Positions 1 through 64,000 of a stretch of DNA of 64,000 nucleotides are shown here, one piece after another. The stretch is from Lachnospirales bacterium (GTDB taxonomy: Bacteria > Bacillota > Clostridia > Lachnospirales > CAMZNU01): NCBI GenBank assembly GCA_047973385.1, contig JBKEBX010000024.1, positions 5 to 64,004 on the forward strand. Reading direction: 5' to 3'. The notes under the pieces were generated by a model. That model had not been told where the DNA came from. It did no database searches and saw only the letters and a list, made by a program, of their open reading frames with translations. The stretch's first letter is position 1; each line of letters begins with the position of its first letter. The translations under genes were made by a program, and so were the position numbers.

Positions 1-433
1 CGGAAGTATTATCTTTAAGAATTTCATTAAGCCCCTTTGCAAGTCTATCAATGCCGTACTCTAAATTTGTATCTTTGTGAAATGAACCAGGATGCAAAAC
101 GAGAGATTTTGCTCCACTATCTTCAACTCTTGTTAGTTCTTTTTTCAAAAATTCTATCGAAAAATTCCATTTTTCATCATCTGGATTTCCAAGGTTCACA
201 ATATAAGGAGCATGTACAATTATATTTTCAAGAGGTATATTGTGTTCATTTAAAAGAGCAACCCCCTCTTGTATCTTAAGTTTATCTGTTGGTTTTCTAA
301 TAGTATTTTGAGGTGCTCCCGTATAAAGCATAAGAGCATTTGCATTGTAACTTAACGCCTCTTTAACTGCACCATATATTCCACCACTCATAGAAACATG
401 AGAGCCTATTTTCAACTCATTATTTATATTCAT
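1..433 (-). CDS. nfo: Endonuclease IV (AP endonuclease), N-terminal ~144 codons; 3' end runs off the window
   Basis: Not in the ORF track because it is open at the window edge. Reverse translation from ATG (rc of 431-433) gives MNINNELKIGSHVSMSGGIYGAVKEALSYNANALMLYTGAPQNT...IIVHAPYIVNLGNP...LVLHPGSF. This is the conserved Nfo/YqfS pattern. Confidence 0.9.
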   Translation of the reverse strand, partial: MNINNELKIGSHVSMSGGIYGAVKEALSYNANALMLYTGAPQNTIRKPTDKLKIQEGVALLNEHNIPLENIIVHAPYIVNLGNPDDEKWNFSIEFLKKELTRVEDSGAKSLVLHPGSFHKDTNLEYGIDRLAKGLNEILKDNTS

Positions 434-470
434 TTTATTTACCTTTCTAAGTTTTAGCATTTTACATTTG

Positions 471-780
471 ATTACAATAATCTTAAGTTCTAGCCTTGTT
501 TTCGAGGCTAGGACTTTAGTATATTATATCATAAAGTAATTTCCAAAGGAAATTACAATATTCTTATGTCGTAGCTGTCTTTTGGTAGCTAGGACTTTAG
601 TATATTATATCATAAAGTAATTTCCAAGGAAATTACAATATTCTTATGTCGTAGCTGTCTTTTGGTAGCTAGGACTTTAGTATATTATATCATAAAGTAA
701 TTTCCAAAGGAAATTACAATAATCTTAATGTGTAGCTGTACTTTATGTAGCTACGCATTTAGTTTATTATACCATAAATA
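471..780. repeat. Tandem array A of the 81-bp double-hairpin repeat (about 4 units)
   Basis: Units start at 471, 552, 632 and 713 (period 80-81 bp). Each unit has the palindrome GTAATTTCC-AAA-GGAAATTAC, a second hairpin (490-511 CTAGCCTTG-TTTT-CGAGGCTAG; 572-591 TAGCTGTC-TTTT-GGTAGCTA), and a minus-strand TGATATAAT (e.g. rc of 523-531). The fourth unit is the variant type seen in array C. Confidence 0.9.
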
Positions 781-854
781 ACTTGACAATAAAACTATTT
801 TAATATATTGTTAATATATAAAAGTAAATAAAACAAAAAGGAGAAATATAATAT

Positions 855-1325
855 ATGAATACAGATTTTGTAACACTAGAAATACGCAAAGTTAAAGATA
901 TAGCTTTAATTGCTCACGATAGTAAAAAAGCTGATTTAATAAATTGGTGTATCAAAAATAAAAGCATTTTGGAAAAACACAAATTATATGGAACAGGCAC
1001 AACAGCAAGAATGATAACTGACAAAGTAGGACTTAAAGTTAAAGGATATTCTTCAGGACCACTTGGAGGTGACCAACAAATAGGTGCAAAAATAGTTGAA
1101 AATGTAATAGATTTTGTAATATTTTTTAGCGACCCGCTTACAGCTCAACCACATGACCCTGACGTAAAGGCGCTACTTCGTGTATCTCAAGTTTATGATA
1201 TACCTATCGCAACGAACAAATCAACAGCTGATTTTATGATAACAAGTACATATATGGACGAAATTTATGAACACACTGTTGTAAACTTTAAAAAACAAGT
1301 TGAAGAACGTTCTAAAAATATGTAA
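855..1325 (+). CDS. mgsA: Methylglyoxal synthase
   Basis: 156 aa. IALIAHDSKK...LYGTGTTA...SGPLGGDQQIGA...DPLTAQPHDPDVKALLR matches the MgsA family signature. AGGAG RBS upstream. Confidence 0.95.
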   Translation: MNTDFVTLEIRKVKDIALIAHDSKKADLINWCIKNKSILEKHKLYGTGTTARMITDKVGLKVKGYSSGPLGGDQQIGAKIVENVIDFVIFFSDPLTAQPHDPDVKALLRVSQVYDIPIATNKSTADFMITSTYMDEIYEHTVVNFKKQVEERSKNM

Positions 1326-1330
1326 ATACA

Positions 1331-1515
1331 AGTAAAAATGGCGACCTTGCAAAATATAGAAAAATCCATTTTCATAGCAAAACAACAGCTTTGCGACTTT
1401 GACTAAAATTGTAAAAAGGGCATGTTAATACAGTTCCCGTCGTTTATCAAAAGTATGAAAATTTGGTTTTTATTTTGCAATATGCCATTATTTCGATTTT
1501 CTGGCGTTTCCATAT
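1331..1515 (+). repeat. Dispersed intergenic repeat, copy E1 (long form)
   Basis: Left module AGTAAAAATGGCGACCTTGCAAAATATAGAAAAATCCATTTTCATAGCAAAACA. Right module CAAAAGTATGAAAATTTGGTTTTTATTTTGCAATATGCCATTATTTCGATTTTCTGGCGTTTCCATAT. Related copies lie at 1844, 8008 (rc), 17265, 48745 and 62188. Confidence 0.8.
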
Positions 1516-1547
1516 GAAAGGGTCGAAAAAGTTTTTTTTAAAAAGTG

Positions 1548-1576
1548 TTGACAAAATAGTGAAGATGTTATATACT
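1548..1576 (+). promoter_or_regulatory. Sigma-A-type promoter for tRNA-fMet
   Basis: TTGACA (1548-1553), 17-nt spacer, TATACT (1571-1576), about 48 nt upstream of the tRNA. Confidence 0.5.
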
Positions 1577-1623
1577 AATATAGTACTAATTAACACGTTA
1601 TGTAAGTGTTGATATAATAATAA

Positions 1624-1696
1624 CGCGGGGTGGAGCAGTTGGCAGCTCGTCGGGCTCATAACCCGAAGGTCGCAGGTTCGAGTCCTGCCCCCGCTA
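1624..1696 (+). tRNA. Initiator tRNA-fMet (anticodon CAT)
   Basis: CGCGGGGTGGAGCAGTTGGCAGCTCGTCGGGCTCATAACCCGAAGGTCGCAGGTTCGAGTCCTGCCCCCGCTA. It folds as a cloverleaf with a C1 x T72 mismatch and three G-C pairs (GGG/CCC) closing the CTCATAA anticodon loop, both initiator hallmarks. No CCA is encoded. Confidence 0.95.
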
Positions 1697-1708
1697 TTTT
1701 TTACTAAT

Positions 1709-1771
1709 AAAGCTTATAAAATAGGGATTTCTCAAAACTAGAAAAACTTATTTTATAGGCTTTATTTTTTT
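1709..1771 (+). terminator. Rho-independent terminator after tRNA-fMet
   Basis: 15-bp stem AAAGCTTATAAAATA (1709-1723) / TATTTTATAGGCTTT (1749-1763, one G.U), followed by a T-run at 1764-1771. The loop is unusually long (25 nt). Confidence 0.55.
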
Positions 1772-1843
1772 ACACTGTATTTATGGTTTATAACAATTAG
1801 GTTTATTAACATAACTAAAAATAATTTAACAGAAGTAAAAATG

Positions 1844-1994
1844 GCGACCTTGCAAAATGTAGAAAAATCCATTTTCATAGCAAAACAATGGCTTTGCTGT
1901 GTTTGTCAAAAGTATGAAAATTTGGTTTTTTTGCAATGTGCCATTATTTTAGTTTTCAGACGTTTCCAAATATTAATTTTGCAACGTTTCCATT
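1844..1994 (+). repeat. Dispersed intergenic repeat, copy E2
   Basis: AGTAAAAATGGCGACCTTGCAAAATGTAGAAAAATCCATTTTCATAGCAAAACAATGGCTTTGC...GTCAAAAGTATGAAAATTTGGTTTTTTTGCAATGTGCCATTATTTTAGTTTTCAGACGTTTCCAAAT. Direct copy of E1, lacking about 50 bp of E1's middle. Confidence 0.8.
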
Positions 1995-2170
1995 TATATA
2001 TTTTTATATAGATTGATAAGTAAAAAAGCTATCTGAGTATATTAAAAGATAGTGTTTATTTGTTCTAATCACGTGAAAACTTATCACAAGTTGTTAATAT
2101 TAAAAATACTGAACGCATTGAAAAATATAGGTTTTTAAAAGTTATATATATCTAGTAAATTAAACGAACT

Positions 2171-2262
2171 TATGTTATAATAAACTAAAGTCCTGGCTAC
2201 CAAAAGACAGCTATGACTTAAGCATATAATAATTTTCTTTGAAAATTACTATATGCTATAAC
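2171..2262. repeat. Array B: single unit of the 81-bp double-hairpin repeat (orientation as array D)
   Basis: TATGTTATAATAAACTAAAGTCCTGGCTACCAAAAGACAGCTATGACTTAAGCATATAATAATTTTCTTTGAAAATTACTATATGCTATAAC. The -10-like boxes TGTTATAAT and TGCTATAAC point toward the ORF starting at 2306. Confidence 0.75.
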
Positions 2263-2305
2263 AAATTATAGAAATATTAAAATTAAAATACAAGGAGATT
2301 TCCTT

Positions 2306-3034
2306 ATGTCATATATATTTATTTTTTTTGCCGTAGTTTATATGTTGATTGTAAAAATTTACAGTATACTATTTCAACTTACAGGACTTTCTAAACAAAA
2401 GTCACTTTTTCAAGTAGCTTCTATACTTACAAGTACTGGCTTTACAACAAAGGAAAGCGAAATTATTATTATTGATAATACAAGACGAAAGCTTGTTTTT
2501 TCTCTAATGATTTTTGGATACGCAAGTACAATTATATCCATATCTTTGGTAGTTTTTCTATTATTTCATAACTATTCGGCAACTCAATATATACTTATGT
2601 TTTTGTATATTTCTTTTTTCTATTTAATTGGAAATACTAAGTTTGTTACAATGACTTTAAAAAGCATTGTTAAAAAAGTAGGTAATAAGCATTTTTATGG
2701 AGAAAGTAATAATAGTATATTTGTTTTACTGGACTACGGAAATAAGGTTTTAGCAGAAATAAATATAAATCAATTACCTAAGTCCTTTAATGGTGTTCAA
2801 CTTAAAGATTTAGAAATTTTTCAAAAGTTTGAACTAAATTTATTATCAATACAAAGAAAAAACTTGAATATAACAACGGTAAATGACGACCATATTATTA
2901 AAGTTGGTGACCAACTTATTGTATATGGTGATATTATAAAAATGACCTATGTTTTTCAAACAATGATAAAAAATGATTTAGAAAAAGAAAATCAAGAAAT
3001 AGAAAATCAAGAAATAGAAAAAAAGGATAGTTAG
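2306..3034 (+). CDS. Small membrane protein with C-terminal TrkA-C (RCK_C)-like domain; possible minimal cation channel or regulator
   Basis: 242 aa. The N-terminus reads TM - FQVASILTSTGFTT - TM. The C-terminal half (VLAEININQLP...LKDLEIFQKFELNLLSIQR...IIKVGDQLIVYGD) looks like a TrkA-C/RCK_C fold. The tail has an ENQEI ENQEI repeat. Confidence 0.55.
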   Translation: MSYIFIFFAVVYMLIVKIYSILFQLTGLSKQKSLFQVASILTSTGFTTKESEIIIIDNTRRKLVFSLMIFGYASTIISISLVVFLLFHNYSATQYILMFLYISFFYLIGNTKFVTMTLKSIVKKVGNKHFYGESNNSIFVLLDYGNKVLAEININQLPKSFNGVQLKDLEIFQKFELNLLSIQRKNLNITTVNDDHIIKVGDQLIVYGDIIKMTYVFQTMIKNDLEKENQEIENQEIEKKDS

Positions 3035-3272
3035 TAAAATCCTGAAAAATGTTAGAAAAAAATATACTACACAAAAATTAGCATTCGACTTAGTGATTTG
3101 CAACACAAATCATATAGCCTGTAGCATAAAATAAGCGTTCATACTTCACTGTATTTTATGCAATCTCACTATTTTTGTTTACGTTTACACTACTATAATT
3201 TTTTTCTTTCGGACTTTATCAGCACGTTCCATAGTTAATTAAACAAGCTATCCTTTATGTGTTTCTTTTAAA

Positions 3273-3488
3273 TTATAATTTATTAGAAATCCCCATAGGT
3301 ATTTTAAAATCTGATGTTATTTTATCGTAACAATTTTCACATAATATAAAAGAGTGTATTTCATTATCGTATTTTGATGGATAGTCCCATCTATTTTGAA
3401 CCTTTAAAAAGCTTGTACTATTACAAGACTTACTACACATATTACAAACTTTTTTATGTCCTTTATTTTTAGGATAATATCTACGCAA
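3273..3488 (-). CDS. Hypothetical small Cys-rich (zinc-ribbon-like) protein
   Basis: 71 aa with CNMC...CN and CENC pairs. TTG start preceded by AAGGTGGTGA. No homology recognised. Confidence 0.35.
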   Translation of the reverse strand: MRRYYPKNKGHKKVCNMCSKSCNSTSFLKVQNRWDYPSKYDNEIHSFILCENCYDKITSDFKIPMGISNKL

Positions 3489-3606
3489 AACATCTCACCA
3501 CCTTTTTTACTTTTACGATAAAATTATACACTAATTTACAAGCTTTATCAATATTATGTTCAAAAAATATAACAAATATTCTTCTTTATAAAACTAGGAG
3601 GTTTTA

Positions 3607-4329
3607 ATGAAATTTTTAATAGATAGTCACGTTCATTCCCTTTCAAGCGGCCATGCTTATGCTACAATTTATGAAAATATAATTCATGCTAAAAAATTAG
3701 GTTTAGAAGCAATTGCAATTACCGATCATGCTCCTGAGATGCCAGGAACTTGCCATTTATTCCATTTTAACAATTTAAAAGTAATACCTAAAGTTGTTGA
3801 AGGTGTAAGAGTTTTTACTGGTATAGAGCTTAATATATTAGATGTAAACGGTAAAATTGATGCTCCAGAATATACGCTTAAAATGTTAGATGTTAAAATA
3901 GCTAGTATTCATGAAATTTTAAACGATGTAGATGGAATAGAAAATATTACAAAAACCTATGTAAATACAATTAAAAATAACAATATAAATGTAATAGGTC
4001 ACCCTTGTGATATACGTTACCCTTTTAATATTGAAGAAGTTGTTCTTGCCGCTAAGGAACATAATGTTGCTTTTGAAATAAATAATTGTTCTTTAAATAA
4101 AACTTCATATCGTTATGACCCTGATGAGTCAATAATTGATTTGCTTATGTGTTGCAAAAAACATAATGTGTTTGTAACTTGTGGTTCAGATTCTCACTAC
4201 TTAGACACTTTAGGTAATTTTGATAATACATACGAACTTCTATCTCGTATTGATTTTCCAGAAAAACTTATTTTAAATGCAAATTTACAACTTTTCGAAG
4301 ACTTTGTTCAAAGTCATAAAAATAAATAA
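3607..4329 (+). CDS. PHP-domain phosphatase (YcdX-like)
   Basis: 240 aa. IDSHVHS...GHAY...AITDHAPEMPG...GHP...GSDSH are the metal-ligand motifs of the PHP/YcdX family. AGGAGG RBS. Confidence 0.85.
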   Translation: MKFLIDSHVHSLSSGHAYATIYENIIHAKKLGLEAIAITDHAPEMPGTCHLFHFNNLKVIPKVVEGVRVFTGIELNILDVNGKIDAPEYTLKMLDVKIASIHEILNDVDGIENITKTYVNTIKNNNINVIGHPCDIRYPFNIEEVVLAAKEHNVAFEINNCSLNKTSYRYDPDESIIDLLMCCKKHNVFVTCGSDSHYLDTLGNFDNTYELLSRIDFPEKLILNANLQLFEDFVQSHKNK

Positions 4330-4355
4330 TAATAAATAAACGGGGGATTACTAAA

Positions 4356-4676
4356 ATGTCTGATAATTTAAAGAAGTATAATTATAATGATGAGGATATT
4401 CAAATTTTAGTTGATTTAATTTTATTAATTGATAACGAAGAAGATTGCAAAAAATTTTTAGCAGAGCTACTTAGCAAATCAGAATTTACAAGTATTACTC
4501 AAAGAATTAAAATTGCTCATATGCTCCAAGACGGTAAAAAATATCACGAAATTACAGAAACTACGAAAGCTTCAACTACTACAATAAGTAGAGTTAATAA
4601 AGTTTTATCAACTGAAAATAATATGTTTTATGTTATGTTGAAAAAATTAAATAAAATGAAGAAATTAGATAAATAA
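4356..4676 (+). CDS. TrpR-related YerC/YecD family protein
   Basis: 106 aa. FLAELLSKSEF..ITQRIKIAHML.DG..YHEI...T.ASTTTISRVNK matches the YerC/YecD family. Confidence 0.8.
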   Translation: MSDNLKKYNYNDEDIQILVDLILLIDNEEDCKKFLAELLSKSEFTSITQRIKIAHMLQDGKKYHEITETTKASTTTISRVNKVLSTENNMFYVMLKKLNKMKKLDK

Positions 4677-4686
4677 AGGAGTTTAC

Positions 4687-6879
4687 ATGGATTATTTACA
4701 AGGGTTAAACAAAGAACAAAAACAAGGCGTCTTACAAACCGAAGGCCCTTTACTTATTATAGCTGGTGCAGGTTCTGGAAAAACTCTTGTTCTTACTCAT
4801 AGAATATCCCATCTTATTGAACAAGGGATTATGCCAAGTAATATACTTGCTATAACTTTTACGAATAAAGCAGCTAAAGAAATGAAAGAACGTGCAGTTA
4901 ACTTAAATCCAAAGGCTATTGCTTCAACTATTTGTACCTTTCATTCTTTTTGTGTGCGTGTTTTAAGACGAGAACTTAATATACTAGGTCTTGGTGGAAA
5001 CTTTGTAATATACGATGGTGATGATAGTCTAAAGGTGATAAGAGCAATTTTAAAAGAAAAGGGTATTGAAAAAAACGAGCGAATTAAGCCTAAAAGTGTT
5101 TTATCATATATTTCAGGTCTTAAAAACGATTTTGTAACTCCCGAAGAAGCTATGGCACAAGATAAACACGATTACTATTACGAAATCTTAAGCGAGATTT
5201 ACATGGAGTATGAAAAAGCTTTAATAAAATACAATGCCTTTGATTTTAACGATATACTTCTTAAAGCAGTTCAACTTTTTGATAGCTACCCAAATGTTTT
5301 AGAAAAGTATCAAGAAAAATTTAAATATATTATGGTTGATGAGTATCAAGATACAAATACTGTTCAGTATATGCTTGTTCGACAACTTGCTTTTAAATAT
5401 AAAAATATTTGTGTTGTTGGTGATGATGACCAAAGTATTTATGGTTGGCGTGGTGCGGATATTACTAATATTCTGAATTTTGAAAAGGATTATAGTAATG
5501 CTAAAATGTTAAAACTTGAACAAAACTATCGTTCAACTAATGTTATACTTAAAGCTGCCAATAACTTGATTAAACATAACAAAAATCGTAGAGATAAAAA
5601 TCTTTGGAGCGATAGCACAGACAGTAACCCTATTATTTGTAGAAGCTCTGGAAACGATTTTGAAGAAGCAAGATTTGTAGTTTCAGAAATACAAAAGATT
5701 ACGAAAGATAATAAATTTAACGAAATTGCTATACTATATAGAACTAATAATCAATCACGTCTATTTGAAGATGAATTTATACGTTTAAATATACCATACC
5801 AAATCTATGGGGGCGTAAAGTTTTATGACCGTAAAGAAGTTAAAGATATTTTGGCATATTTAAAATATATTTATAATACTAAAGATGAAATTTCTTTAAA
5901 ACGTATTATTAATGAGCCTAAACGAAGTATTGGAACGGTTACGGTCGGTAAATTGGACAACTATTCAAATATAAATAATACATACATTTTAAATGTTTTA
6001 AAAGATGTTGGAGATATAAAAGAATTTAAAAATTCTAGTAAAAAGCTGACTGAATTTTATAAACTAATTGAATATTTAATTGATTTTTCGAGTAAATCAA
6101 CAGTTAAAGATTTGACTTTAGAAGTTATAAAAGCTACTAAATACGAAGATGAACTTTTACTTGAAAATACTGATGAGGCAAGAACACGTATTTCGAATAT
6201 TTATGAACTTGTAGCAAAGGCTGATGAATTTAACAAGATTTATCCCGACGGAACTCTTGGCGAGTTTTTAGAAGAAGTATCTCTTGTAGCTGATGTGGAT
6301 GCCTATGATGAAAATACACCTAAAGTTGTGCTTATGACACTGCATACATCTAAAGGCTTGGAGTTTGAAAACGTTTTCCTTGTAGGTCTTGAAGAAAACC
6401 TATTCCCAAGTATAAATTCTTCTATTGATTTTGATTTAGATGACGAAAAAATCGAAGAAGAACGCCGTTTAATGTATGTTGGTATAACCCGTGCTAAGAA
6501 AAAGTTATATCTTACAAACGCTAATTGCCGTAGACAGTTTGGTAATATGGTTTATAATAAATCTTCGAGATTTATAGACGAAATACCAAAAGATTTACTT
6601 GACCTACCAAAAGAAATAAAGTCAAAATCTACATCATCACCGTCACTTAAATCTATGCTAAATAGCAGAAAAACTACTTCTCTTAAGGACTATTTTGATG
6701 ATAAGCCAAAAAATAAATCCTTAGATTTTGAAGTTGGTGATAAAGTTCGACATATGAAGTATGGTGTATGTGAAGTTTTAGAAATAACTCCTGCAGGTGC
6801 AGACTTTCAAGTTAAACTTAACACAAAGCTTGGGGAAAAATCTTGTATGGGTATTCTTGCTAGGCTTAAGAAAGCTTAA
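4687..6879 (+). CDS. pcrA: ATP-dependent DNA helicase PcrA (UvrD/Rep family)
   Basis: 730 aa. AGAGSGKT Walker A, VDEYQDTN, YGWRGA, EQNYRST, TLHTSKGLEF and VGITRAK motifs are all present. Confidence 0.95.
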   Translation: MDYLQGLNKEQKQGVLQTEGPLLIIAGAGSGKTLVLTHRISHLIEQGIMPSNILAITFTNKAAKEMKERAVNLNPKAIASTICTFHSFCVRVLRRELNILGLGGNFVIYDGDDSLKVIRAILKEKGIEKNERIKPKSVLSYISGLKNDFVTPEEAMAQDKHDYYYEILSEIYMEYEKALIKYNAFDFNDILLKAVQLFDSYPNVLEKYQEKFKYIMVDEYQDTNTVQYMLVRQLAFKYKNICVVGDDDQSIYGWRGADITNILNFEKDYSNAKMLKLEQNYRSTNVILKAANNLIKHNKNRRDKNLWSDSTDSNPIICRSSGNDFEEARFVVSEIQKITKDNKFNEIAILYRTNNQSRLFEDEFIRLNIPYQIYGGVKFYDRKEVKDILAYLKYIYNTKDEISLKRIINEPKRSIGTVTVGKLDNYSNINNTYILNVLKDVGDIKEFKNSSKKLTEFYKLIEYLIDFSSKSTVKDLTLEVIKATKYEDELLLENTDEARTRISNIYELVAKADEFNKIYPDGTLGEFLEEVSLVADVDAYDENTPKVVLMTLHTSKGLEFENVFLVGLEENLFPSINSSIDFDLDDEKIEEERRLMYVGITRAKKKLYLTNANCRRQFGNMVYNKSSRFIDEIPKDLLDLPKEIKSKSTSSPSLKSMLNSRKTTSLKDYFDDKPKNKSLDFEVGDKVRHMKYGVCEVLEITPAGADFQVKLNTKLGEKSCMGILARLKKA

Positions 6880-6902
6880 TCATCTATTAAACGAGGTTTA
6901 AA

Positions 6903-7973
6903 ATGACACTAGAAACTCTTAAAAAAATTTACCGAAGTAAAAATATAAACAAAGTATATAAAGTTAACAAAATGGAGATAAAAGCAAACTGGCATGAGCT
7001 TTTATATGATTTAATTTTTATAATATTTATAGAAAAAATTATAACTATATATATAACTTCTTCTCATACTGCTGATATTAAGTTTGTTTTTGAAATATTG
7101 TTAATTTCTATGATGATTTTGTGGGTATGGAATGAACGTGTACTTCAAACAAACCATATGTATATACTTGAAAATGAGTTAAATGTTCATATACCCCAAT
7201 ACAAATTTTTGATATATATTGAAATGACTATTTTACTACTTTTACTACACAAGCTTGGTACATACCCCTATATTTACTTTTTTGTTAGTATATTTTTAAT
7301 ATCTGTGGTCTTTGAATTTATCTGTATGGAGTGGATAAGACACAAATTGTTTAGTCGTTATAAAAGAGAGTCTAAGGAAATGTATGATGCTGCTAAATCA
7401 TTTTGGGAAATTCGAACAAATAGTATAAACATTGAACATATACTAGAGCGTTTTGGAGTTTTAACTATTTTGTTTTTAGGCGAAACAATGCGAGAAGTTT
7501 TTTTATCTGATACTCATCAACTTGTTTTAATATTGTTTTGTATAATTCTTTTTAATATATTTGAATCCAGCACAAAACTATCTGATTCCTTAAAAGAACA
7601 ATCTATCAAAGAAAGCACCGTTAAGTATAATGTGTTAACAAGATATTTACGACGTTCACTTATATTACTTTTGTTTTTAATTTTGGCTGTTGCCTATACT
7701 CATAAATATCATGTGGAATACCCAGTAATTTTAATTACTGTTATTCTGTTAAATAAGTTCCACCAAGAATATGCATTATTCAAACTTGGAAAAATCTCAT
7801 TAAATAAGTATGAGATAATGTATTATATATACTTGTTTTTCATTACTCTATATGTGTTGCTAATTAAAAACTATAATATATTCACATTGATACTGATTTC
7901 CGTTTTGGCAATTCTTACTATTTTTAAAGATAGTTATCATACTATTGATATTGGCATTGATTTCAAAGAATAA
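6903..7973 (+). CDS. Polytopic membrane protein, LtrA (low-temperature-requirement A)-like
   Basis: 356 aa, multi-TM. The N-terminal WHELLYDLIFIIFI resembles the LtrA WLELFFDLVFV motif. The true start may be the internal Met in KVNKMEIK. Confidence 0.45.
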   Translation: MTLETLKKIYRSKNINKVYKVNKMEIKANWHELLYDLIFIIFIEKIITIYITSSHTADIKFVFEILLISMMILWVWNERVLQTNHMYILENELNVHIPQYKFLIYIEMTILLLLLHKLGTYPYIYFFVSIFLISVVFEFICMEWIRHKLFSRYKRESKEMYDAAKSFWEIRTNSINIEHILERFGVLTILFLGETMREVFLSDTHQLVLILFCIILFNIFESSTKLSDSLKEQSIKESTVKYNVLTRYLRRSLILLLFLILAVAYTHKYHVEYPVILITVILLNKFHQEYALFKLGKISLNKYEIMYYIYLFFITLYVLLIKNYNIFTLILISVLAILTIFKDSYHTIDIGIDFKE

Positions 7974-7979
7974 AAAAAA

Positions 7980-8007
7980 TGTAAAGGTTAACCCTTTACA
8001 TTTTTTT
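7980..8007 (+). terminator. Rho-independent terminator
   Basis: TGTAAAGG-TTAAC-CCTTTACA (7980-8000) followed by TTTTTTT. Confidence 0.7.
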
Positions 8008-8168
8008 ATTTGGAAACGTTGCAAAAGAAAAAACAAATTTTCATACTTTCGACAAACCAAGGAAATGGCGACAATATGCTATTTCCTTGGTTTGTATCAA
8101 AAGCCACAAAGCCGTTGTTTTGCTATGAAAATGGATTTTTATATATTTTGCAAGGTCGCCATTTTTTT
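8008..8168 (-). repeat. Dispersed intergenic repeat, copy E3 (reverse orientation, with internal hairpin insertion)
   Basis: The reverse complement reads AAAATGGCGACCTTGCAAAATATATAAAAATCCATTTTCATAGCAAAACAACGGCTTTG...TCGAAAGTATGAAAATTTGTTTTTTCTTTTGCAACGTTTCCAAAT. It contains a perfect 14-bp-stem hairpin, CAAACCAAGGAAAT (8053-8066) / ATTTCCTTGGTTTG (8081-8094). Confidence 0.8.
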
Positions 8169-8169
8169 A

Positions 8170-9420
8170 TTAAAAATCAATTTTCACAAAATTTTTCTTA
8201 CCTCTTTTAAGAAGTATAACACCACTTTCTTGGTCTATATCTTTTTCTGTAACAACATATTTAGGGTCTGTAACTTTCTCGCCATTTATAGAAACCCCAC
8301 CCTGAGTTACATTACGTCTACCTTCTGACTTAGTTGGAGCAAGTCCAGCCATTTCAAGTAAGTCAAGTAAACCTACACCTTCATTTAGTAGATTTTTATC
8401 TATTGTATATGATGGTACCGTATCAAGATTTGTATTGCCACTATAAAGAGATTTGATAGCTTTCATAACATCATCAGCTTCAGCTTCTCCATGTACAAGC
8501 TTTGTAATTTCATAAGCCATAGTTTTTTTAGCTTTTATAATATCTGAACCTATAAGTTCCGAAATTACATCAAGGTCAATTCTTGTGAACAACTTCATTA
8601 GCATCTCAACATCATCATCATTTACATTGTAGAAATATTGATAAAAATCAAATGCAGAAGTTTTATCTTTTTCTACCCATAAAGCTCCACTTTCAGTTTT
8701 GCCCATTTTCTTACCATCATTAGTCATAAGAAGTGGACAAGTTAAACCGAATAAATCACCTTCAATAGCAGTATTTTCCGATACATTATTAAGTTTACGG
8801 TTAAGTGTAACACCTGCAACAAGGTTACCCCATTGGTCAGAACCACCTATTTGTATTTTACAACCATATGTTCTGTTAAGATGTACAAAATCATAGGCTT
8901 GCATAAGCATATAGCTCATTTCAAGGAAAGTAAGCCCACCTTCTTCAAGTCTAGTTGAATAGGCATCTGCCGATAACATCTTGTTAACATTAAAATGGAT
9001 ACCAACCTCACGCATAAAATCGATAAAATTGTAAGGAGTTATCCAATCTGCATTATTTGTGATAATTGCAGGATTATCTCCGTCTGTTTTAACAAACTTC
9101 TTAACAATAGTTTTAACTTCTTCAATGTTTTTAGCCACTTGTTCTTTAGTTAAAACTTTACGCATATCTTTTTTACCACTTGGGTCACCAATAAGAGCAG
9201 TTGCTCCACCTATAACGATAATACCTTTATGTCCATGATCTTGGAGATGTCTAAACATCATAAGAGCAAAAAAGTGTCCAATATGGAGGCTATCAGCCGT
9301 AGGATCTATACCAAGATAGTAAGTTGTCGGCTCCCCATTTAAAATATCTTTAATTCTATCAATGTCTGTTGATTGATAAATATAGCCTCTGTCCTTTAAA
9401 GTATCAAATAAGTTACTCAT
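8170..9420 (-). CDS. tyrS: Tyrosyl-tRNA synthetase
   Basis: 416 aa. HIGH motif (LHIGHF), KMSKS-type KMGKT, and a C-terminal S4 domain. Confidence 0.97.
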   Translation of the reverse strand: MSNLFDTLKDRGYIYQSTDIDRIKDILNGEPTTYYLGIDPTADSLHIGHFFALMMFRHLQDHGHKGIIVIGGATALIGDPSGKKDMRKVLTKEQVAKNIEEVKTIVKKFVKTDGDNPAIITNNADWITPYNFIDFMREVGIHFNVNKMLSADAYSTRLEEGGLTFLEMSYMLMQAYDFVHLNRTYGCKIQIGGSDQWGNLVAGVTLNRKLNNVSENTAIEGDLFGLTCPLLMTNDGKKMGKTESGALWVEKDKTSAFDFYQYFYNVNDDDVEMLMKLFTRIDLDVISELIGSDIIKAKKTMAYEITKLVHGEAEADDVMKAIKSLYSGNTNLDTVPSYTIDKNLLNEGVGLLDLLEMAGLAPTKSEGRRNVTQGGVSINGEKVTDPKYVVTEKDIDQESGVILLKRGKKNFVKIDF

Positions 9421-9609
9421 AACATTCTACCTCTTTCATTCAAGTTATTTTAGTATGATAAACATACAGTACTAATTATAATACATATTCTCGTTTTTTT
9501 CAAGTTTTTATAAAAAGTTCTTATAAATAAATTGTAACTTTAGGTAATTTATGCTATAATGTATTTACTCAATAACAAATACACTTAAAAAAAATATGGA
9601 GGATTGATT

Positions 9610-10020
9610 ATGTCAATTATAGAAAATGTTATTAGAATAAATGATAATAATACTCTAAGTTTTGGTAACTACATTGTTAAAGAAAAGCAAAAAGTTTCTG
9701 ATTTTAAATTTGATAATGATTTATACAAATGTAAAACTCATAACGAAGTTACAAGAGTTGAAAAAAATGATTATTTAATTTTTGAATCTGTACCAGGTTC
9801 AACTGTACATAACTTTATGGCAAATGAAGATGAACTTACTTTTTCAATTGAAGGTCATGGCGATACAAAAGTTACAGTAGAATTAGTAGAAAACGAAAAA
9901 TACAATATTACAATAGACGGCGAAAACTTAGGTGTTGAAAAAACAAACTTATCTGGAAAACTTTCTTTTTCATGCGATCTGTTAAATACACCAATAGATA
10001 TAGTTATCACAAAAAAATAA
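9610..10020 (+). CDS. Hypothetical protein (beta-rich, no recognised family)
   Basis: The ORF track starts at TTG 9604. ATG at 9610 lies 6 nt after GGAGGA and is the likelier start. Confidence 0.5.
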   Translation: MSIIENVIRINDNNTLSFGNYIVKEKQKVSDFKFDNDLYKCKTHNEVTRVEKNDYLIFESVPGSTVHNFMANEDELTFSIEGHGDTKVTVELVENEKYNITIDGENLGVEKTNLSGKLSFSCDLLNTPIDIVITKK

Positions 10021-10060
10021 GTTTAAAACTAACTAGCTACATTGCAAAGTATAGAAAAAA

Positions 10061-10105
10061 GTGGGTGTAAGAAACCTCACATAATGTGAGGTTTCTTACA
10101 CCCAC
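10061..10105. terminator. Bidirectional terminator hairpin between convergent genes
   Basis: Perfect 21-bp stem GTGGGTGTAAGAAACCTCACA-TAA-TGTGAGGTTTCTTACACCCAC, with an A-run before and a T-run after. Confidence 0.85.
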
Positions 10106-10132
10106 TGCTTTTATAATTTTAATTATAATATA

Positions 10133-10336
10133 TTACTTACTTGCTAAATATTCATTAATTTTAGAAATTAAATCATCTACGTTTTGTCCATGAACAAAAC
10201 CTGCTTCTTCAAGAGTTTCAGCTTGAGCAGAAGGGCAACCAACACAATGCATCCCTGCTTCCATTAAAAATCTTGCTATTTCTCTATCCACAGTTAAAAT
10301 TTCTGATATAGTCATATCTTTAGTTACTTCAGCCAT
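10133..10336 (-). CDS. DUF1858 / hybrid-cluster-protein-associated redox disulfide domain protein
   Basis: 67 aa. MTISEIL...[23 protein letters not shown] is the typical DUF1858 CxxC motif. Confidence 0.8.
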
Positions 10337-10471
10337 TATTATTCCTCCATAATATTTAAGTTTTTATATAGTTACATAAAATTGATTTTATATTCAACAA
10401 AACCAACTAACATTGTTATTTTAACGCACAATTTCAAAAAAGTCAAGTAATTTACTATGAATTAGATAATT

Positions 10472-11170
10472 TTACTCATTTACTAATAATTTAAAGTTCG
10501 GTAAATATCTAAACAAAGGTTTTGCAACAACATAATCTTCTGGAACATAAGTATTATCCCAAAATCTGCTATCAATAGAATATTCTCTGTTATCTCCTAA
10601 AACAAAGTAATGGTCTTCAGGTACATTATATGGTCCAAAATCTCTTGTATCATTACCTTTAACATATCCTTCTTTAGCTAGACATTTATCATTTATATAA
10701 ACCTCACCATCAATAAGCTCAACAGTTTCACCAGGCATACCTATAACACGCTTTACATAAAGCTTACTAGGGTTATCTGGGAATTTGAAAACAATAATAT
10801 CAAATCGTTCAGGCTCCGAAAAAGTATATGCAAGCCTATTTGCAATAATTCTATCGCCTGTCATTATAGTATTTTCCATAGAGCTTGTGGGAATATCTGC
10901 ATTTACAATGATAAAACTATTAATAAAAAGTGCCACAATCACACAAAAAACAATAGTCTTTATCCAACTTATCACTTCATCTTTAAGTGGTTTTTTAGGC
11001 TCTTTTTCTTCATCTTCAGCTATTTCATCATCACTTTTATATCCATTATTAATTTTCATAATATATTCTTCTTTTAGTTTATTATAATCAACAGTATCTT
11101 TATCTTTATCTATTTCATTATATTCATTATCTATATTAACATTATTACCAATGTAATTTTCTTTATTCAT
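10472..11170 (-). CDS. lepB: Signal peptidase I
   Basis: 232 aa. TM anchor, then SSMENT (catalytic Ser box), VKRVIGMPGE and GDNREYSIDSRFW. Confidence 0.9.
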   Translation of the reverse strand: MNKENYIGNNVNIDNEYNEIDKDKDTVDYNKLKEEYIMKINNGYKSDDEIAEDEEKEPKKPLKDEVISWIKTIVFCVIVALFINSFIIVNADIPTSSMENTIMTGDRIIANRLAYTFSEPERFDIIVFKFPDNPSKLYVKRVIGMPGETVELIDGEVYINDKCLAKEGYVKGNDTRDFGPYNVPEDHYFVLGDNREYSIDSRFWDNTYVPEDYVVAKPLFRYLPNFKLLVNE

Positions 11171-11421
11171 CTATAAAACTTCCTCTCTAAATAATGCAAG
11201 TTTTAGGAAGATTCTTAAAATACTAATCAGAAATTTGAAAAGCATATTTTAATATTAAGTTTTTCTAATACACAATTTAAAAATAATTTCAAATCCGAAA
11301 AATGTTTTGAAACTTCAATTTCTCTATATATCTATATAAATATAGAGAACTCACAATCATACAAGCTATAAACATAGCTATCTATCTAATATATCTAATC
11401 TATCTATTTTATCTATTCAAT

Positions 11422-12012
11422 CTATCTATATATATCTGCATCATAAGTTTCTGTTAACTGATCTTCTTTTTTAGAATAAACATAAAAAGGTTTTGCAACT
11501 ATGTTCTCTCTAGGAACATATGTATTATCCCAAAATCTACTATCATAGGAGTATACCCTATGGTCACCTAAAACAAAATAATGTCCTTCTGGCACATTAT
11601 ACACACCAAAAGTCTTTGTAGGTACACCTTTTATATAATCTTCAACTAATAATTCATCATTTATATATACTTTTCCACTATCTATTTCAACTTTATCTCC
11701 AGGTAATCCAATTACACGTTTTACAAAAAGCGTACTTTCATCATCAGGAAACTTAAAAACAATTATATCCAATCTTTTTGGCTCATCAAAAGTATATGCA
11801 AACTTACTTGCAAAAATTCTATCATCAGTATTTATTGTGTTTTCCATTGAACCTGAAACAACAATTGCGTTTAAAAAAAATACAGTATTAATAAAATAAG
11901 ATATAACAAAACAAATTGTAATAATAAATATCCAATTTAACATTCTTTTCAAATGATTTTTATTATTTTTATTTTCTACATTTATAATTTTGTACTTTTT
12001 TTCACCATACAA
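11422..12012 (-). CDS. lepB: Signal peptidase I (second paralogue)
   Basis: 196 aa. SGSMENT, VKRVIGLPGD and GDHRVYSYDSRFW. Confidence 0.9.
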   Translation of the reverse strand: MYGEKKYKIINVENKNNKNHLKRMLNWIFIITICFVISYFINTVFFLNAIVVSGSMENTINTDDRIFASKFAYTFDEPKRLDIIVFKFPDDESTLFVKRVIGLPGDKVEIDSGKVYINDELLVEDYIKGVPTKTFGVYNVPEGHYFVLGDHRVYSYDSRFWDNTYVPRENIVAKPFYVYSKKEDQLTETYDADIYR

Positions 12013-12750
12013 GGATACCCCTCCAATAAACCATATACTTATAGTATATCATAAATATCGTATTTTTCAACAGTTATGTTGAAAAAAAATAAATAATTTA
12101 TAGTTTTCAACAAAAAAAAACCATGCGAACATAAAAAACACCTATTTTCTTGAATTTCTATTGTTGATAATTTTATAACTTTATCTATTTTACCTGTGGA
12201 TATGTGTATAACTTTGTTAATAACTTAATATTTCAAATTAAGTCCTTACTTTAAGCTATTTGTTATATTTAAGAATTTATATAAATCCCCAAAATAATGT
12301 TAATAACTTTTTACGAAAATATTACAAATGTTTGTCATAAAATTAATATCTAAACTTATTTTCGGTAAAAATCTAATTGATATTGTAAAAATACTATATT
12401 TTTAACGATTTCTTATAATATTGCAACTATTTTTGAAAAAATTTCATTTTTTTTAGCTGAAATTTACCATTCATAAAAGCTTTTGAATGTCAATAACAAA
12501 AAAAAGAAAAGTTATTAACATACCTTTTCTTTTTTAACACAAATATGCCACATTTTCCTGTTAGTAACTATATTAAAATTACTAATATCTTTGTGGATAT
12601 GTTTATAACTTTGTGTATAACTTTCATATTTCATTTTTATATTATAAAAATCTTGTAAAATAGCCCTTAAAAAACTAATTTTTTATTGTTTAATTTCTTA
12701 ATTCATAAAAATTGTTTTAAAAATCTGTTGATAAGTTTTTAATAATTTTT
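12013..12750. promoter_or_regulatory. 738-bp non-coding region with a cluster of DnaA-box-like 9-mers (candidate DnaA-box cluster outside oriC)
   Basis: Matches to TGTGGATAA (rc of TTATCCACA): 12162 TGTTGATAA, 12195 TGTGGATAT, 12203 TGTGTATAA, 12215 TGTTAATAA, 12298 TGTTAATAA, 12488 TGTCAATAA, 12512 TTATTAACA, 12592 TGTGGATAT, 12600 TGTTTATAA, 12612 TGTGTATAA, 12726 TGTTGATAA. Two 32-bp direct repeats (12195-12226 and 12592-12623, 29/32 identical) each carry three abutting boxes. No ORF is present in the track. Confidence 0.5.
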
Positions 12751-13851
12751 TTATTCTAGGTTTATATTTTTAGATGTTACATTATATGCTTTAAAATATC
12801 CCTTTGCAATAATTACACCTACACTAAAACCAATTATATGAGATAAATTACTTACATGTGGGAAGAAAAAACCAATTGATATAAGCATAAGAATACCTGC
12901 TAAAAACAAGTGTAACCCAAAATTTTCAACTTCTTTGTTTACATATAACAAAAGTATTAGCATAGCTCCTGCAAGACCACAAACGCCTGTTGTAGCACCA
13001 ATTGAAACTTTGTCGAGTATCAATAGCGTACTTATATTACCTATAAAAGAACTAAATATAAAGATTATAATAAAAGGCAGTTTACCCATATATCTTTCTA
13101 TTCTTACACCGAAAATAAATAACCATATAATTGTTGTAAAGAAATGTATAAAATCATCATACATTACCATAGGAAACAAGTTAAATAAAGAAAAATATCC
13201 TGTTGTTTCTGTAAAACTACTTTTATATGGCATAAAAAACACATATGCTATAAACAAAAATGCCCCAATTATAAAAGTTACAACTGCATCTTTTGAAACC
13301 ATTTTAAGCTTGGATTTTCTCCTTGCATTTTCTATTAACAAACTTATAGAAACTGGATTTTCTTCTATATAAGTCATATCTTTAATACTCTCAGTAACAA
13401 CTTCATTTAAGTTTAAAATTTTTGATGGTTGTTTATCTCCAATATAAAGCTTAGATATTTGATTTATCTCATCTATATGAACATTCCAATAAAAGTTATT
13501 AACAAAACTATTTGAACTAACTTCTTTACTTATTAAATCTTCTGCACTATTTTTTACATCTAAATCATCTGTTACAAAAATATTTAAAATTATAGTTTGT
13601 TTAAACTTTAAAACCATATGTCCAACATTAACTTGTTTACTTATTTGAGAAGTTACAAGTAAACTATAATCTATACTATTTTTTATATTATTATGAATAA
13701 TAACAATAAACAAATTTGGTCCATATGCTTTTTCTAACATAACAAAATCTGTTTCATTACTAATCATACTATTATCTTGTCCATTATTTAAACTTTTATA
13801 ACCTGTATCTATTAACTTTTCATATACATTTTTAATAAAATTTAAAAACAT
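12751..13851 (-). CDS. Rhomboid-family membrane protein with N-terminal cytoplasmic domain; catalytic Ser position reads Thr
   Basis: 366 aa. The C-terminal 6-TM core has HFFTTIIWLFIFGVRIERYMG (TM2 H...G..E..G), SIGATTGVCGLAGA (the place of GASGAIFG) and SHIIGFSVG (TM6 His). Confidence 0.75.
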   Translation of the reverse strand: MFLNFIKNVYEKLIDTGYKSLNNGQDNSMISNETDFVMLEKAYGPNLFIVIIHNNIKNSIDYSLLVTSQISKQVNVGHMVLKFKQTIILNIFVTDDLDVKNSAEDLISKEVSSNSFVNNFYWNVHIDEINQISKLYIGDKQPSKILNLNEVVTESIKDMTYIEENPVSISLLIENARRKSKLKMVSKDAVVTFIIGAFLFIAYVFFMPYKSSFTETTGYFSLFNLFPMVMYDDFIHFFTTIIWLFIFGVRIERYMGKLPFIIIFIFSSFIGNISTLLILDKVSIGATTGVCGLAGAMLILLLYVNKEVENFGLHLFLAGILMLISIGFFFPHVSNLSHIIGFSVGVIIAKGYFKAYNVTSKNINLE

Positions 13852-14094
13852 TAAATTCTCCTTTTTCTTGTATTTTGTATGTATTTTTATATAGTTTTAT
13901 TTACTTTTCTTTACACATTAAAAACATTTTCACTCTTTTTCAACACACCATATAATATATTATACATCTTTATTTAAAAAATATAAAGTAAATTTTTCTT
14001 TATTTTTATGTCAAAATATATTACAATATGTATATAGGGGTATTTTAAAAGTATATTTATAAACACTTAGTTTAAATATTAAAGGAGATATATT

Positions 14095-15450
14095 ATGAAA
14101 AAAATAATGTCAATAATACTTGCAGCTGGTACTGGTACGAGAATGAACTCTAAAAATCATAAGGTTTTACACAAAATCTTAGACAAAACTTTAATACAAT
14201 ATGTTGTAGAGGCAACAAAGGAAGTTCAATCAGAAAAAGATTGCGTAATTGTTGGTTATATGGCTGACGAAGTAAAATCAAATCTTGAAAAGTATGAAGC
14301 TTTGGAGTTTCCTGTTCAAAGTGAACAAAAAGGTACAGGTCATGCAGTTCTTATGGCAAAAAACTTTATTGATGAAAATTCCGATGTTATAATTTTATGT
14401 GGTGATACACCTCTTTTAAAATCATCAATGCTTAAAAAATTAGTAGAATCTCATCAAAACAATAATAACGATATTACTCTTGCTACTTGTAACCTTGATG
14501 ACCCATCAGGATATGGCAGAATAAACAAAGAAAATGGTAAAATAACTAAAATTGTTGAGCATAAAGATTGTGATGAAAATCAACTTAAAATTACTGAGAT
14601 AAATACTGGTGTTTATATTTTTAAAGGAGATGTTTTATTATCTTTACTTGGTAAAATAAAAAACGATAATGTTAAAGGTGAATACTATCTTACAGATACT
14701 ATCGAAATTGCTTTATCAGAAAACAAAACTGTTGAAAGTATTGTTTTTGATAACCCTGAACAATTTAATGGTATAAATACTAAGTTGCAACTCCACGATG
14801 CTGCTAAACTTATGCGTGAGCGAATTAATAAACAACATATGGAAAATGGTGTTGTTATAGTTGATTCAAACACAACTTATATTAGTAAAGATGTAAAAAT
14901 AGAAAAAGATACGGTTATATATCAAAATTGCCAAATCTTTGGTTCTACAACAATTGGTGAAGATTGCGAAATAGGCCCAAATACAAATATAAATACTATG
15001 AAAATCGGTAATGGTGTTTCTATTTTAAATTCTACTACTAACCAAAGTTCCATTGATGATAACACAACTGTTGGACCATACGCTTATGTAAGACCTAATT
15101 CTGAAATAGGGAAAAACGTTAAAATTGGTGACTTTGTTGAAGTTAAAAAAGCCAAAATTGGTAACAACACTAAAGCTTCCCATTTAACTTATATAGGCGA
15201 TTCAGTAGTTGGTGAAAATGTAAACTTTGGCTGTGGTACTATAACTGTTAACTATGACGGAAAAAACAAATTCCTTACAACTGTTGAAGACAATGTTTTC
15301 ATTGGTAGTAATGTTAACCTTATTGCACCTGTTACTATTGAAAAAAATTCTAAAGTCGCAGCAGGTACAACAGTTACTAAAAAAGTACCATCAAACGCAC
15401 TTGCTATCGGTCGTGTAAAACAAGATAACAAAGAAAACTATGTGAGATAG
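14095..15450 (+). CDS. glmU: Bifunctional GlcNAc-1-P uridyltransferase / GlcN-1-P acetyltransferase
   Basis: 451 aa. LAAGTGTRM, a GDTPLL-like motif and C-terminal hexapeptide repeats. Confidence 0.97.
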   Translation: MKKIMSIILAAGTGTRMNSKNHKVLHKILDKTLIQYVVEATKEVQSEKDCVIVGYMADEVKSNLEKYEALEFPVQSEQKGTGHAVLMAKNFIDENSDVIILCGDTPLLKSSMLKKLVESHQNNNNDITLATCNLDDPSGYGRINKENGKITKIVEHKDCDENQLKITEINTGVYIFKGDVLLSLLGKIKNDNVKGEYYLTDTIEIALSENKTVESIVFDNPEQFNGINTKLQLHDAAKLMRERINKQHMENGVVIVDSNTTYISKDVKIEKDTVIYQNCQIFGSTTIGEDCEIGPNTNINTMKIGNGVSILNSTTNQSSIDDNTTVGPYAYVRPNSEIGKNVKIGDFVEVKKAKIGNNTKASHLTYIGDSVVGENVNFGCGTITVNYDGKNKFLTTVEDNVFIGSNVNLIAPVTIEKNSKVAAGTTVTKKVPSNALAIGRVKQDNKENYVR

Positions 15451-15459
15451 GAGAATTTT

Positions 15460-15852
15460 ATGGATTGTATTTTTTGTAAAATAATAAGTGGTGAATTCAG
15501 TAGCCATAAAGTATATGAAGATGAAGTTTGTATTGGTTTTTTAGACATTAACCCTCTAAATAATGGTCATGTTTTAGTTTTGCCTAAAAAACACTTTATT
15601 GGGATTTTTGATATTGATGAGGAAACTTTAAATCATATTATGAAAGTTGTAAAAACTCTTTCTGCTAAAGTTCAAAAAGCAGTAAATTCTGATGGTATAA
15701 CTATCGTTCAAAACAACGGATTACTTCAAGAGGTTAAACATTTGCATTTTCATATTATACCTACTTTTGAAAATTCCCATGGTATATCATTTAGCAAACT
15801 CGAAAATCCTGAAAATTTTGAAAAAATAGCTAATAAAATTAAATCTTTATAA
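15460..15852 (+). CDS. HIT-family (histidine triad) protein
   Basis: 130 aa. CIFCKI... and the HLHFHIIP histidine triad. Confidence 0.9.
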   Translation: MDCIFCKIISGEFSSHKVYEDEVCIGFLDINPLNNGHVLVLPKKHFIGIFDIDEETLNHIMKVVKTLSAKVQKAVNSDGITIVQNNGLLQEVKHLHFHIIPTFENSHGISFSKLENPENFEKIANKIKSL

Positions 15853-15857
15853 AATCA

Positions 15858-15912
15858 AAGGGACTTTAAAGCCAATCTCTAAGATGAGATTTTTAAAGTC
15901 CCTTTATTTTTT
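15858..15912 (+). terminator. Rho-independent terminator
   Basis: AAAGGGACTTTAAA ... TTTAAAGTCCCTTT stem followed by ATTTTTT. Confidence 0.8.
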
Positions 15913-16021
15913 AATATAAGTCATTTTGACTAAAAAAAACTAATCTATTTGTTATATATAGTAGTTAACAAGCCTCATATTTAATGCACTTACAATATTT
16001 CAAAATTTTTTTATATTTATG

Positions 16022-16050
16022 TTGACAAATAAGTTCTTATAAGGTATACT
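16022..16050 (+). promoter_or_regulatory. Sigma-A-type promoter for tRNA-Ser
   Basis: TTGACA (16022-16027), 17-nt spacer, TATACT (16045-16050). Confidence 0.55.
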
Positions 16051-16065
16051 ATACTAGTAGCTTAT

Positions 16066-16153
16066 GGAGAAGTACTCAAGTGGCTGAAGAGGTGCCCCTG
16101 CTAAGGGTATAGGTCGTTTACGCGGCGCGAGGGTTCAAATCCCTCTTTCTCCG
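16066..16153 (+). tRNA. tRNA-Ser (anticodon GCT)
   Basis: GGAGAAGTACTCAAGTGGCTGAAGAGGTGCCCCTGCTAAGGGTATAGGTCGTTTACGCGGCGCGAGGGTTCAAATCCCTCTTTCTCCG. Long variable arm, CTGCTAA anticodon loop. Confidence 0.95.
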
Positions 16154-16162
16154 TAAAAAAAA

Positions 16163-16190
16163 AGTCTAGTTTAACTAGACTTTTTTTATT
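16163..16190 (+). terminator. Rho-independent terminator after tRNA-Ser
   Basis: AGTCTAGTT-TA-AACTAGACT hairpin followed by TTTTTTT. Confidence 0.75.
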
Positions 16191-16204
16191 GCCAAAAATA
16201 TTCA

Positions 16205-17206
16205 TTAAACTATATAATCATCAACAAAATTCCAAATATTTTCCCAATATTTATATTTCAAAGTTGCCCATGATTTTCCATGACCAGCACCTTCAACGAT
16301 AATTAAATCTTTTGGTGCATCTAAAGCCTCATATACCTTATATACCATTTCATAAGGTACAAAAGTGTCATCAGTTCCATGAATAAATAGGGTAGGTGTT
16401 TTTGATTTCCTCACTTGGCTAACTGCATTTGCTTCTTCAAGAGAAAATCCTGCTTTAACTTTTGATACAAGTGATGCTGCGTGTAATACAGGGAAAGATG
16501 GCAATCCGTATGTAGCTTTTAACTGATATGCAAACTCTTCCCATGTACTACTATATCCACAATCTTCAACAATTACTTTAACATTTTCAGGTAAATCTTC
16601 ACCCGAAACCATCATAACCGTTGCTCCACCCATAGAAACACCATATAACATGATTTGTACATCGCTACCTTTTGCTTCAATAATTTTGTTAATCCAATCA
16701 ACTATATCAAGTCTATCATGCCAACCCATACCAATATAGTCCCCTTCACTTTGTCCATGGGCTCTAGCACTTGGCAAAAGCACATTAAAACCTTTATCGT
16801 GGAACTTTTTGGCATATCTTAACATACCCTTTCCACTTTCATAATATCCATGACAAAGGATAACCCACTTATTGCTATTTTCTTTTACAATTTCTTCTCC
16901 ATGTAAAAAAAGATTGTCATGGCTATAAATACCTCTATCGTTAATTTCAACGTTTTCAAGCCAATTTTGATATTTTTTTTCTTTTTCCTCTTTTTCTTTT
17001 AGTTCACTATCACTTTCAATACCTTTTTCATCGCTTTCCATTTTATTGTGGTCAGCATTAAAAACTTTACTCTTGTCTGTTTTTGGATCAAGAGCAAATT
17101 TATAAAAGTAAACACCAATACAAATAAATATAGCAATGGGAATAAAAACAATAGCGAGTAAAATTAAAAGATTTTTACATTTTTTACACATAGTTTCTCC
17201 TTTCAA
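16205..17206 (-). CDS. Membrane-anchored alpha/beta-fold hydrolase
   Basis: 333 aa. N-terminal TM helix, GVSMGG nucleophile elbow (GxSxG), and downstream D and H (FIHGTDD..., GAGHG). Confidence 0.8.
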   Translation of the reverse strand: MKGETMCKKCKNLLILLAIVFIPIAIFICIGVYFYKFALDPKTDKSKVFNADHNKMESDEKGIESDSELKEKEEKEKKYQNWLENVEINDRGIYSHDNLFLHGEEIVKENSNKWVILCHGYYESGKGMLRYAKKFHDKGFNVLLPSARAHGQSEGDYIGMGWHDRLDIVDWINKIIEAKGSDVQIMLYGVSMGGATVMMVSGEDLPENVKVIVEDCGYSSTWEEFAYQLKATYGLPSFPVLHAASLVSKVKAGFSLEEANAVSQVRKSKTPTLFIHGTDDTFVPYEMVYKVYEALDAPKDLIIVEGAGHGKSWATLKYKYWENIWNFVDDYIV

Positions 17207-17264
17207 AATACAATTTTCTTAAAAATATTATAATCTTTATCTCTTTAATAGTCAAGTGTCTTTA

Positions 17265-17366
17265 TTGCAAAATATAGAAAAATCCATTTTCATAGCAAAA
17301 CAACGGTTACTTGTGAGAAAAAAAGTAGAAATGGCATATCGCCACTATTTTCTGGCATTTACAAAT
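17265..17366 (+). repeat. Dispersed intergenic repeat, copy E4 (partial)
   Basis: TTGCAAAATATAGAAAAATCCATTTTCATAGCAAAACAACGG ... GCCACTATTTTCTGGCATTTACAAAT. It lacks the ATGGCGACC start. Confidence 0.6.
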
Positions 17367-17422
17367 AAAAAAGACTAGAAATCTTAAAACTTTCTAATCT
17401 TTTAAAAATCTATATTTACAAT

Positions 17423-18436
17423 CTAAATTATACCAATCTTGTTTTTAACTTTATCAACTACTTCTGTTCCTTTAATAATTGCTTTTTCTTCACCAATTTT
17501 ATAAATTTTTTCTAAGTAATCTGGATTATTTAAAAGCTCAATTCTTTTTTCTTGTACAGGTCTAAGGGTTTCAACGATTGCCTCTGCAACTTCTTTTTTA
17601 AAAGTACCGTAGTTTGCACCTTCAAAATGAGCTAATGCATTTTCAATTGATGTGTTTGTAAGGGAAGTATAAATATTTAAAAGGTTTTTAACACCTAATT
17701 GTTCATCATTGTATGCTACAACCCCCATTGTATCTGTAACAGCTTTTTTAATCTTTTTTACAATCGTATCAGGTTCATCTATAACTAAAATATAACTATT
17801 TTTACTAACACTTGCATCTTGGTCAGACTTTGACATTTTCTTTGTAGGATTTGATAAATCCATAATTTTTGCACCTGTTTTACTAATTATAGGTTCAGGT
17901 ACAACAAATGTATCTCCATAATGATTATTAAATCTTATAGCAATATCACGAGCAAGTTCAACATGTTGTTTTTGGTCAACACCAACAGGTACAACATTTG
18001 TATCATACAATAATATATCTGCTGCCATAAGTATAGGATATGAAAATACACCAACACCTATGTTTTGGTTTTTACTAATCTTTGCAACCTTATCTTTGTA
18101 TTGGGTCATACGGTTAAGTTCCCCCATATAACTGTTGCAAGTAAGAAGCCATGAAAGTTCTGTATGTTGTGGTACTCTTGACTGAATAAACAAAGTGCAT
18201 TTTTCAGGGTCAATACCTGAAGCAATATAAGTTGCTAAAACATCAAGAGTTCTGTTTCTAAGGTTTTCGCTATCTTGTCTTTCTGTAATAGCATGAAGAT
18301 TTACAACAGGAAAAAAACAGTTATATTCATCAATCATCTTTTGCCAAGAATTAATCGCTCCAATGTAATTTCCAAGAGTTAAATCACCTGTTGGCTTAAT
18401 TCCGCTTAATAAATTTTTCTTTTCCATTTTAATCAC
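17423..18436 (-). CDS. trpS: Tryptophanyl-tRNA synthetase
   Basis: 337 aa. The GDLTLGNYIGA region (HIGH-class motif) and KMSKS are present. Confidence 0.97.
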   Translation of the reverse strand: MIKMEKKNLLSGIKPTGDLTLGNYIGAINSWQKMIDEYNCFFPVVNLHAITERQDSENLRNRTLDVLATYIASGIDPEKCTLFIQSRVPQHTELSWLLTCNSYMGELNRMTQYKDKVAKISKNQNIGVGVFSYPILMAADILLYDTNVVPVGVDQKQHVELARDIAIRFNNHYGDTFVVPEPIISKTGAKIMDLSNPTKKMSKSDQDASVSKNSYILVIDEPDTIVKKIKKAVTDTMGVVAYNDEQLGVKNLLNIYTSLTNTSIENALAHFEGANYGTFKKEVAEAIVETLRPVQEKRIELLNNPDYLEKIYKIGEEKAIIKGTEVVDKVKNKIGII

Positions 18437-18481
18437 CTCTATTTTATTTTTTTCATGCTATCTTAGTTGTTAAGTAATTAA

Positions 18482-19255
18482 TCAACAACTTAAATTAACA
18501 TCTATGACAATGGTATACTTTTCTCCAACTTTATCAACTTTATAATTGGCAATTTCTCTACCTTCATTTAAAAACTCCATAGCCTCATCAAGTGTATCTG
18601 TAAGTAGTGAAATATCTCTAAAATTTCTATGTATACTAAAGTTTTCGTTAAAGTTTTCAACTAACTTATCAAACTCATAAAAACTCATGTTTTTAAATAA
18701 CGCAATTTCTAAAAGTTCAAGTTGTTTTTTCTCATCATCAACTTTTAGTATAACTTTTCCATATTGCTCTGTCAAGTTATTTGTTATTAAAAAATTTTTT
18801 ATTTTGTCTTTTAAAGTTAATAATCTAAGTTTTTCAAAAAGTATATTTTTACTTAAACCCACTTTTTCTGCAAGTTCTTGAACTGTTAAATTTTGCTGTT
18901 TCATAAGCTTAACATAACATTCAGCTTCATCAAAATAGTTTAAATCACATTTTTGAATATTTTCTATAAAAGACAACATAGCTGAATCTTCATCACTACT
19001 ATTTACGATTATTGTTGGAATATATGTAAGCCCTATAAGTTTACATGCTTTAAGGCGTCTTTCTCCAGCTACAAGTTCAAATTTACCATCACATACTCTA
19101 ACAGTTATAGGTTGCAAAATACCGTTTTCTTTTATTGATTTAGCAAGACTATATAAATTATCTTTATCAAATTGCTTTCTTGGTTGGTATTTGTTTGGTA
19201 ATATACTTTCAATTTTCAAACTAACAATTTCTTTTTCAAATTTTAAACTTCCCAT
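18482..19255 (-). CDS. ParB/Noc-family DNA-binding protein (Spo0J paralogue)
   Basis: 257 aa. ParB N-terminal box QPRK.F, the GERRLKA (GERRxRA) motif and an HTH region. It occupies the position next to rsmG where noc sits in Bacillus. It ends with TGA, the only TGA terminator I found in the window. Confidence 0.8.
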   Translation of the reverse strand: MGSLKFEKEIVSLKIESILPNKYQPRKQFDKDNLYSLAKSIKENGILQPITVRVCDGKFELVAGERRLKACKLIGLTYIPTIIVNSSDEDSAMLSFIENIQKCDLNYFDEAECYVKLMKQQNLTVQELAEKVGLSKNILFEKLRLLTLKDKIKNFLITNNLTEQYGKVILKVDDEKKQLELLEIALFKNMSFYEFDKLVENFNENFSIHRNFRDISLLTDTLDEAMEFLNEGREIANYKVDKVGEKYTIVIDVNLSC

Positions 19256-19379
19256 AGTTTTAGCCCCTTTTTTATATAAATTTGTTCTCTTTTGTATATG
19301 GAAAGTATAACATAAATTTACTTAAAACCTTAAATTCAAAATTGAATAAAAACGACAAACAACGCTAAAATCCACGTTT

Positions 19380-20099
19380 TTATAACGGCTTCTTCGTAAC
19401 AATACCTGCTTTTCTAGGGTACTTTGTCGAAATATTCGATATTTTTCTTAAACTTACAATAAAATGTTTAATTTCTGTTGTAGGTAAAACAACACTTACA
19501 ACCTTTTCAAACTCTAATTTTGTTTCACTAAAAGCATTTTTGGCATCAAATATCTCATCTTCATAAGCTCTACCTTTTAGAGCAATAAACTTACCATCAA
19601 CTCTTATAAATGGTGAACAAAACTCGCTTAAAACCCTGAAGTTCGCAACAGCACGAGCTACACAAATATCATAATTTTCTCTATACTGTTCATCTTTTGC
19701 TAAATCCTCAACTCTGCTATGAACCGTTTCTATATTTTTGAGTTCTAAAAGTTCTATAACTTCATCTAAAAATTTAACTCGTTTGTTTAAACTATCTACA
19801 AGAGTAAAATGCACATTTGGAAGTAAAATTTTAAGAGGAATACTTGGAAAACCTGCCCCTGTTCCTACATCAATAACTTTATCCCTATCTTTAAAATCAT
19901 AAGCCTTAAGTAGTGATATACTATCACAAAAATGCTTTATAATAACCTCTTTTTCTTCTGTTATAGCCGTTAAATTCATATGTTTATTTTTTTCAATAAG
20001 CAAATAAAAATATTTCTCAAATTTATTTAGACTTTCATCACTTACTTCAATATTCATTTGTAGGTCATTTATACAGTTTCTTAAAAATTCCTTATTCAT
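19380..20099 (-). CDS. rsmG: 16S rRNA (guanine527-N7)-methyltransferase RsmG (GidB)
   Basis: NLTAI...HF.DS...DVGTGAGFPSIPLKI motifs. The ORF track starts at 20120; the internal ATG at 20099 (MNKEFL...) fits the family length better. Start uncertain. Confidence 0.93.
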   Translation of the reverse strand: MNKEFLRNCINDLQMNIEVSDESLNKFEKYFYLLIEKNKHMNLTAITEEKEVIIKHFCDSISLLKAYDFKDRDKVIDVGTGAGFPSIPLKILLPNVHFTLVDSLNKRVKFLDEVIELLELKNIETVHSRVEDLAKDEQYRENYDICVARAVANFRVLSEFCSPFIRVDGKFIALKGRAYEDEIFDAKNAFSETKLEFEKVVSVVLPTTEIKHFIVSLRKISNISTKYPRKAGIVTKKPL

Positions 20100-20178
20100 A
20101 AAACCTCTATTTCTATACATTTATAGTTAAAAATTTACCATTACCTTTATTGTAGCATAAGATAATTATCCATGATTA

Positions 20179-20433
20179 TTATACCATAAAGTAATTTTCA
20201 TAGAAAATTACAATAATCTTAATGTGTAGCTGTATTTATGTAGCTATGCATTTAGTTTATTATACCTTAAAGTAATTTTCATAGAAAATTACAATAATCT
20301 TAATGTGTAGCTGTATTTATGTAGCTACGCATTTAGTTTATTATACCATAAAGTAATTTTCATAGAAAATTACAATAATCTTAATGTGTAGCTGTATTTA
20401 TGTAGCTACGCATTTAGTTTATTATACCATATA
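20179..20433. repeat. Tandem array C of the 81-bp double-hairpin repeat (3 units plus a partial one; orientation as array A)
   Basis: TTATACC unit starts at 20179, 20260, 20341 and 20422 (period exactly 81). Hairpin 1 variant GTAATTTTC-ATA-GAAAATTAC (e.g. 20191-20211). Hairpin 2 variant GTAGCTGTA-TTTA-TGTAGCTA(C/T). Minus-strand TGGTATAAT boxes (e.g. rc of 20178-20186). Confidence 0.9.
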
Positions 20434-20507
20434 AATAATATTTTTGTATAATAAAACTTGATACTTTTGCGTATATATTGTAAAATAGATATATTACATA
20501 AAGGAAG

Positions 20508-21971
20508 ATGATTATTATGATTAAAATAAATAAAAAGATTTTTGCTTTTTCAATATTTTTAACAACTCTAAATTTGTATCCTACACAAGTTAAAGCTAGT
20601 TCTGAAATTTTCATACCTAAATTCGAAGAAAATAACTTGAATTTTAATAATGAAAATAATTCTAGTTACAATGATAACAATAACACTTTTGTAAATACAA
20701 CAAATAAAGAAAATAATGAAATTGAACCTATAAACAATGATAATTCAACAATTCTTAACTCTAATGTTGAAAACAATTTAGAAAGCTCAATTGAAAATAC
20801 AGTTATAGAAAACCAAATTACTGAAGAAGTTACAGAAGTAAAATCAGAAGTTAACAATATAAATGATGAAGAAATAACTGAAGACTTATCAGAAATTAAC
20901 TCTGAAATTACTAAAACAACTGAAAACAGTGAAGAAATAGTAGAGGAAGTAACAAAAGAAACACCTAAAAAAATTGACATTGAAAATATGGAAAAAACAG
21001 TTGTTGTTCATGACGCAACAGGAATTGAAGTAAATTATATAAGTAAAAACAATTATCCCGATATAATACCTAATGAGATGAACGATATTATAATAGCTAT
21101 GTACCATGGAGTTTCTGCCGATATAAAAGATAATGATTCTGTACATAGAAGTATAAAAGGTTTTAAAGAAGATTTAGAACTTATGTATCAAAATGGTTAT
21201 AGACCTATTTCTATGGAAGACTTAATGAGCAATAACATATCTATTGAGGCTGGTTTAACCCCTATTGTTATAACTTTTGATGACGGTCTTAGTTCAACTT
21301 TTTCTCTTACTAAAGACGAAAACGGTAACTTTATACCTGTTACAGATACTGCTGTTGACATTTTAGAAAAATTTAACGAAAGCCACTCTGATTTTGGAAC
21401 TTTTGGCATGTTTTATCTGTACACTTCCCAACGACCTTTTAAAGGAGAAGGAACTGTTTTAGATGCTATAAACTATTTAACTGATAAAGGTTATGAGATT
21501 GGTAACCATACATATAGTCACCCTTTTTTAACAAAACTATCTGCCTCAGAAATCCAAAAAGAAATGGCTTTATCAACTAAATACATACACGAAAACTCAA
21601 ATGGTATAACTACAAAATATGTAGCTTATCCATATGGCGAAATACCAGATAACTGGCTTGATAAATACCTTTTAAATGGTGAATATGATGGATATTCATA
21701 TAACTTCCATTCAGGAGTTTTAGCTACTCCAAATATGTCAACTTCCACTTTAGTTTATTCAAATAAATTTGATAAATACAAAGTTGGTAGATATAGAGGT
21801 ACAAATAACTCTGTTTATGATTTAAATTGGAAGATACAAAAAGATTTAACTAATAATAGCCAATTTATATCCGATGGCGACCCTGATACTATAACTATTT
21901 TAGATGAGGATTTTCATAAGATAAACCTAAATACAGTCAAAGATAAAACATTAGTAGTAATTACTGATTAA
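20508..21971 (+). CDS. Secreted polysaccharide deacetylase (NodB homology domain) with Asn/Glu-rich low-complexity linker
   Basis: 487 aa. Signal peptide (...LYPTQVKASS), then ITFDDGLSS and GNHTYSHP NodB motifs. ATG at 20517 is better spaced from AAGGAAG than 20508. Confidence 0.85.
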   Translation: MIIMIKINKKIFAFSIFLTTLNLYPTQVKASSEIFIPKFEENNLNFNNENNSSYNDNNNTFVNTTNKENNEIEPINNDNSTILNSNVENNLESSIENTVIENQITEEVTEVKSEVNNINDEEITEDLSEINSEITKTTENSEEIVEEVTKETPKKIDIENMEKTVVVHDATGIEVNYISKNNYPDIIPNEMNDIIIAMYHGVSADIKDNDSVHRSIKGFKEDLELMYQNGYRPISMEDLMSNNISIEAGLTPIVITFDDGLSSTFSLTKDENGNFIPVTDTAVDILEKFNESHSDFGTFGMFYLYTSQRPFKGEGTVLDAINYLTDKGYEIGNHTYSHPFLTKLSASEIQKEMALSTKYIHENSNGITTKYVAYPYGEIPDNWLDKYLLNGEYDGYSYNFHSGVLATPNMSTSTLVYSNKFDKYKVGRYRGTNNSVYDLNWKIQKDLTNNSQFISDGDPDTITILDEDFHKINLNTVKDKTLVVITD

Positions 21972-21974
21972 AAA

Positions 21975-22010
21975 AACCCCTAAAGTTTTAATAAACTTTA
22001 GGGGTTTTTA
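21975..22010 (+). terminator. Rho-independent terminator
   Basis: AACCCCTAAAGTTT-TAA-TAAACTTTAGGGGTT followed by TTTTA. Confidence 0.85.
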
Positions 22011-22050
22011 TTAATTGTGGCATCACCCACAAAGTGTAATTATTCGACGA

Positions 22051-22105
22051 CTTCAAAAGCAATAACACAGAAAAAACAAATTTTGAAATGTTGCCATTTG
22101 TTTTT
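22051..22105 (-). repeat. Possible degenerate copy (E7) of the dispersed repeat
   Basis: AGAAAAAACAAATTTT is shared with E3, and ...GAAATGTTGCCATTTG resembles the GCAAGGTCGCCATTT end. The match is weak and partial. Confidence 0.3.
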
Positions 22106-24010
22106 TTACAACTTTCTTTCAAGGTGTATAAGTAACACGCTTATATCTGCTGGTGAAACTCCTGTTATACGACTTGCATGACCTATATTTTCAGGCTTTA
22201 ACTTATTTAACTTTTGCTTTGCCTCTATTCTTAAACCTTCAATTAAATCATAGTCCATATCTTTGGATAATTTCTTATTTTCAAGTCTTTTAAACTCTTT
22301 AACATGTTTAAGTTGTTTTTCTATATATCCATGATATTTAAGTTGTATATTTACTTGTTCTTTTACATCGAAAGATAATTCTTTTTTATCTTCTGATTTA
22401 TCAAGTTCAATTAATTTGTCATAGGATAACTCTGGACGTCTAATTAAATCAATAAGTTTTACACCTGTTGTAATAGGTGTACTATTGTTTTTCTCTAACA
22501 CCTCTATAACTTCCTTAGATGGTGGGATATTAACATTAGAAATTCTCTCAATTTCATTATCTATATCTCTTTGTTTTTGAACTACACTATTATACCTATC
22601 TTCTGATATAAGGGTATTTGGGGCAAGTTTATACATATGTCTTGTAAGTCTAAGGTCTGCGTTATCTTGTCTTAATAATAGTCTGTATTCTGCACGTGAT
22701 GTCATCATACGATAAGGCTCATTTGTACCCTTTGTAACTAAATCATCAATAAGTACGCCTATATATCCCATTGACCTATCTATAATAAGTGGTGGCTTGT
22801 TAAGGCATGATAGCCCTGCATTTATACCTGCAACAAGACCTTGACAACCTGCTTCTTCATATCCACTACTACCGTTAAACTGACCTGCACAATAGAGACC
22901 TGATATATTTTTAAGCTCAAGTGTAAGCTTTAAACTTGTAGCGTCTATACAGTCATATTCTATTGCATAAGCAGGACGTGTAAATTCGCAATTTTCAAGA
23001 CCTTCTATACTTCTGTACATAGCAACTTGCACATCCAAAGGAAGTGATGAACTCATACCTTGTATGTAATATTCCTGTGTACCAAGTCCTTCAGGTTCAA
23101 TAAAAACTTGATGCCTTTCCTTATCGGCAAATCTTTTTATCTTATCTTCGATAGAAGGACAATATCTTGCACCAGTACCTTCTATAACTCCTGTATACAT
23201 AGGGCTTCTCTCTATATTATCAGATATAATTTTATGAGTTTCTTTATTTGTATAAGTTAAATAACACTTGATTTGGTCAATTTGAATATCTTCTCTATTT
23301 GTTGTAAAAGAAAATGGGGTAATTATCTCATCACCAAGTTGTTCTTCCATCTTAGAAAAATCAATACTGTTTTTATGAACTCTTGCAGGGGTTCCCGTTT
23401 TAAAGCGTAATAAATCTAGTCCAAATTCATTTAAACTATTTGAAAGTTCTTTAGAATTACGAAGTCCATTAGGCCCACTATTTATAATAGTTTCACCATA
23501 CAAACATCTCGAGTTTAAATAAGTACCCGTTGAAATAATCGCTTTTTTACATTTTGTAACAGAGCCGTCTTCTAAAACAACTCCTACAACTTGATTATTA
23601 TCTGTTAAAATTTCTTTAACTTCCATTTGAACAACTTTTAGATTATCTTGATTTTCAAGTACTTTAAGCATTTCTTTTGTATATTTATACTTATCTACTT
23701 GCACTCTAAGGGAATGTACAGCAGGACCTTTTCCAGTGTTTAACATTCTACTTTGTATAAAAGTTTTATCAGTAAGTTTACCCATTTCCCCACCAAGTGC
23801 GTCAATTTCCTTAACTAAATGACCTTTAGAACTTCCTCCAACGTTAGGGTTACATGGCATCATAGCCACATTATCAATATTTAAAGTATATAGAACAGTT
23901 TTAAGACCAAGTCTAGCACTTGCAAGACTTGCCTCACAACCGGCATGACCTCCACCTATAACACAAATATCCACATTATCCATAACAAATCTATCTTTTA
24001 AAAACTCCAT
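22106..24010 (-). CDS. mnmG: tRNA uridine-5-carboxymethylaminomethyl modification enzyme MnmG (GidA)
   Basis: 634 aa. [14 protein letters not shown] motif with family-wide conservation throughout. Confidence 0.97.
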
Positions 24011-24020
24011 TTATTTACAC

Positions 24021-25394
24021 CTACTTACCTAAACAAAATTCAGAGAAAATCTTATCAATTATATCTTCATCTAAATTTACACCTAAAATCTCACCTAAAT
24101 ATTCATAACTACTTGTTATATCAATAACTATTAAATCTTCTGTCATACCCATATCAATTCCCTCTATACAGTTTTTAAGAGATTTTAAAGAGTTTTCTAA
24201 TAAGTTTTTATGTCTTGAATTAGTTATTATAATATTATCTTTATCTGAGGATATATCACCTGATAAAAATCTGTCCTTTATGATTTTATATAGTTTTTCT
24301 ATACCTATATCTTCTTTTGCTGATATTTCTACAATACTATTTCCAAGTTTTTTTTCTAAAACATCTTTTTCGATAACCATATTTAAATCTATTTTATTAA
24401 TTATTGTAATAACTTTTTTATCTTTTATATTTTCAATAATTTCATAATCTTCATCACTAAGTTTTTCACTTCCGTCAACAACATATAAAACTAAATCTGC
24501 TTCTTTATATGCAAGTATACTACGTTCTACACCTATTTTTTCAACTAAATCATCGGTTTTACGAATACCTGCTGTATCTATAATTTTAAGAGGTATATCA
24601 TTTATATTTACATATTCACTTATAATATCTCGTGTTGTTCCTGCAACATTTGTAACAATAGCTTTTTCTTCTCCAACAAATATATTTAAAATACTAGATT
24701 TTCCTACATTTGCCTGTCCTATTATAGCTGTGTTTAAACCTTCTTTTAAAATTTTGCCATTTTTAAAACTTTCTATAAGTTTTGTTATATCTTGAATTAT
24801 ACTTACACTTTGCTCTTTTATCTCATTAAAATTTGTTTCTTCCATATCATGTTCAGGGTAATCAATAGAGGCTTCAATGTTTGCAATCATAAGAATTAAT
24901 TTTTCTCGAAGTCCTTCAATTTTATTTTTAAGTTTACCATTTAAGTTATTTGTTGCAACTTCAAGGTTTTTATCAGTAACAGCTTCTATAACTTCTTTTA
25001 TAGCTTCAGCTTCACTTAAATCTATTCTACCATTTAAAAAAGCTCTTTTAGTAAACTCTCCTTTTTCAGCAATTCTTGCACCATTTTTAAGTACTAGGTC
25101 TAAAACTTTTTGAGTTACTTTCATACCACCATGACAATTTATTTCAACAACATCTTCACAAGTATAAGTTTTTTTACCAAGCATAATACTAACTAAAACT
25201 TCATCTACAAGAATATTTTCATCATAAATATGGCCATAATAAATTTTATGACTTTTAAAGCTTTTAGATTTTGTTTTAAAAATCTTTTTTAGTATGTTTA
25301 AACTTTCATTACCACTTAATCTTATAATACTAATACCACCACTACCAATAGGTGTGGATATAGCACATATTGTTTCGGACATTGATTTTATCAT
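24021..25394 (-). CDS. mnmE: tRNA modification GTPase MnmE (TrmE)
   Basis: TICAISTP.GSGGISIIRLSG, G-domain GQANVGKSS / DTAG / NKID, and C-terminal CLGK. The ORF track starts at GTG 25403; ATG at 25394 follows AAAGGTGA. Confidence 0.97.
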   Translation of the reverse strand: MIKSMSETICAISTPIGSGGISIIRLSGNESLNILKKIFKTKSKSFKSHKIYYGHIYDENILVDEVLVSIMLGKKTYTCEDVVEINCHGGMKVTQKVLDLVLKNGARIAEKGEFTKRAFLNGRIDLSEAEAIKEVIEAVTDKNLEVATNNLNGKLKNKIEGLREKLILMIANIEASIDYPEHDMEETNFNEIKEQSVSIIQDITKLIESFKNGKILKEGLNTAIIGQANVGKSSILNIFVGEEKAIVTNVAGTTRDIISEYVNINDIPLKIIDTAGIRKTDDLVEKIGVERSILAYKEADLVLYVVDGSEKLSDEDYEIIENIKDKKVITIINKIDLNMVIEKDVLEKKLGNSIVEISAKEDIGIEKLYKIIKDRFLSGDISSDKDNIIITNSRHKNLLENSLKSLKNCIEGIDMGMTEDLIVIDITSSYEYLGEILGVNLDEDIIDKIFSEFCLGK

Positions 25395-25544
25395 ATTTTT
25401 CACCTTTATTTTTACAAAGTTTTAAGTTACTTACATCTAAGAATTATATCATTAAATCAGCTAAAATTCAATATAGAACTATTGCCTTTTAAATAAAAAT
25501 GCAAAGAGGCATCTTCCCTTTGCATTTTTTATATTACATATGGT

Positions 25545-26162
25545 TTATTTCTTCTTAAGACTTATAATAATATGTCTATTACCGTCTTTACCTTCACTAT
25601 GTGTGTGAATATCCTTTGCATCTTGTAATGCACTATGAATAATTCTACGCTCATATGAACTCATAGGTTCAAGATATACACTTTTCTTAGTATCACGAAC
25701 TTTTTTAGCTAAGTTTCTAGCAAGTTTTTCAAGAGTTACTCGTCTTTTAGAACGATAGTTTTCACAATCTAAAATTATGTTAACATATTGAGCCTTACCT
25801 TTATTAACTGTAAGTGATGTAAGATGTTGTATACTATCAAGAGTTTGGCCATGTTTACCTATAAGTATTCCTAGATTTTCACCAACAAGGTTTACATTTA
25901 AAGTGTTTTCTTTTTCAGTTATTTCAACATCTACTAAAATATCCATAGCTATTGTAATTTCTTTTATAAAATCTGTAATAATTTTTTTAGGTTCAAACTT
26001 AACTTTAGCTTCTACAACTGCTTCTTTAGCACCGAAACCTAAAAAACCTTTACTTCCTTCAGTTACAACATTTATTTCAAGTTCTGATTTATCCTTAACA
26101 TTTAGATTTTTTATAGCAAGACTAATTGCTTCGTCTAATGTTTTACCAGTAAATTTTTCCAT
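25545..26162 (-). CDS. jag: Jag/KhpB RNA-binding protein (Jag_N + KH + R3H)
   Basis: 205 aa. C-terminal R3H (ERRIIHSAL) and a KH-like core (GKHGQTLDSIQ). Conserved position downstream of yidC. Confidence 0.9.
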   Translation of the reverse strand: MEKFTGKTLDEAISLAIKNLNVKDKSELEINVVTEGSKGFLGFGAKEAVVEAKVKFEPKKIITDFIKEITIAMDILVDVEITEKENTLNVNLVGENLGILIGKHGQTLDSIQHLTSLTVNKGKAQYVNIILDCENYRSKRRVTLEKLARNLAKKVRDTKKSVYLEPMSSYERRIIHSALQDAKDIHTHSEGKDGNRHIIISLKKK

Positions 26163-26176
26163 TTATCTTTCCCCCT

Positions 26177-27361
26177 TTATTTTTTTCCGTCTTTTGGACT
26201 ATTTTTCTTATGCGTATTCTTAAAGTTGAAATCTTGATAATCCTTATGACCTTTACCCTTGTTCATACTTCGATTTGGGTGGCCATATCTATTTGCATGT
26301 TTTTCTTTTGGTTGCTCTAGTTGTGGTAAAGGTTTTTTTGCATTTTTTTCATCATGTTTTTCTTCAATCTCAAATTTTTCATCAGCTTTTGACTTTATAT
26401 TTAAGAAAACTTGTTGACCAATTTGGAAAATAGAAGAAGTTATCCAATACACACCAACACCTGCTGTAAGTCCTACTGTCATAAAAAACATCATAATAGG
26501 CATAACATACATCATACTTTTCATTTGTGCATTTTGAGCTGAGCTTGATTGTCGCATTGACACAAAAGAAGTTAAGAAAGTTGTAAATGCAACTAAAATA
26601 GGAATCAATATACCTGGAAACGCCCAACCTGCTGCATTTGTAAGGTCTATACCAACAAAACTTTCAATAGTCGCTTTTTGTTCAAAAAAAGCTGTAACTG
26701 GTTGCTGAAGTTCTGGTAAAGCAGTTGTTAAAGTTGTCCAACTTTCTGTTGACATTTTATTTACTACTTTTAAAACACTATCAATTGTGTTTATATCAAA
26801 ATTCTCAGCACCTCTTTGTAACATAGGTGTTGCAATTTCTGAAAGTGTTGTTGCATAATTTGGTATTTCCATAATTTTTTCAGCCATAGCATTATAAATA
26901 TCACCTATTGTATGTACATAACGATAAGTGTTGTTCATCAAAAAGTTAAGTGCGATGAATATAGGCATTTGAATAAATAATGGTAAACAACCTGCAAGTG
27001 GATTTACTTTATGTTTTGCATATAGTTGTTGAATTTCCTGATTCATTAAAGCTTGTTTTTCTGTATCACCCTTTGGTATTTCTCCATATTTTGCCTTTAT
27101 CTTTTCCATTTCAGGTGTAAGTTTTTGCATAGCTTGCATAGACTTTTGACTTTTAAGTGCAAGTGGCAACATAATTATACGAACTAAAATAGTAAGCATA
27201 ATTATACTTACTCCTAAAGATTGGGCTGGAGACATGTTGTATACTATATTAAAAATAAAGTTAAATACAACACCTAAAAGACTTGTTATTGGCCCAACAA
27301 TAACACCTGGGTCATTTTGAATTATATTGGACAAGAAAATTTGTGTCAAAATTATCACCAT
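26177..27361 (-). CDS. yidC: Membrane protein insertase YidC/SpoIIIJ family with long basic C-terminal tail
   Basis: 394 aa. NPLAGCLPLFIQMPIF core motif, multiple TM segments, Lys/His-rich tail. The exact start is uncertain because no close RBS is present. Confidence 0.9.
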   Translation of the reverse strand: MVIILTQIFLSNIIQNDPGVIVGPITSLLGVVFNFIFNIVYNMSPAQSLGVSIIMLTILVRIIMLPLALKSQKSMQAMQKLTPEMEKIKAKYGEIPKGDTEKQALMNQEIQQLYAKHKVNPLAGCLPLFIQMPIFIALNFLMNNTYRYVHTIGDIYNAMAEKIMEIPNYATTLSEIATPMLQRGAENFDINTIDSVLKVVNKMSTESWTTLTTALPELQQPVTAFFEQKATIESFVGIDLTNAAGWAFPGILIPILVAFTTFLTSFVSMRQSSSAQNAQMKSMMYVMPIMMFFMTVGLTAGVGVYWITSSIFQIGQQVFLNIKSKADEKFEIEEKHDEKNAKKPLPQLEQPKEKHANRYGHPNRSMNKGKGHKDYQDFNFKNTHKKNSPKDGKK

Positions 27362-27399
27362 AGAATATTGTTTAATATTCTATTCCTTTCTTTATTGTT

Positions 27400-27612
27400 T
27401 TATGGGACAAAATCTATTCCACCTGGGTGAAAAGGATGACATTTTAAAATCCTTTTAACACTCAAAAAACCACCTTTTATAACTCCATGTTTTTCTACTG
27501 CCTCAAGGGCATAAGCAGAACAAGTAGGATAAAATCTACATCTAGGTGGAAAAAGTGGAGATATACCTTTCCTATAAAATTTAATTAAATATAGTAACAT
27601 CTTTTTTATCAT
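27400..27612 (-). CDS. yidD: Membrane protein insertion efficiency factor YidD
   Basis: [27 protein letters not shown] motif. The ORF track start at 27648 is probably too long; MIKKML at 27612 is likelier. Confidence 0.9.
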
Positions 27613-27704
27613 AACTACTCCTTTAAAGTTAACTATTAAAATAGTCATCGGTTTAAAAGTTAGTAACTAAATATACGTTTATAAATTTATTATAGTTCTC
27701 TTAT

Positions 27705-28043
27705 TTATTTTGAATACAAATTTTGTTTTTTTAACAAATGCATCATACTTTTTTCAGTTTTAAAATAATTTAGTCCTACCATAGAGTTTCTAGCTATAAA
27801 TATAATGTCATAACCAACAAGTATGTTATCATCATTCAAACGGTAACTTTCTCTTATAAGTCTTGTTATTCTACTCCTAACAACAGAGTTTCCAACTTTT
27901 TTACTCACAGAAATACCTATACGATTATAACTTTTTTTATTCGGTAAAAAGTACATAACAAGTTGTCTATTTGCAATAGACTTTCCTCTGTTATATACTT
28001 TTCTAAAATCATTACTTTTCTTTAGAGATTCCCAGTTTTTCAA
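27705..28043 (-). CDS. rnpA: Ribonuclease P protein component
   Basis: 112 aa. FRKVY.RGKS, the GISVSKKVGNSVVRSR motif (the RNR motif), and its position after rpmH. Confidence 0.9.
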   Translation of the reverse strand: MKNWESLKKSNDFRKVYNRGKSIANRQLVMYFLPNKKSYNRIGISVSKKVGNSVVRSRITRLIRESYRLNDDNILVGYDIIFIARNSMVGLNYFKTEKSMMHLLKKQNLYSK

Positions 28044-28171
28044 AAGTAATATACTCCTTTAATTTACAAATAAGTGGCACGATGCCAAATATCTTAAAAC
28101 TCTAAATAGTAGAAAAGACCATTTTAATGGTCTTTATATCTTAAAACTTTAAGTTAAATTTTTTAAAAAAA

Positions 28172-28309
28172 TTATGCTGTTAAAGATTTTCTACCTCTTT
28201 TACGGCGTCTAGCGATTATACTTCTTCCACTAGCTGTGCTCATTCTTTTTCTAAAACCATGTACTTTACTTCTATGTCTTTTTTTAGGTTGAAATGTTCT
28301 TTTACTCAT
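28172..28309 (-). CDS. rpmH: 50S ribosomal protein L34
   Basis: Below the ORF-track size cutoff. The reverse complement translates to [45 protein letters not shown] (45 aa). AAGGAGGTG RBS upstream. Confidence 0.95.
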
Positions 28310-28546
28310 TAACTACACCTCCTTGGTCTATATACTATATAATCTCACTTTATGAATAAGTAAAATCATAAAAATTTTAATTTCATAAACGTACCTATAT
28401 ATTTTATTATAAAATGACGGATTTGTCAATATATTATTGTAAATTCCTATAAAAACTTATGTATACCTCTAAAAACTAGCTTTTCATAAAATTTATATAA
28501 AATTTACAAAAATTTTTGAGGATGGAGTTTTCAGAGATTCCCTTAT

Positions 28547-29326
28547 CTATCTATATAACCCAAAATCATTTTTTATAATCAAATATTTTGTTAAGAAAAA
28601 TAATACAATAGCTTCAACAGCATAAAAAGTAAAATTAAAAATACTAGGTTTTATCATAACATCTGATGTTAAAATAAAACTATCTATAAACTCTAGAACA
28701 AAATTAAATGCATTAAAATTTATAATTTTAAAAATAATATAAATACTAAAAAGTCCTAGACAAAAAATTAAACTTGTTTTAGATGAATATCTAAAAACTA
28801 TAAAAGCTACAAACATTCCTAACAATGTATTTACATTTAAAACTAATAAAATGTATAATGTATTTATTAATGAAAAACTTAAAAATAAAGTGTGTACTGC
28901 TGTTAAAACAATAGTTGTAATCACATTCATTATAAAAAATGCTATAAAAATATTTTTCCAAAAACATTTTCTACTTTTACTACATAAAAAATAATCAGTA
29001 CCGAAGTCATAAGAATATACCCACCCTTGTATAAAAGTTACAAATATTGTAACACCAAATATACTCTTATAAAAATTGAAAGTATATTCTTCATTTCCGA
29101 GATAACTTATAGAAATTGTTATTAAATGTATAAAATTTTCTATAGGATTATTTCCTGTTAAAACTTCTCTAAAACTTTCATTTTCTATAAATGTAGCACT
29201 TGAATAAGAACATAAGAAACTTAAAAAAATCAAACCTATAATAGGCATAAAAATATACATAAAAAACAAAGTAATTAACCAGTTTTTATTTATTTCTTTA
29301 ATCGTGTTTTTTAAACTATAAGTCAT
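28547..29326 (-). CDS. Polytopic membrane protein, probable permease partner of the adjacent ABC ATPase
   Basis: 259 aa, at least 6 hydrophobic segments. It overlaps the ATPase gene end by 11 nt, which suggests operon coupling. No family recognised. Confidence 0.5.
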   Translation of the reverse strand: MTYSLKNTIKEINKNWLITLFFMYIFMPIIGLIFLSFLCSYSSATFIENESFREVLTGNNPIENFIHLITISISYLGNEEYTFNFYKSIFGVTIFVTFIQGWVYSYDFGTDYFLCSKSRKCFWKNIFIAFFIMNVITTIVLTAVHTLFLSFSLINTLYILLVLNVNTLLGMFVAFIVFRYSSKTSLIFCLGLFSIYIIFKIINFNAFNFVLEFIDSFILTSDVMIKPSIFNFTFYAVEAIVLFFLTKYLIIKNDFGLYR

Positions 29327-30209
29327 AATTTTCCCCCTTTTTTATTATCTGCATAAAAGTTTCTTGAAGTGATACATTTTCTATCTTGTAAAGTTTTTTA
29401 TTAATTTCAATATTATCAAAATTTTCATTTTTTGTATTTATAACATACAACTTATTTTTTTCAAAACTTATAACATTAAATTTATCTTTTATTGCTTTAA
29501 GGTTTTCTTCTTCTCCCCTTATAACATAAGTATTATTTATAATCTTATCAGCTTCGCACTCATACATTTTCCTACCTTCATGAACAATAACGATATACTC
29601 TAAAATTGGTGAAACTTCTTCAATAAGATGTGTTGATAAAATAATTGTGTTATTTAATTCCTCATATTTTTCAAGTAACAACTTATAAAACAATTCTCTA
29701 TGGTTTACGTCCATACCTGAAACTGGTTCATCAAATAACATAATCTCTGCATTTGATGATAGGTTTAAAATATCTAAAAAAATAGTTTTATAACCAGAAG
29801 ATAAAGTGTTAAACCTTTTATTAACATCAACACCAAAAGTATCTATAAGCTTATTACAATATTCTATATCAAAATCTTTACGAATTCTTAAAATTCTTTC
29901 AATTATTTTTTTTAATTTTGTTTCATTTAGTCCGATTATCTTTTCCGTAGAATAAAAAAGTTTTTCAAGTACATCATCGTTTTCATAAACCGATTTTCCA
30001 TTATAAAATATTTCACCATTATTAGCATATTTACGATTTGCAAATATATCTAAAAAAGTTGTTTTACCTGCACTATTTCTGCCCATTAAACCGTTTATAG
30101 CATTTTTCTTAAAATTAGCATTAAAATCATCTAATGCCTTTGTATTACCAAAAGATTTACTTAAATTTTTGACTTCAATATAATCAAAATCATTGTTTAA
30201 ATTATTCAT
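29316..30209 (-). CDS. ABC transporter ATP-binding protein
   Basis: Walker A GRNSAGKTT, signature LSSGYKT, Walker B MLFDEP. The likely start is the ATG at 30209 inside ...TTTAATGAATAA of the gntR stop, preceded by GAGGAAGGTGAG. The ORF track gives 30227. Confidence 0.85.
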   Translation of the reverse strand: MNNLNNDFDYIEVKNLSKSFGNTKALDDFNANFKKNAINGLMGRNSAGKTTFLDIFANRKYANNGEIFYNGKSVYENDDVLEKLFYSTEKIIGLNETKLKKIIERILRIRKDFDIEYCNKLIDTFGVDVNKRFNTLSSGYKTIFLDILNLSSNAEIMLFDEPVSGMDVNHRELFYKLLLEKYEELNNTIILSTHLIEEVSPILEYIVIVHEGRKMYECEADKIINNTYVIRGEEENLKAIKDKFNVISFEKNKLYVINTKNENFDNIEINKKLYKIENVSLQETFMQIIKKGENYDL

Positions 30210-30570
30210 TAAACTCACCTTCCTCAATAAATTTGATAAGTGTTTCTTTATCTACTTCAATTTTTTCAGCTTCTTCAACTAATTCTTTAACTTTTTTTTC
30301 AAAAAAATCTTTTTGTCTGTTTTTTATTATTTTTTCCCTTGCACCCTTTGATACAAACATACCTATACCTCTTTGTTTATATAAAATTCCTTCATCTACT
30401 AAAATAGTAAATCCTTTTCTTGCTGTTGCTGGGTTTATTTTGTATTCTACTGAAAATTCTGTTGTTGATGGTATCTTTTCTTCTTCTTTGTATACATAAA
30501 TAAGTATATTATCTTTTATATATTCTGCAACTTGTATAAATATTGGATATTCATTATTTATATTCAACAA
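30202..30570 (-). CDS. GntR-family transcriptional regulator, YtrA subfamily
   Basis: 122 aa. N-terminal wHTH (LPS..EFSVEYKINPATARKGF..L..EGILY..RG.G.FV) with a short C-terminal helix, typical of the YtrA type. First gene of a GntR-ABC-permease operon. Confidence 0.85.
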   Translation of the reverse strand: MLNINNEYPIFIQVAEYIKDNILIYVYKEEEKIPSTTEFSVEYKINPATARKGFTILVDEGILYKQRGIGMFVSKGAREKIIKNRQKDFFEKKVKELVEEAEKIEVDKETLIKFIEEGEFNE

Positions 30571-31691
30571 AAACCCTCCTTCGTTAGTTTAACAGTTAGT
30601 TACTCAAGTAATTAACTAAATAATATCATAAAAACTAATTGTTGTCAATATCTAAATTTAAGGGAATATCTAAAAACTTGATTTTAAAAAAATTTTAGAT
30701 ATTCCTTTGTAAAGTTTTCCACAGATTTTTTTACAATAATAACTTTTTTTCAAGTAAAATGTTAAAAATTATATAGTAAAATAAAGTTTATGTATTTTTT
30801 GTTAAATTTCTATTAAGATTTTTTGTTAAACTACACTTTTCAACAAAAAATAATCCTTTAAAATCATAGTTATTAACAAAGTTACTAACATTGTGTTAAT
30901 AACTTTGTATTTCTCATATTATAGCCATTTAGTAGAGTTTTAAAAAGATTTGTGTATAAATATTGATTTTTATAAAAAAACCTTTATTATAGCCATTTTT
31001 TCTTGTGATAACTTGTTTATAACTTTTTAATTTAAAAATAAGTTATTATTGTTGTTGATAACTATATTTTAAACATTTTTATTTATATTGATATACCTAA
31101 AATATTAAATATATATTTTTTCAACAAAAAGTTATAAACATCTTTGTTAATATTTTTAATGTTTAAAACTATTAGTTTTTTAGCTATAAAATCATAAAAA
31201 ATCTGATGTTTGTGCATAAAATTCACTTGTTAACATAGTCATTTGAAAGTTTTACACAGGACTTTACCTTATTATGAGTATATTATATATATAAATTGTT
31301 AATAAATATTTTCCACAGGAGTTTTTTTTTTAGATTTTTAAAAATAGCCTGTCTATTAATATATTAATATTTTTTATTTATTTTATATTATTTATATATT
31401 TATTATTAATAATTAATTATAAGATAAAAATATAAATTGGTGGAAGAAATATATAAAAAACTATTTACAATATGGCGAAAAACATTTAAAATATATATAG
31501 AGTTAATTGTAAGAAAATATAATTTCTTGTAATAATTAAATATAGTTAAGTAAATTAATATAAATTATCATAAATTTTTATTGTAATAAAATGTTAAAAA
31601 TTTAATAAAAGACAATATAATTTATGATGTTTTTTTTAATATATATTTTAATAATATTTTTCATTTATAAATTTAAAATAATATTTTAATA
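30571..31691. other. Chromosomal replication origin region (oriC): DnaA-box cluster plus AT-rich unwinding region
   Basis: Forward boxes: TTTTCCACA at 30715-30723 and 31309-31317, TTTTACACA at 31250-31258, TTATAAACA at 31132. Reverse boxes: TGTTAATAA at 30894 and 31297, TGTGTATAA at 30951, TGTTTATAA at 31014, TGTTGATAA at 31054, TGTGCATAA at 31211. The region lies between the minus-strand rpmH block and plus-strand dnaA, where gene orientation switches. Confidence 0.8.
31321..31691. other. Extreme-AT tract, candidate DNA unwinding element
   Basis: About 370 bp almost devoid of G/C (e.g. TATTAATATATTAATATTTTTTATTTATTTTATATTATTTATATATTTATTATTAATAATTAATTATAAG), immediately right of the last TTTTCCACA box and abutting dnaA. 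Confidence 0.55.
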
Positions 31692-32903
31692 TTGTATACT
31701 GAAAAAAACAAAGACAAAGATTTTATAATGCATAGAAAAAAAGATATTGTTTTAGATACAATTAAATCTATAAATCCTGTTATTCTTGATTTTAAGATAA
31801 ATACAGTTTTAGACGATAGTTTAAATGATAAAAATTCAATAAATAATACACAATTTATAGATATTGATAAAGCTAAAAGTATGGCAAACTTGCAACCTAG
31901 ATATACTTTTGAAAATTTTGTAAAAGGTGATTGTAATGATTATGCTTTTAATATTTCAAAAGTTGTAGCAAAAGAACCTGGTCAAATAGATACAAATCCT
32001 TTGTTTTTTTATGGTGGAGTTGGTCTTGGTAAAACCCATCTTATGCAATCTATTGGTAATAGAGTTTTAGAAAATAGTGTTACAAAAAAAGTTTTATATA
32101 CTTCTTTTGATACTTTTTTTAATGAATATACTGATTCACTTAGTTATAAAGATAGTGCTGTTTTTAGACAAAAATATAGTGAACTTAATATTTTACTTAT
32201 TGATGATATACAGTTTATTGCTAAAAAAGAAAAAGCTCAAGATGAACTTTTTCATATATTTGAGTTTTTAAGAAACAGTAATGTACAAATTGTGTTTACA
32301 TCAGATAGACCACCTAAGGAAATCGAAAATCTTACTGATAGACTTTCTTCAAGATTTTCTAACTGTATGATTGATATTACTAAACCTGACCTTGAAACTA
32401 GAATAGCTATTATTAAAAATAAGGCATCTATTAAAAATGTGCATTTTGAAAACGATATAGTTAATTATATCGCTCAAAATATTAATACTAATGTACGTGA
32501 ACTTGAAGCTGCTTTTAATAAAGTTGTCCAATTTGAAAAATTTTCAGGTAAAAAAGTTGATTTAGACATTGTAAAAGAGATTTTAACACCTTATATTCAA
32601 GGTGAAAATAGAAAAGCTATTACTGTTGAATTTATTATTGATGTTACTTCAAAATATTATAATGTTAGTGTTTCTGATATTTTAGGTAAAACAAGAAAGG
32701 CTGATATTGTTTATCCAAGACAAATGGCAATGTATTTATCTAGAAAACTTACTGATAAATCTTTACCACTTATTGGCGAAAAATTTAATCGTGATCATAC
32801 TACTGTTTTATCTTCAATAAATCGTATTGACGAGTATATTAGAAATAAAACTGGAACAACACAAGAAATAACTGACCTTGAAAATAATATTAGAGTAAAT
32901 TAA
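31692..32903 (+). CDS. dnaA: Chromosomal replication initiator protein DnaA (short, atypical N-terminus)
   Basis: PRYTFENFV, Walker A GGVGLGKTHL, Walker B LLIDDIQF, VRELEAAF, and domain IV (YPRQMAMYL...DHTTV). The start is uncertain: TTG 31692 (ORF track) or ATG 31728, neither with a clear SD. Confidence 0.95.
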   Translation: MYTEKNKDKDFIMHRKKDIVLDTIKSINPVILDFKINTVLDDSLNDKNSINNTQFIDIDKAKSMANLQPRYTFENFVKGDCNDYAFNISKVVAKEPGQIDTNPLFFYGGVGLGKTHLMQSIGNRVLENSVTKKVLYTSFDTFFNEYTDSLSYKDSAVFRQKYSELNILLIDDIQFIAKKEKAQDELFHIFEFLRNSNVQIVFTSDRPPKEIENLTDRLSSRFSNCMIDITKPDLETRIAIIKNKASIKNVHFENDIVNYIAQNINTNVRELEAAFNKVVQFEKFSGKKVDLDIVKEILTPYIQGENRKAITVEFIIDVTSKYYNVSVSDILGKTRKADIVYPRQMAMYLSRKLTDKSLPLIGEKFNRDHTTVLSSINRIDEYIRNKTGTTQEITDLENNIRVN

Positions 32904-32913
32904 GGGGTAAAAA

Positions 32914-34011
32914 ATGAAAATACAAATAGATAGAGATTTATTACAAAATAATATTAATCTTGTTATGAAAGCCGTTGCTTCTAAAGGCTCAATGCCTATT
33001 TTAGAATATATTTTGTTAACAGCAAATAGTAGTGGTTTAAAACTTTTAGGTAACGATTTGAAAATTGCCATTGAAACAAATTATATTGATTGCCAAATTG
33101 ATGAAATGGGTATAATTGCTTTAGAAGCTAAGTTTTTCTTTGAAGCTATTAGAAAATTACCTAGTGGTGTATTAAGTTTAGAGAGTGACGATAATAATGT
33201 GACTTTAAAGTCTGGTAAAGCTAAAATTACTTTTAAAGGCTTAAAAGGTGATGACTTTCCAAGTATTCAAGAAGTTGAAGAACAAAATAAACTAAATCTT
33301 AATATTAAAGAATTTACGCAGATTATAAGTAAAACTAAATTTGCAGTTTCAAAAGACGATAGCAAAGCTATTTTAACTGGTGAACTTTTTGAAGTTGCTG
33401 ATAATAAACTTAAAGTTGTGGCTATTGATGGTTTTAGAATTTCTTATGGTGAAAAATCAGTTGATGATGATAGAGAATTTAGTGTTATTATACCAATTAA
33501 GGCTTTAGAAGATGTTGTTAAAATTTTAAGTTCTTCATCAAATGACGAATTTGATATGATTTTTAGTGATAATTTTGTAAAATTTGTTACAGAAGATTGT
33601 ATCATTGTATCTCGCTTAATTTCAGGTGATTTTATAAAATATAACCAACTTTTCATTGAAGATTATAAAACTAAAATTACTTGTAATAGATCAGATTTAA
33701 AAGATTCTCTTGAAAGAACTTTACTTGTTTCTACTGATTCTAAACGTGTACCTGTAAAGTTTGAAATTAATGAAAATGTTACTATTATTACTTCAAATAC
33801 TGAAAATGGTAATTCATATGAAGAAATTCCTATTGTTTTTGAAGGTGAAGATATTACAATTGGATTTAATCCTAAATTTATTATCGATGTTTTAAATGCA
33901 ATAGAATGTGAAGAAGTTTCTTTAACTTTTACAAATAACTTATCACCTTGTATTATACGAGGTATAAGTAATGATGAGTATAAATATATAGTTTTACCTC
34001 TTAGAATATAA
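32914..34011 (+). CDS. dnaN: DNA polymerase III beta subunit (sliding clamp)
   Basis: 365 aa, MKIQIDRDLL...PILEYILL..., three-domain length. It starts 10 nt after the dnaA stop. Confidence 0.95.
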   Translation: MKIQIDRDLLQNNINLVMKAVASKGSMPILEYILLTANSSGLKLLGNDLKIAIETNYIDCQIDEMGIIALEAKFFFEAIRKLPSGVLSLESDDNNVTLKSGKAKITFKGLKGDDFPSIQEVEEQNKLNLNIKEFTQIISKTKFAVSKDDSKAILTGELFEVADNKLKVVAIDGFRISYGEKSVDDDREFSVIIPIKALEDVVKILSSSSNDEFDMIFSDNFVKFVTEDCIIVSRLISGDFIKYNQLFIEDYKTKITCNRSDLKDSLERTLLVSTDSKRVPVKFEINENVTIITSNTENGNSYEEIPIVFEGEDITIGFNPKFIIDVLNAIECEEVSLTFTNNLSPCIIRGISNDEYKYIVLPLRI

Positions 34012-34033
34012 TAATAAAGGTGGATAAAAAAAT

Positions 34034-34240
34034 ATGGATATTAAAATATCAACAGAATTTATAAAACTTCAACAACTTTTAAAACTAGCTAATATTTTAG
34101 ACAGTGGTTCTGATATAAAATACTATCTTGAACAATCTATTGTATCAGTAAATGGTGAAACTGCAACTCAACGTGGTAAAAAGATTTATCCTGGCGATGT
34201 TGTGGAAGTGGAAGGATTTGAACAAATAATTGTTTGTTAA
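34034..34240 (+). CDS. yaaA: S4-domain RNA-binding protein YaaA
   Basis: 68 aa. IKLQQLLKLANILDSGSDIKYYLEQSIVSVNGE..TQRGKKIYPGDVV. Conserved position between dnaN and recF. Confidence 0.85.
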   Translation: MDIKISTEFIKLQQLLKLANILDSGSDIKYYLEQSIVSVNGETATQRGKKIYPGDVVEVEGFEQIIVC

Positions 34241-35318
34241 AAAATTGTATCTTAATAATTTTAGAAATTTACAAAATCTTGATATAGAATTATCCCAAAA
34301 TGTTAATATTTTCATGGGTGATAATGGTCAAGGTAAAACAAATGTACTTGAAAGTATATATGTTTCTTCAATTGGTAAAAGTTTTAGAACTTTTTCTGAT
34401 AAGGAGCTAGTAAACTTTAATATGGATTTTACTTTTGGTAGCGTGGATATTTATGATGATAATTCCTATGACAAGATAGATTTTTATATTGATAAAATAG
34501 GTAAAAAAAGATTTTCTTTAAATAAATGTCATATAAAAAAAAACGGTGACCTTTTAGGTAATTTATATACTATTACTTTTACTCCAAAAGATTTAAACAT
34601 TATAAAACTTGGACCATCTGAACGAAGAAATTTTATTAATACTGAACTTTGTCAAATTTCTAATATTTATTTAAATAATTTAAAACAATATAATATTATA
34701 CTTAAACAAAGAAATAATTTACTTAAACAAATTCAAAAAAATAGTAAACTTGAAGACCAGCTTTTTATGTGGGATTCTCAACTTATTGAGTTTGGAAAAA
34801 AGATTTTTGAAAGTCGTAAAAAATTTATTGATAGTATAAACGTATATGCTGTTGATTTACATAATAAAATTACAGATAATAAGGAATCTTTAAATATAAT
34901 TTATAAATTTAATGTTAATTCTGATGAGTTTGAAGAAAAACTTGATAAGTCAAGAAAAAAAGATATTTTCACAGGTTCTACAAATGTCGGTATACACAAA
35001 GACGATATTGTTTTTTTAGTTGATGACAAAGATGTTAGAGTTTTTGGAAGCCAAGGACAACAAAGAACTGTTGCACTTGCTATAAAACTTGCAGAAATAT
35101 ATTTAATAAAAAAAATTAAAAATAAGAAACCTGTTCTTTTACTTGATGATATATTGTCTGAACTTGATAAAAAAAGACAAAATTTTTTACTTGAAGAAAT
35201 TGATGATTTGCAAGTTATTTTAACTTGTACGGGTGTTGAAGATTTTGTTAATTTTTTTAAAGATAAAGAGAACACTAAAATTTTTAAAGTTAATGAGGGT
35301 AATGTTATTGATATATAG
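34230..35318 (+). CDS. recF: DNA replication and repair protein RecF
   Basis: 362 aa. L.L.NFRN, Walker A GDNGQGKTNVLES, signature GSQGQQRT, Walker B LLLDDILSELD. Confidence 0.93.
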   Translation: MFVKKLYLNNFRNLQNLDIELSQNVNIFMGDNGQGKTNVLESIYVSSIGKSFRTFSDKELVNFNMDFTFGSVDIYDDNSYDKIDFYIDKIGKKRFSLNKCHIKKNGDLLGNLYTITFTPKDLNIIKLGPSERRNFINTELCQISNIYLNNLKQYNIILKQRNNLLKQIQKNSKLEDQLFMWDSQLIEFGKKIFESRKKFIDSINVYAVDLHNKITDNKESLNIIYKFNVNSDEFEEKLDKSRKKDIFTGSTNVGIHKDDIVFLVDDKDVRVFGSQGQQRTVALAIKLAEIYLIKKIKNKKPVLLLDDILSELDKKRQNFLLEEIDDLQVILTCTGVEDFVNFFKDKENTKIFKVNEGNVIDI

Positions 35319-35473
35319 TTACTGTATGTAATATGCTTATTTTCTTTAAAAACCTATTTAATTCTTCGTTTATATATTTTTTAATAGAAACTATTGATTA
35401 AAAAGTTTTATTGATATTTAGATAGTTTTTTTATTAAATTTATTAAATGTAAATATATGGTTATTTTAAAATT

Positions 35474-35516
35474 CTAAGACATTTAATAACGTTACTAAAT
35501 GTCTTGGATTTTTTTT
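35474..35516 (+). terminator. Rho-independent terminator after recF
   Basis: CTAAGACATTTA-ATAACGTTAC-TAAATGTCTTGG followed by ATTTTTTTT. Confidence 0.8.
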
Positions 35517-35558
35517 ATTGTATTATATGGTTATTTACTATTTTTTTATTTTAATTTA

Positions 35559-35812
35559 TATGGTATAATATACTAAAGTCCTAGCTACCAAAAGACAGCT
35601 ACGACTTAAGAATATTGTAATTTCCTTTGGAAATTACTTTATGGTATAATAAACTAAAGTCCTAGCTACCAAAAGACAGCTACGACTTAAGAATAGAGTA
35701 ATTTCCAAAGGAAATTACTCTATGGTATAATAAACTAAAGTCTTAGCTACCAAAAGATAGCTACGACTTAAGAATATTGTAATTTCCTTTGGAAATTACT
35801 CTATGGTATAAT
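35559..35812. repeat. Tandem array D of the 81-bp double-hairpin repeat (3 units plus a terminal -10 box), inverted relative to arrays A and C
   Basis: TATGGTATAAT at 35559, 35640, 35721 and 35802 (period exactly 81). Each unit is TGGTATAAT + TAGCTACC-AAAA-GACAGCTA + GTAATTTCC-(TTT/AAA)-GGAAATTAC. The last -10-like box lies 95 bp upstream of the soj GTG. Confidence 0.9.
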
Positions 35813-35906
35813 ATAATTAAATGTTTTTTATTTTTTATAAATGATTTTATCAACTTTAATATTTATAAAAAAAGTTTTAAAGTGAAAATGAAAGGAGTAT
35901 TTCCTT

Positions 35907-36689
35907 GTGAGTAAAGTTATTGTTGTTGCAAATCAAAAGGGTGGAGTTGGTAAAACTACAACTGCCGTAAATTTAGCATCTGAACTTGCTACTTTAGGTA
36001 AAAAAGTTTTAGCAGTGGATTGTGACCCTCAAGGTAATTTAACAAGTGGTTTTGGTATTGATAAATATAATTTAGAATACACTTTGTATGATGTTTTACT
36101 TGGAGGTTGTAATGTTTCTGATGCACTTATAAAGCATGATATTGAAAATTTATGGGTGTTTCCATCTAATGTAGATTTAGCAGGTGCTGAAATTGAACTT
36201 ATATCTATTGATAAAAGAGAATATTTGTTAAAAATCATAATTAACAATTTGAAAGATTTATATGACTATATTATTATTGATTGTCCACCTTCGTTAAACA
36301 TTTTAACTTTAAATGCTTTTTGTGTAGCTGATTCTGTACTTATACCAGTACAATGCGAATATTATGCTCTTGAGGGTTTATCTCAACTTATGAGTACGAT
36401 TAAATTAGTTCGTAAAAATCTAAATAAGGATTTACTAATTGAAGGAATATTGTTTACAATGTTTGATAGAAGAACTAATTTATCAATTGAAGTTATTGAT
36501 GAAGTTAAAAATTTCTTTAAAGGATATATTTTTAGTACATTTATTCCTAGAAATGTTAGACTTTCTGAAGCTCCAAGCCATGGTATTCCGATTAATCTTT
36601 ATGACGCAAAATCTAAAGGAGCAGAAGCCTACAAAGATTTAGCTATTGAGTTAGTTGAAAAAAATATTAATAGGGAAGATGAGGTGTAA
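35907..36689 (+). CDS. soj: Chromosome partitioning ATPase ParA/Soj
   Basis: 260 aa. Deviant Walker [12 protein letters not shown] and DCPPS. GTG start after AAAGGAG. Confidence 0.93.
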
Positions 36690-36691
36690 TT

Positions 36692-37576
36692 TTGGCTAGA
36701 AAAAAAGGATTAGGTAGAGGTGTAGGTGCTCTTATACCTGTTGATATTGTGGATGAATTTGATATAAATAGTAATGATAATGGCGAAAAAATTATTAATA
36801 TTGATATTAATTTAGTTGCACCTAACAAAAATCAGCCTCGTAAATTTTTCGATAAAGAACAACTTGAGGAACTTGCTAATTCTATAAAAGAAAAAGGTGT
36901 AATCCAGCCTATTTTAGTTGTTAAAAAAGGCGAAGGTTATATTATTGTTGCAGGTGAAAGACGTTATAGAGCTTCTAAAATCGCAGAACTTAAAAATATT
37001 CCTGCTATTGTTAAAGATTTTTCTGAAGTTGAAATTATGGAAATTGCTTTAATTGAAAACTTACAAAGACAGGATTTAAACGCTGTTGAGGAAGCATTAG
37101 GATATAAAAGATTAAATGATGAATTTTTACTTAGTTTTGATGATATTTCAAAAAGAGTAGGTAGAAGTAAAGGTTCGATTTCAAATTCTTTATCTTTACT
37201 TAAACTAGCTACTAAAGTTCAAGATTTAATTTACATTGGAAAATTAAATGCAAGTCAAGGCAGAATTTTACTTAAAGTAGAAGATGAAAAATTACAATGT
37301 GAGTTAGCAGAAGAAGCAATTGAACGAGATTTATCTGCTCATATGCTTGATGAATTTATTGATATATATTTTATTACTAAAGAAAAAGAATTAGAAAAAA
37401 ATTATAGGAAAAATTATAATGAGTATAGCTCAATAATAAATGAATTTGAAAATGATTTACAAAATTTTTTAGGCTTAAAAGTAAAAATTAATGATAAAAA
37501 TAAAAAAGGTAAGTTAGAAATAGCTTATACAAATCATGATGAATTAGAAAATTTAATAAAAATGCTTAAGAGATAA
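36692..37576 (+). CDS. spo0J: Chromosome partitioning protein ParB/Spo0J
   Basis: 294 aa. MARKKGLGRG...PN.NQPRK.F, GERRYRAS, an HTH and a C-terminal dimerisation region. TTG start 2 nt after the soj stop. Confidence 0.93.
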   Translation: MARKKGLGRGVGALIPVDIVDEFDINSNDNGEKIINIDINLVAPNKNQPRKFFDKEQLEELANSIKEKGVIQPILVVKKGEGYIIVAGERRYRASKIAELKNIPAIVKDFSEVEIMEIALIENLQRQDLNAVEEALGYKRLNDEFLLSFDDISKRVGRSKGSISNSLSLLKLATKVQDLIYIGKLNASQGRILLKVEDEKLQCELAEEAIERDLSAHMLDEFIDIYFITKEKELEKNYRKNYNEYSSIINEFENDLQNFLGLKVKINDKNKKGKLEIAYTNHDELENLIKMLKR

Positions 37577-37722
37577 TAAGGTAACTTTAAAATTCAATTT
37601 ATTCTTGTTTGAAAAATTAAGATAATAGAATTTTAAGAGATGTTAATAAAAGTATTTTTTAATAATATAGAGTTTAACTCTATATTATGTTCAATTATTG
37701 AACGATATTATAGGAGGAAAAA

Positions 37723-39123
37723 ATGAAAATAAGATTAGATTACAACAATATGTTAAGTAAATTTGTAGGTAAATATGGTTTAAAAGAAGATGCAATTACT
37801 AATATAGAAAAAGTTGCAAAGTCTTGCCATAAGTCTATGATTGAAAAAAGAGAAAATGGAAAAATGGATTGGAGAGATTTACCTCATAATCAAAATGATA
37901 TAGTTGAAGATATTATCTCTTATGTAAATGAAATTAAAGATGATTTTGAAGCTTTTGTAGTTTTAGGTATAGGTGGATCAGCACTAGGACCTATGAGTGT
38001 TCAACAAGCTATAAATCACCCTTTTTATAATGAATTATCTAGAGAAAAAAGAAAGGGTTTTCCAAAGCTTTATATACTAGATAATGTTGACCCAGAGAAA
38101 ATTGAAGGTTTACTTGATATTGTTGATATAGAAAAATGTTTATTTAATGTTATATCAAAATCTGGTTCGACTTCAGAAACTATGAGCCAATTTATGATAA
38201 TTAGAGAAATGTTATCAAAAAAATTAGGAGAAGGTAATTTCTCTAAAAATATAGTTTGTACTACTGATAAAGTTAATGGTAATCTTATAAAAATAGCAAA
38301 AGAAGAGGGTTATAAAACTTTTTATGTTCCAAGTGGTGTAGGTGGAAGATTTTCAGAACTTTCTCCAGTTGGTTTACTTCCTGCTTGTGCTTGTGGTATA
38401 GATATTAAAGAAATTTTAAAAGGTGCAGCTGAAATGGATGAAATTTGTAATAATGAAAATTATAAAGAAAATCCTGCATATATGTTTGCAATTCTTAGTT
38501 TTTTAGCAATGAAAAATGGCGTTAATATTTCAGTAGTAATGCCTTATGCAGATAGTTTAAAATATATTTCTGATTGGTTTGCACAACTTTGGGCTGAAAG
38601 TTTAGGAAAAAAATATGATAATGAAGGTAATGAAGTTTTTGTAGGACAAACTCCTGTAAAAGCTCTTGGTGCAACTGATCAACATTCACAAGTTCAGTTA
38701 TATGCTGAAGGTCCATTTGATAAAATGATTGTTTTACTTGGTGTTGATGAATATAAAAATACACTTGAAATACCTAAAACTTATGGTGATATACCTTCAC
38801 TTGGTTTTTTAGGTGGCACAACTCAAAATAAACTTATAAAAGTTGAACAGGAGGCAACAGAATACGCTTTAATGAAAGCTGGTAAAATGAATATGACAAT
38901 TACTTTACCTAAGGTTAACGAAAATACTATTGGACAAATTTTATATATGTTTGAAGTTGCAACAGGTTTTTGTGGTGAACTTATGAATATTGATGCATTT
39001 AATCAACCTGGTGTAGAAGAAGGGAAAAATGCAACTTATGCAATGTTTGGTAGACCTGGATATGAAGAAAAGAAAGAAGAACTTTTAAGTAAGCCAGAAA
39101 AAGAAGATAAATTTATTATATAA
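37723..39123 (+). CDS. pgi: Glucose-6-phosphate isomerase
   Basis: 466 aa. GIGGSALGP, SKSGSTSET and the Firmicute-type short PGI length. Confidence 0.95.
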   Translation: MKIRLDYNNMLSKFVGKYGLKEDAITNIEKVAKSCHKSMIEKRENGKMDWRDLPHNQNDIVEDIISYVNEIKDDFEAFVVLGIGGSALGPMSVQQAINHPFYNELSREKRKGFPKLYILDNVDPEKIEGLLDIVDIEKCLFNVISKSGSTSETMSQFMIIREMLSKKLGEGNFSKNIVCTTDKVNGNLIKIAKEEGYKTFYVPSGVGGRFSELSPVGLLPACACGIDIKEILKGAAEMDEICNNENYKENPAYMFAILSFLAMKNGVNISVVMPYADSLKYISDWFAQLWAESLGKKYDNEGNEVFVGQTPVKALGATDQHSQVQLYAEGPFDKMIVLLGVDEYKNTLEIPKTYGDIPSLGFLGGTTQNKLIKVEQEATEYALMKAGKMNMTITLPKVNENTIGQILYMFEVATGFCGELMNIDAFNQPGVEEGKNATYAMFGRPGYEEKKEELLSKPEKEDKFII

Positions 39124-39223
39124 TTAAGTTAACTAGGTAGTAATTCATTTTAAATTCAAATAATCTAAGGAATAAAATTTGAATTTGTGTTTTACTACCT
39201 TTGATTTTAATATAGGAGAAAAT

Positions 39224-40027
39224 ATGTACAAATTAATAGCTTTAGATATTGATGGAACATTGTTAAATAGTAAAAGAGAAATATCAAAAAAAACTAAAGA
39301 ATATATGAAAAAAGCATATGAAAAAGGTGTCAAGTTTGTTTTAATTTCAGGTAGATCAACAGCTACAATGATAGAAATTGCCAAAGAAACTGGAATTGAT
39401 AAAATGGGTGGTTACATAATTGGATGTAATGGTGGTGTTTGTTTAAATCTTGTAAATAATGAAATTATATACGAAAAAAGTATACCTAATAAATATCTAA
39501 AAGATATATATGAATTTGCAGAAAAAAAAGATGTACCAATGCTAGTTTATAAAGATGAAGAATTTTATTTAACAAGAAATAAAGAAAATTATATATTACT
39601 AACAGAAAGATTTCCTTATAAAAAAAATATAATTGAAACTAAAGATTTTTTAGATGAAGTTAAATTTGATTTTAACAAAGCTTTGTTAGTTGACAGTCCT
39701 GAAAAAATATTAGAATGTGAAAAAGAGGCATTAAAAGAATTTCCTAATTACGAACTAACTAGATCAGAACCTATTTTTTTAGAATTTAGCCCAAATGGTG
39801 TACATAAAGCAATTGGTATTTCTAAGATTATGGAAATTATGAATATAAAAATTGATGAAGTAATAGCAGTAGGTGATTCTTACAATGACTTAACTATGAT
39901 AGAGTTTGCAGGGCTTGGTGTTGCAATGGGAAATGCACATAAAGAAGTAAAAGAAATAGCTGATTATGTTACTTTATCTAATGATGAAGAAGGTATAAGT
40001 CATATAATAGAAAAATTTATTTTATAA
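39224..40027 (+). CDS. Cof-type HAD-IIB family hydrolase (sugar phosphatase)
   Basis: MYKLIALDIDGTLL (DxDGT motif), SGRS and GDSYNDL. ATG at 39224 follows AGGAGA; the ORF-track start at 39179 is probably spurious. Confidence 0.85.
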   Translation: MYKLIALDIDGTLLNSKREISKKTKEYMKKAYEKGVKFVLISGRSTATMIEIAKETGIDKMGGYIIGCNGGVCLNLVNNEIIYEKSIPNKYLKDIYEFAEKKDVPMLVYKDEEFYLTRNKENYILLTERFPYKKNIIETKDFLDEVKFDFNKALLVDSPEKILECEKEALKEFPNYELTRSEPIFLEFSPNGVHKAIGISKIMEIMNIKIDEVIAVGDSYNDLTMIEFAGLGVAMGNAHKEVKEIADYVTLSNDEEGISHIIEKFIL

Positions 40028-40040
40028 AATAGGAGGTTAT

Positions 40041-41630
40041 ATGAGTTTAGAAAGAAAAAGTGGAATACTAGCACATCCAACATCTTTTCCATCAAATTGG
40101 GGAATAGGTGATTTAGGTTATGGCACATATAATTTTATAGATTTTTTATCAAAGAGTAATCAAAAACTTTGGCAAATTTTACCCCTTGGTCCTACAAGTT
40201 TTGGTGATTCTCCTTATCAATGTTTTTCAACATTTGCAGGTAATCATTATTTAATTTCTTTAGATGAATTAATAAATGAAGGTATTTTAACATTAGAAGA
40301 ACTTTCTTTTTATCCAAAATTAAATGATAAAAAAGTTGAATATGGTGATACAATAGAAAATAAAAACAAAGCACTTGAAATTGCTTATAATAATTTTAAA
40401 AATAAAGGTCTATTTGAAAGTGATGAAAATTATAAAAAATTTGTTAAAAATTCAAAATGGTGGCTAGATGATTATTGTTTATTTATGGCTATAAAATACT
40501 ATTTAATTTCTGAAAGAGATGGAGAGTTTGAACCAGAAGAATGGCATAAATATAAAGAAGACAAAAAAGATTATTTAAGTAATGATGAGATAAACGCATT
40601 TTTCTATGGTGCAGTTTGGAATTCATGGCCAAGTGATATTGCTAATAGAGAAGAAAAAGCAGTAAAAAAATGGGCTGAAAAATTAGAAAATGAAATAAAT
40701 TTACATAAGTTTTTACAATATAAATTTTTTACTCAATGGTCAAATGTAAAAAAATATGCAAATGCTAGAAATATAGAAATAATAGGCGATATACCTATAT
40801 TTGTTGCTCTGGATAGTTCTGATGTATGGGCTAATAAGGAGTTATTCCATATAGATAAAGAGGGCAATCCAACATCAGTTGCAGGAGTTCCACCTGATTA
40901 TTTTAGTACAACAGGTCAGTTATGGGGTAATCCATTATATAAATGGGATACTCATAGTAAACTTGGCTATAAATGGTGGATAAAACGCATAAGTAGTATG
41001 TTAAATTTAGTTGATACAATTAGAATTGACCATTTTAGAGGTTTTGATGAATATTGGTCAGTACCTTATGGTTCAGAAACAGCTATAAATGGCAAATGGA
41101 TACAGGGACCTAGAAAAGAGCTATTTTATGCATTAGAAAAAGAATTAGGGAATTTACCTATAATAGCGGAAGATTTAGGTATATTGACTAAAACTGTTGA
41201 GGAATTAAGAGATGAATTGGGTTTACCTGGTATGAAAATTTTACAGTTTGCTTTTGATTTGTCTGATGGTAACTTTTATATACCTCATAACTATAAAAAT
41301 AGTAATTGTATTGTATATAGTGGGACACATGATAATGATACAACTGTTGGATGGTATAATGGAACAACAGAAGAACAGAGAGATGCTTGTAGAAGATATA
41401 TGAATGTATCAGGTGAAGATATAGCTTGGGATTTTATAAGACTTGCTTGGTCAACAACAGCAAGTTATTCTATTGCACCAATTCAAGATTTGTTTTCATT
41501 AGGTAGTGAACATAGAATGAATACTCCTGGTGTAAGTGTAGGTAATTGGCAGTTTAGATATACTTATGATATGTTAAATGATGAAATAGCTAATAGGCTT
41601 ACTTATTTAACTAAACTGTTTGAAAGATAA
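40041..41630 (+). CDS. malQ: 4-alpha-glucanotransferase (amylomaltase, GH77)
   Basis: 529 aa. SGILAHPTS, GIGDLG, PLGPT...SPYQ, RIDHFRGF, AEDLG and GTHDN motifs. Confidence 0.95.
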   Translation: MSLERKSGILAHPTSFPSNWGIGDLGYGTYNFIDFLSKSNQKLWQILPLGPTSFGDSPYQCFSTFAGNHYLISLDELINEGILTLEELSFYPKLNDKKVEYGDTIENKNKALEIAYNNFKNKGLFESDENYKKFVKNSKWWLDDYCLFMAIKYYLISERDGEFEPEEWHKYKEDKKDYLSNDEINAFFYGAVWNSWPSDIANREEKAVKKWAEKLENEINLHKFLQYKFFTQWSNVKKYANARNIEIIGDIPIFVALDSSDVWANKELFHIDKEGNPTSVAGVPPDYFSTTGQLWGNPLYKWDTHSKLGYKWWIKRISSMLNLVDTIRIDHFRGFDEYWSVPYGSETAINGKWIQGPRKELFYALEKELGNLPIIAEDLGILTKTVEELRDELGLPGMKILQFAFDLSDGNFYIPHNYKNSNCIVYSGTHDNDTTVGWYNGTTEEQRDACRRYMNVSGEDIAWDFIRLAWSTTASYSIAPIQDLFSLGSEHRMNTPGVSVGNWQFRYTYDMLNDEIANRLTYLTKLFER

Positions 41631-41641
41631 AAAGAATCTAA

Positions 41642-41700
41642 AAAACTCTCTAAAAACTCTATTTGTTTTAAACTACAGAGTTTTAGAGAGTTTTTATTTT
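41642..41700. terminator. Bidirectional terminator between convergent genes
   Basis: AAAACTCTCTAAAAACTCT ... AGAGTTTTAGAGAGTTTT (one bulged A), followed by TATTTT. Confidence 0.8.
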
Positions 41701-41747
41701 ATAATAAAGTATGTAATATTCTTACATTTTTTTAAAGTGTTATTGTA

Positions 41748-42053
41748 TTAAAGTAAAACATACATACCTTCTGAAATTTTTTTAGCATTTAGTTCATCTA
41801 AAGTTTCACTATGTATTACTGTGGTTGACTCAATATTAAGTAAATTATTCTTTTTCTCAATTAATTCAAATCTATCAAAAGTTTTATTGTTTCTTGTAAC
41901 TTTTTCAAAAAACATATTATATTCTCTAATCCAAAACTTTGAAGTATTATCTAAAGGCATATAAATAACATATTTTATGTTATTATCAATACATTCACCT
42001 AAAACTTCGTAAACATTACCTTTAAAATGTTTATATATTCCTGTTTGCACCAT
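41748..42053 (-). CDS. DUF1653-domain protein
   Basis: 101 aa. The N-terminal GIYKHFKGNVYEV....D......V.Y is the DUF1653 signature. Confidence 0.75.
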   Translation of the reverse strand: MVQTGIYKHFKGNVYEVLGECIDNNIKYVIYMPLDNTSKFWIREYNMFFEKVTRNNKTFDRFELIEKKNNLLNIESTTVIHSETLDELNAKKISEGMYVLL

Positions 42054-42114
42054 TTTGTAACTCCTTACATTTAAAAATAAAGAGCCGTAAATTTTTCACA
42101 GCTCTTTAAATATA

Positions 42115-43845
42115 TTATTTTGTAGCATCATCAAAAATTTTAGTTATACTTTCTTTGAAATTATCGAGTTTTTTTGTAGATAATTCTAATGTTTTATCTA
42201 CAACACCATAATATAATTTAATTTTAGGTTCAGTACCACTTGGTCTTACACAACACCATGAATTATCTTCAAGTTCAAAGTATAAAACATTAGATTTAAC
42301 AAAATCTAAATCAGATGTATTATTATCTAAGTAATTGTAGCGTTTTTTCTCAAAATAGTCTCGCATAGCAATAACTTTTTGATTGTTTATAACTTTTGGT
42401 GGATTATTGCGTAGGTTATTCATAGCTTTTTTCATCACTTCAAGACCGTCAATACCTTTTAAATTAACTGATACTAAATCTTCCAAATAATAACCATATT
42501 TATTATAAATTTCATTTAAGCCGTCATAAATTGATATATTTTGATTTTTATAATATGCAGCAAGTTCTGAAAAAATAACACTTGCAACAACAGCGTCCTT
42601 ATCACGAGCATATGTGCCAACAAGATATCCAAAACTTTCCTCAAAACCAAATACATAATCATTTGAACCAGTGTTTTCAAAGTCTAAAATCTTTTCACCT
42701 ATATACTTAAATCCGGTTAAAGTTTCAAAATAATCTAAATTATAATCGTTTGCTATAACACGTGCTAAATTAGTAGAAACAATAGTAGAAACAATTGCAC
42801 CTTTAGGTGATAAAGTACCAAAACGTAGTTTTTGTGAACAAATATATTCGGCTAAAAGAATACCAATTGTGTTACCTTTTAGAGTAATATAATTTCCATC
42901 ATTGTCTTTAATAACTGCACCCATACGGTCTGAATCAGGGTCAGTACCAAGTATAACATCAGCATTAACTTCTTTAGCAAGTTCGATTGCAAGTTTAAAA
43001 ACTTTAGGGTCTTCAGGATTAGGATAACCAACAGTTGTAAAATTACCGTCAGGTTCTGCTTGTTCTTCAACTATATGAACATTAGTAAAACCAGCTTGTT
43101 TAAGGGCATTTTTAACGGGAATATAACCACTACCATGAATTGGCGTATAAACTATTGAAATATCGTTATTTTCTTTAATAAGAGTAGGGTTTACAACTTG
43201 TGAAACAACCTCATTTATGTAACTAACATCAAGTGATTTATCAATAATATTAATTAAACCATTCTCTATACCTTTGCCATAATCTAAAGTATCAACATCA
43301 AAATAGTTTTCTATTGCGTTAACTTCATTAATAATTTCTTCATCTCGAGGGAAAGGAACTTGAGCACCGTCACACCAATAAACTTTATAACCGTTATACT
43401 CAGGTGGATTATGAGAAGCAGTTATAACTATTCCTGCAACGCAATTTAAAGCTCTAACAGCATATGAAAGTTGTGGGGTAGGGCGAAGAGATTCATACAA
43501 ATGAACTTTAATACCATTCCCAGCAAAAACTTCACTTGCATACTTAGCAAATTCAGGTGAAAAGTTACGGCTATCATAAGCAATAGCTATTCCATCTTTA
43601 CCTTCAATTTGATTTTTCTTTATATAATTAGCAAGACCTTGAGATGCTTTATTTACGGTATATTTATTAAGTCTATTATCGCCAGCACCAATAATTCCAC
43701 GTAGACCACCAGTACCAAATTCAAGATTTTTATAAAATCTATCCTCAAGTTCTTTTTCATCAGTAATAGCTAATAATTCCTCTTTAGTATCAGCATCAAA
43801 AAAGTCAGATTCTAACCAAATTTTACATTTTTCTTTATAATTCAA
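42115..43845 (-). CDS. pgcA: Phosphoglucomutase / phosphomannomutase family (PgcA-like)
   Basis: 576 aa. FGTGGLRG, catalytic TASHNPPEYNGYK, the metal loop GTDPDSDR and the GFEESFG (GEES-type) motif. Confidence 0.93.
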   Translation of the reverse strand: MNYKEKCKIWLESDFFDADTKEELLAITDEKELEDRFYKNLEFGTGGLRGIIGAGDNRLNKYTVNKASQGLANYIKKNQIEGKDGIAIAYDSRNFSPEFAKYASEVFAGNGIKVHLYESLRPTPQLSYAVRALNCVAGIVITASHNPPEYNGYKVYWCDGAQVPFPRDEEIINEVNAIENYFDVDTLDYGKGIENGLINIIDKSLDVSYINEVVSQVVNPTLIKENNDISIVYTPIHGSGYIPVKNALKQAGFTNVHIVEEQAEPDGNFTTVGYPNPEDPKVFKLAIELAKEVNADVILGTDPDSDRMGAVIKDNDGNYITLKGNTIGILLAEYICSQKLRFGTLSPKGAIVSTIVSTNLARVIANDYNLDYFETLTGFKYIGEKILDFENTGSNDYVFGFEESFGYLVGTYARDKDAVVASVIFSELAAYYKNQNISIYDGLNEIYNKYGYYLEDLVSVNLKGIDGLEVMKKAMNNLRNNPPKVINNQKVIAMRDYFEKKRYNYLDNNTSDLDFVKSNVLYFELEDNSWCCVRPSGTEPKIKLYYGVVDKTLELSTKKLDNFKESITKIFDDATK

Positions 43846-44040
43846 AGTAACACCTCTTTCTACTATAATATATTAATTATACCTAATTATTTAGATATAA
43901 TCAATAGTAAAAATTACTATAAAAATATTAAAGAAAAAAGCAAAGATAGTTGTTATAAGTAAAATAGTAATAGTTGTTTGTAAATGTAACTATACTGTGA
44001 TATACTTATATAGCATAGAAAATTTAGAAAAGAGAATAAA

Positions 44041-44973
44041 ATGTCGAATAGAAAAAAAGCAATATTTTTACTTATTTTAACTTCATTATGTTTTGCATTA
44101 ATGTCAACATTTATGAAACTTGCAACTGATATACCATCGCTTGAGAAAGCTTTTTTTAGGAATGTAATAAGTTTTATTATTGCATCTTTCTTATTTATAA
44201 AATATGTAAAAGGTGAAGTTGAAAGTCGAGCTAAAGAAGAAAATAAAAGTAAAAGGGAATTGATAAAAGAGATAGCATCACCAAAGTCGCCAAAACTTTT
44301 GTTTGCTAGAGCTGTTGCAGGGACATTAGGTGTAACGCTTAACTATCAAGCTATTGATTATTTGCCCTTAGCTGATTCATCAGTTTTACAAAAATTATCT
44401 CCTTTTTATACTATAATATTTTCTTATTTTTTGCTAAAAGAAAATATTACTAGAAAACAAATTGTATGTATAGCCTTTGCTTTTATAGGCTGTGTTATTG
44501 CAGTAGGTCCACAGTTTAGTTCATCATCAGGACCATATATGATGGGTATTTTAGGGGCAGGAGCAGCAGGTCTTGCATATACTTTTATAAGAATGTTAGG
44601 ACTTCGTGGAGAGAATGGAAAATTAATTATTTTAACTTTTTCATTTTTATCATTAGTGTTTATATTTCCGATGATGATTGGTAATTATGTGCCATTAGTT
44701 GGAGTAAATCTATTATATGTTGTACTTGGGTCACTTTGTGCAACAGGGGCTCAGTTATCACTTACAAAAGCCTATTCTTTAGCACCATCAAAAGAGATAT
44801 CAATATATGAATATACACAACCATTGTTTGCTGCAGTTTTAGGTCTGGTTTTCTTTGGGACATTACCTACAATGATTAATATAATAGGATTTATTATAAT
44901 AATAGGTTCGGCTATCATGTTATATGTTGACATACCATTTTTGAAAAAAGATAAAGAAAACAAGGTAATATAA
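44041..44973 (+). CDS. EamA/DMT-superfamily transporter
   Basis: 310 aa, about 10 TM segments, with two EamA-like halves. Confidence 0.85.
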   Translation: MSNRKKAIFLLILTSLCFALMSTFMKLATDIPSLEKAFFRNVISFIIASFLFIKYVKGEVESRAKEENKSKRELIKEIASPKSPKLLFARAVAGTLGVTLNYQAIDYLPLADSSVLQKLSPFYTIIFSYFLLKENITRKQIVCIAFAFIGCVIAVGPQFSSSSGPYMMGILGAGAAGLAYTFIRMLGLRGENGKLIILTFSFLSLVFIFPMMIGNYVPLVGVNLLYVVLGSLCATGAQLSLTKAYSLAPSKEISIYEYTQPLFAAVLGLVFFGTLPTMINIIGFIIIIGSAIMLYVDIPFLKKDKENKVI

Positions 44974-45020
44974 AGGCAATACTATGAAAATTTAATAATA
45001 AAAGTATTATAAGTCAACTA

Positions 45021-45093
45021 TTTAGATATTCATCTAAATAATTATTGACTTATAATTTTTTTTGTAGTATAATTTAATTAGATAAGTATCTAA
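45021..45093 (+). promoter_or_regulatory. Promoter with two TTAGAT...ATCTAA operator-like palindromes upstream of the ArsR/SdpR-like gene
   Basis: TTTAGAT-ATTC-ATCTAAA (45021-45038). TTGACT (45045-45050), 17 nt, TATAAT (45068-45073). TTAGATA-AGT-ATCTAA (45078-45093). Confidence 0.5.
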
Positions 45094-45119
45094 ATAGTAT
45101 ATTAAGGAGGTTGTGTGAT

Positions 45120-45410
45120 ATGTCAATTCAAAAAACATTTAAAGTTTTAGCTGACCCTGTAAGACGTGAAATTTTAATATTGTTAAAGCATGGTAAACTG
45201 ACAGCAGGAGAAATTTCAAATAACTTTGAAATGACAAATGCAACTATATCATACCATTTACAAAAATTAAAAGAAGCTGATTTACTTATAGAAAGTAAAT
45301 ATAAGAATTATATATACTATGAGTTAAATACATCTGTATTTGAAGATGTTATGTTATGGGTATCCCAGTTTTATGAAGTAAAAGATGGAGGAGATAGTGA
45401 TGAAAAATAA
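45120..45410 (+). CDS. ArsR-family autorepressor, SdpR-like
   Basis: LADPVRREILILL..GKLTAGEI......NATISYHLQKLKEADLL. ATG at 45120 lies downstream of AAGGAGG. Confidence 0.8.
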   Translation: MSIQKTFKVLADPVRREILILLKHGKLTAGEISNNFEMTNATISYHLQKLKEADLLIESKYKNYIYYELNTSVFEDVMLWVSQFYEVKDGGDSDEK

Positions 45411-46053
45411 AGAAGATAGAAAGTTTTTATTAAGTTCGCTGTTGGGTCTAATCCCCTTATTTATTGGATTGGTTTTTTACAATAGTCTACCTGATACACT
45501 GCCTACACACTTTAATTTTGCAGGTGAACCTGATGATTATTCAAGTAAAATTTTTGCTGTAATAGGCTTACCAATATTTATGATGGCAATGGATTTATTT
45601 GTAAAATTTATTTTAATTAAAGACCCTAAAGAAAAGGGACATTCAAAGAAGCTTAAAATATTTTTTAGTTTTTTTATACCAATACTTACTTTGGTAATAG
45701 TATGTATCACTATTGCAATTGGTTTAGGTAAAAATATAAATCCTACAAAACTAATAACTATATTAATTTCAATAACATTTATTGTAATTGGTAACTATAT
45801 ACCTAAATGTAAACAAAACTACACAATGGGCGTAAAAACACCTTGGACTTTAGCAGATGAAGAAATATGGACAAAGACACATAGATTAGCAGGTCCTATA
45901 TTTGTAATAGGTGGTATAATTTTACTTTTAAGTAGTATGTTCACACCTTTAGACACATTACAAAGTGCTATATTTTTTGGTGTGTTTATAGCAATAATTT
46001 GTGTTCCTTCTATATATTCTTATTTATTGTTTAAAAAGAAAAATGAAAGTTAG
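45400..46053 (+). CDS. SdpI-family membrane immunity/signal-transduction protein (DUF1648 + SdpI)
   Basis: LPDTLPTHFNFAGEPDDYSSK (DUF1648) and NYTMGVKTPWTL.DEEIW.KTHR (SdpI/YhfL). The start overlaps the sdpR-like stop (GGAGGAG RBS). Confidence 0.8.
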   Translation: MKNKEDRKFLLSSLLGLIPLFIGLVFYNSLPDTLPTHFNFAGEPDDYSSKIFAVIGLPIFMMAMDLFVKFILIKDPKEKGHSKKLKIFFSFFIPILTLVIVCITIAIGLGKNINPTKLITILISITFIVIGNYIPKCKQNYTMGVKTPWTLADEEIWTKTHRLAGPIFVIGGIILLLSSMFTPLDTLQSAIFFGVFIAIICVPSIYSYLLFKKKNES

Positions 46054-46054
46054 C

Positions 46055-46621
46055 TTACAATTTAACAGAATTGATGTTTATTATAGCAGGAGGGCTTTTT
46101 ATATGCTCTCCTATAATTTTCTCCATGTAAATCATGTTATACCAACTATCAAACTTATAACCACAGTTGTTAAATTCTCCGATAACTTTATAACCTCTAT
46201 ATTTATGAAAATCCATACTGTTATTTGTTAAAAAAGGATTGTTTTCTTTTGAATAGGCAATGCAGGCATATATGTTACAAATACCCATTGCTTTTAAAAT
46301 ATTCTCAAGAGTATCCATAAGTTTTCCACCAATACCGATATTTTTTTTATTTACATCAATATATATGGTGCTTTCAACAGACCAATCATAAGCTTTACGA
46401 TTTACAAACTCCTTTGCATATGCATAGCCCACAATATGATTATCATGAATTGCTACAATATAGGGATATTTTTTTTGTATATTTTCCATACGATTTTCAA
46501 ATTCTAAAATTGTAGGTGGTTCTATTTCAAATGTAATAGCAGTATTTAGAACATAGTGTGTGTATATTTTGAGTAATAGAGGTATATCATTTTTCGTAGC
46601 AAATCTAATTTTTATATCCAT
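46055..46621 (-). CDS. GNAT-family N-acetyltransferase (phosphinothricin acetyltransferase-like)
   Basis: 188 aa. IRFATKNDIP.LL.IY...V.NTAITFE..PP. This is the PAT/YwnH-like architecture. Confidence 0.85.
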   Translation of the reverse strand: MDIKIRFATKNDIPLLLKIYTHYVLNTAITFEIEPPTILEFENRMENIQKKYPYIVAIHDNHIVGYAYAKEFVNRKAYDWSVESTIYIDVNKKNIGIGGKLMDTLENILKAMGICNIYACIAYSKENNPFLTNNSMDFHKYRGYKVIGEFNNCGYKFDSWYNMIYMEKIIGEHIKSPPAIININSVKL

Positions 46622-46721
46622 AACAAACCTTTCTTTTGTAACAATGACATATTGCCAAAATAAAGGGACTGAATAAAACCAAGCTTAGAGGTTTTTACAG
46701 TCCCTTAAAATTTATAAAAAT

Positions 46722-47729
46722 TTATAGTAATTTAATTTTTGAAAGTTCACATGCTTCAACAGTTTCTTTGTCCCAAAGAGATGATTGTACTTCACCAATA
46801 TGAGCCTTACCAAGTATAAGCATACAAGTTCGACTTTGTCCTATACCTCCACCTATTGTAAGAGGTAGTTTATCATTTAAAATCATTTGGTGGAATTCAT
46901 ATTTACGTCTATCATCACAGCCTGATACTTTTAGCTGATCGTCCATAGATTTAGCATCAACACGAATACCCATTGATGAAATTTCAATAGCACAATCTAA
47001 AACATCGCTCCAAAAAAGTAAATCACCATTTAAAGACCAATCATCATAGTCAGGTGCACGTCCGTCATGAGGTTTACCACTTTTTAAAACTCCACCAACT
47101 TGTGTAACAAAAACAGTTTTATGAAGTTCTGTTATTTTGTGTTCGCGATCTTTAGGCAAAAGGTCAGGGTACATATCTTCAAGTTCTTGAGAAGTTACAA
47201 AAAATACATTATTTGATAAAACTATGTCAACAACAGGATAGTTAAGTTTAACACGTTCTGATGTACGAACTATACAATTAACTATACTTTGAACAGTAGC
47301 TTTTAAAGTTGCCTCTGTTCTAGTTGCTTTAGTTAAAACTTTTTCCCAGTCCCATTGGTCTACATAAATAGAGTGGAGGTTATCAAGTTCCTCATCACGT
47401 CTAATTGCGTTCATATCAGTATATATACCTTTGCCAGGTATGAAATCATATTTATATAGAGCCATACGTTTCCATTTAGCAAGGGAATGTACTACTTGAC
47501 CTTCAGAGTTAGTAGCTGGTATATCAAAAGAAACAGGTCGCTCAACGCCATTTAAATTATCATTAAGACCGCTTTCCTCGGATAAAAATAATGGGGCAGT
47601 TGCACGTACTAAATTAAGTTCTCGGCGAATCTCTTCTTGAAATGTGCTTTTTAAAATATCGATTGCCTTTTGTGTTTGATACAAAGTCAGCTTTGACTCA
47701 TAGCCTGTAGGTATATAAGTTTTACTCAT
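46722..47729 (-). CDS. asnA: Aspartate--ammonia ligase (asparagine synthetase A)
   Basis: 335 aa. Full-length match to the AsnA pattern (L.L.RATAPLF, QWDWEKV, GGGIGQSR). Confidence 0.95.
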   Translation of the reverse strand: MSKTYIPTGYESKLTLYQTQKAIDILKSTFQEEIRRELNLVRATAPLFLSEESGLNDNLNGVERPVSFDIPATNSEGQVVHSLAKWKRMALYKYDFIPGKGIYTDMNAIRRDEELDNLHSIYVDQWDWEKVLTKATRTEATLKATVQSIVNCIVRTSERVKLNYPVVDIVLSNNVFFVTSQELEDMYPDLLPKDREHKITELHKTVFVTQVGGVLKSGKPHDGRAPDYDDWSLNGDLLFWSDVLDCAIEISSMGIRVDAKSMDDQLKVSGCDDRRKYEFHQMILNDKLPLTIGGGIGQSRTCMLILGKAHIGEVQSSLWDKETVEACELSKIKLL

Positions 47730-47955
47730 AATACTAGCTCCTTTCTTGAAAAATAATATTTAGTCGTTTTTGAACTTGTTAAATTAGTTTCAAAATCAAC
47801 TCTGAATTTATTATAAACTATTACTTCACTTTTGTCAAATAAAGTTTTTGTAAAATTATACAATGTGCATATATAAGTAAATGAAATATGTAAGATTTAT
47901 ACAATTTATTTATGTAAATGTGTAAGAATAATTTAAAAAATGAAATTTTACAAAT

Positions 47956-48684
47956 CTAATCTATCAATTCAATATCAAAAATGTTAGTTTGTTGATTGAT
48001 TTCGTCAATACTTTTATGAATAGCATCTATATCTGGAGAATTTACAACTATATAACTTTCTGCAATTTCATTTTTTACAATTTCGTCACTTAAATTATCT
48101 AAAATAACATCATCATTTATTTTTTTAGTATAATATTCAATAGTTCTAACTTTATTCTTTTTGAAAATATAAGTTATTGAAGTTGTTACAAAATCTCTAT
48201 CTAAATGTCTAACTTTAAGTTTGTATTTTTTATTTTTTCTTAGCATTAATCTTTCAAAAATTGAGAAAGCCATAAGAACGAACCAAAGAGAAATAGATAC
48301 TGTAAAGGATAAGAGGTAAAAACCAGCACCAATACAAATACCGATTATGGCAACAGTCCATACAGTTGCCGCAGTTGTTAAACCTTTTATGTTAGTTCCA
48401 TATTTCATAATCGTACCAGCACCTAAAAAACCAATACCACTTACAACTTGTGCAGATAACCTGTTAGGGTCAATAAGTTGATTGTAGTTTACATAATAAT
48501 ATTCGTGAAGTTTTATAGATAATAGCATAATCGCCATCGAACCCATACAAACAACTATATGAGTTCTAAGACCTGCAGGTCTGCCTCTATGTTCACGTTC
48601 CATACCAATTAAACCGCCACAAATTATAACGAATAAAATTTTTACAAATATTTCTTGTAAATAAAATATACTATATACTTCCAT
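47956..48684 (-). CDS. mgtC: MgtC/SapB-family membrane protein
   Basis: 242 aa. GLIGMEREHRGRPAGLRTHIVV and GIGFLGAGTI motifs with a C-terminal soluble domain. Confidence 0.9.
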   Translation of the reverse strand: MEVYSIFYLQEIFVKILFVIICGGLIGMEREHRGRPAGLRTHIVVCMGSMAIMLLSIKLHEYYYVNYNQLIDPNRLSAQVVSGIGFLGAGTIMKYGTNIKGLTTAATVWTVAIIGICIGAGFYLLSFTVSISLWFVLMAFSIFERLMLRKNKKYKLKVRHLDRDFVTTSITYIFKKNKVRTIEYYTKKINDDVILDNLSDEIVKNEIAESYIVVNSPDIDAIHKSIDEINQQTNIFDIELID

Positions 48685-48744
48685 AAAATCACCTCAATAT
48701 AAGTATAGCATATAAATAGTTTTTTTAAAACATACAAAAAATAT

Positions 48745-48823
48745 ATGGAGACTTTGCAAAAGTATGAAAATTTGGTTTTTATTTGCAAGGTGCCATTATT
48801 TTAGTTTTATAGCGTTTCCATAT
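48745..48823 (+). repeat. Dispersed intergenic repeat, copy E5 (short form)
   Basis: ATGGAGACTTTGCAAAAGTATGAAAATTTGGTTTTTATTTGCAAGGTGCCATTATTTTAGTTTTATAGCGTTTCCATAT. The left-module start is fused directly to the right module. Confidence 0.75.
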
Positions 48824-48978
48824 GTCGAGCTTCAATTTTTGTGTAGTATAATTTTTTTCTAACTTTTTTCTACACTTTCTGTCAATTTCCATAATCTTAG
48901 TTTTTTTACTTGATATATTTTTAAATAAAATGTATAATTTAATTATATATTTAAAGAACAAAAAGGAGCGAAAAATTT

Positions 48979-50127
48979 ATGAATTTAGTAGATGACTTTA
49001 AAAAGATTTTTGGGGATACTGAGAATGTAATTGAGATTGAATCACCAGCAAGAGTTAATATAATAGGTGAGCATACAGATTATAACGGTGGTTATGTTTT
49101 CCCCTGTGCTTTAGATTTTGGAACATATGGTGTTGCAAGAAAACGTGAAGACAATAAAATAAGACTTTGTTCTTTAACTTTTGAAAAAATATTTGAGTTA
49201 TCCTTAGATGACTTATCGTTTAAAGAAGAAGATTCATGGACAAATTATGCAAAGGGTGTAATTGTTGAAATAATAAAACTTGGACACAATATAGAAGGTT
49301 TTGAGTTAGTTATAGATAGTAATATGCCTTTATCTTCAGGTTTATCTTCCTCGGCAAGTTTAGAAGTTTTAGTTGCCGTTACTTTAAATGAGTTGTTTAA
49401 TCTCGAAATATCAGGAAAAGATATAGCCGTTCTTTGTAGACGTGCTGAAAATGACTTTATGGGGTTACAATGTGGTATAATGGACCAGTTTGTAATTGCA
49501 AATGCCAAGGAAAATAGTGCTATGTTGCTTAAATGTAGTACATTAGAATATAAACAATATAATGTTGATCTTTTAGATAATCGTTTTGTAATTTGTAATA
49601 CTAAAAAACCTCGTAAACTTGTAGAATCTAAGTATAATGAGAGATTAGAAGAATGCCAAAAAGGTCTTGATATACTGAAAAAATATATTGATATAGATAC
49701 ACTTGCAGAGCTTTCTATATCTGATTTTGAAAACCTAAAAAAATATATTAATGATGAAATAGTTTTAAATAGAGTAAAACACGTTATTTATGAAACAAAA
49801 AGAACTCTAGATTGTGCAAAGGCATTAGAAGATAAGAATTTTGATGAAGTTGGCAAACTTCTTGTTAAGTCTCATGAATCACTTAGAGATTTATATGAAG
49901 TTACAGGTTTTGAACTTGATACAATGGTTGATGAAGCTTTGAAACTTGAGGGTGTTTGGGGTGCAAGAATGACAGGTGCAGGTTTTGGTGGCTGTGTTAT
50001 AGCTCTTGTTAATAATAAAAATATTGATGAGTTCATAGAAAAGCTTACAAAAGCATATAGTGAAAAGACTAATTTGCAACCAGAAATGTACATAGCAAAT
50101 ATAAGTGGTGGAGCGAAAGTACTATAA
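48979..50127 (+). CDS. galK: Galactokinase
   Basis: 382 aa. PARVNIIGEHTDYNGG, GLSSSASLEV and GAGFGGC motifs. Confidence 0.96.
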   Translation: MNLVDDFKKIFGDTENVIEIESPARVNIIGEHTDYNGGYVFPCALDFGTYGVARKREDNKIRLCSLTFEKIFELSLDDLSFKEEDSWTNYAKGVIVEIIKLGHNIEGFELVIDSNMPLSSGLSSSASLEVLVAVTLNELFNLEISGKDIAVLCRRAENDFMGLQCGIMDQFVIANAKENSAMLLKCSTLEYKQYNVDLLDNRFVICNTKKPRKLVESKYNERLEECQKGLDILKKYIDIDTLAELSISDFENLKKYINDEIVLNRVKHVIYETKRTLDCAKALEDKNFDEVGKLLVKSHESLRDLYEVTGFELDTMVDEALKLEGVWGARMTGAGFGGCVIALVNNKNIDEFIEKLTKAYSEKTNLQPEMYIANISGGAKVL

Positions 50128-50140
50128 AATAGGAGAAGTT

Positions 50141-51658
50141 ATGGATATTTATAATGAAATAGAAAGATTAATAAGTTTTGGGGTACAAAAACATCTGATT
50201 GAAGATAGTGATATTATTTATATACGAAATTATTTGTTTGATTTGCTACAAGTTGAGCCTAAAAATGTTAGTATAAAAATAAATGAAAGCTTAGATACAG
50301 CAACATCAATATTAGATAAAATAAGTATATATGCAATTGAAAAAGGTTTTATAGAAGATAGTATAGTAGAAAAAGATTTGTTTGAGTGTAAGGTTATGGG
50401 TATGCTTATGCCAAGACCTTCTGAAGTTATAAAAAAATTTAATAAGCTTTATGACAAAGAAAAAAGCCATGCAACAGACTATTTGTATGACATAAGCAAA
50501 AGCTCAAACTATATTATGGTTGATAGAGTTGAAAAAAATATTGAATGGGATTATAAGTCAGACTATGGTACATATAAAATAACTATAAATGTATCTAAGC
50601 CTGAAAAAGACCCAAAAGATATTGCTAAAGCTAAAAATATGAAAAACTCAGATTATCCAACTTGCGTACTTTGTAAAGAAAACATAGGTTTTGCAGGTAA
50701 CTTTAATCGTGCGGCACGTCAGACTATTAGAACCGTTCCATTAAATTTAGATGGGGAAATATGGAATTTGCAATATTCACCCTATGTATATTATAATGAA
50801 CATTGTATAGTTTTTAAAGATGAACATACACCTATGACAGGTTCAAATAAAGCATATACAAGATTGTTTGACTTTTTAGATATTTTGCCTCACTATTTTA
50901 TAGGTTCAAATGCAGGTAAACCTATAGTAGGTGGTTCTATTTTATCCCATGACCATTTTCAAGGTGGGAACCAGCAATTGCCGTTAGTTTTTGCAAAAGA
51001 CAAAATAGGTTTTAAAAGTGATAAATATAGAGATGTTAAGATTTCTATATTAAAGTGGCAAATGTCTGTTGTGCGTCTTTCTAGTAAATCTAGAGAAAGC
51101 CTTGTTGCAATATGCAAGGATATTCAAAGGGTATGGGAGGATTTTAATTCAGAAATTTGTGAAATACAAAGTCATACAGGTGATGAATCTCATAACGCTA
51201 TAACACCAATTTCTAGAATAAATAATATTGGTGATTATGAGATAGATATAGTACTTAGAAATAATCTCACAAGTGAAAAACACCCTATGGGTATTTTTCA
51301 CCCACATGAAGATGTTCATCATATAAAGAAAGAAAATATTGGACTTATTGAAGTTGCAGGTCTTGGAGTTCTTCCAAAACGCTTAGTTGATGAGCTTGAG
51401 TATGTTAAAGAATTTTTAATTAGTGATAACAAGGATATACAAGATGCAAAAGAGTCTATTCATTATAATTGGATTTGTGACCTTGTAGAAAGATTTGGAC
51501 AAAACAACTCTTTTGAAAAAGCTACAGATATTGTTAAAAATGGTGTTGGAGAAAAGTTTGAAAGATGCCTTGCAGATTGTGGAGTTTTTAAAGATAATGA
51601 AACTTCAGATAATGAGTTTAAAAGATTTTTAGAAATGGTTGGTATAGTAGAAAAGTAG
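50141..51658 (+). CDS. galT: UDP-glucose--hexose-1-phosphate uridylyltransferase (type 2 GalT)
   Basis: About 505 aa, Firmicute-type long GalT (CVLC....G, ILSHDHFQGG). ATG at 50141 follows AGGAGA; the ORF-track start at 50105 overlaps galK. Confidence 0.93.
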   Translation: MDIYNEIERLISFGVQKHLIEDSDIIYIRNYLFDLLQVEPKNVSIKINESLDTATSILDKISIYAIEKGFIEDSIVEKDLFECKVMGMLMPRPSEVIKKFNKLYDKEKSHATDYLYDISKSSNYIMVDRVEKNIEWDYKSDYGTYKITINVSKPEKDPKDIAKAKNMKNSDYPTCVLCKENIGFAGNFNRAARQTIRTVPLNLDGEIWNLQYSPYVYYNEHCIVFKDEHTPMTGSNKAYTRLFDFLDILPHYFIGSNAGKPIVGGSILSHDHFQGGNQQLPLVFAKDKIGFKSDKYRDVKISILKWQMSVVRLSSKSRESLVAICKDIQRVWEDFNSEICEIQSHTGDESHNAITPISRINNIGDYEIDIVLRNNLTSEKHPMGIFHPHEDVHHIKKENIGLIEVAGLGVLPKRLVDELEYVKEFLISDNKDIQDAKESIHYNWICDLVERFGQNNSFEKATDIVKNGVGEKFERCLADCGVFKDNETSDNEFKRFLEMVGIVEK

Positions 51659-51667
51659 AGGCTATAT

Positions 51668-52345
51668 ATGTTTAAAACTAATAATGATTGGGATTTGTTA
51701 CTTGAAGAAGAATGTAAACTAGAGTATTTTAAAAATTTGTGGAGTTTTGTTGAAGATGAATATAAAAACAAAGTGATTTATCCACCAAAAGAGCTTATTT
51801 TTAATGCTTTAGAAAAAACTTCTTTTAAAGATACAAATGTTGTTATTTTAGGGCAAGACCCATATATAAGAGAAAATCAAGCTATGGGATTGTCTTTTTC
51901 AGTTCCAAAGGGTGAGAAAGTCCCACCGTCACTTAAAAATGTTTTTAAAGAAATGCAAAATGATTTGAATATTGATTTTGATATAAATAAATCAGGTGAT
52001 TTAAGTAATTGGGCAAAAGAAGGTGTACTTCTTTTAAACAGTACACTAACTGTTGAAGAAGGAAAAAGTGGTTCACATAAAAATAAGGGTTGGGAAAAAT
52101 TTACCGATGAGATAGTTAGACTTTTAAGCGAAAAAGATACACCTATTGTGTTTATGCTATGGGGTAACTACGCTAAGGAAAAAGGTAAGATTATTTCTAA
52201 AAACAGTGATATTAAACATTTAATACTAGAAGCATCCCACCCAAGTCCATTAGCTCGTGGTGCATATTTTGGCTCAAAACATTTTTCGAAGGCAAACAAT
52301 TTTTTAAAAGATAATGATTTAGAACCTATTAATTGGGAGATTTAG
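51668..52345 (+). CDS. ung: Uracil-DNA glycosylase
   Basis: 225 aa. ILGQDPY, GVLLLN and HPSPLA motifs. Confidence 0.96.
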   Translation: MFKTNNDWDLLLEEECKLEYFKNLWSFVEDEYKNKVIYPPKELIFNALEKTSFKDTNVVILGQDPYIRENQAMGLSFSVPKGEKVPPSLKNVFKEMQNDLNIDFDINKSGDLSNWAKEGVLLLNSTLTVEEGKSGSHKNKGWEKFTDEIVRLLSEKDTPIVFMLWGNYAKEKGKIISKNSDIKHLILEASHPSPLARGAYFGSKHFSKANNFLKDNDLEPINWEI

Positions 52346-52353
52346 GAGGATAT

Positions 52354-52806
52354 ATGGACACTTTTATTTTTAACATAGATGAATTTAACTTTAAGGTAAG
52401 TATATGTGATAAAGTTGTTCATTTTCTTGAGATTACTAATGAACCTACAACTAAAATTCCAAAAAATTATAAATGGTTTGTAAATAGAATGGAAAATTAT
52501 TTTATTGGAAAAGATACTTTATCAGATATAGAGGTTTATCAAGAAGGTACGGTCTTTCAAAAAAAAGTATGGGACACCCTTAGGACAATTCCCTATGGTG
52601 AGGTTATAACATATAAGGAATTAGCTATAAAGTATGGAAATGTAAAAGCAACTCGTGCTGTTGCAAATGCCAATGGCAAAAACAAAATATCAATACTTGT
52701 GCCATGACATAGGGTTATTGCAAGTGATGGATCACTTGGTGGGTTCTCGGCGATTGGTGGTATAAAAACAAAGGCAAGATTATTAGAAATAGAAAAAAAT
52801 AAATAA
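52354..52806 (+). CDS. ogt: Methylated-DNA--protein-cysteine methyltransferase (Ogt/MGMT) with in-frame TGA (52705-52707) at the catalytic Cys codon: candidate selenoprotein, or a pseudogene
   Basis: The upstream part ends ...TRAVANANGKNKISILVP-TGA. The same frame continues HRVIASDGSLGGFSAIGGIKTKARLLEIEKNK-TAA (52804-52806). Together these reproduce the PCHRV active-site region with TGA in place of Cys. ATG at 52354 follows TAGGAGGA. Confidence 0.85.
52721..52738 (+). promoter_or_regulatory. Candidate bacterial SECIS hairpin
   Basis: CAAGTGA-TGGA-TCACTTG: perfect 7-bp stem, 4-nt loop containing GG, starting 13 nt after the TGA. Confidence 0.3.
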
Positions 52807-52826
52807 ATAAAGATTGAGGTGAATGT

Positions 52827-54920
52827 ATGGATAAAGACTATTTAGAAGCAAGAGATATAAGTTGGCTAAGATTTAATGAAAGAGTTTTAGAAGAAGCTTT
52901 TGATGAGAAAAAACCCATTGCAGAAAGGCTTAAATACATATCCATTTTCTACTCAAATCTAGATGAATTTTATATGGTGCGTATTGCAACACTAAAACTT
53001 TTAAAAGGAAAAAAAGATAATTTAACTGGAAGAAGTTATGATAAAATTTTAAAAGAGTCTTTAGCATTTATACAAAATGTTCTTGTAAAAGCTGACTATG
53101 TATATAGTTATTTAATAAAAAACCCACTAATTAAAAATGATGATTTTGGTCTATTTAAAATTGATGAGCTTAATAGTGTTCAAATAAGTATAATAGACAA
53201 TTATTATGAAGAGTCTTTAAAAGATGAAATAAAATTTAAGGAAAACACAATTCCAAAGTTAACGAATAAAAGGTTATATTTAGCTTTAATTGACAAAGAT
53301 TCCACAGTTAAAGTTGCTTCATATTCTTTAAAACATGATAGAATATATGAGTTTGAAAAAAATAAATTTATTTTAGTTGAGGACATAGTAAAGTATAATA
53401 TGCTTAAAGACTATGAAAATGATGATTATGGTATATGTAGTTTTAGAGTTGTTAGAGAGGCACATAACCCTATAACTTATAACGATACTGATGATATAGA
53501 AATGCTTACTATAAATATTATGCAACAACTTGAAAAACGTGACAAAGGTCAAGTGTCTTATATACAAATAGAAGCTCTAGACAATAACGCTCACAAGATT
53601 GTTGTTGAAAAAATAAAAGAAAAGCTTTTACTTGACAATTTAAATGTACATGAGTTTACAAATACTCCTATTGAAACATCTTTTATATTTGGTTATGTTG
53701 ATAAAATAGCCAAATATGATAAATCATTAGTCTTTAAGGAACATGATATAAAATATCCCGTTACTTTTTCAAGAGAAAGCTCACTGTTTTCTCAAATTAG
53801 CGAAAAGGATAGAGTTGTATTTTTCCCAAATGAGTCCTTTGAAGATTCTGTATTACAATTTTTGAAAGAGTCTTGCGAAGATGAGTTTTCAACAGAAATT
53901 TTTATAACAATTTATAGAATAAAACGAAATTCCGACCTTATGAAATATCTTGTTATCGCTGCTGAAAAGGGTAAGAAAATAAATGTAATTGTTGAGTTTA
54001 AAGCAAGGTTTGATGAACAGCACAACATAGAAACAGCGAATATTTTAAAAGAACTTAACTGTAATGTTTATACAACACAACATTCTATGAAAGTTCATGC
54101 TAAAATTTTAATGGTTAAAAGGCTTGTAAATGATATAGTTAGTTATTATAGTTTTTTAAGTACAGGAAACTTCCACGAGGGTACGGCAAAGCTTTATACA
54201 GACCTTGGGGTTTTTACAGCTAACACAACTATTGGTCAAGATGTGGAATGTTTTTTCCATGCAGTTGATAATCAGCTACCAACAGTACCTTTATCAACTC
54301 TTTATGCATCACCAAAAAACTTAAAAACAAAAATTGTTAACTTAATAGAGCAAGAAATAATATTCCATAAATTATATGATAATGGTAGAATTATATTAAA
54401 AATGAATTCTTTGTATAATGAGGAAATTATTGATAGGCTTGTTCAAGCATCAAAAGCAGGTGTAAAAATAGACTTAATATGTCGTGGTATTTGTGGTGTT
54501 GTACCAGACCACCCTAGTACAAGCAACATTAGGGTTGTAAGCCTTGTTGGTAGATACTTAGAACATTCAAGAGTATATTATTTTAATAACAACAACAACA
54601 AAAAAGTATATATTTCATCGGCAGATTTATTAGATAGAAATCTTGACCATAGATATGAATTATTTACTCCTATAAAGGATAAAGACGTAGCTGAAATTTT
54701 GTATCAATATCTACTTATGTCCTTAAATGATAACACAAATATGTATGTTGAACAGTCTAATCGAAGTTATACAAAGGTTAAAGCAAAATCTGGCTTTGTA
54801 GATGTTCAAATGGATACCATAGAGATTTTAGAAAATCATAAAGAGAGATTTATAAAAGAAAAGCCTAAAAGCGAAGATAAGAGCTTTGTTAAAAATTTAA
54901 AAACAATGTTTTCAAAGTAA
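52827..54920 (+). CDS. ppk: Polyphosphate kinase 1
   Basis: 697 aa. SWLRFNERVLEEA at the N-terminus and two PLD-like HKD-type regions (KVHAKILMV, LEHSRVYYF). Confidence 0.95.
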   Translation: MDKDYLEARDISWLRFNERVLEEAFDEKKPIAERLKYISIFYSNLDEFYMVRIATLKLLKGKKDNLTGRSYDKILKESLAFIQNVLVKADYVYSYLIKNPLIKNDDFGLFKIDELNSVQISIIDNYYEESLKDEIKFKENTIPKLTNKRLYLALIDKDSTVKVASYSLKHDRIYEFEKNKFILVEDIVKYNMLKDYENDDYGICSFRVVREAHNPITYNDTDDIEMLTINIMQQLEKRDKGQVSYIQIEALDNNAHKIVVEKIKEKLLLDNLNVHEFTNTPIETSFIFGYVDKIAKYDKSLVFKEHDIKYPVTFSRESSLFSQISEKDRVVFFPNESFEDSVLQFLKESCEDEFSTEIFITIYRIKRNSDLMKYLVIAAEKGKKINVIVEFKARFDEQHNIETANILKELNCNVYTTQHSMKVHAKILMVKRLVNDIVSYYSFLSTGNFHEGTAKLYTDLGVFTANTTIGQDVECFFHAVDNQLPTVPLSTLYASPKNLKTKIVNLIEQEIIFHKLYDNGRIILKMNSLYNEEIIDRLVQASKAGVKIDLICRGICGVVPDHPSTSNIRVVSLVGRYLEHSRVYYFNNNNNKKVYISSADLLDRNLDHRYELFTPIKDKDVAEILYQYLLMSLNDNTNMYVEQSNRSYTKVKAKSGFVDVQMDTIEILENHKERFIKEKPKSEDKSFVKNLKTMFSK

Positions 54921-54995
54921 TATGTTTTGATTTAAGGTAAAACAAGGGAGTTTCTAGAGATTAGCATTGATAATTTTTTTGTAAGGAGAAATTTT

Positions 54996-55697
54996 ATGTT
55001 GTTTGAAACAAAAGATATTATAAGAGAATATAAAAGTGGAGAAGGTAAATTATTAGCTTTAAACAAAGTTAATGTGGTAATTGAAGAAGGCGAGATTACA
55101 ACAATTTTAGGCCCAAGTGGAAGTGGCAAGACAACTTTGTTAAACAATTTAAGTGGATTAGATAAAATAAATAGTGGGGAAATTTTGTTTCAAGGTCAAG
55201 ATATTGCGAAATTTAACCAAGATAAACTAACTACATATAGACGAGAAAACACAGGGTTTATATTTCAAAACTACAACCTTGTATCTACATTGACGGCGAG
55301 GGAAAATGTAGCTCTTGGAGCCTATTTAAGCGATAACGCCTTAGACGTAGATGAAATAATAAAAGAAGTAGGCTTAGAAGAACATGGTAACAAATTTCCT
55401 CATCAACTAAGTGGAGGACAACAACAACGTATTGCCATAGCAAGAGTGTTAGTTAAAAACCCAAAAGTTATTTTTTGTGATGAACCAACAGGTGCATTAG
55501 ATGAAGAAAGTGGAAGGGTTGTACTACAACTATTACAAAATTTGAATAAAAAATATAAAACATCTATAATTATGGTCACACATAACCCTAATATTGCCAA
55601 TATGTCTCATAAAGTTATTTATTTTAAAAATGGAAAAATTGATAAAGTTATGAACAATGAAAGTATTGTGGATGCTTTTTCAATAGATTGGAGTTAA
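54996..55697 (+). CDS. ABC transporter ATP-binding protein (MacB/LolD-type)
   Basis: 233 aa. GPSGSGKTTLLN, LSGGQQQRIAIAR and IFCDEPTGALD. Confidence 0.9.
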   Translation: MLFETKDIIREYKSGEGKLLALNKVNVVIEEGEITTILGPSGSGKTTLLNNLSGLDKINSGEILFQGQDIAKFNQDKLTTYRRENTGFIFQNYNLVSTLTARENVALGAYLSDNALDVDEIIKEVGLEEHGNKFPHQLSGGQQQRIAIARVLVKNPKVIFCDEPTGALDEESGRVVLQLLQNLNKKYKTSIIMVTHNPNIANMSHKVIYFKNGKIDKVMNNESIVDAFSIDWS

Positions 55698-55699
55698 TT

Positions 55700-58150
55700 A
55701 TGATTTTTAAAATAATTCGTAGAAGTCTATTGAAAAAAAGAACTCTTTTTATTACTATTTGTTTTTTGTTTATAATATTTTCAACTATGTTTAGTGCAAG
55801 AGAGCTAACCTTTGGAACTATTAAAGAAAATTTTAAAGAACTTACGAAAAACGCAAATGTAGAAGATTTTAGGCTATATGGTTCTTATAAATATGATGAT
55901 TATTATACTGAAGATTTTATCAATAATATAGAAGAGAGCTATGATATAACCATAGAACGAGAAAATTATATAAAGATAATAAGTGATAATATCTATTATA
56001 GTGTATATGAAACAGAAAATGATAATAAAATCAATATTCCAGTTTTAAATGAAGGTGACTTTGCTGTAAATGCTGGAGAAATAAATGTGTTACCAGGGTT
56101 TTTGAAAGAAAAAGATTTAAAACTTGGAGATGAACTTTCGGTAAATGATAAAAGTTACAAAATAGTTGGTACAGTTTTTCCTCAAGATCAAATTGAGCCA
56201 ATAGAATATACAGATACTAATATAAGTAGTAAAGATTATAATATTTTTGCTCCAATTTACATGAATAAAATAGATTTTAAAAGCTTATATGAAGAACATT
56301 TTGATGAGTCCATTGTTTTTTTTAAAGGCATTTATAATGAACGTCTAGGGCGTAATAAAGATAGTATAGATTCAACTAGAAAATTATATTTTGAAGATAT
56401 ATTAGATGATTCAGAAGATAACTTTGATGTTGATACAGAAATGAATATGGAATATGTTTCAGATAAAGATTTTTACACGTATACAGATACAATGGTTGAT
56501 GAGATAATTGCCAAAAGTTATATAGATAAGTCACCTTTATTTGTTGACTATGTTCCAGCATATTCTAACTCTAGTATAATCGGTGCGACAGACCTTGCTA
56601 ATTCCCAATACACATTATTTTCGATTTTTGTTTTTATACTTTTAGCTATGACCCTAATAATGATTTGCGTTTTGACAACTACAAGTTTTAAATCTTGTAG
56701 GAAAGATATTGGCATATTAAAAGCAGAAGGTGTAAAAAAACGTGAAATATCTAGGAAAGTTTTGTTATTTTATACAGTTGTTTATTTTGTAGCAACAGTT
56801 GTTGGTTTTATACTTTCTATCTTGATAAGTAAGTTTTTCTTATCTTTTTTCATCAATAGCTATGAAGGACCTTTTGGTTTTTCAATGTTTAGTAGTATTT
56901 CGGCAACTTTCAAATTATTTATTTATTTTCTTATTTTGATATTATTTATAGTATATATTTCTTTTAATAAGATTTTTTCTAAAAGACCTATAAACTTAAT
57001 AAAAAATATAGATAAAGAAACTTTGCCGAAACATAGCTATGGTAAAGGTTTTAGTAAATTAAAATTCACCACACAATATCAAATTTCTATTTTACTCAGA
57101 AATTATAAAAGGTCATTATTGCTAGTTTTAGGCATTATGATTTCGGGAACTCTATTTATATTTAGCACAGTTTTTATAGATCAAATTATTCAAATGGCAA
57201 CGGGTGTATTTGATGGAGATTTAACATATAAATATAAAGTTACATCAGTTATAAATGAGTATTTGCCTAGTGAAGATACTTCTATTGAAGCATTAACTAA
57301 AATCAAAAGTATAAATGGTAAAGAGGTAAATGATGTAGAGTTTCTTGTAACAGGACTTAACTACAATAATCCATATATGAATGTTTATAATATAAATGGT
57401 GAAAAAGTAAGTACAACAGATGGCATAGGTATAACTGACGATTTTGCTAAAACTTATGAAATTGGGTTAGGGGATAAAATTACCTTTTATAATCCTTTTG
57501 TAAGTGATGACACAGTAGATGTTGAAGTTACAGAAATTGTAAAGGGTACAGTAGTTCCGACTTTGTATATGTCAACAAGTTTTATGCAAGAAAAGTTTGG
57601 TCTTGAGTCTGATTTTGCAAACACTAAATATTTTGATGAAGAATTAACTCCAGGTGTGCAAAATAAAATTTTAGAAAAAGATCCTAATGCTAAAATAAGT
57701 AAACTTACACCATTATCCGATGAGTTAAAAAGTGGAGCAGGTTCAGTGTATGCACAAATAGGTATGATTATTTTCTTTGCAATTCTTATAGCTTTCTTTA
57801 CACTTTTTAGTATTACAAATATTGTTGTAGATTCAAATAGAAAGACTATTTCTATAATGAAAGTTTTAGGATATAGAGATAAAGAAATTAAAAAAATGAC
57901 CATTGATGCATATAAATGGGTAGCTTTAGTTACTTTTTTGATTTTAGTACCAATTATAAAAATGCTTTTGTTCCAGTCTGAAGGAGTAGGTCAAGACGGG
58001 GGTCAAGTAACTTTACCGTCAAGACTTAATCCGTTACTTATAGGTATTAGTTTTATAGTTATGGCTACAATTTATTATGTTAGTGCAAAGTTATCATATA
58101 ATTCTGTGAAAGATATAAATCCAGCAGAAAGTTTAAAAATTGAAGACTAA
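55700..58150 (+). CDS. ABC transporter permease, FtsX/MacB-like with two FtsX domains
   Basis: About 816 aa. Two 4-TM FtsX-type modules (ILKAEGVKKREI..., IMKVLGYRDKEIKKM) separated by large extracytoplasmic domains. Confidence 0.85.
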   Translation: MIFKIIRRSLLKKRTLFITICFLFIIFSTMFSARELTFGTIKENFKELTKNANVEDFRLYGSYKYDDYYTEDFINNIEESYDITIERENYIKIISDNIYYSVYETENDNKINIPVLNEGDFAVNAGEINVLPGFLKEKDLKLGDELSVNDKSYKIVGTVFPQDQIEPIEYTDTNISSKDYNIFAPIYMNKIDFKSLYEEHFDESIVFFKGIYNERLGRNKDSIDSTRKLYFEDILDDSEDNFDVDTEMNMEYVSDKDFYTYTDTMVDEIIAKSYIDKSPLFVDYVPAYSNSSIIGATDLANSQYTLFSIFVFILLAMTLIMICVLTTTSFKSCRKDIGILKAEGVKKREISRKVLLFYTVVYFVATVVGFILSILISKFFLSFFINSYEGPFGFSMFSSISATFKLFIYFLILILFIVYISFNKIFSKRPINLIKNIDKETLPKHSYGKGFSKLKFTTQYQISILLRNYKRSLLLVLGIMISGTLFIFSTVFIDQIIQMATGVFDGDLTYKYKVTSVINEYLPSEDTSIEALTKIKSINGKEVNDVEFLVTGLNYNNPYMNVYNINGEKVSTTDGIGITDDFAKTYEIGLGDKITFYNPFVSDDTVDVEVTEIVKGTVVPTLYMSTSFMQEKFGLESDFANTKYFDEELTPGVQNKILEKDPNAKISKLTPLSDELKSGAGSVYAQIGMIIFFAILIAFFTLFSITNIVVDSNRKTISIMKVLGYRDKEIKKMTIDAYKWVALVTFLILVPIIKMLLFQSEGVGQDGGQVTLPSRLNPLLIGISFIVMATIYYVSAKLSYNSVKDINPAESLKIED

Positions 58151-58174
58151 AGGTCAACTCTAAAATATTAAAAT

Positions 58175-58224
58175 GGAGCTGTAAGAAATCTCATATTATG
58201 TGAGTTTCCTTACAGTCCTTTTTT
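58175..58224. terminator. Imperfect bidirectional terminator hairpin
   Basis: GGAGCTGTAAGAAATCTCATAT-TATG-TGAGTTTCCTTACAGTCC followed by TTTTTTG. The core is about 85% identical to the hairpin at 10061-10105. Confidence 0.6.
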
Positions 58225-58225
58225 G

Positions 58226-60295
58226 TTACTCACTTGTAACAATTACATTAAATTTGCTTACAACTTCAGGGCTATCCGATAAATACATTTTATATAATGT
58301 ATAGTTTGATTTATAAATTTCATCTTCAACCTTTAGAATTTTTTTAGAAATATTGTTAAAATATACAAAACTTGCAATTGCCTCATCGGAAATTATTTTA
58401 CTAATATTGTCTATATCGCCAGTATCACTCGCAAATTTTCCACTTAAATCAATGTTTAGTGTATAGTTTATTTTATTATCCGTTAATTCAACTCTATCTT
58501 TTTTAGAATAATCTTTTATAATAAAATCATTATCAATAACTAAATCTTTTTGAATATTTTTATCCCCCTCTATAAACATATACCCTCTTGTATATTTTTC
58601 ATCACTTTCTAGAACATGATTATTATTTATAAATATATTTCCTGTATCTGATATAAAGGTATCATCATCTACTTTTATATTATTTAAGATGAAAAAGTCA
58701 TAGTTACTTTGGTTATATAAAAGCTCAGACACATTACTTGAAAAGGCAAGTTTTTCAATGGTAAAGCCCTTTGATATAATTGTTTTTATATTTTCAAAAT
58801 TATAATCACAAGTGTATATATTACTTTTACGGCTAAGTTCAGTATTGTTATAAAATAAATCTATAAGTTCATTTACATGAGTTTCATTTTTGTAAAAATT
58901 CTCTCCAAGTATAAGAGTTTTTGTATGACTGAAATCTAAAGTGCTAGTTGTTTTGTTATCAAGTAGCTTTATAGCTTCTATAATGGAACTACCCTCTGCT
59001 GTAATTATATTAGCTTCATTTTCTTGTTCATTTTTAACATAGGCATCAAGGGGTGCAGTGAATAAATGTAAGGTGTATTTGTTATCTTCATAGGTTATAT
59101 ATAGACTTTCTACAAAGTCACGGCTACTAATGTTTGCTTTAGTACATGAACTTAAAAGTATAGAGGATATACAAAGAGTAATTACACTAAGTTTAATTTT
59201 ATTTTTATTTCTAAAAATTTTTCTTATAAAAAAAATAAATATGCAAACAAAAGGTATACATAGTAAAAAAAATAAGTTAAAAGAAAAAATTATAATACCT
59301 ACAAGTTTAATGTTTAAGTATTTATTAATAAATAAAGTAATAAGAAAGGTTGTAATAACTAAGATTTCATCAATTTTAACTTTAGATGAGCTTTTTATAT
59401 TTTTAAACAAAATAGAAGAATAGAAAAGCCCGGCTGAAATTGTAAAAACACTGCCAACTATCCATAAAGAAAAAACAAGAGCATCTTGACGTTCTATAAA
59501 ATCAAAGGGTAAAGTTATTGAATTTAAAATCATAAGAACAGGATAGTTTTCTTCTAACATTTGTTTGTTAAAAACGATTATAGTTATTAAAGTTGTTATA
59601 GATGTAAAAATAGTTGTAGCCATAACAGTATAAAGAGAAGCTTTTTGAAATTCGTCCTTGTTTTTTAAAAATGGTATCAATATATATATATATTCAAGTC
59701 CAGAAAAAGCCATAAGTCCAAAATATATAGAATATGATAGGTTTTTGTTATTGTTATTGAGGTTTATTCCTATGGGGAAAATATTTGTATAGTCTGCATC
59801 AAAACTTACAATAATAAAAAAAATAGCGAAAACTATAAGTAGTATAATAGCTAAAAATTCAGCAAGTCGACCTCTTGTTTCGATACCTTTTTTTGAGAAG
59901 TAATAACAAAAGGAAATCACTAATATATAAATTACAATTTTTGATGATTTAGGTAGTAAAATACTTGTAACTAAAGTTGTAAAATAACTTAGTTCATAGG
60001 ATATAAAAAGTATATTTTTAATTATAAATAACCAGATTATAATGCTACTTATTTTGCCAAAATATCCTTGTAAAAAACCAAGATATGAGTAACAATCATC
60101 TTTTTTATATAAAAACAAATAGGTAGAAAGAGCAAGGTAAACTATAAGTCCTGAAATGAAAACTATAATCCAACTATCTTGTTTTGTATAGTTATATAAA
60201 ATACTAGGTAATGCTAAAAAAGAAGTACTAAATATTTCTAAAACTAAAATACATATAAGCTGATGCATTGATATTTTTTTATTAGATAAATTCAT
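58226..60295 (-). CDS. Spore germination receptor GerAB-like permease fused in-frame to a GerAC-like lipoprotein domain
   Basis: 689 aa. Residues 1 to ~360 form a 10-TM GerAB/APC-type permease. They are followed by ...RNKNKIKLSVITLCISSILLSSC(384)TKANISSRDF..., a signal-peptide/lipobox-like segment, and then a ~300-aa GerAC-type domain. Confidence 0.8.
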   Translation of the reverse strand: MNLSNKKISMHQLICILVLEIFSTSFLALPSILYNYTKQDSWIIVFISGLIVYLALSTYLFLYKKDDCYSYLGFLQGYFGKISSIIIWLFIIKNILFISYELSYFTTLVTSILLPKSSKIVIYILVISFCYYFSKKGIETRGRLAEFLAIILLIVFAIFFIIVSFDADYTNIFPIGINLNNNNKNLSYSIYFGLMAFSGLEYIYILIPFLKNKDEFQKASLYTVMATTIFTSITTLITIIVFNKQMLEENYPVLMILNSITLPFDFIERQDALVFSLWIVGSVFTISAGLFYSSILFKNIKSSSKVKIDEILVITTFLITLFINKYLNIKLVGIIIFSFNLFFLLCIPFVCIFIFFIRKIFRNKNKIKLSVITLCISSILLSSCTKANISSRDFVESLYITYEDNKYTLHLFTAPLDAYVKNEQENEANIITAEGSSIIEAIKLLDNKTTSTLDFSHTKTLILGENFYKNETHVNELIDLFYNNTELSRKSNIYTCDYNFENIKTIISKGFTIEKLAFSSNVSELLYNQSNYDFFILNNIKVDDDTFISDTGNIFINNNHVLESDEKYTRGYMFIEGDKNIQKDLVIDNDFIIKDYSKKDRVELTDNKINYTLNIDLSGKFASDTGDIDNISKIISDEAIASFVYFNNISKKILKVEDEIYKSNYTLYKMYLSDSPEVVSKFNVIVTSE

Positions 60296-60296
60296 T

Positions 60297-61790
60297 TTAA
60301 AACTCCTTTTTTTGTCTAGTTTTTTGACTATCCTTAGCGAAGATAGGGCGTTTAATCATTTTTGTAAAAGGCATTCTTATAAGAGTGTCTTGGTGAGGCT
60401 CAAAATCATTGTTAGAACTTACAAAAGGATACATGTAAGGTATTCCAAAACTGTTAAGTGACATTAAATGAATTAAAAGGGTTAGCATTGATAAAGTTAA
60501 CCCTAAAAAACCAAACAAACCACTCATTATTGTTATAAAGTATTTTACAAGTCTTATTCCGTTAGTTAGGGCAATACTTGGTATAGCAAAGGTTGAAATT
60601 GCAGTTAAAGCCACAACTATAACAACTGTAGGTGAAGTAAGTCCAGCCTCAACAGCTGATTGACCTATTATAAGTCCTCCAACAATTCCAAGAGTTCCAC
60701 CTACTCGACTAGGCAGCCTAAGCCCTGCTTCACGAAGAAGTTCAAAAGCAAGTTCCATAACTAACATTTCAACAAGTGGCGTAAAGGGTACAGTTGTTCT
60801 TGTTCCAGCAATTTTAAACATTAAATCTCGACTTATAAGAGATGGGTGAAAGATGGTTATAGCAAGGAAAATACCAGGTAGTCCAATAGATATAATAAAG
60901 GCTAAAAATCTAAGTATTCTAAGTGATGAAGAAAGGAAAAAGTTATCATAATAATCCTCACTACTTTGAAAAAATACTGAAAAGATTGTAGGTAAAATCA
61001 TTACTTGAGGAGTATTATCCATTATAAGTACAATTCTGCCTTCTAAAAGTGCCGAACTTGCTTTATCAGGTCTTTCAGTTTTTTGTACTTGAGGAAAGGG
61101 GCTTTTGTTCCTACCAAACAAAAGTTCCTCAAAGTAGCATAAGTCCAAAACTGCATCAATATTTAAGCTTTCAATCATTTGTATGATTTTATCTACTAAT
61201 TCCTTATAAGCAATATCTTCTATATACATTACACCAATATCAGTTTTACTTCTTCTACCAACCTTAGTTTGATAAATCTTAAGTCTAGTATCTTTTATTC
61301 TACGGCGAATTAAAACGGAGTTAAACCTAAAGACTTCTGAAAAACTTTCTCTTGAACCCTCAAGAACAACTTCGTTTTCAGCTGATTGTATTCCCCTATT
61401 AGGAAAACCCTTTGTAGATATAATAAGTGCCCTTGTAGAATTTTCAACTAAAACAAGTGTATCTCCTGATAAAATGGCATCTAAAACTTTATCAAGATTT
61501 GTTTCCTCTACATAATCAACTGTTGTAATCCCTTGTTTTTTTACAAGGTCATATATGTTTTTATCATCTTTGTCAAGAAAGGTAAGAGCTTCTTTCATTC
61601 CAATTACAATAGATTCAACAACAGAATGTTCAATAAGTTTTCTATCTGTCATTAAATCAAAGTAACATAAATATACTTTTATATCGTGGTTTTTTCCAAC
61701 AAATAATTCTTTTTCAACTAAATCATTACAGTCAATAAGTTTATCACGTAGAAAATTAATATTACAATTTATTTCACTAGATACATTCAT
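60297..61790 (-). CDS. Spore germination protein, GerAA/GerKA family
   Basis: 497 aa. Soluble N-domain plus C-terminal TM bundle (PLVEMLVMELAFELLREAGLRLP, GIVGGLIIGQ). One nucleotide separates it from the downstream gene. Confidence 0.9.
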   Translation of the reverse strand: MNVSSEINCNINFLRDKLIDCNDLVEKELFVGKNHDIKVYLCYFDLMTDRKLIEHSVVESIVIGMKEALTFLDKDDKNIYDLVKKQGITTVDYVEETNLDKVLDAILSGDTLVLVENSTRALIISTKGFPNRGIQSAENEVVLEGSRESFSEVFRFNSVLIRRRIKDTRLKIYQTKVGRRSKTDIGVMYIEDIAYKELVDKIIQMIESLNIDAVLDLCYFEELLFGRNKSPFPQVQKTERPDKASSALLEGRIVLIMDNTPQVMILPTIFSVFFQSSEDYYDNFFLSSSLRILRFLAFIISIGLPGIFLAITIFHPSLISRDLMFKIAGTRTTVPFTPLVEMLVMELAFELLREAGLRLPSRVGGTLGIVGGLIIGQSAVEAGLTSPTVVIVVALTAISTFAIPSIALTNGIRLVKYFITIMSGLFGFLGLTLSMLTLLIHLMSLNSFGIPYMYPFVSSNNDFEPHQDTLIRMPFTKMIKRPIFAKDSQKTRQKKEF

Positions 61791-61901
61791 TTTTTATCCT
61801 CCTAATGATAAAAGTATAGTCTATAAAACATGGGTTTAAACAGCAAAAATGTTAAATTTTTCAACTCAATAAATTTATTTGCAATTTTTTTGCAAAAACC
61901 C

Positions 61902-61930
61902 TTGACAAAAAAGCCGTTATTTGTTAATAT
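61902..61930 (+). promoter_or_regulatory. Sigma-A-type promoter for the tRNA-Glu/tRNA-Cys pair
   Basis: TTGACA (61902-61907), 17-nt spacer, TAATAT (61925-61930). Confidence 0.55.
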
Positions 61931-61965
61931 ATAAAAGTACTTTATAAAAAGTATGACTATTTTAC

Positions 61966-62038
61966 GGCCCGTTGGTCAAGGGGTTTAAGACACCGCCCTT
62001 TCACGGCGGTAACATGGGTTCGAATCCCATACGGGTCA
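61966..62038 (+). tRNA. tRNA-Glu (anticodon TTC)
   Basis: GGCCCGTTGGTCAAGGGGTTTAAGACACCGCCCTTTCACGGCGGTAACATGGGTTCGAATCCCATACGGGTCA. CTTTCAC anticodon loop. Confidence 0.95.
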
Positions 62039-62050
62039 TTTTTTTAAATT

Positions 62051-62121
62051 GGCGCCATAGCCAAGGGGTAAGGCACGGGTCTGCAACACCCTTATCCCCA
62101 GTTCAAATCTGGGTGGCGCCT
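62051..62121 (+). tRNA. tRNA-Cys (anticodon GCA)
   Basis: GGCGCCATAGCCAAGGGGTAAGGCACGGGTCTGCAACACCCTTATCCCCAGTTCAAATCTGGGTGGCGCCT. CTGCAAC anticodon loop. Confidence 0.93.
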
Positions 62122-62131
62122 TAAAACATAA

Positions 62132-62164
62132 AATTCCTTTATTTTTGATAAAGGAATTTTTTTA
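62132..62164 (+). terminator. Rho-independent terminator after the tRNA pair
   Basis: AATTCCTTTAT-TTTTG-ATAAAGGAATT followed by TTTTTTT. Confidence 0.8.
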
Positions 62165-62187
62165 TTATATTTTATTGTAAAGGTATA

Positions 62188-62266
62188 TTTGGCGACTTTG
62201 CAAAAGTATGAAAATTTGGTTTTTCTTTTGCAATGTACCGTTGTTTCAATTTTCTGGCGTTTACAT
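62188..62266 (+). repeat. Dispersed intergenic repeat, copy E6 (short form)
   Basis: TTTGGCGACTTTGCAAAAGTATGAAAATTTGGTTTTTCTTTTGCAATGTACCGTTGTTTCAATTTTCTGGCGTTTACAT. Confidence 0.75.
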
Positions 62267-62396
62267 TTTTATAGTTTACGTTGTTTGAAACAGGATAATT
62301 GTAAAAAATTTATTATTTATCTAGTAAATTATTATAAATTATGATACAATGAAAAACGAGTGAGTTATAAAGATATAGATTTAATGAGGTGGTTTT

Positions 62397-63239
62397 TTGA
62401 TAAAAAGTGAAAACTTAACTTTCGAATATGTAAAAGAGACTTTAGAAGGAAATACTGAAGTAACTAAAGCATTAAAATCCGTAAGTATAAATATAGAAGA
62501 GGGTGAATTTGTTGCTATTTTAGGACATAATGGTAGTGGTAAATCTACCTTTGCAAAATGTTTAAATGGATTACTTCTAGTAAAAGATGGTGTTCTGTTT
62601 GTAAATGGGCTAAACGCTAGAAATGAAGAAGATGTATGGGATATACGTCAAAAGGTTGGCATGGTTTTTCAAAACCCAGATAATCAAATTGTAGCTACGA
62701 TTGTTGAAGATGATGTTGCTTTTGGTTGTGAAAACTTAGGTATAGAAAGTGATGAAATACGAGAACGTGTTGACAATGCACTTAACTGGGTTGGTATGTA
62801 TGAGCATAAAAACAAAGCTCCAAACCTTTTATCTGGTGGACAAAAACAAAGAGTTGCCATAGCAGGAATACTTGCTATGAAACCAAAATGTATAATATTT
62901 GACGAATCAACGGCTATGCTTGACCCAAAGGGCAGAAAAGATATTTTGAGTGTTATGCATAGACTTAATAAAGAAGAAGATATTACAATAATTTTAATTA
63001 CTCATTATATGGATGAAGTTGTAAATGCCGATAGGGTCTATGTTATGAACGAGGGTGAAGTTGCTCTAAAGGGTACTCCTAAGGAGATTTTTTCAGAATA
63101 TGATAAAATAACTGAACTTGGTCTTGAAGTTCCTATAGTTGCAAAAATTGCCCATGAACTTAGAAAAAAGGGCATTGATATTCCAAAGGATGTTTTAGAA
63201 ATAGATGAAATGGTGGAGTTTTTATGTCAATACAAATAG
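62397..63239 (+). CDS. ecfA1: Energy-coupling factor (ECF) transporter ATPase EcfA1
   Basis: 280 aa. GHNGSGKST, LSGGQKQRVAIAG and IFDESTAMLDP. It is followed by a second ATPase, as in ecfA1-ecfA2-ecfT operons. TTG start. Confidence 0.9.
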   Translation: MIKSENLTFEYVKETLEGNTEVTKALKSVSINIEEGEFVAILGHNGSGKSTFAKCLNGLLLVKDGVLFVNGLNARNEEDVWDIRQKVGMVFQNPDNQIVATIVEDDVAFGCENLGIESDEIRERVDNALNWVGMYEHKNKAPNLLSGGQKQRVAIAGILAMKPKCIIFDESTAMLDPKGRKDILSVMHRLNKEEDITIILITHYMDEVVNADRVYVMNEGEVALKGTPKEIFSEYDKITELGLEVPIVAKIAHELRKKGIDIPKDVLEIDEMVEFLCQYK

Positions 63240-64000
63240 AAAATTTACAACACATATATAATCAGGGAACACCTTTTGAAAGTGTTGCCTTAAAAGATAT
63301 TAATTTGGAAATTGAGCATAATGATTTTGTTGCAATTATAGGTTCAACAGGTTCAGGTAAATCCACTTTAATACAGCATTTAAATGGACTTTTAAAAGCT
63401 ACAAATTCTGATTGTAAAATAAATATTTATGGTAAGGACTTATATAAAGATAAGTTATCTTTAAAGGAAATTAGACGTAAAGTAGGTATAGTTTTTCAAT
63501 ATCCAGAACATCAACTTTTTGAAACAACAGTTTTTAAAGATGTTGCTTTTGGTCCAAAAAACATTGGATTTTCAGAAGATGAAGTTGAAAAAAGTGTAAA
63601 ATATGCCTTAAGTCTTGTAGGAATAGGTGAGGAGTTTTACGAGAAATCTCCTTTTGAATTATCTGGAGGACAAAAAAGAAAGGTTGCAATAGCAGGTGTT
63701 ATAGCTATGAAACCTGAAGTTTTAGTTTTAGATGAGCCTGTTGCAGGACTTGACCCAAAGTCTAAAAATGATTTATTCAACACTATTAGACAAATGAAAA
63801 AAGAACTTAATATTACTATTATATTGGTATCTCATAGTATGGATGATGTTTCAGAAATTGCAGATAAAGTTATTGTTATGGATAAAGGTACTGTAGTTAT
63901 TTATGATGAGATGAAAAAAGTTTTTTCTCAAAAAGAGAAACTTAAAGAGATAGATTTGGATATTCCAGAGGCTACTAAACTGCTTAGTGCTTTAAAGAAT
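63224..64000 (+). CDS. ecfA2: ECF transporter ATPase EcfA2 (partial, runs off the window)
   Basis: Not in the ORF track because it is open-ended. ATG at 63224 gives MSIQIENLQHIYNQGTPFESVALKDINLEIEHNDFVAIIGSTGSGKSTLIQHLNGL...LSGGQKRKVAIAGV...LVLDEPVAGLDP. Confidence 0.88.
   Translation, partial: MSIQIENLQHIYNQGTPFESVALKDINLEIEHNDFVAIIGSTGSGKSTLIQHLNGLLKATNSDCKINIYGKDLYKDKLSLKEIRRKVGIVFQYPEHQLFETTVFKDVAFGPKNIGFSEDEVEKSVKYALSLVGIGEEFYEKSPFELSGGQKRKVAIAGVIAMKPEVLVLDEPVAGLDPKSKNDLFNTIRQMKKELNITIILVSHSMDDVSEIADKVIVMDKGTVVIYDEMKKVFSQKEKLKEIDLDIPEATKLLSALKN

Follow-up and report, generated by a model that had tools for sequence, protein, structure and literature searches.

Genomic setting of an 81-bp repeat

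Between an endonuclease IV-like (nfo-like) gene on the minus strand (start codon at 433) and mgsA on the plus strand (855; gene assignments by Pfam), positions 471-776 of the window, by which we mean the whole 64-kb stretch of DNA analyzed here, carry a tandem array of an 81-bp repeat. This array A comprises one partial unit (A0, 471-533) and three full ones (A1, 534-614; A2, 615-694; A3, 695-776; period 81 with 3.8 copies in TRF), and an nhmmer search of the 64-kb window found 11 copies of the repeat at four loci, i.e., three arrays and one solo copy, with no further copies elsewhere in the window. Array B (20177-20431) lies between rsmG (start 20120, minus strand) and a polysaccharide deacetylase gene (20508, plus strand) and consists of a leading box followed by three units (B1, 20189-20269; B2, 20270-20350; B3, 20351-20431; 20189-20431 in nhmmer). 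Array C (35559-35812) is flanked by the recF terminator and by parA (start 35907, plus strand) and has three units (C3, 35559-35639; C2, 35640-35720; C1, 35721-35801; 35559-35801 in nhmmer) and a terminal box at 35802-35812. The solo copy S1 (2171-2262) is a single unit (2171-2251) with a degenerate proximal box (2252-2262), and its boxes on the plus strand face a gene for a TrkA_C-domain membrane protein (2306, plus strand).

Units from the four loci, which are dispersed within 36 kb, share 83-93% mutual identity and run head to tail throughout each array, with neither inverted pairs nor alternation, and no reading frame is open across a whole 81-bp unit. The same 13-nt box stands in direct orientation at both ends, and arrays B and C as well as the solo copy end in a common phase, from box to box. 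The flanking boxes of the solo copy differ at 3 of 13 positions; they are readable as a target duplication, yet they are part of the repeated unit. Copy numbers rest on a short-read MAG contig, and the array C junction agrees with an independent Logan contig (L142) that begins within unit C1; the one Logan contig found, of 2.6 kb and from SRR30067236, breaks off within array C. The host is a gut-type bacterium seen in metagenomes only, from a lineage without cultured members.

The genes downstream of the repeat are mutually unrelated (AP_endonuc_2, GidB, ParA and a TrkA_C-domain protein in Pfam), and two of the arrays flank the rsmG-noc-like and parA-parB operons in what is an origin-proximal window. 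Relative to replication, the copies are oriented 3 to 1, which is uninformative beyond their co-orientation with genes. We fetched the corresponding loci of the nearest relatives via MgsA (79-87% identical) and ParA (78-80% identical), and the repeat is absent from both orthologous sites examined there, nfo-mgsA and the region upstream of parA. A promoter-like site of mgsA itself (783-811, plus strand; TTGACA-17-TATTGT) directly follows array A and is kept in the relatives without the array; the deacetylase gene likewise has its own promoter-like site between array B and the gene (20458-20486). The sequence TATGATATAAT, the promoter box of array A discussed below, is found upstream of parA at a similar distance in three relatives.

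As judged by sequence comparison, the repeat appears to be a new family of a known kind without homologue in the databases searched. Rfam at the gathering threshold returned tRNAs only, and the best sub-threshold hits of a permissive search were RsaA (22 bits; threshold 50) and CRISPR-DR63 (19; threshold 37). No homologue of array A was found by blastn among plasmids and phages. Of two exact patterns searched in 185,579 species genomes, one had 0 matches and the other had 14 in unrelated taxa, confined to 20-24 nt around the pattern; in JGI metagenomes, the first pattern had 0 matches, and among the at least 120 stretches listed for the second, none was similar past hairpin 1 (BLAST, nhmmer). 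Three patterns searched in IMG/VR gave 0, 0 and 2 chance matches.

Several known classes of repeats do not accommodate these copies. The terminal inverted repeats of a MITE are absent, and all units are direct, unlike the inverted or alternating layout of REP/REPIN-RAYT systems; no transposase or Y1 (RAYT) gene was found by Pfam among the window ORFs of at least 150 aa. The two hairpins of the repeat (described below) have mutually unrelated sequences, unlike IS200/IS605-type ends. A CRISPR array does not fit because the whole 81-nt period is repeated and there are no unique spacers, and Pfam found no cas-like domains in the window ORFs. A type III toxin-antitoxin array was rejected given the downstream genes listed above, none of which is an endoribonuclease toxin. 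The repeat does match putative mobile promoters, since its units reach the similarity that defines these (80% or more across 50 nt or more, in front of unrelated genes of one genome).

Two hairpins and their covariation

Hairpin 1 is a perfect 9-bp palindrome, GTAATTTCC-AAA-GGAAATTAC, at 536-556 in array A, without a strand of its own, and is repeated at 617-636, 697-717, 20191-20211, 20272-20292 and 20353-20373 in arrays A and B and at 35617-35637, 35698-35718, 35779-35799 and 2229-2249 in array C and the solo copy. It is centered near -30 and overlaps the -35 region of the promoter in the following unit; in array B and S1, one of its pairs shows covariation from C-G to U-A. In unit C2, its AAA loop is flipped to TTT and the 3' flank CAATA has become CTCTA, exactly complementary to the 5' flank TAGAG, so that one strand switch explains five substitutions of this unit. 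The half-sites of hairpin 1, ATTTCC/GGAAAT, equal those of the Noc-binding site (NBS) TATTTCCC-GGGAAATA (PMC7383237). Identity with parS or NBS was rejected since the center of hairpin 1 is 1 bp longer than that of either site and the window holds no canonical one: there were 0 NBS matches at up to three mismatches and no match to parS (TGTTTCAC-GTGAAACA) with fewer than two.

Hairpin 2 is the element to which the preliminary description drew attention, and both copies given there were located where they had been placed, with the cores CTAGCCTTG-TTTT-CGAGGCTAG in A0 (unit 1 of that description; 490-511) and TAGCTGTC-TTTT-GGTAGCTA in A1 (unit 2; 572-591). Position-by-position alignment confirmed that three stem pairs change on both sides between these units with pairing retained: the loop-adjacent G-C of unit 1 is C-G in unit 2, T-A at the third pair from the loop is G.T, and C-G at the fourth is T-A, and a U.G pair amid these changing pairs is identical in both. 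The full stem, at 14 pairs, is longer than originally given (485-516 in unit 1; 566-597 in unit 2) and includes a G.G mismatch in unit 2 that corresponds to a C-G pair in unit 1. The invariance ascribed to the TTTT loop holds for these two units but not for a third variant, ATGTGTAGCTGTA-TTTA-TGTAGCTACGCAT (unit 695-776 and array B), which has TTTA or CTTTA there and contributes three additional double-sided changes.

On the strand where its non-canonical pairs are G.U (hereafter the G.U strand; plus in arrays A and B, minus in array C and S1), hairpin 2 occurs as follows. The copy of A0 (485-516, plus) is the unique variant CTAGCCTTG/CGAGGCTAG with 14 standard pairs and a TTTT loop (-20.6 kcal/mol on the plus and -12.8 on the minus strand). 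Those of A1 (566-597, plus) and A2 (646-677, plus) are identical and of type I, GTCGTAGCTGTC-TTTT-GGTAGCTAGGAC, with two G.U pairs and the G.G mismatch. Type II comprises A3 (727-759, plus; ATGTGTAGCTGTA-CTTTA-TGTAGCTACGCAT) and all of array B, i.e., B1 (20221-20252, plus), B2 (20302-20333, plus) and B3 (20383-20414, plus), of which B1 has an extra G.U at a pair that is G-C in B2 and B3. The remaining copies are of type I: C1 (35738-35769, minus), in which one G.U has become A-U and which has a G.A mismatch, C2 (35657-35688, minus), C3 (35576-35607, minus) and S1 (2188-2219, minus), which holds the sole A.C mismatch seen on the G.U strand.

Across the alignment of all 11 units, 6 of the 14 hairpin 2 pairs are altered on both sides, with 93.6% of cells paired; the covariation score is 0.249 compared to 0.100 +/- 0.017 in shuffles (0 of 500 shuffles match it), and structures shifted by one to three columns as a control pair at only 32-49% of cells. 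Variability within the unit is highest in the stem, where 15 of 28 columns vary compared to 11 of 46 elsewhere (Fisher p = 0.013). When the eight observed stem substitutions were scattered at random in simulations, pairing was equal or better in 1.3e-4 to 2.8e-3 of trials per lineage pair. With six independent double-sided compensations, none of which breaks a pair, in columns that are the most variable yet remain paired, the proposal that the structure is selected is supported, on the scale of three independent hairpin 2 lineages that all lie on one 64-kb MAG contig. An extension of hairpin 2 by pairing between linker and U-rich tail, as suggested by folding prediction, was rejected because C2 and S1 change those columns and break its pairs.

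Strand asymmetry, promoter boxes and terminator likeness

Only 77.9% of hairpin 2 cells pair on the strand opposite to the G.U strand. The predicted RNA of the G.U strand is 4-8 kcal/mol more stable in seven of eight sequence variants (range -9.2 to -20.6 kcal/mol; -5.0 to -12.8 for RNA of the opposite strand), and DNA parameters likewise make the G.T strand the more stable one in seven of eight. Whole-unit transcripts of the G.U strand folded with z = -7.4 and -6.1, those of the opposite strand with z = -4.4 and -3.9, and entire arrays folded at -79.7 vs -62.9 and -101.5 vs -85.0 kcal/mol, respectively. G.T cells outnumber A.C cells 24 to 1, which reduces to ca. 5 to 1 in independent events and is not significant alone (one-sided binomial p ~0.11). 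The loop-closing pair makes a stronger strand argument than these counts: it occurs in three states (C-G, A-U and G-C) and stacks on the stem only via two wobbles, which are A.C on the other strand. In sum, this asymmetry supports the suggestion that hairpin 2 may be read from the G.U strand, opposite the -10 boxes; the direction proposed from the wobbles is thereby favored, short of proof. It was further suggested that the G.U strand leads to mgsA and the deacetylase gene, as it does from the arrays that begin at 471 and 20177; this is no general rule, since at the other two loci it runs away from the neighboring gene.

The boxes themselves had been called -10-like, which understates them. 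TATG is present in 13 of 14 boxes, TATAAT in 13 of 14 and both, as TATGnTATAAT, in 12 of 14, and the free position n takes all four bases (G9 A3 T1 C1); with the hexamer TATAAT and a TG one base 5' of it, they have the extended -10 form of sigma-A/sigma-70 promoters (TRTGnTATAAT). On the minus strand, these are TATGATATAAT (523-533) and the boxes at 604-614, 684-694, 766-776, 20178-20188, 20259-20269 (a TAAG variant), 20340-20350 and 20421-20431. Those on the plus strand are TATGGTATAAT, which is the one closest to parA (35802-35812), and the boxes at 35559-35569, 35640-35650, 35721-35731, 2171-2181 and 2252-2262 (degenerate, TATAAC). At all four loci, the boxes point at the adjacent start codon, at distances from the gene-proximal -10 of 89 nt (433), 57 nt (20120), 94 nt (35907) and 43 nt (2306), and the gap of only 37-57 nt between array and start codon at three loci leaves little room for a further promoter. 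In the alignment, the predicted start 7 nt past TATAAT is the first base of the hairpin 2 stem.

Every box reads TATAATA, so that the opposite strand reads TATTAT. An 18-bp configuration with positions 2 and 6 of two hexamers paired gives divergent starts (bioRxiv 10.1101/2020.01.31.928960), and 13 of the 14 boxes have this geometry. The predicted promoter of the G.U strand is weak, being TATTAT without TG, and no -35 element matching at least 4 of 6 positions at 16-18 spacing was found for it.

A terminator scan flagged all type II hairpins on the G.U strand (A3, B1, B2 and B3 among them), amounting to 3-4 sites per array compared to 0.0-0.1 in shuffles; the type I hairpins were unflagged because the G.G mismatch parts their main stem from the tail. 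That tail, UUUAGUUUAUUAU, is an interrupted U tract. A 20-kb control scan gave one convincing terminator-like match, located at 42078-42108, 7 nt past the stop of a phosphoglucomutase gene, and shaped like hairpin 2 (14 pairs, 4 of them G-C). On the G.U strand, hairpin 2 offers the stable predicted RNA stem-loop of an intrinsic terminator but not the 3' end of a transcription unit, for no annotated gene ends at hairpin 2 or runs into it on this strand at any of the four loci; only non-coding transcripts would be stopped there.

Possible functions and comparison to known systems

We tentatively favor, as a possible reading, that the repeat is a tandemly amplified promoter cassette in which hairpin 2 acts as a strand-specific, terminator-like stem for reverse transcripts. 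The arrays would have arisen by tandem amplification of a lineage-specific 81-bp cassette directly upstream of genes, with each unit reading, on the promoter strand, TATGnTATAAT, hairpin 2 at the predicted start, a 12-nt linker and hairpin 1. The promoters would fire toward the adjacent gene, and the symmetric -10 box may also launch reverse transcripts from TATTAT with starts 18 bp apart. On the reverse strand, hairpin 2 would be fully paired via G.U, followed by UUUAGUUUAUUAU, and selected as a terminator-like RNA stem that halts these transcripts ca. 70 nt from their start, ahead of the neighboring promoter or gene. Forward transcripts have A.C mismatches in place of these wobbles, which would leave the stem weak and allow transcription to continue into the gene. 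What is shown is the layout of the repeat, its covariation, the unequal pairing on the two strands, the promoter consensus with its orientation, and the missing arrays at two sites in relatives; transcription of either strand, termination at hairpin 2 and the spread of the cassette are inferred, as is all function.

If this reading holds, the unit would be a compact, portable element with a strong promoter in one direction and a block to transcription in the other, in which the G.U pairs are the source of a single hairpin's directionality. It would amount to a natural promoter with built-in insulator that was copied before unrelated housekeeping genes, including parA-parB and rsmG near the origin, and would illustrate how uncultured Firmicutes may rewire expression via promoter amplification. 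The most modest reading is a new and well-delimited family of structured intergenic repeats with clean covariation despite very few copies, and the practical value of the 81-bp repeat is limited pending transcripts or more copies.

It is somewhat unlikely, in our estimate, that hairpin 2 instead acts on the promoter strand as a 5'-terminal leader stem-loop that guards mRNAs against 5'-end-dependent decay. 5' stem-loops stabilize Firmicutes mRNAs, and RNAs initiated at the internal boxes would have the first paired base as their 5' end, with the A.C positions forming part of a larger loop. Strong promoter signals and gene-facing orientation exist on this strand alone, the predicted start coincides with the first stem base, the stem folds there too (-5 to -12.8 kcal/mol), and the unit of array A closest to the nfo-like gene, which all nfo transcripts would include, has the best-paired variant on the promoter strand as well. 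However, two A.C mismatches sever the loop-closing pair with its three covarying states from the stem on this strand, where pairing drops to the 77.9% given above, and the main transcript would lack the stem at arrays B and C and the solo copy, where no hairpin 2 follows the gene-proximal box.

Also unlikely is a variant that shares the G.U strand with the favored cassette, namely that each unit is a complete small-RNA gene of ca. 70 nt, initiated from the reverse side of the symmetric -10 box and comprising hairpin 1 as its 5' end, a single-stranded CAAUAUUCUUAA and hairpin 2 with its U tail as terminator. The multi-copy RNAs of the arrays would be perfectly antisense to the forward leaders of the nfo-like, rsmG/noc-like and parA-parB genes and, if real, would make up an iterated sense/antisense switch that acts on housekeeping and chromosome-segregation genes close to the origin.

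We hold it equally improbable that the copies belong to a REP-, REPIN- or MITE-like selfish repeat, mobile or recombinogenic, whose hairpins are preserved because a trans-acting enzyme reads them as single-stranded DNA, in which G.T is tolerated, and for which the promoter box is incidental or a preferred target. Compensatory stem change is typical of REP-like repeats, and the spread over four loci within 36 kb, the common end phase of arrays B and C and the solo copy, the missing arrays at the relatives' orthologous sites, the greater stability of the G.T strand with DNA parameters and the template switch in C2 would all suit such an element. It would nevertheless be one without terminal inverted repeats, without a transposase or Y1 (RAYT) gene among the window ORFs of at least 150 aa, with two unrelated hairpins rather than IS200/IS605-like ends and with copies arranged head to tail instead of in inverted pairs, and a TRTGnTATAAT box conserved almost perfectly except at n speaks for a role as promoter.

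Very unlikely is an origin of the matched changes without structural selection, as a by-product of template switching that copies one arm of the stem from the other. Hairpin 1 of C2 does record such an event in its flipped loop and complementary flank, but switching yields perfect Watson-Crick arms and flips the loop if this is crossed; the TTTT of hairpin 2 is unflipped, the U.G wobble stays unchanged between two pairs altered on both sides, which argues against simple palindrome copying since a single such event would have removed it, the type II stem base (TGTG vs CGCA) retains its wobble, and six separate events would be required. Least likely of all, and highly improbable, is that the palindromes are bound as duplex DNA by dimeric proteins, as operators or ParB/Noc-type sites that the arrays group into regulatory or centromere-like clusters: such sites would suit the perfect palindrome of hairpin 1 near -30 of each promoter, its Noc-like half-sites, the position of two arrays beside the rsmG-noc-like and parA-parB operons and the lack of canonical parS/NBS in an origin-proximal window, yet an operator would not predict symmetric double changes that include central positions of hairpin 2, hairpin 1 is 1 bp too long at its center, and one relative (L143) shares the unusual ParB recognition residues without having an array.

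Among known systems, the repeat resembles putative mobile promoters, which are non-coding promoter sequences of high mutual similarity (80% or more across 50 nt or more) that precede unrelated genes within one genome and whose mode of spread is unknown (Matus-Garcia, Nijveen and van Passel 2012; PMC3575422), but differs from these by its head-to-tail arrays of three to four complete units, its two covarying stem-loops and the lack of a homologue in the other genomes searched. Correia elements of Neisseria and ERIC are likewise small intergenic repeats with outward promoters and RNA hairpins that affect neighboring transcripts; Correia elements, however, are single dispersed copies of ca. 100-150 bp with terminal inverted repeats and a TA target duplication, whereas the 81-bp unit is tandem and without inverted ends. 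The REP/BIME/REPIN elements with RAYT share short, clustered, imperfect intergenic palindromes with compensatory stem change, but they are alternating or inverted, number hundreds of copies and depend on a Y1 transposase, unlike the direct copies seen here, which have a consensus promoter and no such gene in the window. Pneumococcal BOX is another modular Firmicute intergenic repeat beside genes, with tandemly reiterated boxB and a predicted stable fold, though it has three modules of which only the middle one is repeated and no sequence similarity to the 81-bp repeat, in which the whole promoter-and-hairpin unit recurs.

Units of ToxI-type arrays measure ca. 36 nt. Such RNA arrays of type III toxin-antitoxin systems (PMC3401426) are also tandem, short, structured non-coding repeats directly upstream of a Firmicutes gene, but they have one upstream promoter and an endoribonuclease toxin gene downstream, whereas the 81-nt units have a box each and are followed by the nfo-like gene, rsmG, parA or the membrane protein gene. 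With intrinsic terminators, hairpin 2 shares a 14-bp stem of moderate G+C, a tetraloop and a U-rich stretch, as well as a stem that is free to vary with directional G.U pairs; it differs in its interrupted U tract and in that no annotated gene ends there. Symmetric bidirectional -10 promoters (Warman et al.; bioRxiv 10.1101/2020.01.31.928960) have the same TATAATA/TATTAT with positions 2 and 6 paired, but those promoters are single, whereas here the predicted box is reiterated and has stem-loops on both sides that begin at the two predicted starts.

Anatomy of the 81-bp repeat and its setting

The window derives from a metagenome-assembled Lachnospirales contig, has a G+C content of 27% and encodes an MgsA identical to MFV0440935.1. 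It covers the replication origin region, with dnaA, dnaN and recF on its plus strand and, as placed by translations and gene order, rpmH, rnpA, a YidC-like gene, mnmE and mnmG on its minus strand. Dense A+T-rich short tandem repeats directly 5' of dnaA (start 31692) are presumed to form the oriC unwinding region (31354-31692).

Tandem Repeats Finder places period-81 arrays at 471-778 (array A), 20176-20439 (array B) and 35559-35821 (array C), to which BLAST and an nhmmer profile run across the whole window add one solo copy (2171-2251) and no further copies of the 81-bp repeat, for a total of ten full units and one truncated unit. Read on the strand that carries the wobble pairs of hairpin 2 (the G.U strand; plus in arrays A and B, minus in array C and the solo copy), the unit consists of AAG, hairpin 1 (GTAATTTCC-AAA-GGAAATTAC), CAATATTCTTAA, hairpin 2 and TTTAGTTTATTATACCATA. 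The last 13 bases of the unit stand at both the start and the end of array B, array C and the solo copy, which fixes the phase of the element as running from one promoter-like box to the next, and at its gene-proximal end array A is truncated within hairpin 1. A Logan assembly made independently from the same sample confirms the junction of array C with parA; positions 1-123 of its contig SRR30067236_1582 (L142) begin in the last unit of the array and are identical to the window as far as parA. This assembly breaks within the array, and because short-read assemblies break at the repeat, the array copy numbers in the metagenome-assembled genome are uncertain and may be wrong.

Unit A3 (695-776) is a mosaic, of the array A/C type in hairpin 1 and of the array B type from the linker through hairpin 2 to the box, suggesting exchange between arrays 19.5 kb apart. 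Beside the solo copy lies a second repeat unrelated to the 81-bp unit, a direct duplication of ca. 200 bp (1312-1515 and 1815-1971; 82-97% identity in blocks) on either side of a tRNA-Met gene (1624-1696).

Covariation in hairpin 2

Both hairpin 2 sequences that the preliminary description reported for units 1 and 2 of array A are present where it located them and differ by the three two-sided stem changes that it described, though the stem is longer than it gave, with 14 pairs (485-516; 566-597). Compared with the common type, a third variant (type II) found in unit 695-776 and all of array B has three more pairs altered on both sides. In an alignment of the 11 units, 6 of the 14 pairs show double-sided changes and 93.6% of hairpin 2 cells are paired on the G.U strand versus 77.9% on the opposite, promoter strand. 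Across this dataset of eleven copies in three hairpin 2 lineages from one short-read contig, the covariation score is 0.249 compared to 0.100 +/- 0.017 after shuffling, with none of 500 shuffles reaching the observed value, and structures slid by 1-3 columns leave only 32-49% of cells paired. When the eight observed stem substitutions were scattered at random in simulations, pairing at least as good as observed arose in 1.3e-4 to 2.8e-3 of trials, depending on the lineage pair. Alignment, controls and simulation together back the earlier proposal that the structure is selected. Variable columns make up 15 of 28 in the hairpin 2 stem and 11 of 46 elsewhere in the unit (Fisher p = 0.013); the stem thus varies more than any other part of the unit, free to change in sequence but not in pairing. 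In hairpin 1, a single pair covaries, changing from C-G to U-A.

Promoter boxes and the strand of hairpin 2

On the promoter strand, 14 boxes read TATG-n-TATAAT, with TATG and TATAAT each intact in 13 and all four bases occurring at n. Such an extended -10 is typical of Firmicutes, and variation limited to the free position is the signature of a constrained putative promoter. Each box also holds a two-codon mini-ORF, ATG-NTA-TAA (e.g., 35640-35655, plus strand), with the GGAAA of hairpin 1 located 9 nt upstream, which probably arises from the TATGnTATAAT consensus as a by-product. At all four loci the promoter strand faces the adjoining start codon, i.e., that of an endonuclease IV-like gene at array A (433), rsmG at array B (20120), parA at array C (35907) and a gene for a TrkA_C-domain protein at the solo copy (2306), and the gap between repeat and start codon is only 37-57 nt at three of them.

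The G.U strand had been described as running toward mgsA and the deacetylase gene, which is true of arrays A and B, but at array C and the solo copy the only direction that enters a gene is that of the promoter strand. Both mgsA and the deacetylase gene have a promoter-like site of their own between array and gene, and the one of mgsA is kept in relatives without the array.

In seven of eight variants, the RNA form of hairpin 2 is stabler by 4-8 kcal/mol on the G.U strand, and in the solo copy the two strands are about equal; folds of whole arrays and of single-unit transcripts share this bias. The G.T cells from which strand use had been deduced outnumber A.C cells by 24 to 1, but they are mostly inherited, and the independent events (ca. 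five wobbles versus one A.C) are not significant on their own. A better argument comes from the loop-closing pair, which occurs in three Watson-Crick states (C-G, A-U and G-C) and stacks on the helix only via two wobbles that are mismatched on the promoter strand. Use of the G.U strand is therefore reasonable, yet unproven.

Competing explanations of the repeat

TATAATA is found in every box except a degenerate one, and the opposite strand therefore reads TATTAT; positions 2 and 6 of the hexamers on the two strands pair with each other. Divergent starts separated by 18 bp have been reported for this symmetric geometry (bioRxiv 10.1101/2020.01.31.928960). The predicted forward start, 7 nt past the hexamer, is the first paired base of hairpin 2, and the equivalent reverse start lies 2 nt ahead of hairpin 1, so that the reverse transcript would comprise hairpin 1, a 12-nt linker, hairpin 2 and UUUAGUUUAUUAU. 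A terminator scan flagged every type II hairpin 2 as terminator-like on the G.U strand; in a 20-kb control scan, the only convincing match equals them in stem size and G+C content and lies just past a phosphoglucomutase gene. We tentatively interpret the repeat as a directional promoter cassette, an account in which we infer all transcription: a strong promoter and weak stems would act gene-ward, and away from the gene a weak promoter would be combined with a strong stem to which G.U pairs lend directionality.

It seems unlikely that hairpin 2 is instead a 5'-terminal stabilizing stem of the forward transcript, given that the start geometry fits but the loop-proximal covariation does not, and that no hairpin 2 follows the gene-proximal box outside array A. 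Even more doubtful is a REP-like or MITE-like mobile repeat with hairpins recognized in single-stranded DNA, because inverted ends are absent, no transposase was found among the window's ORFs of at least 150 aa and all copies are direct. In kind, the element belongs with intergenic repeats that carry promoters and stem-loops, such as putative mobile promoters (PMC3575422), Correia, ERIC, REP and BOX, but differs from them in that complete units of promoter and hairpins follow one another head to tail, that the same direct box stands at both ends and that it is, as far as visible, limited to one uncultured lineage. The 81-bp repeat has no match in Rfam, plasmids, phages, 185,579 species genomes, IMG/VR or, among the matches listed, JGI metagenomes.

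Template switching did occur within the family. In hairpin 1 (35698-35718) of unit C2 (35640-35720), the loop, read on the G.U strand, has flipped from AAA to TTT, and the 3' flank now reads CTCTA instead of CAATA, which exactly complements TAGAG in the 5' flank. The result is a perfect 13-bp palindrome, and one strand switch explains all five substitutions. That such neutral palindrome maintenance produced the matched changes of hairpin 2 is nevertheless improbable, since no copy shows a flip of its TTTT loop, all ten distinct sequences keep the U.G pair at the second position from the loop between two pairs that each changed on both sides, and type II retains a wobble at the stem base. A simpler account is compensation under selection, one pair at a time. 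We give least credence to the palindromes being protein-binding sites, which would leave the symmetric double changes of hairpin 2 unexplained.

The half-sites of hairpin 1 (536-556 and nine other copies), ATTTCC/GGAAAT, are those of the Noc-binding site (NBS) TATTTCCC-GGGAAATA, with a center that is 1 bp longer except for the canonical spacing of unit A2 (ATTTCCAAGGAAAT); the origin-proximal 64 kb contain no canonical parS or NBS. Both ParB-family paralogues of the window (18482-19255, minus strand; 36692-37576, plus strand) carry, by manual alignment, a lysine at the position of R173 in ParB and Q173 in Noc. Any link of hairpin 1 to ParB or Noc is weak because the relative GCA_040777385.1 (L143) shares these ParB residues and lacks the arrays.

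Relatives and gene order

At the orthologous sites examined (nfo-mgsA and 5' of parA), the arrays are absent from relatives with MgsA 79-87% or ParA 78-80% identical. Three relatives carry TATGATATAAT at a similar distance 5' of parA, and relative L001 has TGTTATAAT upstream of the nfo-like gene. In L143 (9325-10765), mgsA is directly followed by parA-parB and a PGI gene, and in the window 34.5 kb including oriC lie between mgsA and parA (1326-35906). The solo copy and array C delimit this segment in the same orientation, and the repeat copies may therefore mark a rearrangement breakpoint.

What the first reader, a model, noticed from the sequence alone, without database searches (positions are those of the whole stretch)
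12013..12750. Second cluster of DnaA-box-like motifs in a 738-bp gene-free gap about 19 kb from dnaA
In an otherwise tightly packed region, the gap between lepB (start 12012) and the rhomboid gene (stop 12751) has no ORF. It holds at least 11 matches, with 1-2 mismatches, to the DnaA box in rc form TGTGGATAA. Two of these are TGTGGATAT (12195, 12592). Two 32-bp direct repeats about 400 bp apart (12195-12226 TGTGGATATGTGTATAACTTTGTTAATAACTT; 12592-12623 TGTGGATATGTTTATAACTTTGTGTATAACTT) each consist of three abutting boxes. The extended motif TGTnnATAACTT is shared with the oriC region itself (e.g. 30894-30905 and 31014-31025). The stretch between the repeats is AT-rich. Bacillus has DnaA-box clusters outside oriC that titrate DnaA, and E. 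coli has datA. This could be such a locus, a DnaA-regulated promoter for lepB, or a displaced half of a bipartite origin, given that no DnaA boxes can fit between dnaA and dnaN here.
Basis: partly seen in the sequence, partly recalled or inferred. Interest (0 to 1): 0.6.

Follow-up and report, generated by a model that had tools for sequence, protein, structure and literature searches.

The report
Conserved DnaA-box cluster upstream of lepB
The 738-bp gap is a real, evolutionarily conserved cluster of binding sites for the replication initiator DnaA, 19 kb from the true origin; it most likely soaks up DnaA rather than starting replication, a kind of element already known from Bacillus subtilis.

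Summary
The gap 12013-12750 has 9 TTATNNACA boxes, where 0.64 are expected from its own composition (0 of 2000 shuffles reach 9). The only other cluster in the 64-kb window is oriC, upstream of dnaA. Ten of eleven boxes point towards lepB. Two triple arrays (box-12 bp-box-8 bp-box) lie 397 bp apart.

Five further lineages of the same uncultured low-GC "Lachnospirales" clade carry 7-11 boxes at the same place, and all five have the distal triple array. Four of them are seen directly upstream of lepB. In one MAG the rhomboid gene has moved away and the cluster stayed with lepB, 8.7 kb from oriC. Forty-five lepB loci from other bacteria have no such cluster.

The triple array is the origin-type array: in a metagenome scan it falls next to dnaA or dnaN in 15 of 80 loci, and in clostridial dnaA-dnaN spacers it directly precedes the DnaA-trios.

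The gap is not an origin. GC3 skew switches at 30.5-34.5 kb, and the gap has no DUE-like AT-rich tract and no GC cluster. It shows no conserved ORF and no RNA family or convincing structure.

Best reading: an origin-proximal DnaA-box cluster of the B. subtilis DBC type, possibly also affecting lepB transcription. This is a new member of a known kind, of moderate interest.

The parts
12013..12750 (.). Whole intergenic DnaA-box cluster (DBC) between the rhomboid stop and the lepB start
   Evidence: 9 TTATNNACA plus 2 ATATCCACA boxes, against 0.64 TTATNNACA expected. Conserved in five further lineages.
12726..12734 (-). Single box TTATCAACA, 17 bp after the rhomboid stop
   Evidence: Aligned with a box in relatives (columns 219-243).
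12592..12623 (-). Distal triple array: TTATACACA-AAG-TTATAAACA overlapping ATATCCACA (start-to-start 12 and 8 bp)
   Evidence: The only block conserved in all six lineages (columns 345-380). Same architecture as the clostridial BUS box array.
12571..12591 (-). AAG + ATA TTA GTA ATT TTA ATA: conserved TATTAATAA-like element after the distal array; trio-like, or a degenerate inverted box
   Evidence: Conserved in all six lineages (columns 383-391). An NTN run of 6 or NTA run of 3 occurs at 2.5-4% of positions in the gap. It pairs with the next box in the alifold consensus.
12559..12567 (-). Degenerate box TTACTAACA at the position of a conserved TTATCAACA box in relatives
   Evidence: columns 401-410, D1.
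12500..12535 (.). 16-nt A/T-rich palindrome enclosing the only reverse-oriented box, TTATTAACA (12512-12520, +). A possible weak bidirectional terminator for rhomboid read-through
   Evidence: I9 (94% complementary). The reverse box is conserved in 5 of 6 lineages (columns 448-460); the palindrome is not.
12488..12496 (-). Box TTATTGACA (the conserved 'TTGACA' box)
   Evidence: columns 476-487.
12298..12306 (-). Box TTATTAACA (AAGTTATTAACA)
   Evidence: D5.
12195..12226 (-). Proximal triple array: TTATTAACA-AAG-TTATACACA overlapping ATATCCACA, followed by GG
   Evidence: Conserved in the window, L011 and L009 (columns 766-800), 359-397 bp from the distal array.
12162..12170 (-). Box TTATCAACA, the last strong box, about 90 bp upstream of the lepB -35
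12064..12112 (.). Three weak TTTTCAACA sites (12064 +, 12077 -, 12104 +). The first two converge around the -35 (the first overlaps it) and are not conserved in relatives
   Evidence: absent near the L009 and L011 promoters.
12043..12070 (-). Predicted lepB promoter: TTGAAA-16-TG-n-TATACT
   Evidence: 10 of 12 matches, TG present. A similar TTGAAA/TTGTAT ... TGnTATATT is seen in L011 and L009 (columns 1001-1030).
10133..12012 (-). Downstream unit: lepB (11422-12012), second lepB (10472-11170) and DUF1858 (10133-10336)
   Evidence: Pfam. The same gene order follows the cluster in L006, L009, L010 and L011.
12751..13851 (-). Rhomboid protease gene. Its 3' end abuts the cluster; it is not an obligatory neighbour
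   Evidence: Pfam. In GCA_047974615.1 it is followed by another gene and no boxes (L002), while the cluster sits before lepB (L009).
30571..31691 (.). The real oriC, upstream of dnaA: 8 TTATNNACA boxes plus TTTTCCACA/TTTTACACA, and a 6%-GC tract at about 31320-31460
   Evidence: The GC3-skew switch lies at 30.5-34.5 kb.

Best explanation
The gap is a DnaA-box cluster (DBC) outside oriC.

Anatomy. About 11-14 DnaA boxes of the clade's own type, (AAG)TTAT[C/T/A][A/C]ACA, are spread over 570 bp, and nearly all point the same way. They include two triple arrays with the same spacing as the arrays that launch DnaA oligomers at clostridial origins.

Mechanism (inferred). DnaA binds the arrays through domain IV, and ATP-DnaA oligomerises along the duplex from them. 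Because there is no GC-cluster/trio/AT-rich unwinding module, nothing is melted. The locus simply holds a dozen or more DnaA molecules.

Consequence (inferred). The locus sits 19 kb from oriC (8.7 kb in a relative), so it is duplicated within seconds of initiation. That doubles the sink and lowers free DnaA at the origin, as the oriC-proximal DBCs of B. subtilis do. Bound DnaA upstream of the lepB-lepB-DUF1858 promoter may in addition modulate that operon.

Shown versus inferred. Shown: the boxes, their excess over chance, their sharing with oriC, their conservation, their architecture, and the absence of origin signatures. Inferred: DnaA occupancy, titration, and any effect on lepB.
For: Excess over chance, and the same motif as oriC.

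Specificity. In about 190 kb of clade DNA, clusters occur only at rpmH/dnaA-upstream spacers (window, L009, L214, L215) and at this locus: upstream of lepB in the window, L006, L009, L010 and L011, and downstream of rhomboid in L005, whose contig ends before any lepB.

Conservation. Six lineages carry 7-11 boxes here, although their rhomboid proteins are only 36-42% and their LepB 51-58% identical. The boxes are the only long k-mers they share, and the distal triple array aligns in all six.

Linkage. In GCA_047974615.1 the cluster is retained upstream of lepB after rhomboid moved away, still 8.7 kb from oriC and inverted relative to it.

Control. 45 lepB loci of other bacteria, mostly Firmicutes, have 0-2 boxes upstream.

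The array is a DnaA element. The pattern scan lands within ~0.5 kb of dnaA or dnaN in 15 of 80 metagenome loci. In L111 and L142 the array is followed by GGCC/GCCC + CTACTACTATTACTACTA, the clostridial unwinding module described in PMC7561715.

DnaA itself. Domain IV keeps the equivalents of R399, P423, D433, H434 and T435 (residue list from PMC2533591).

Precedent. B. subtilis has six DBCs, mostly oriC-proximal. Deleting them causes early initiation, and such DBCs were predicted to be common in Firmicutes (PMC3245932).
Against: There are no binding or functional data; the organism is an uncultured MAG. Only 64 kb of this genome was available, so I cannot say whether this is one of several DBCs or how it ranks among them. 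The persistent linkage and co-orientation with lepB fit a transcriptional role at least as well as titration. DnaA of this genome seems to lack the first ~50 residues of domain I, so its oligomerisation behaviour may be atypical.
Confidence: 0.6

Rival explanations
1. The main role is transcriptional. DnaA bound to the cluster represses or activates the lepB-lepB-DUF1858 operon, coupling signal-peptidase supply to replication status, as DnaA does for sda, ywlC and yydA in B. subtilis.
For: The cluster always precedes lepB wherever the downstream gene is visible (window, L006, L009, L010, L011) and stayed with it when rhomboid left. In the window 10 of 11 boxes are co-oriented with lepB, with a similar bias in L005, L009 and L011. 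Two weak TTTTCAACA sites converge around the -35 in the window, one overlapping it. B. subtilis DBCs do regulate their neighbours (PMC2533591).
Against: The strong boxes end ~90 bp upstream of the -35 in the window, and the last boxes lie roughly 200-280 bp upstream of lepB in L011 and L009. The promoter-overlapping weak sites are not conserved. Eleven or more boxes over 570 bp, with two origin-type arrays, is far more than an operator needs. The linkage rests on a single rearrangement whose breakpoint could have fallen on either side by chance.
Confidence: 0.2
2. It is a displaced oriC2: an origin-type DnaA assembly site that loops to oriC 19 kb away, or acts as a secondary unwinding site. 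It would replace the dnaA-dnaN sub-origin that this clade has lost.
For: The dnaA-dnaN spacers are 8-16 bp throughout the clade. The gap carries two copies of exactly the box array that precedes the trios in clostridial oriC2. The distal array is followed, after 3 nt, by ATA TTA GTA ATT TTA ATA. This meets the loose BUS rule of box, spacer of at most 16 nt, and (.A.){3,} (PMC8287927), and the element is conserved, with six NTA in a row in L006.
Against: GC3 skew is negative on both sides of the gap and switches only at 30.5-34.5 kb. The gap has no AT-rich tract like oriC: minimum 13% GC against 6%. There is no GC cluster, and only some triplets fit (C/T)T(A/T). A trio run of this quality occurs at 2.5-6% of positions in the gap and oriC and after about 3-5% of boxes elsewhere in the window, and it can equally be read as a degenerate inverted box. 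L009 has a good box-trio-DUE module inside its own dnaA-upstream spacer. The orientation of the cluster relative to oriC is inverted between the window and L009. No bipartite origin with halves 19 kb apart is known.
Confidence: 0.05
3. It is a leftover: an ancestral origin fragment, or a duplicated piece of oriC, with no present function.
For: The arrays are origin-type. The genome shows other decay, such as the 5' end of dnaA.
Against: The boxes are kept in six lineages whose flanking spacer sequence has diverged beyond easy alignment. There is no extended similarity between the gap and oriC beyond the box arrays.
Confidence: 0.07
4. It is not a DnaA element at all: the sites of another DNA-binding protein, an unannotated small protein or RNA gene, or a chance feature of AT-rich DNA.
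For: The boxes differ from the textbook TTATCCACA at positions 5-6. The H439 equivalent of DnaA is Ser here and Ala in L009.
Against: The same motif clusters only at dnaA-upstream spacers elsewhere in the clade. The array pattern finds dnaA-adjacent DNA in unrelated Firmicutes. Chance is excluded. There is no Rfam match with E below 7. The only consensus RNA structure is box-on-box pairing at -4.9 kcal/mol. Stop-free segments match between lineages only over 41 aa or less, in several frames and on both strands.
Confidence: 0.03

Closest known systems
[quoted passage not shown]
   Same: An intergenic, dense cluster of DnaA boxes. It uses the same motif as the organism's oriC, lies near the origin, and sits upstream of a gene it might regulate. 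Its position is conserved among related species.
   Different: It lies next to different genes (lepB, not sda, ywlC and so on). It belongs to a different, uncultured Clostridia lineage. It is larger (570 bp) and is organised around two origin-type triple arrays ~360-400 bp apart. No binding or deletion data exist.
E. coli datA
   Same: A non-origin DnaA-box locus proposed to lower initiation potential after it is replicated.
   Different: datA works through IHF-dependent hydrolysis of DnaA-ATP on a few specific boxes and lies 470 kb from oriC. There is no sequence or architectural similarity. An IHF site was not looked for, and IHF is not expected in Firmicutes (own knowledge).
Clostridial and Bacillus basal unwinding system (BUS) in oriC2 (Richardson 2016/2019; Pelliciari 2021 PMC8287927; C. 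difficile PMC7561715)
   Same: The box-12-box-8-box array ending ...CACAGG matches the three boxes that precede the DnaA-trios in clostridial dnaA-dnaN spacers (L111, L142), in spacing and in orientation.
   Different: It lacks the GC cluster, a clear (C/T)TA trio run and the AT-rich unwinding element. It is not next to dnaA, and GC skew shows no initiation here.
Box clusters downstream of spoIIE in other low-GC Clostridia (found here in metagenome loci L103, L124, L163, L165)
   Same: A non-oriC intergenic cluster of 7-8 TTATNNACA boxes that includes the same triple array.
   Different: A different genomic neighbour and different organisms. They were seen only in passing, and I did not check whether they are described in the literature.

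Membership tests
DnaA-box cluster outside oriC (B. subtilis-type DBC) | Local density of DnaA boxes comparable to oriC and far above background | tested here: met
   TTATNNACA density is 12.2/kb in the gap and 7.1/kb in oriC, with 2 boxes in the other 10.7 kb of spacers. Own-composition shuffles give 0.64 against 9 observed.
DnaA-box cluster outside oriC (B. subtilis-type DBC) | The boxes are the organism's own DnaA recognition motif | tested here: met
   The same AAGTTATNNACA motif clusters in the dnaA-upstream spacers of the window, L009, L214 and L215. The array pattern finds dnaA-adjacent DNA in other Firmicutes. The base-contact residues of DnaA domain IV are mostly kept.
DnaA-box cluster outside oriC (B. 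subtilis-type DBC) | Located outside the origin and not itself an initiation site | tested here: met
   It lies 19 kb from dnaA. The GC3-skew switch is at 30.5-34.5 kb only, and the gap has no tract of 8% GC or less.
DnaA-box cluster outside oriC (B. subtilis-type DBC) | Origin-proximal position | tested here: met
   19 kb from oriC in the window and 8.7 kb in L009. In L010, parAB lies 6 kb away.
DnaA-box cluster outside oriC (B. subtilis-type DBC) | Stable DnaA occupancy in vivo (ChIP/ChAP) | not testable with these tools
   Uncultured MAG; no experimental data.
DnaA-box cluster outside oriC (B. subtilis-type DBC) | Deletion advances initiation; an extra copy delays it | not testable with these tools
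   Needs genetics in a cultivable relative or a heterologous host.
Replication origin / basal unwinding system (BUS) | Tandem DnaA boxes oriented towards the unwinding site | tested here: met
   The two triple arrays have the same spacing as the L111 and L142 BUS arrays.
Replication origin / basal unwinding system (BUS) | GC cluster followed by at least 3 DnaA-trios, 3'-(G/A)A(T/A)-5' | tested here: inconclusive
   There is no GC cluster after the distal array (AAG), and only GG after the proximal one. The distal array is followed by six NTN or three NTA triplets. That meets the loose rule but occurs at 2.5-6% of positions in the gap and oriC. The element is conserved in six lineages but can also be read as an inverted degenerate box.
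Replication origin / basal unwinding system (BUS) | Adjacent AT-rich DNA unwinding element | tested here: not met
   The lowest 100-bp window is 13% GC. oriC reaches 6% and has 97 windows at 8% or less.
Replication origin / basal unwinding system (BUS) | Strand-compositional switch (GC skew) at the site | tested here: not met
   GC3 skew is negative for genes on both sides, whatever their strand (lepB -0.46, rhomboid -0.39, glmU -0.35). The best-fitting switch is at 30.5-34.5 kb.
E. coli datA | IHF-binding site between essential boxes; promotes DnaA-ATP hydrolysis | not tested
   No IHF site was searched for. The mechanism cannot be assessed in silico.
DnaA-regulated promoter | DnaA boxes overlapping or close to the -35/-10 or the transcription start, conserved with the promoter | tested here: inconclusive
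   Only weak, non-conserved TTTTCAACA sites lie at the -35 in the window. Strong boxes end ~90 bp upstream of the -35 here, and the last boxes lie roughly 200-280 bp upstream of lepB in L011 and L009.

The most novel reading that the evidence does not exclude
In a clade that has lost the dnaA-dnaN sub-origin, the lepB-upstream locus is the relocated oriC2. Its two BUS-type box arrays, one with a conserved trio-like tail, would cooperate over 9-19 kb with the dnaA-upstream region by DnaA-mediated looping, or would act as a conditional second unwinding site. That would be a long-range bipartite origin.
Probability: 0.05. Interest if true: 0.8.

Novelty: new member of a known kind. Interest (0 to 1): 0.38.

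Why it matters
DBCs outside oriC have been studied experimentally almost only in B. subtilis, plus datA/DARS in E. coli and Streptomyces. Okumura et al. predicted that origin-proximal DBCs are common in Firmicutes that lack SeqA and Hda.

This locus is a clean comparative example from Clostridia. It is conserved across six divergent lineages, stays near the origin through rearrangements, and is built from the same triple-box array that launches DnaA oligomers at clostridial origins. That suggests DBCs may be made by re-using the double-stranded half of the origin unwinding module without its single-stranded half, an idea that can be tested in vitro with cloned arrays. The box-12-box-8-box pattern is also a practical search key for origins and DBCs in low-GC Firmicutes.

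The result does not open a new kind of biology, and the host is uncultured.

Tried and rejected
1. An exact look-up of the rhomboid protein given as window coordinates found nothing. The identical sequence was later found as P0001 on a Logan contig.

2. The first genome-contig scan, with the rhomboid protein, found no relatives. The second, with a LepB alignment, returned only distant lepB loci (best 50% identity) and none from the clade. I used these as a negative control.

3. Rfam found nothing at gathering thresholds in the gap, and only one meaningless hit at E=7.5 in the permissive search.

4. A search for a conserved small ORF found only short matches, in several frames and on both strands, caused by the boxes.

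5. RNAalifold on three blocks and both strands gave 0 kcal/mol, except one -4.9 kcal/mol structure that is simply boxes pairing with inverted boxes.

6. The intrinsic-terminator scan found none in the gap.

7. A parS search found no site in or near the gap.

8. blastn of the gap against oriC, to test for a duplication of oriC, found only box arrays and low-complexity AT matches.

9. I tried to tie the H439-to-Ser/Ala change in DnaA to the C-to-A change at box position 6. The papers I could read list the contact residues but do not say which base H439 contacts, so this remains a conjecture.

10. An iteron or plasmid/phage replicon origin was rejected: there is no rep gene, the flanks are housekeeping genes, and synteny is conserved.
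Full report
**The locus.** The window is ~27% GC. NCBI names its closest relatives "MAG: Lachnospirales bacterium", and identical LepB and DnaA proteins sit on a 64,435-bp NCBI MAG contig. Pfam confirms the flanks: Peptidase_S26 (lepB) at 11422-12012 (-), a second lepB at 10472-11170 (-), DUF1858 at 10133-10336 (-), Rhomboid at 12751-13851 (-) and glmU at 14095-15450 (+). The gap therefore lies downstream of rhomboid and upstream of a lepB-lepB-DUF1858 unit. dnaA (31692-32903) and dnaN (from 32914) are 10 bp apart. Upstream of dnaA is a 1.1-kb spacer at 15.5% GC.

- TTATCCACA with <=1 mismatch has 32 matches in the window, 6 of them in the 738-bp gap. With <=2 mismatches the gap has 14, or 19/kb, against 4.7/kb in other spacers and 11.6/kb in oriC.
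- The local form of the box is (AAG)TTATNNACA. GTTATNNACA occurs 17 times in the window: 7 in the gap, 5 in oriC and 5 in the remaining 62 kb. Shuffles give a mean of 5 and a maximum of 12.
- TTATNNACA occurs 9 times in the gap, 8 in oriC, 2 in all other stretches counted as intergenic (~10.7 kb) and 22 in 51 kb of coding DNA. That intergenic set included ~0.6 kb of small genes (yidD, rnpA, rpmH), found later.
- Dinucleotide shuffles of the gap itself give 0.64 +/- 0.78, with a maximum of 5; 0 of 2000 reach 9.
- The two 32-bp repeats exist and extend to 65 nt at 72% identity, 397 bp apart.
- Ten of the eleven NTATNNACA boxes are on the lepB-coding strand.

**Anatomy.** I read along the lepB strand, with window coordinates descending:
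- a single box (12734-12726);
- the distal triple array AAGTTATACACA-AAGTTATAAACA-TATCCACA (12623-12592; start-to-start 12 and 8 bp);
- AAG, then ATATTAGTAATTTTAATA;
- a degenerate box (12567-12559);
- the only reverse box (12512-12520), inside a 16-nt A/T palindrome;
- TTATTGACA (12496-12488);
- TTATTAACA (12306-12298);
- the proximal triple array AAGTTATTAACA-AAGTTATACACA-TATCCACA-GG (12226-12195);
- TTATCAACA (12170-12162);
- three weak TTTTCAACA sites;
- a good extended -10 promoter, TTGAAA-16-TGnTATACT (12070-12043), followed by GGAGGGG and the lepB start.

**Relatives.** The rhomboid protein has only four homologues among 5.8 billion proteins, so the lineage is poorly sampled. Context look-ups gave five further lineages:
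- L005: rhomboid 42% identical; the contig ends 560 bp after rhomboid.
- L006 (with its variants L007 and L008) and L010: rhomboid, then a gap of 656-681 bp, then lepB and DUF1858.
- L011: rhomboid, a 932-bp gap, then lepB, lepB and DUF1858.
- L009.

Each gap carries 7-11 TTATNNACA boxes. The only 10-12-mers shared by five or six of the sequences are box variants such as AAGTTATCAACA. In the MAFFT alignment the distal triple array, a following TATTAATAA element and the next box are conserved in all six. The reverse box is conserved in five of six, and the TTGACA box in four (window, L005, L011, L009). The proximal triple array is conserved in the window, L011 and L009, 359-397 bp from the distal one. 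The spacer between boxes is otherwise barely alignable.

L009 is the informative case. In GCA_047974615.1 rhomboid is followed after 160 bp by another gene, with no boxes (L002). The cluster instead sits in a 986-bp gap between a T2SSE gene and lepB-lepB-DUF1858, 8.7 kb from the oriC of that genome and inverted relative to it. In the 18.9-kb locus the only 500-bp bins with at least 3 boxes are that gap (10 boxes) and the rpmH-dnaA spacer (15 boxes). In L214 and L215 (DnaA 74% and 62% identical) clusters occur only in the rpmH-dnaA spacer. L013, from the same assembly as L215, has a 181-bp lepB upstream gap with no boxes. The cluster therefore seems confined to the subclade whose DnaA is at least 72% identical.

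As a wider control, I examined 45 of the 80 lepB loci returned from GTDB species representatives. Most were Firmicutes, three of them at 27-32% GC. They have 0-2 boxes in the 1 kb upstream of lepB and no cluster anywhere in the locus.

**Are these DnaA sites?** Three lines of evidence say so.
- The motif clusters at dnaA-upstream spacers in four genomes of the clade.
- DnaA domain IV keeps the equivalents of E. coli R399, P423, D433, H434 and T435. The H439 equivalent is Ser in the window and Ala in L009 (residue list from PMC2533591). This may relate to the relaxed positions 5-6 of the box, but I could not verify that.
- I scanned JGI/ENA metagenome contigs with the array pattern TTNTNNACANNNTTANNAACATNTNNACA. 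Fifteen of the 80 lie within ~0.5 kb of dnaA or dnaN, representing about 8 lineages; essentially none would be expected by position alone.

In L111 and L142 the array sits in the dnaA-dnaN spacer. It reads TTTTACACA-TAC-TTATTAACA-TATTCACA, then GGCC or GCCC, then CTACTACTATTACTACTA, then AT-rich DNA. This is the arrangement described for C. difficile and other clostridia: three boxes, a GC cluster, DnaA-trios and a DUE (PMC7561715). It is also the BUS of Pelliciari et al. (PMC8287927). The two arrays in the gap are therefore origin-type DnaA launching pads.

**Is the gap an origin or part of one?** The evidence says no.
- GC3 skew on the + strand is negative for every gene from 9 to 31 kb regardless of coding strand (lepB -0.46, rhomboid -0.39, glmU -0.35). 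From 32.3 kb rightwards it is positive or near zero (-0.03 to +0.60), again regardless of coding strand. A two-parameter fit puts the switch at 30.5-34.5 kb (weighted RSS 1672-1678, against 3357 for a switch at 12.5 kb).
- The gap has no unwinding-type tract. Its most AT-rich 100-bp window is 13% GC, while oriC reaches 6% and has 97 windows at 8% or less.
- No GC cluster follows the distal array. The six NTN (three NTA) triplets after it meet the loose BUS rule. However, comparable runs occur at 2.5-6% of positions in the gap and oriC and after about 3-5% of boxes elsewhere in the window, and eleven boxes were tested. The conserved TATTAATAA can equally be read as a degenerate inverted box that pairs with the next box.
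- L009 has a convincing module inside its own dnaA-upstream spacer: TTTTCACA-ATTA-TTTTTCACA-AT-CTACTACCATTATTATTATTA, followed by AT-rich DNA.
- dnaA-dnaN gaps are 8-16 bp in the whole clade. A monopartite origin upstream of dnaA is therefore the ancestral state here and needs no distant partner.
- blastn shows no similarity between the gap and oriC beyond the box arrays.

**Other readings.** No Rfam family matches with E below 7. There is no consensus RNA structure beyond box-on-box pairing. There is no conserved ORF and no parS. In four relatives a clear terminator follows rhomboid before the cluster begins, and a conserved promoter lies just before lepB. The cluster is thus a free-standing element between two transcription units.

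**Mechanism.** My best account is that DnaA occupies the 11-14 boxes. The two triple arrays nucleate ATP-DnaA oligomers that extend on duplex DNA towards lepB. With no trio/DUE module nothing melts. The locus acts as an origin-proximal reservoir that doubles right after initiation and lowers free DnaA, as shown genetically for the B. subtilis DBCs. In that work, deleting six DBCs caused early initiation, a single DBC partly complemented, and DBCs were noted to lie near oriC in many Firmicutes (PMC3245932; PMC2533591).

A secondary or alternative effect on lepB transcription is plausible, because the cluster stays with lepB and is co-oriented with it. But the distance from the promoter and the size of the cluster argue against a simple operator. 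Everything after "boxes are present, conserved and origin-type" is inference.

**Comparison and novelty.** Functionally and by definition this fits the DBC class. I tested four sequence-level criteria (density, own motif, non-origin, origin-proximal) and all were met. The two experimental criteria cannot be tested here. It is not a datA homologue, and it fails two defining tests for an origin.

I did not find the lepB association, or the construction from two BUS-type arrays, described in the papers I searched ('lepB' occurs 0 times in PMC7561715). I rate it a new member of a known kind, of moderate interest (0.38). The most novel reading still open is a long-range bipartite origin, at about 5%.

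Noticed in passing
window 31553-31728: dnaA appears truncated at its 5' end. The ORF starts at TTG 31692 and encodes 403 aa, against 447-450 aa in all clade relatives. The 140 bp upstream, in the same frame, still aligns to the N-terminus of L009 DnaA but carries four in-frame TAA codons, and the conserved domain-I Trp is lost (FLL**NV against FLWNET). Either the first ~50 residues of domain I have decayed in this genome, or the MAG has four substitution errors. NCBI also annotates the 403-aa form.
   Followed up: partly
window 32550-32903; L009 16271-16600: In DnaA domain IV the equivalent of E. coli H439, a base-contacting residue, is Ser in the window. In L009 it is Ala, and T435 is Ser. 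The clade's boxes favour TTATCAACA/TTATTAACA over TTATCCACA. A causal link is conjecture.
   Followed up: partly
L009 17700-17830; window 31400-31470: L009 has a clear box-trio-DUE module just upstream of dnaA: TGTGAAAAC/TGTGAAAAA boxes, TAG TAG TGG TAA TAA TAA trios and an AT-rich tract. The homologous stretch in the window looks degraded (GGTGGAAGA, TATAAAAAA), mostly by changes from G or C to A.
   Followed up: partly
L103 2888-3241; L124 1568-1698; L163 1439-1757; L165 2874-3193: In other low-GC Clostridia from metagenomes, a cluster of 7-8 TTATNNACA boxes that includes the same triple array lies immediately downstream of spoIIE. Pfam confirms SpoIIE in L103, L124 and L163. This looks like another DnaA-box cluster outside oriC.
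   Followed up: partly
L131 4790-5038: A human-gut contig with phage genes (capsid scaffolding protein, minor capsid protein 2) has 15 DnaA-type boxes in 250 bp, ten in one orientation followed by five in the other, in a 360-bp spacer. This may be a phage-borne DnaA-binding array.
   Followed up: partly
window 28547-30570: A three-gene unit (unknown 259 aa, ABC ATPase, GntR-family regulator) sits between rpmH (28172-28309) and oriC. rpmH is therefore not adjacent to the origin, unlike in L009, L214 and L215.
   Followed up: partly
window 1-8000: The + strand genes at 0.8-8 kb have GC3 skew scattered around zero (-0.35 to +0.17), unlike the uniformly negative 9-31 kb block. This may mark a recent rearrangement or acquired DNA.
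   Followed up: no
clade DnaA proteins P0125-P0131: None of the clade's DnaA proteins has a precomputed hit to the DnaA_N domain (PF11638), whereas essentially all Clostridium DnaA proteins in the same list do. Domain I is divergent throughout the clade.
   Followed up: no

Follow-up and report, generated by a model that had tools for sequence, protein, structure and literature searches.

The window, a 64,000-nucleotide stretch of a contig from a Lachnospirales metagenome-assembled genome, contains nfo, rsmG, recF, soj, spo0J and dnaA, the identities of which were confirmed. Directly upstream of the soj–spo0J operon, TATGGTATAAT occurs as exact matches at 35559, 35640, 35721 and 35802, i.e., at a spacing of exactly 81 bp. 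Tandem Repeats Finder reported positions 35559–35821 as 3.2 copies of period 81 with 91% matches and no indels; together with the exact matches, this confirmed the tandem repeat described in an earlier account made from the letters alone (hereafter, the sequence-only reading). Each 81-bp unit consists of an extended -10 box, TRTGnTATAAT, and a 70-bp core holding two hairpins, A and B. A profile search with nhmmer and a covariance model recovered an identical set of units, with no further matches in the window. The family was mapped in 64 kb of one genome, where it comprises 10 full units, one truncated unit and three terminal boxes at four loci (Table 1); copy number is 1, 3, 3 and 3.8 units per locus, and the subtypes are mixed. 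The sequence-only reading had proposed about 12 units at four intergenic loci; the loci stand, and the count does not. Every locus is intergenic, each unit has stops in all six frames, and no open reading frame passes through any unit. That is, one short non-coding unit occurs at several dispersed intergenic loci in varying copy number, as in interspersed tandem repeats of the BOX or MIRU kind.

Table 1. Repeat units, boxes, hairpins and neighbouring features in the window.
Feature	Position	Strand	Gene-proximal box to start codon	Basis
Array 1, mixed: three full units and one truncated; 695–776 (V2 hairpin A), 615–694 and 534–614 (V1), 471–533 (V3, cut within hairpin B); boxes point at nfo	471–776	-	89 nt, nfo ATG	nhmmer, covariance model
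Lone diverged unit (2171–2251), then degenerate box TATGCTATAAC (2252–2262)	2171–2262	+	43 nt, ORF 2306
Solitary terminal TATGGTATAAT box of array 3	20178–20188	-	57 nt, rsmG start
Array 3: three V2-type units	20189–20431	-
recF intrinsic terminator, AAGACATTTA...TAAATGTCTT followed by a T run	35476–35517	+		read from sequence
Array 4: three units, each box + 70-bp core	35559–35639, 35640–35720, 35721–35801	+		Tandem Repeats Finder, nhmmer, covariance model
Hairpin A of array 4, about 16 pairs	35573–35610; repeated at 35654–35691, 35735–35772	.
Hairpin B of array 4, perfect 9-3-9 palindrome GTAATTTCC-NNN-GGAAATTAC	35617–35637; repeated at 35698–35718, 35779–35799	.
Solitary terminal TATGGTATAAT box of array 4	35802–35812	+	94 nt, soj GTG
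soj (parA, 35907–36689) and spo0J (parB, 36692–37576) operon, 3' of array 4	35907–37576	+

At three of the four loci, the layout is box plus core, repeated n times and followed by one final box. The window has 14 TRTGnTATAAT matches where 1.6 are expected, and the repeat accounts for 12 of them: exact boxes are found in 10 of the 11 units and in two of the three terminal boxes, the exceptions being one unit with TAAG and the degenerate terminal box at 2252. The extended -10 element (TGnTATAAT) that had been assigned to every unit is therefore present with the exception of the TAAG unit. The boxes were also said to face the starts of nfo, ORF 2306, rsmG and soj, and the measured gaps of 43–94 nt to these four co-oriented genes agree with this; however, two of the four arrays lie between divergent genes, so that only two orientations are informative. 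Together with the sequence and the distances, the presence of the box in relatives (see below) matches a sigma-A extended -10 promoter with the Gram-positive -16 region. Natural promoters with the same type of box occur in the window at 1610 (6 nt before tRNA-Met), at 25443 (before mnmE) and at 9550 (before ORF 9604). Among units, the most variable box position is the free n (G, A or T); one more change affects position 3 in a single unit. At soj, a second TATAAT (35812–35817) overlaps the terminal box, and a TTGGAA hexamer resembling a -35 element lies 17 bp upstream; this terminal box is probably the native extended -10 promoter of soj, as judged from its sequence and from the single box that relatives have here. 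The first and terminal boxes of the array share TATGGTATAATATA, and the inner boxes read ...ATAAA. We rejected array 4 as the terminator of recF because recF has its own terminator upstream of the array, and CRISPR was ruled out since the whole 81 bp repeats and hence there are no unique spacers.

As the window is a contig of a metagenome-assembled genome, the arrays might be an artefact of assembly. However, the units differ by point substitutions and fall into three subtypes over the four loci, and in an independent assembly of the sample from short reads, contigs run about 30 bp into the first unit before they stop, and others begin within the last one. Contig breaks exactly at array edges are expected for a real multi-copy repeat, and we regard an artefact as scarcely credible. 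The mixing of subtypes within arrays (V2, V1, V1, V3 in array 1) indicates exchange between loci.

Both hairpins of the core are real and have been kept through compensatory substitutions. Seven hairpin base pairs are changed on both sides; the covariation score was reached by none of 500 shuffles, and the count of double-changed pairs by 0–1 of 500. Folding z-scores ranged from -2.5 to -7.1, the weakest being that of the diverged unit at 2171. The palindrome of hairpin B had been described correctly, and its loop alternates between TTT and AAA in neighbouring units. Hairpin A exists as the sequence-only reading proposed, but the helix that it wrote out does not, given that only TAGCT and AGCTA pair on that strand; the true helix, CT.AAGTC...GACTT.AG, extends over about 16 pairs and forms more completely on the strand opposite to the box. 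In array 3, hairpin A is formed by AATGTGTAGCTGTA and TGTAGCTACGCATT, and hairpin B by GTAATTTTC-ATA-GAAAATTAC. Two variants of the palindrome co-exist and differ by a compensatory change in both arms, which a nucleic-acid hairpin fits better than a fixed protein site.

The two strands of the unit do not fold equally well. Paired cells of hairpin A amounted to 96% on the strand opposite to the box and 87% on the box strand, and the opposite-strand RNA is 5–8 kcal/mol more stable per unit in all four unit types. In array 4, the better fold of hairpin A in minus-strand RNA arises because G-U pairs form there; across the family, such pairs are almost confined to the strand opposite to the box (5–6 events against 1), a count that is not significant alone. 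The loop-closing pair of hairpin A covaries (C-G, A-U, G-C), and this makes sense only if the two G-U pairs beneath it form, i.e., on the opposite strand only. We rejected mutational bias as the source of the asymmetry since a leading-strand C-to-T bias would be expected to place the wobbles on the box strand, the opposite of what was observed. One explanation is that the structured strand is that opposite to the box, whose RNA would act as an element such as an intrinsic terminator or insulator against backward transcription into the promoter, the box being largely the complement of the U-tract. The strand difference as single-stranded DNA is only about 2 kcal/mol, which points to RNA, and the V2 hairpin A (14 pairs) with its TAGTTTATTA tail passed a terminator scan on this strand at three places in array 3 and at one in array 1. 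Nevertheless, at none of the four loci does a promoter or gene lead into that strand, and RNA made from it would be antisense to nfo, rsmG or soj. Each of the four loci is a 5' region, whereas repeats of the terminator type, SPRITE and REP among them, are concentrated at 3' ends (PMC3049150, PMC3733652). The perfect TRTGnTATAAT and the single boxes of the relatives would also be left unexplained, and we consider this explanation unlikely.

On the box strand, hairpin B followed by TTTATGG was flagged as terminator-like, and the order of box, hairpin A, linker and hairpin B suits a mini-gene. The units might therefore be tandem small-RNA genes, each comprising an extended -10 promoter, a transcription start at the base of hairpin A, a single-stranded linker of 11 nt (UUAAGAAUAUU) and hairpin B with U's as terminator, yielding an RNA of about 65 nt in several copies, comparable to the Listeria LhrC1–5 arrays. 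The linker is conserved (TTAAGAWTATTG). However, several units have a weak U-tract or none (CTCTATGG), the box strand gives the weaker form of hairpin A, no target can be proposed, and the unit has no homologue in the relatives or Rfam, which is unusual for a trans-acting RNA. Tandem small-RNA genes are likewise an unlikely explanation, slightly more doubtful than a backward terminator.

We compared the soj locus with those of three relatives (L105, L107 and L110), the Soj proteins of which are 68–80% identical. None carries an array, and upstream of soj each shows a single TRTGnTATAAT box. The sequence 5' of that box in L105, ACTATTTTTTTA, can be aligned with the flank of the first box of array 4, and L105 also has one box upstream of nfo, provided by TATGTTATAAT on the nfo strand. 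Searches with nhmmer and the covariance model identified no unit in the loci of the relatives; the palindrome was also absent there, within 10 kb on either side of soj. The absence of arrays, the single soj box and the aligned flank point to array 4 having arisen on the native soj promoter by an amplification or insertion specific to this lineage. The perfect box, the single box in relatives and the absence of arrays there also support the possibilities of an amplified promoter cassette and a selfish repeat raised in the sequence-only reading.

Wider searches placed the family in a single genome. A covariance model of the unit detected no diverged or solo copies in the window or the loci of the relatives, the best outside match having E = 2. 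A scan of genome contigs with the palindrome gave 103 stretches, none of which proved related to the unit when compared by nhmmer. Of two metagenome scans for the unit, the first was empty and the second gave at least 120 matches, of which those listed were all chance; two scans of viral sequences and a blastn search of plasmids and phages with the unit gave no match. In Rfam, searched at gathering and E-value thresholds, only tRNAs reached the gathering score and sub-threshold matches were generic hairpins, in line with the earlier statement that the unit was not recognised as a known RNA family. Exact-protein look-ups of Soj and RecF yielded nothing beyond short contigs from this sample that are interrupted at the arrays, and MgsA had no entry. 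The most similar Soj shares 80% identity, and the look-ups gave no second strain or empty site. Among the collections searched, the repeat family was seen only in one uncultured gut-type bacterium.

The sequence-only reading had raised a centromere-like array as one candidate; on this explanation, the units would form a centromere or nucleoid-occlusion array in which the palindromes load Spo0J/ParB or a Noc-like paralogue. Iterated centromeres such as sopC of F and parC of R1, as well as parS and the Noc-binding site (NBS), resemble the arrays in that tandem inverted-repeat units stand beside parAB near oriC and the half-sites are NBS-like. One array lies directly 5' of soj–spo0J and another beside rsmG and a noc-like gene, all within 31 kb of oriC. 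As had been stated, no canonical parS is present: the 16-bp palindrome TGTTNCACGTGAAACA, which the units do not resemble, has no match in the window at up to one mismatch, and the sole parS-like site within spo0J, at 36946, has two mismatches. Reported specificity residues are R..G for parS and QKKR for NBS (PMC7383237). Both ParB paralogues are non-canonical at the four specificity positions, and therefore some other cognate site must exist. However, parS, NBS, degenerate parS-like patterns and shared GC-containing palindromes were absent from the loci of the three relatives as well as from the window; the lack of a canonical parS says nothing about the arrays because the array-free relatives also lack it.

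Other observations stand against ParB or Noc loading. Relatives whose ParB shares K173, K184 and S201 (position 179 being S or T) lack the array, and they lack the palindrome over 10 kb to either side of soj; the arrays postdate the divergence from relatives that share the DNA-reading residues of ParB. The half-sites ATTTCC/GGAAAT are identical to those of NBS (ATTTCCCGGGAAAT) and, as first noted, have a 3-bp centre (in 9 of 10 palindromes) in place of the 2-bp CG centre of NBS; the lone 2-bp case is AA. The QKKR residues of Noc are absent from both paralogues (K/S/K/S and K/K/T/Q), and both score below the TIGR04285 cut-off. Moreover, the palindrome was never found outside the units, its variants differ compensatorily in both arms, and arrays also stand at nfo/mgsA and ORF 2306, unrelated genes. 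Conservation within the unit is highest in the box region and not in the palindrome (16/19 invariant columns against 36/63 in the rest of the unit, p = 0.055), a marginal excess that we did not rely on as evidence. We therefore abandoned the centromere or Noc interpretation as highly improbable.

Only slightly less improbable is that the arrays are operators that titrate or answer a dimeric regulator bound to the palindrome of hairpin B, centred about 30 bp upstream of the transcription start of the next box. This perfect 9-3-9 palindrome sits over the -35 and spacer region of the next box, and the half-sites AATTTTC/GAAAATT are identical to those of the CodY box. However, the units are 7-3-7 whereas the CodY box (AATTTTCWGAAAATT) is 7-1-7; no unit matches it at up to two mismatches, and CodY boxes are not enriched in the window. 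The compensatory change in both arms, the flipping loop and the absence of an upstream palindrome at the first box of each array also argue against an operator.

We consider it probable, with appreciable room for doubt, that the units form a lineage-specific, non-coding, interspersed and tandemly amplified repeat family seated on native sigma-A extended -10 promoters and are not a loading site for ParB or Noc. We read them as a small repeat family, new but akin to BOX, MIRU and Correia repeats, which would multiply promoters, provided that the boxes fire. The original surroundings of the promoter would be represented by the sequence upstream of the first box together with that downstream of the last. 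Each box may recruit RNA polymerase, with transcription starting about 7 nt past the box at the foot of hairpin A; such a transcript would carry at its 5' end a stem-loop like those that stabilise RNAs in Gram-positive bacteria. Hairpin B and the U-rich sequence after it may act as a leaky terminator, and soj, rsmG, ORF 2306 or nfo would be transcribed from the last box. Overall, the promoters of these four genes would be multiplied and perhaps insulated. Unequal recombination between units could alter copy number, and new loci might be seeded at other promoter boxes, either through box-targeted insertion with duplication of the box or through recombination or template switching via box homology.

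How the family spreads may be considered from its boundaries. The flanking boxes resemble an 11–14 bp duplication, being identical in array 4, 13/13 in array 3 and 9/11 at 2171; equally, they could be the boundary of the unit. The 70-bp core might thus be a non-autonomous mobile element that homes to TRTGnTATAAT in one orientation and duplicates the box as an 11–14 bp target, each insertion providing an extra tandem promoter and a new target. Equally, the substrate of transposition could be a hairpin of the element in its opposite-strand RNA or as single-stranded DNA. The unit has no spanning terminal inverted repeats, its two hairpins being local; no transposase was found among the 30 ORFs scanned between 855 and 46621, which are housekeeping genes or have no family match, and no RAYT among the window ORFs scanned (up to 46621). 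We regard a promoter-homing element as improbable. If true, promoter homing would be a behaviour not described for known bacterial MITEs and a new target choice for a small mobile element.

Mycobacterial interspersed repetitive units (MIRUs, bacterial minisatellites), with unit sizes of 46–101 bp that take in the 81 bp seen here, lie inside operons and carry small overlapping reading frames, whereas the units here have stops in six frames, lie at promoters and hold two hairpins. The two are alike in forming short tandem arrays at many intergenic loci, co-oriented with flanking genes, with copy number changed by recombination or slippage (PMC3635867). BOX elements of Streptococcus pneumoniae (boxA-boxB(n)-boxC) are also small non-coding interspersed repeats of a Firmicute, with a tandem module of variable number, a location mostly 5' of genes and predicted stem-loops (PMC3049150). 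They reportedly raise or lower the expression of downstream genes depending on module and orientation (PMC3049150). The units here have no sequence similarity to BOX, no distinct terminal modules and no IS-like terminal inverted repeats; in contrast to BOX, the units carry the complete extended -10 consensus, and such a box delimits the array.

Correia repeat enclosed elements of Neisseria are likewise small and non-autonomous, supply promoters beside genes and form RNA hairpins that affect the transcript; however, they have the terminal inverted repeats and TA target duplication of true MITEs, occur singly and create a promoter at the junction (PMC2649163). The units here are direct tandem copies without terminal inverted repeats, and the -10 box is the boundary of the repeat. 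REP/BIME and GTAG-REPs mobilised by RAYT share extragenic hairpins, frequent clustering or tandem arrangement, and subfamilies with complementary stem changes (PMC3733652). REPs are 20–40 bp and mostly 3' of genes with GTAG as an unpaired tag at one end (PMC3733652), whereas here GTAG lies within the stem of hairpin A on the strand opposite to the box, and the 81-bp units hold two unlike hairpins and are all upstream of genes. The units are accordingly not GTAG-REPs, and the REP survey makes no mention of Firmicutes (PMC3733652).

If each box fires, the arrays would be a natural case in which housekeeping genes, the chromosome-partition operon among them, have their promoter copy number changed by 81 bp at a time. 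Such an arrangement would allow simple and evolvable tuning of expression, and the unit would be a ready-made compact cassette (promoter, 5' stem-loop and weak terminator) for low-GC Firmicutes. For annotation, iterated palindromes beside parAB are not necessarily centromeres; here, the comparison with relatives settled the matter.

Apart from the arrays, we observed that ParB of this clade carries K173 and S201 in place of the reportedly invariant parS-reading R173 and G201, with no canonical parS nearby. The K173/S201 ParB is a separate lead on ParB specificity.

The 81-bp periodicity upstream of soj that the sequence-only reading had described was borne out: TATGGTATAAT occurred as exact copies at 35559, 35640, 35721 and 35802 of the window, and Tandem Repeats Finder reported 35559–35821 as period 81 with 3.2 copies, 91% matches and zero indels. 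The same program placed further period-81 arrays at 471–778 and 20176–20439. An nhmmer profile was built from the three units of the soj array (array 4); a covariance model of the unit returned the same four loci in the window and no additional copies. The regions near 471, 2171 and 20179 hold the same unit by both methods, as had been proposed. At three loci a lone box followed the last unit, indicating that the layout there is (box + 70-bp core)n plus one final box, whereas array 1, between the divergent genes nfo and mgsA, ended inside hairpin B without a terminal box. Its units belonged to subtypes V2, V1, V1 and V3, which shows that units were exchanged between loci. The unit is non-coding, with stop codons in 6/6 frames.

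Repeat units, boxes and associated features (window coordinates unless a relative's contig is named)
Feature	Position	Strand	Found by
Array 1, three full and one truncated unit	471-776	-	nhmmer, covariance model
Single unit	2171-2251	+	nhmmer, covariance model
Terminal degenerate box TATGCTATAAC after single unit	2252-2262		
Terminal lone box, array 3	20178-20188		
Array 3, three units	20189-20431	-	nhmmer, covariance model
Array 4, three units	35559-35801	+	nhmmer, covariance model
Terminal lone box, array 4	35802-35812		
Second, unrelated interspersed repeat family	1312-1513, 1815-1969, 17265-17304, 48756-48821, 62201-62266		
Noc-like paralogue	18482-19255		
Polysaccharide-deacetylase gene	20508-21971	+	
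recF terminator	35476-35517		
Spo0J-like protein	36692-37576		
ParB gene of relative L105	L105 10780-11655		
ParB gene of relative L107	L107 10784-11659		
ParB gene of relative L110	L110 10778-11668		

The G+C content of the window was 27%, and the GC skew changed sign at ~30.6–31.7 kb, adjoining dnaA, which places oriC there. The gene order at the origin was dnaA, dnaN, recF, array 4, soj (ParA), spo0J (ParB) and pgi; on the opposite side lay rsmG and a second ParB-family gene, both on the minus strand. Array 3 was flanked by rsmG and a divergent deacetylase gene, and the single unit lay upstream of ORF 2306. Array 4 as the recF terminator was ruled out because recF has its own.

Unit positions 1–11 read TRTGnTATAAT, the Gram-positive extended -10 promoter form. 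The window has 14 matches to this motif (1.6 expected), 12/14 of them inside repeat units, in agreement with the perfect extended -10 box noticed earlier. Boxes outside units occupied expected promoter places, namely 6 nt upstream of tRNA-Met, ~40 nt upstream of mnmE and 44 nt upstream of ORF 9604. Among units, the free n (G, A, T) was the most variable box position, and the other change, at position 3, affected one unit only. The box with the next 8 nt was the best conserved part of the unit, marginally (16/19 vs 36/63 invariant columns, p = 0.055). The first and terminal boxes of array 4 shared TATGGTATAATATA, its inner boxes being TATGGTATAATAAA; the outer boxes of array 3 were identical over 13 nt, and those of the single unit matched at 9/11. 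This agreement fits target duplication of the box and, equally, a tandem-unit boundary. The 40 bp running into the box of the 2171 unit (2145–2184; TATCTAGTAAATTA...TTATGTTATAAT) were 78% identical to the unit-free promoter region of ORF 62397 at 62314–62353 (…TTATGATACAAT), with the likeness ending at the box. This fits the first box at 2171 being an ordinary promoter.

We compared the soj contigs of three relatives (L105, L107 and L110), 10 kb either side of soj; their Soj proteins, the nearest, were just 68–80% identical. Neither the unit (nhmmer, covariance model) nor its palindrome was found in these loci, and a single TRTGnTATAAT box preceded soj, TATGATATAAT in L105 and TGTGTTATAAT in L107 and L110. 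Array 4 was deleted in silico from the window sequence with one box kept, and the product was aligned with L105. The flank upstream of the first box (ACTATTTTTTTA, ~10 nt before the box) aligned with the upstream flank in L105, and the sequence past the last box continued to soj. The single box in the relatives and this alignment indicate that array 4 is a recent lineage-specific amplification or insertion on the native soj promoter. The nfo-mgsA spacer of L105 carried TATGTTATAAT on the nfo strand; at least one further locus thus follows the same pattern as the soj array. At 7008–7425, between convergent genes, L105 had an unrelated tandem repeat of 135 bp (3.1 copies, 84–93% matches); intergenic arrays of this minisatellite-like sort may be frequent in the clade.

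Hairpin A spans unit positions 15–52 with ~16 pairs, and hairpin B, at positions 59–79, is a perfect 9-3-9 palindrome, as the earlier claim of a 3-nt centre had it. Hairpin A comes in three coexisting sequence types and hairpin B in two. In the unit alignment, 7/25 pairs changed on both sides; the observed covariation score was reached in 0/500 column shuffles and the count of such pairs in 0–1/500. Pairing was lost when partners were slid by 1–3 columns, and folding z-scores of the units ranged from -2.5 to -7.1. Together, these results indicate that the hairpin structures themselves are maintained. Neighbouring units had a hairpin B loop that flipped between TTT and AAA, a signature of the palindrome inverting as DNA.

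The promoter-array reading set out below does not account for a strand bias in the structure. Pairing of hairpin A was more complete on the non-box strand (96.3% vs 86.7% of cells paired), and RNA of that strand was 5–8 kcal/mol more stable for all four unit types; as single-stranded DNA, the strand difference was only ~2 kcal/mol. Two adjacent G-U pairs on that strand were conserved in nearly all units, and the loop-closing pair above them covaried (C-G, A-U, G-C), which makes sense only if the wobbles below form. Independent wobble events favoured the same strand by 5–6 vs 1, a count that alone is not significant. Read on that strand, V2 hairpins with their TAGTTTATTA tail were called as terminators by a scan at three places in array 3 and one in array 1. 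None of the loci has an evident source of transcription for that strand. A unit serving as a promoter one way and a terminator the other is possible and stands as a rival reading.

As candidate promoter arrays, the repeats would work as follows. Each box would be a strong -35-independent promoter, and at the usual 7-nt distance transcription would start at the A forming the first pair of the hairpin A main stem, so that the transcript would carry a stem-loop at its very 5' end, a feature that in Bacillus shields RNA from 5'-end-dependent decay. Hairpin B with UUUAUGG was flagged as terminator-like in some units; it is weak, making partial termination likely. The final box would give the gene its own hairpin-free transcript. 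The arrays would multiply promoters before soj-spo0J, rsmG-noc, ORF 2306 and nfo, and unit number could be altered through unequal recombination.

The sequence-only reading had left the soj array as centromere-like or promoter-array. Given the native soj box, the second part stands as a candidate; that the arrays are a centromere or Noc loading sites is very improbable. Canonical parS was not found in the window at ≤1 mismatch, as had been noted before, and neither was the Noc-binding site (NBS); both were also missing from the 20 kb around soj in the three relatives. Since relatives without arrays equally lack these sites, their absence is uninformative on the arrays. The NBS-like half-sites ATTTCC/GGAAAT lie 3 bp apart, not 2, a spacing already remarked upon. 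A CodY box was rejected, the CodY-like half-sites AATTTTC/GAAAATT being 3 bp apart, not 1. At ≤2 mismatches no unit matched the NBS or CodY consensus, except one with a deletion, in which the centre was still wrong. The two palindrome variants were set apart by a C-to-T change in one arm matched by G-to-A in the opposite arm, as hairpin selection produces; recognition of the site by a single dimeric protein would not be expected to leave this pattern. Moreover, the palindrome occurred only inside units, never elsewhere in the window or the relatives' loci.

Four specificity positions are defined for ParB and Noc; parS binders carry an R..G pattern and NBS binders QKKR, and ParB orthologues reportedly always have R173 and G201 (PMC7383237). 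With the Caulobacter numbering anchored by PDB alignments, the Spo0J-like protein had K173, S179, K184 and S201, and the Noc-like paralogue K, K, T and Q. Neither shows the parS or NBS pattern, which is unusual and would favour a centromere role. However, K173, K184 and S201 were common to the relatives without arrays (position 179 is S or T in the clade), indicating that the altered ParB is older than the arrays and independent of them. In this clade, the centromere may have a non-canonical sequence.

The unit had no detectable relative in Rfam, in line with the earlier statement of no known RNA family, or among plasmids and phages. Exact-pattern scans of GTDB (one genome per species), metagenome and viral contigs gave no relative among the matches listed. 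Similar to the unit, BOX elements, which affect expression, have an internal module in tandem and lie mostly upstream of genes (PMC3049150), and MIRU minisatellites form interspersed short tandem arrays (PMC3635867). Correia elements are likewise small repeats supplying promoters and RNA hairpins (PMC2649163). The unit falls outside the GTAG-REP definition by its paired tag, its excessive size and its location (PMC3733652); unlike a MITE, it has no terminal inverted repeats. It represents a real orphan repeat family, best placed among the interspersed tandem repeats. The novelty lies in combining a consensus extended -10 box as repeat boundary, arrays on native promoters in promoter orientation, and two unlike hairpins kept by compensatory change. 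We infer every functional step from 64 kb of one uncultured genome. The array design is neat and testable, and small hairpin repeats at promoters are already a known phenomenon.

The deacetylase gene is inserted between mnmG and rsmG in reversed orientation (region 19380–24010), splitting the usual mnmE-mnmG-rsmG-noc run; therefore, rsmG-noc needs its own promoter, and array 3 is located there. In L105 (8141–10765), nfo and divergent mgsA are followed directly by soj, whereas 35 kb separates mgsA from soj in the window (1–1325; 35318–35907). Arrays lie at nfo|mgsA and recF|soj, and the second repeat family immediately after mgsA; repeats may mark rearrangement breakpoints. Motifs of that family include GGCGACCTTGCAAAATATAGAAAAATCC... 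and CAAAAGTATGAAAATTTGGTTTTT...GGCGTTTCCAT; tRNA-Met has a copy on either side, and another copy comes after tRNA-Glu/Cys. Six DnaA-box-like 9-mers, with 1 mismatch each, cluster at 12162–12734 in a 740-bp spacer of signal-peptidase/rhomboid genes, ~18 kb from the skew switch at oriC; the DnaA-box count over the whole window is barely above chance. The mechanical ORF list starts dnaA (31554–32903) at TTG, giving 403 aa. On the matching short-read contig (L111 325–1674) the gene call is 449 aa, suggesting that the real start is probably ~138 nt farther upstream.
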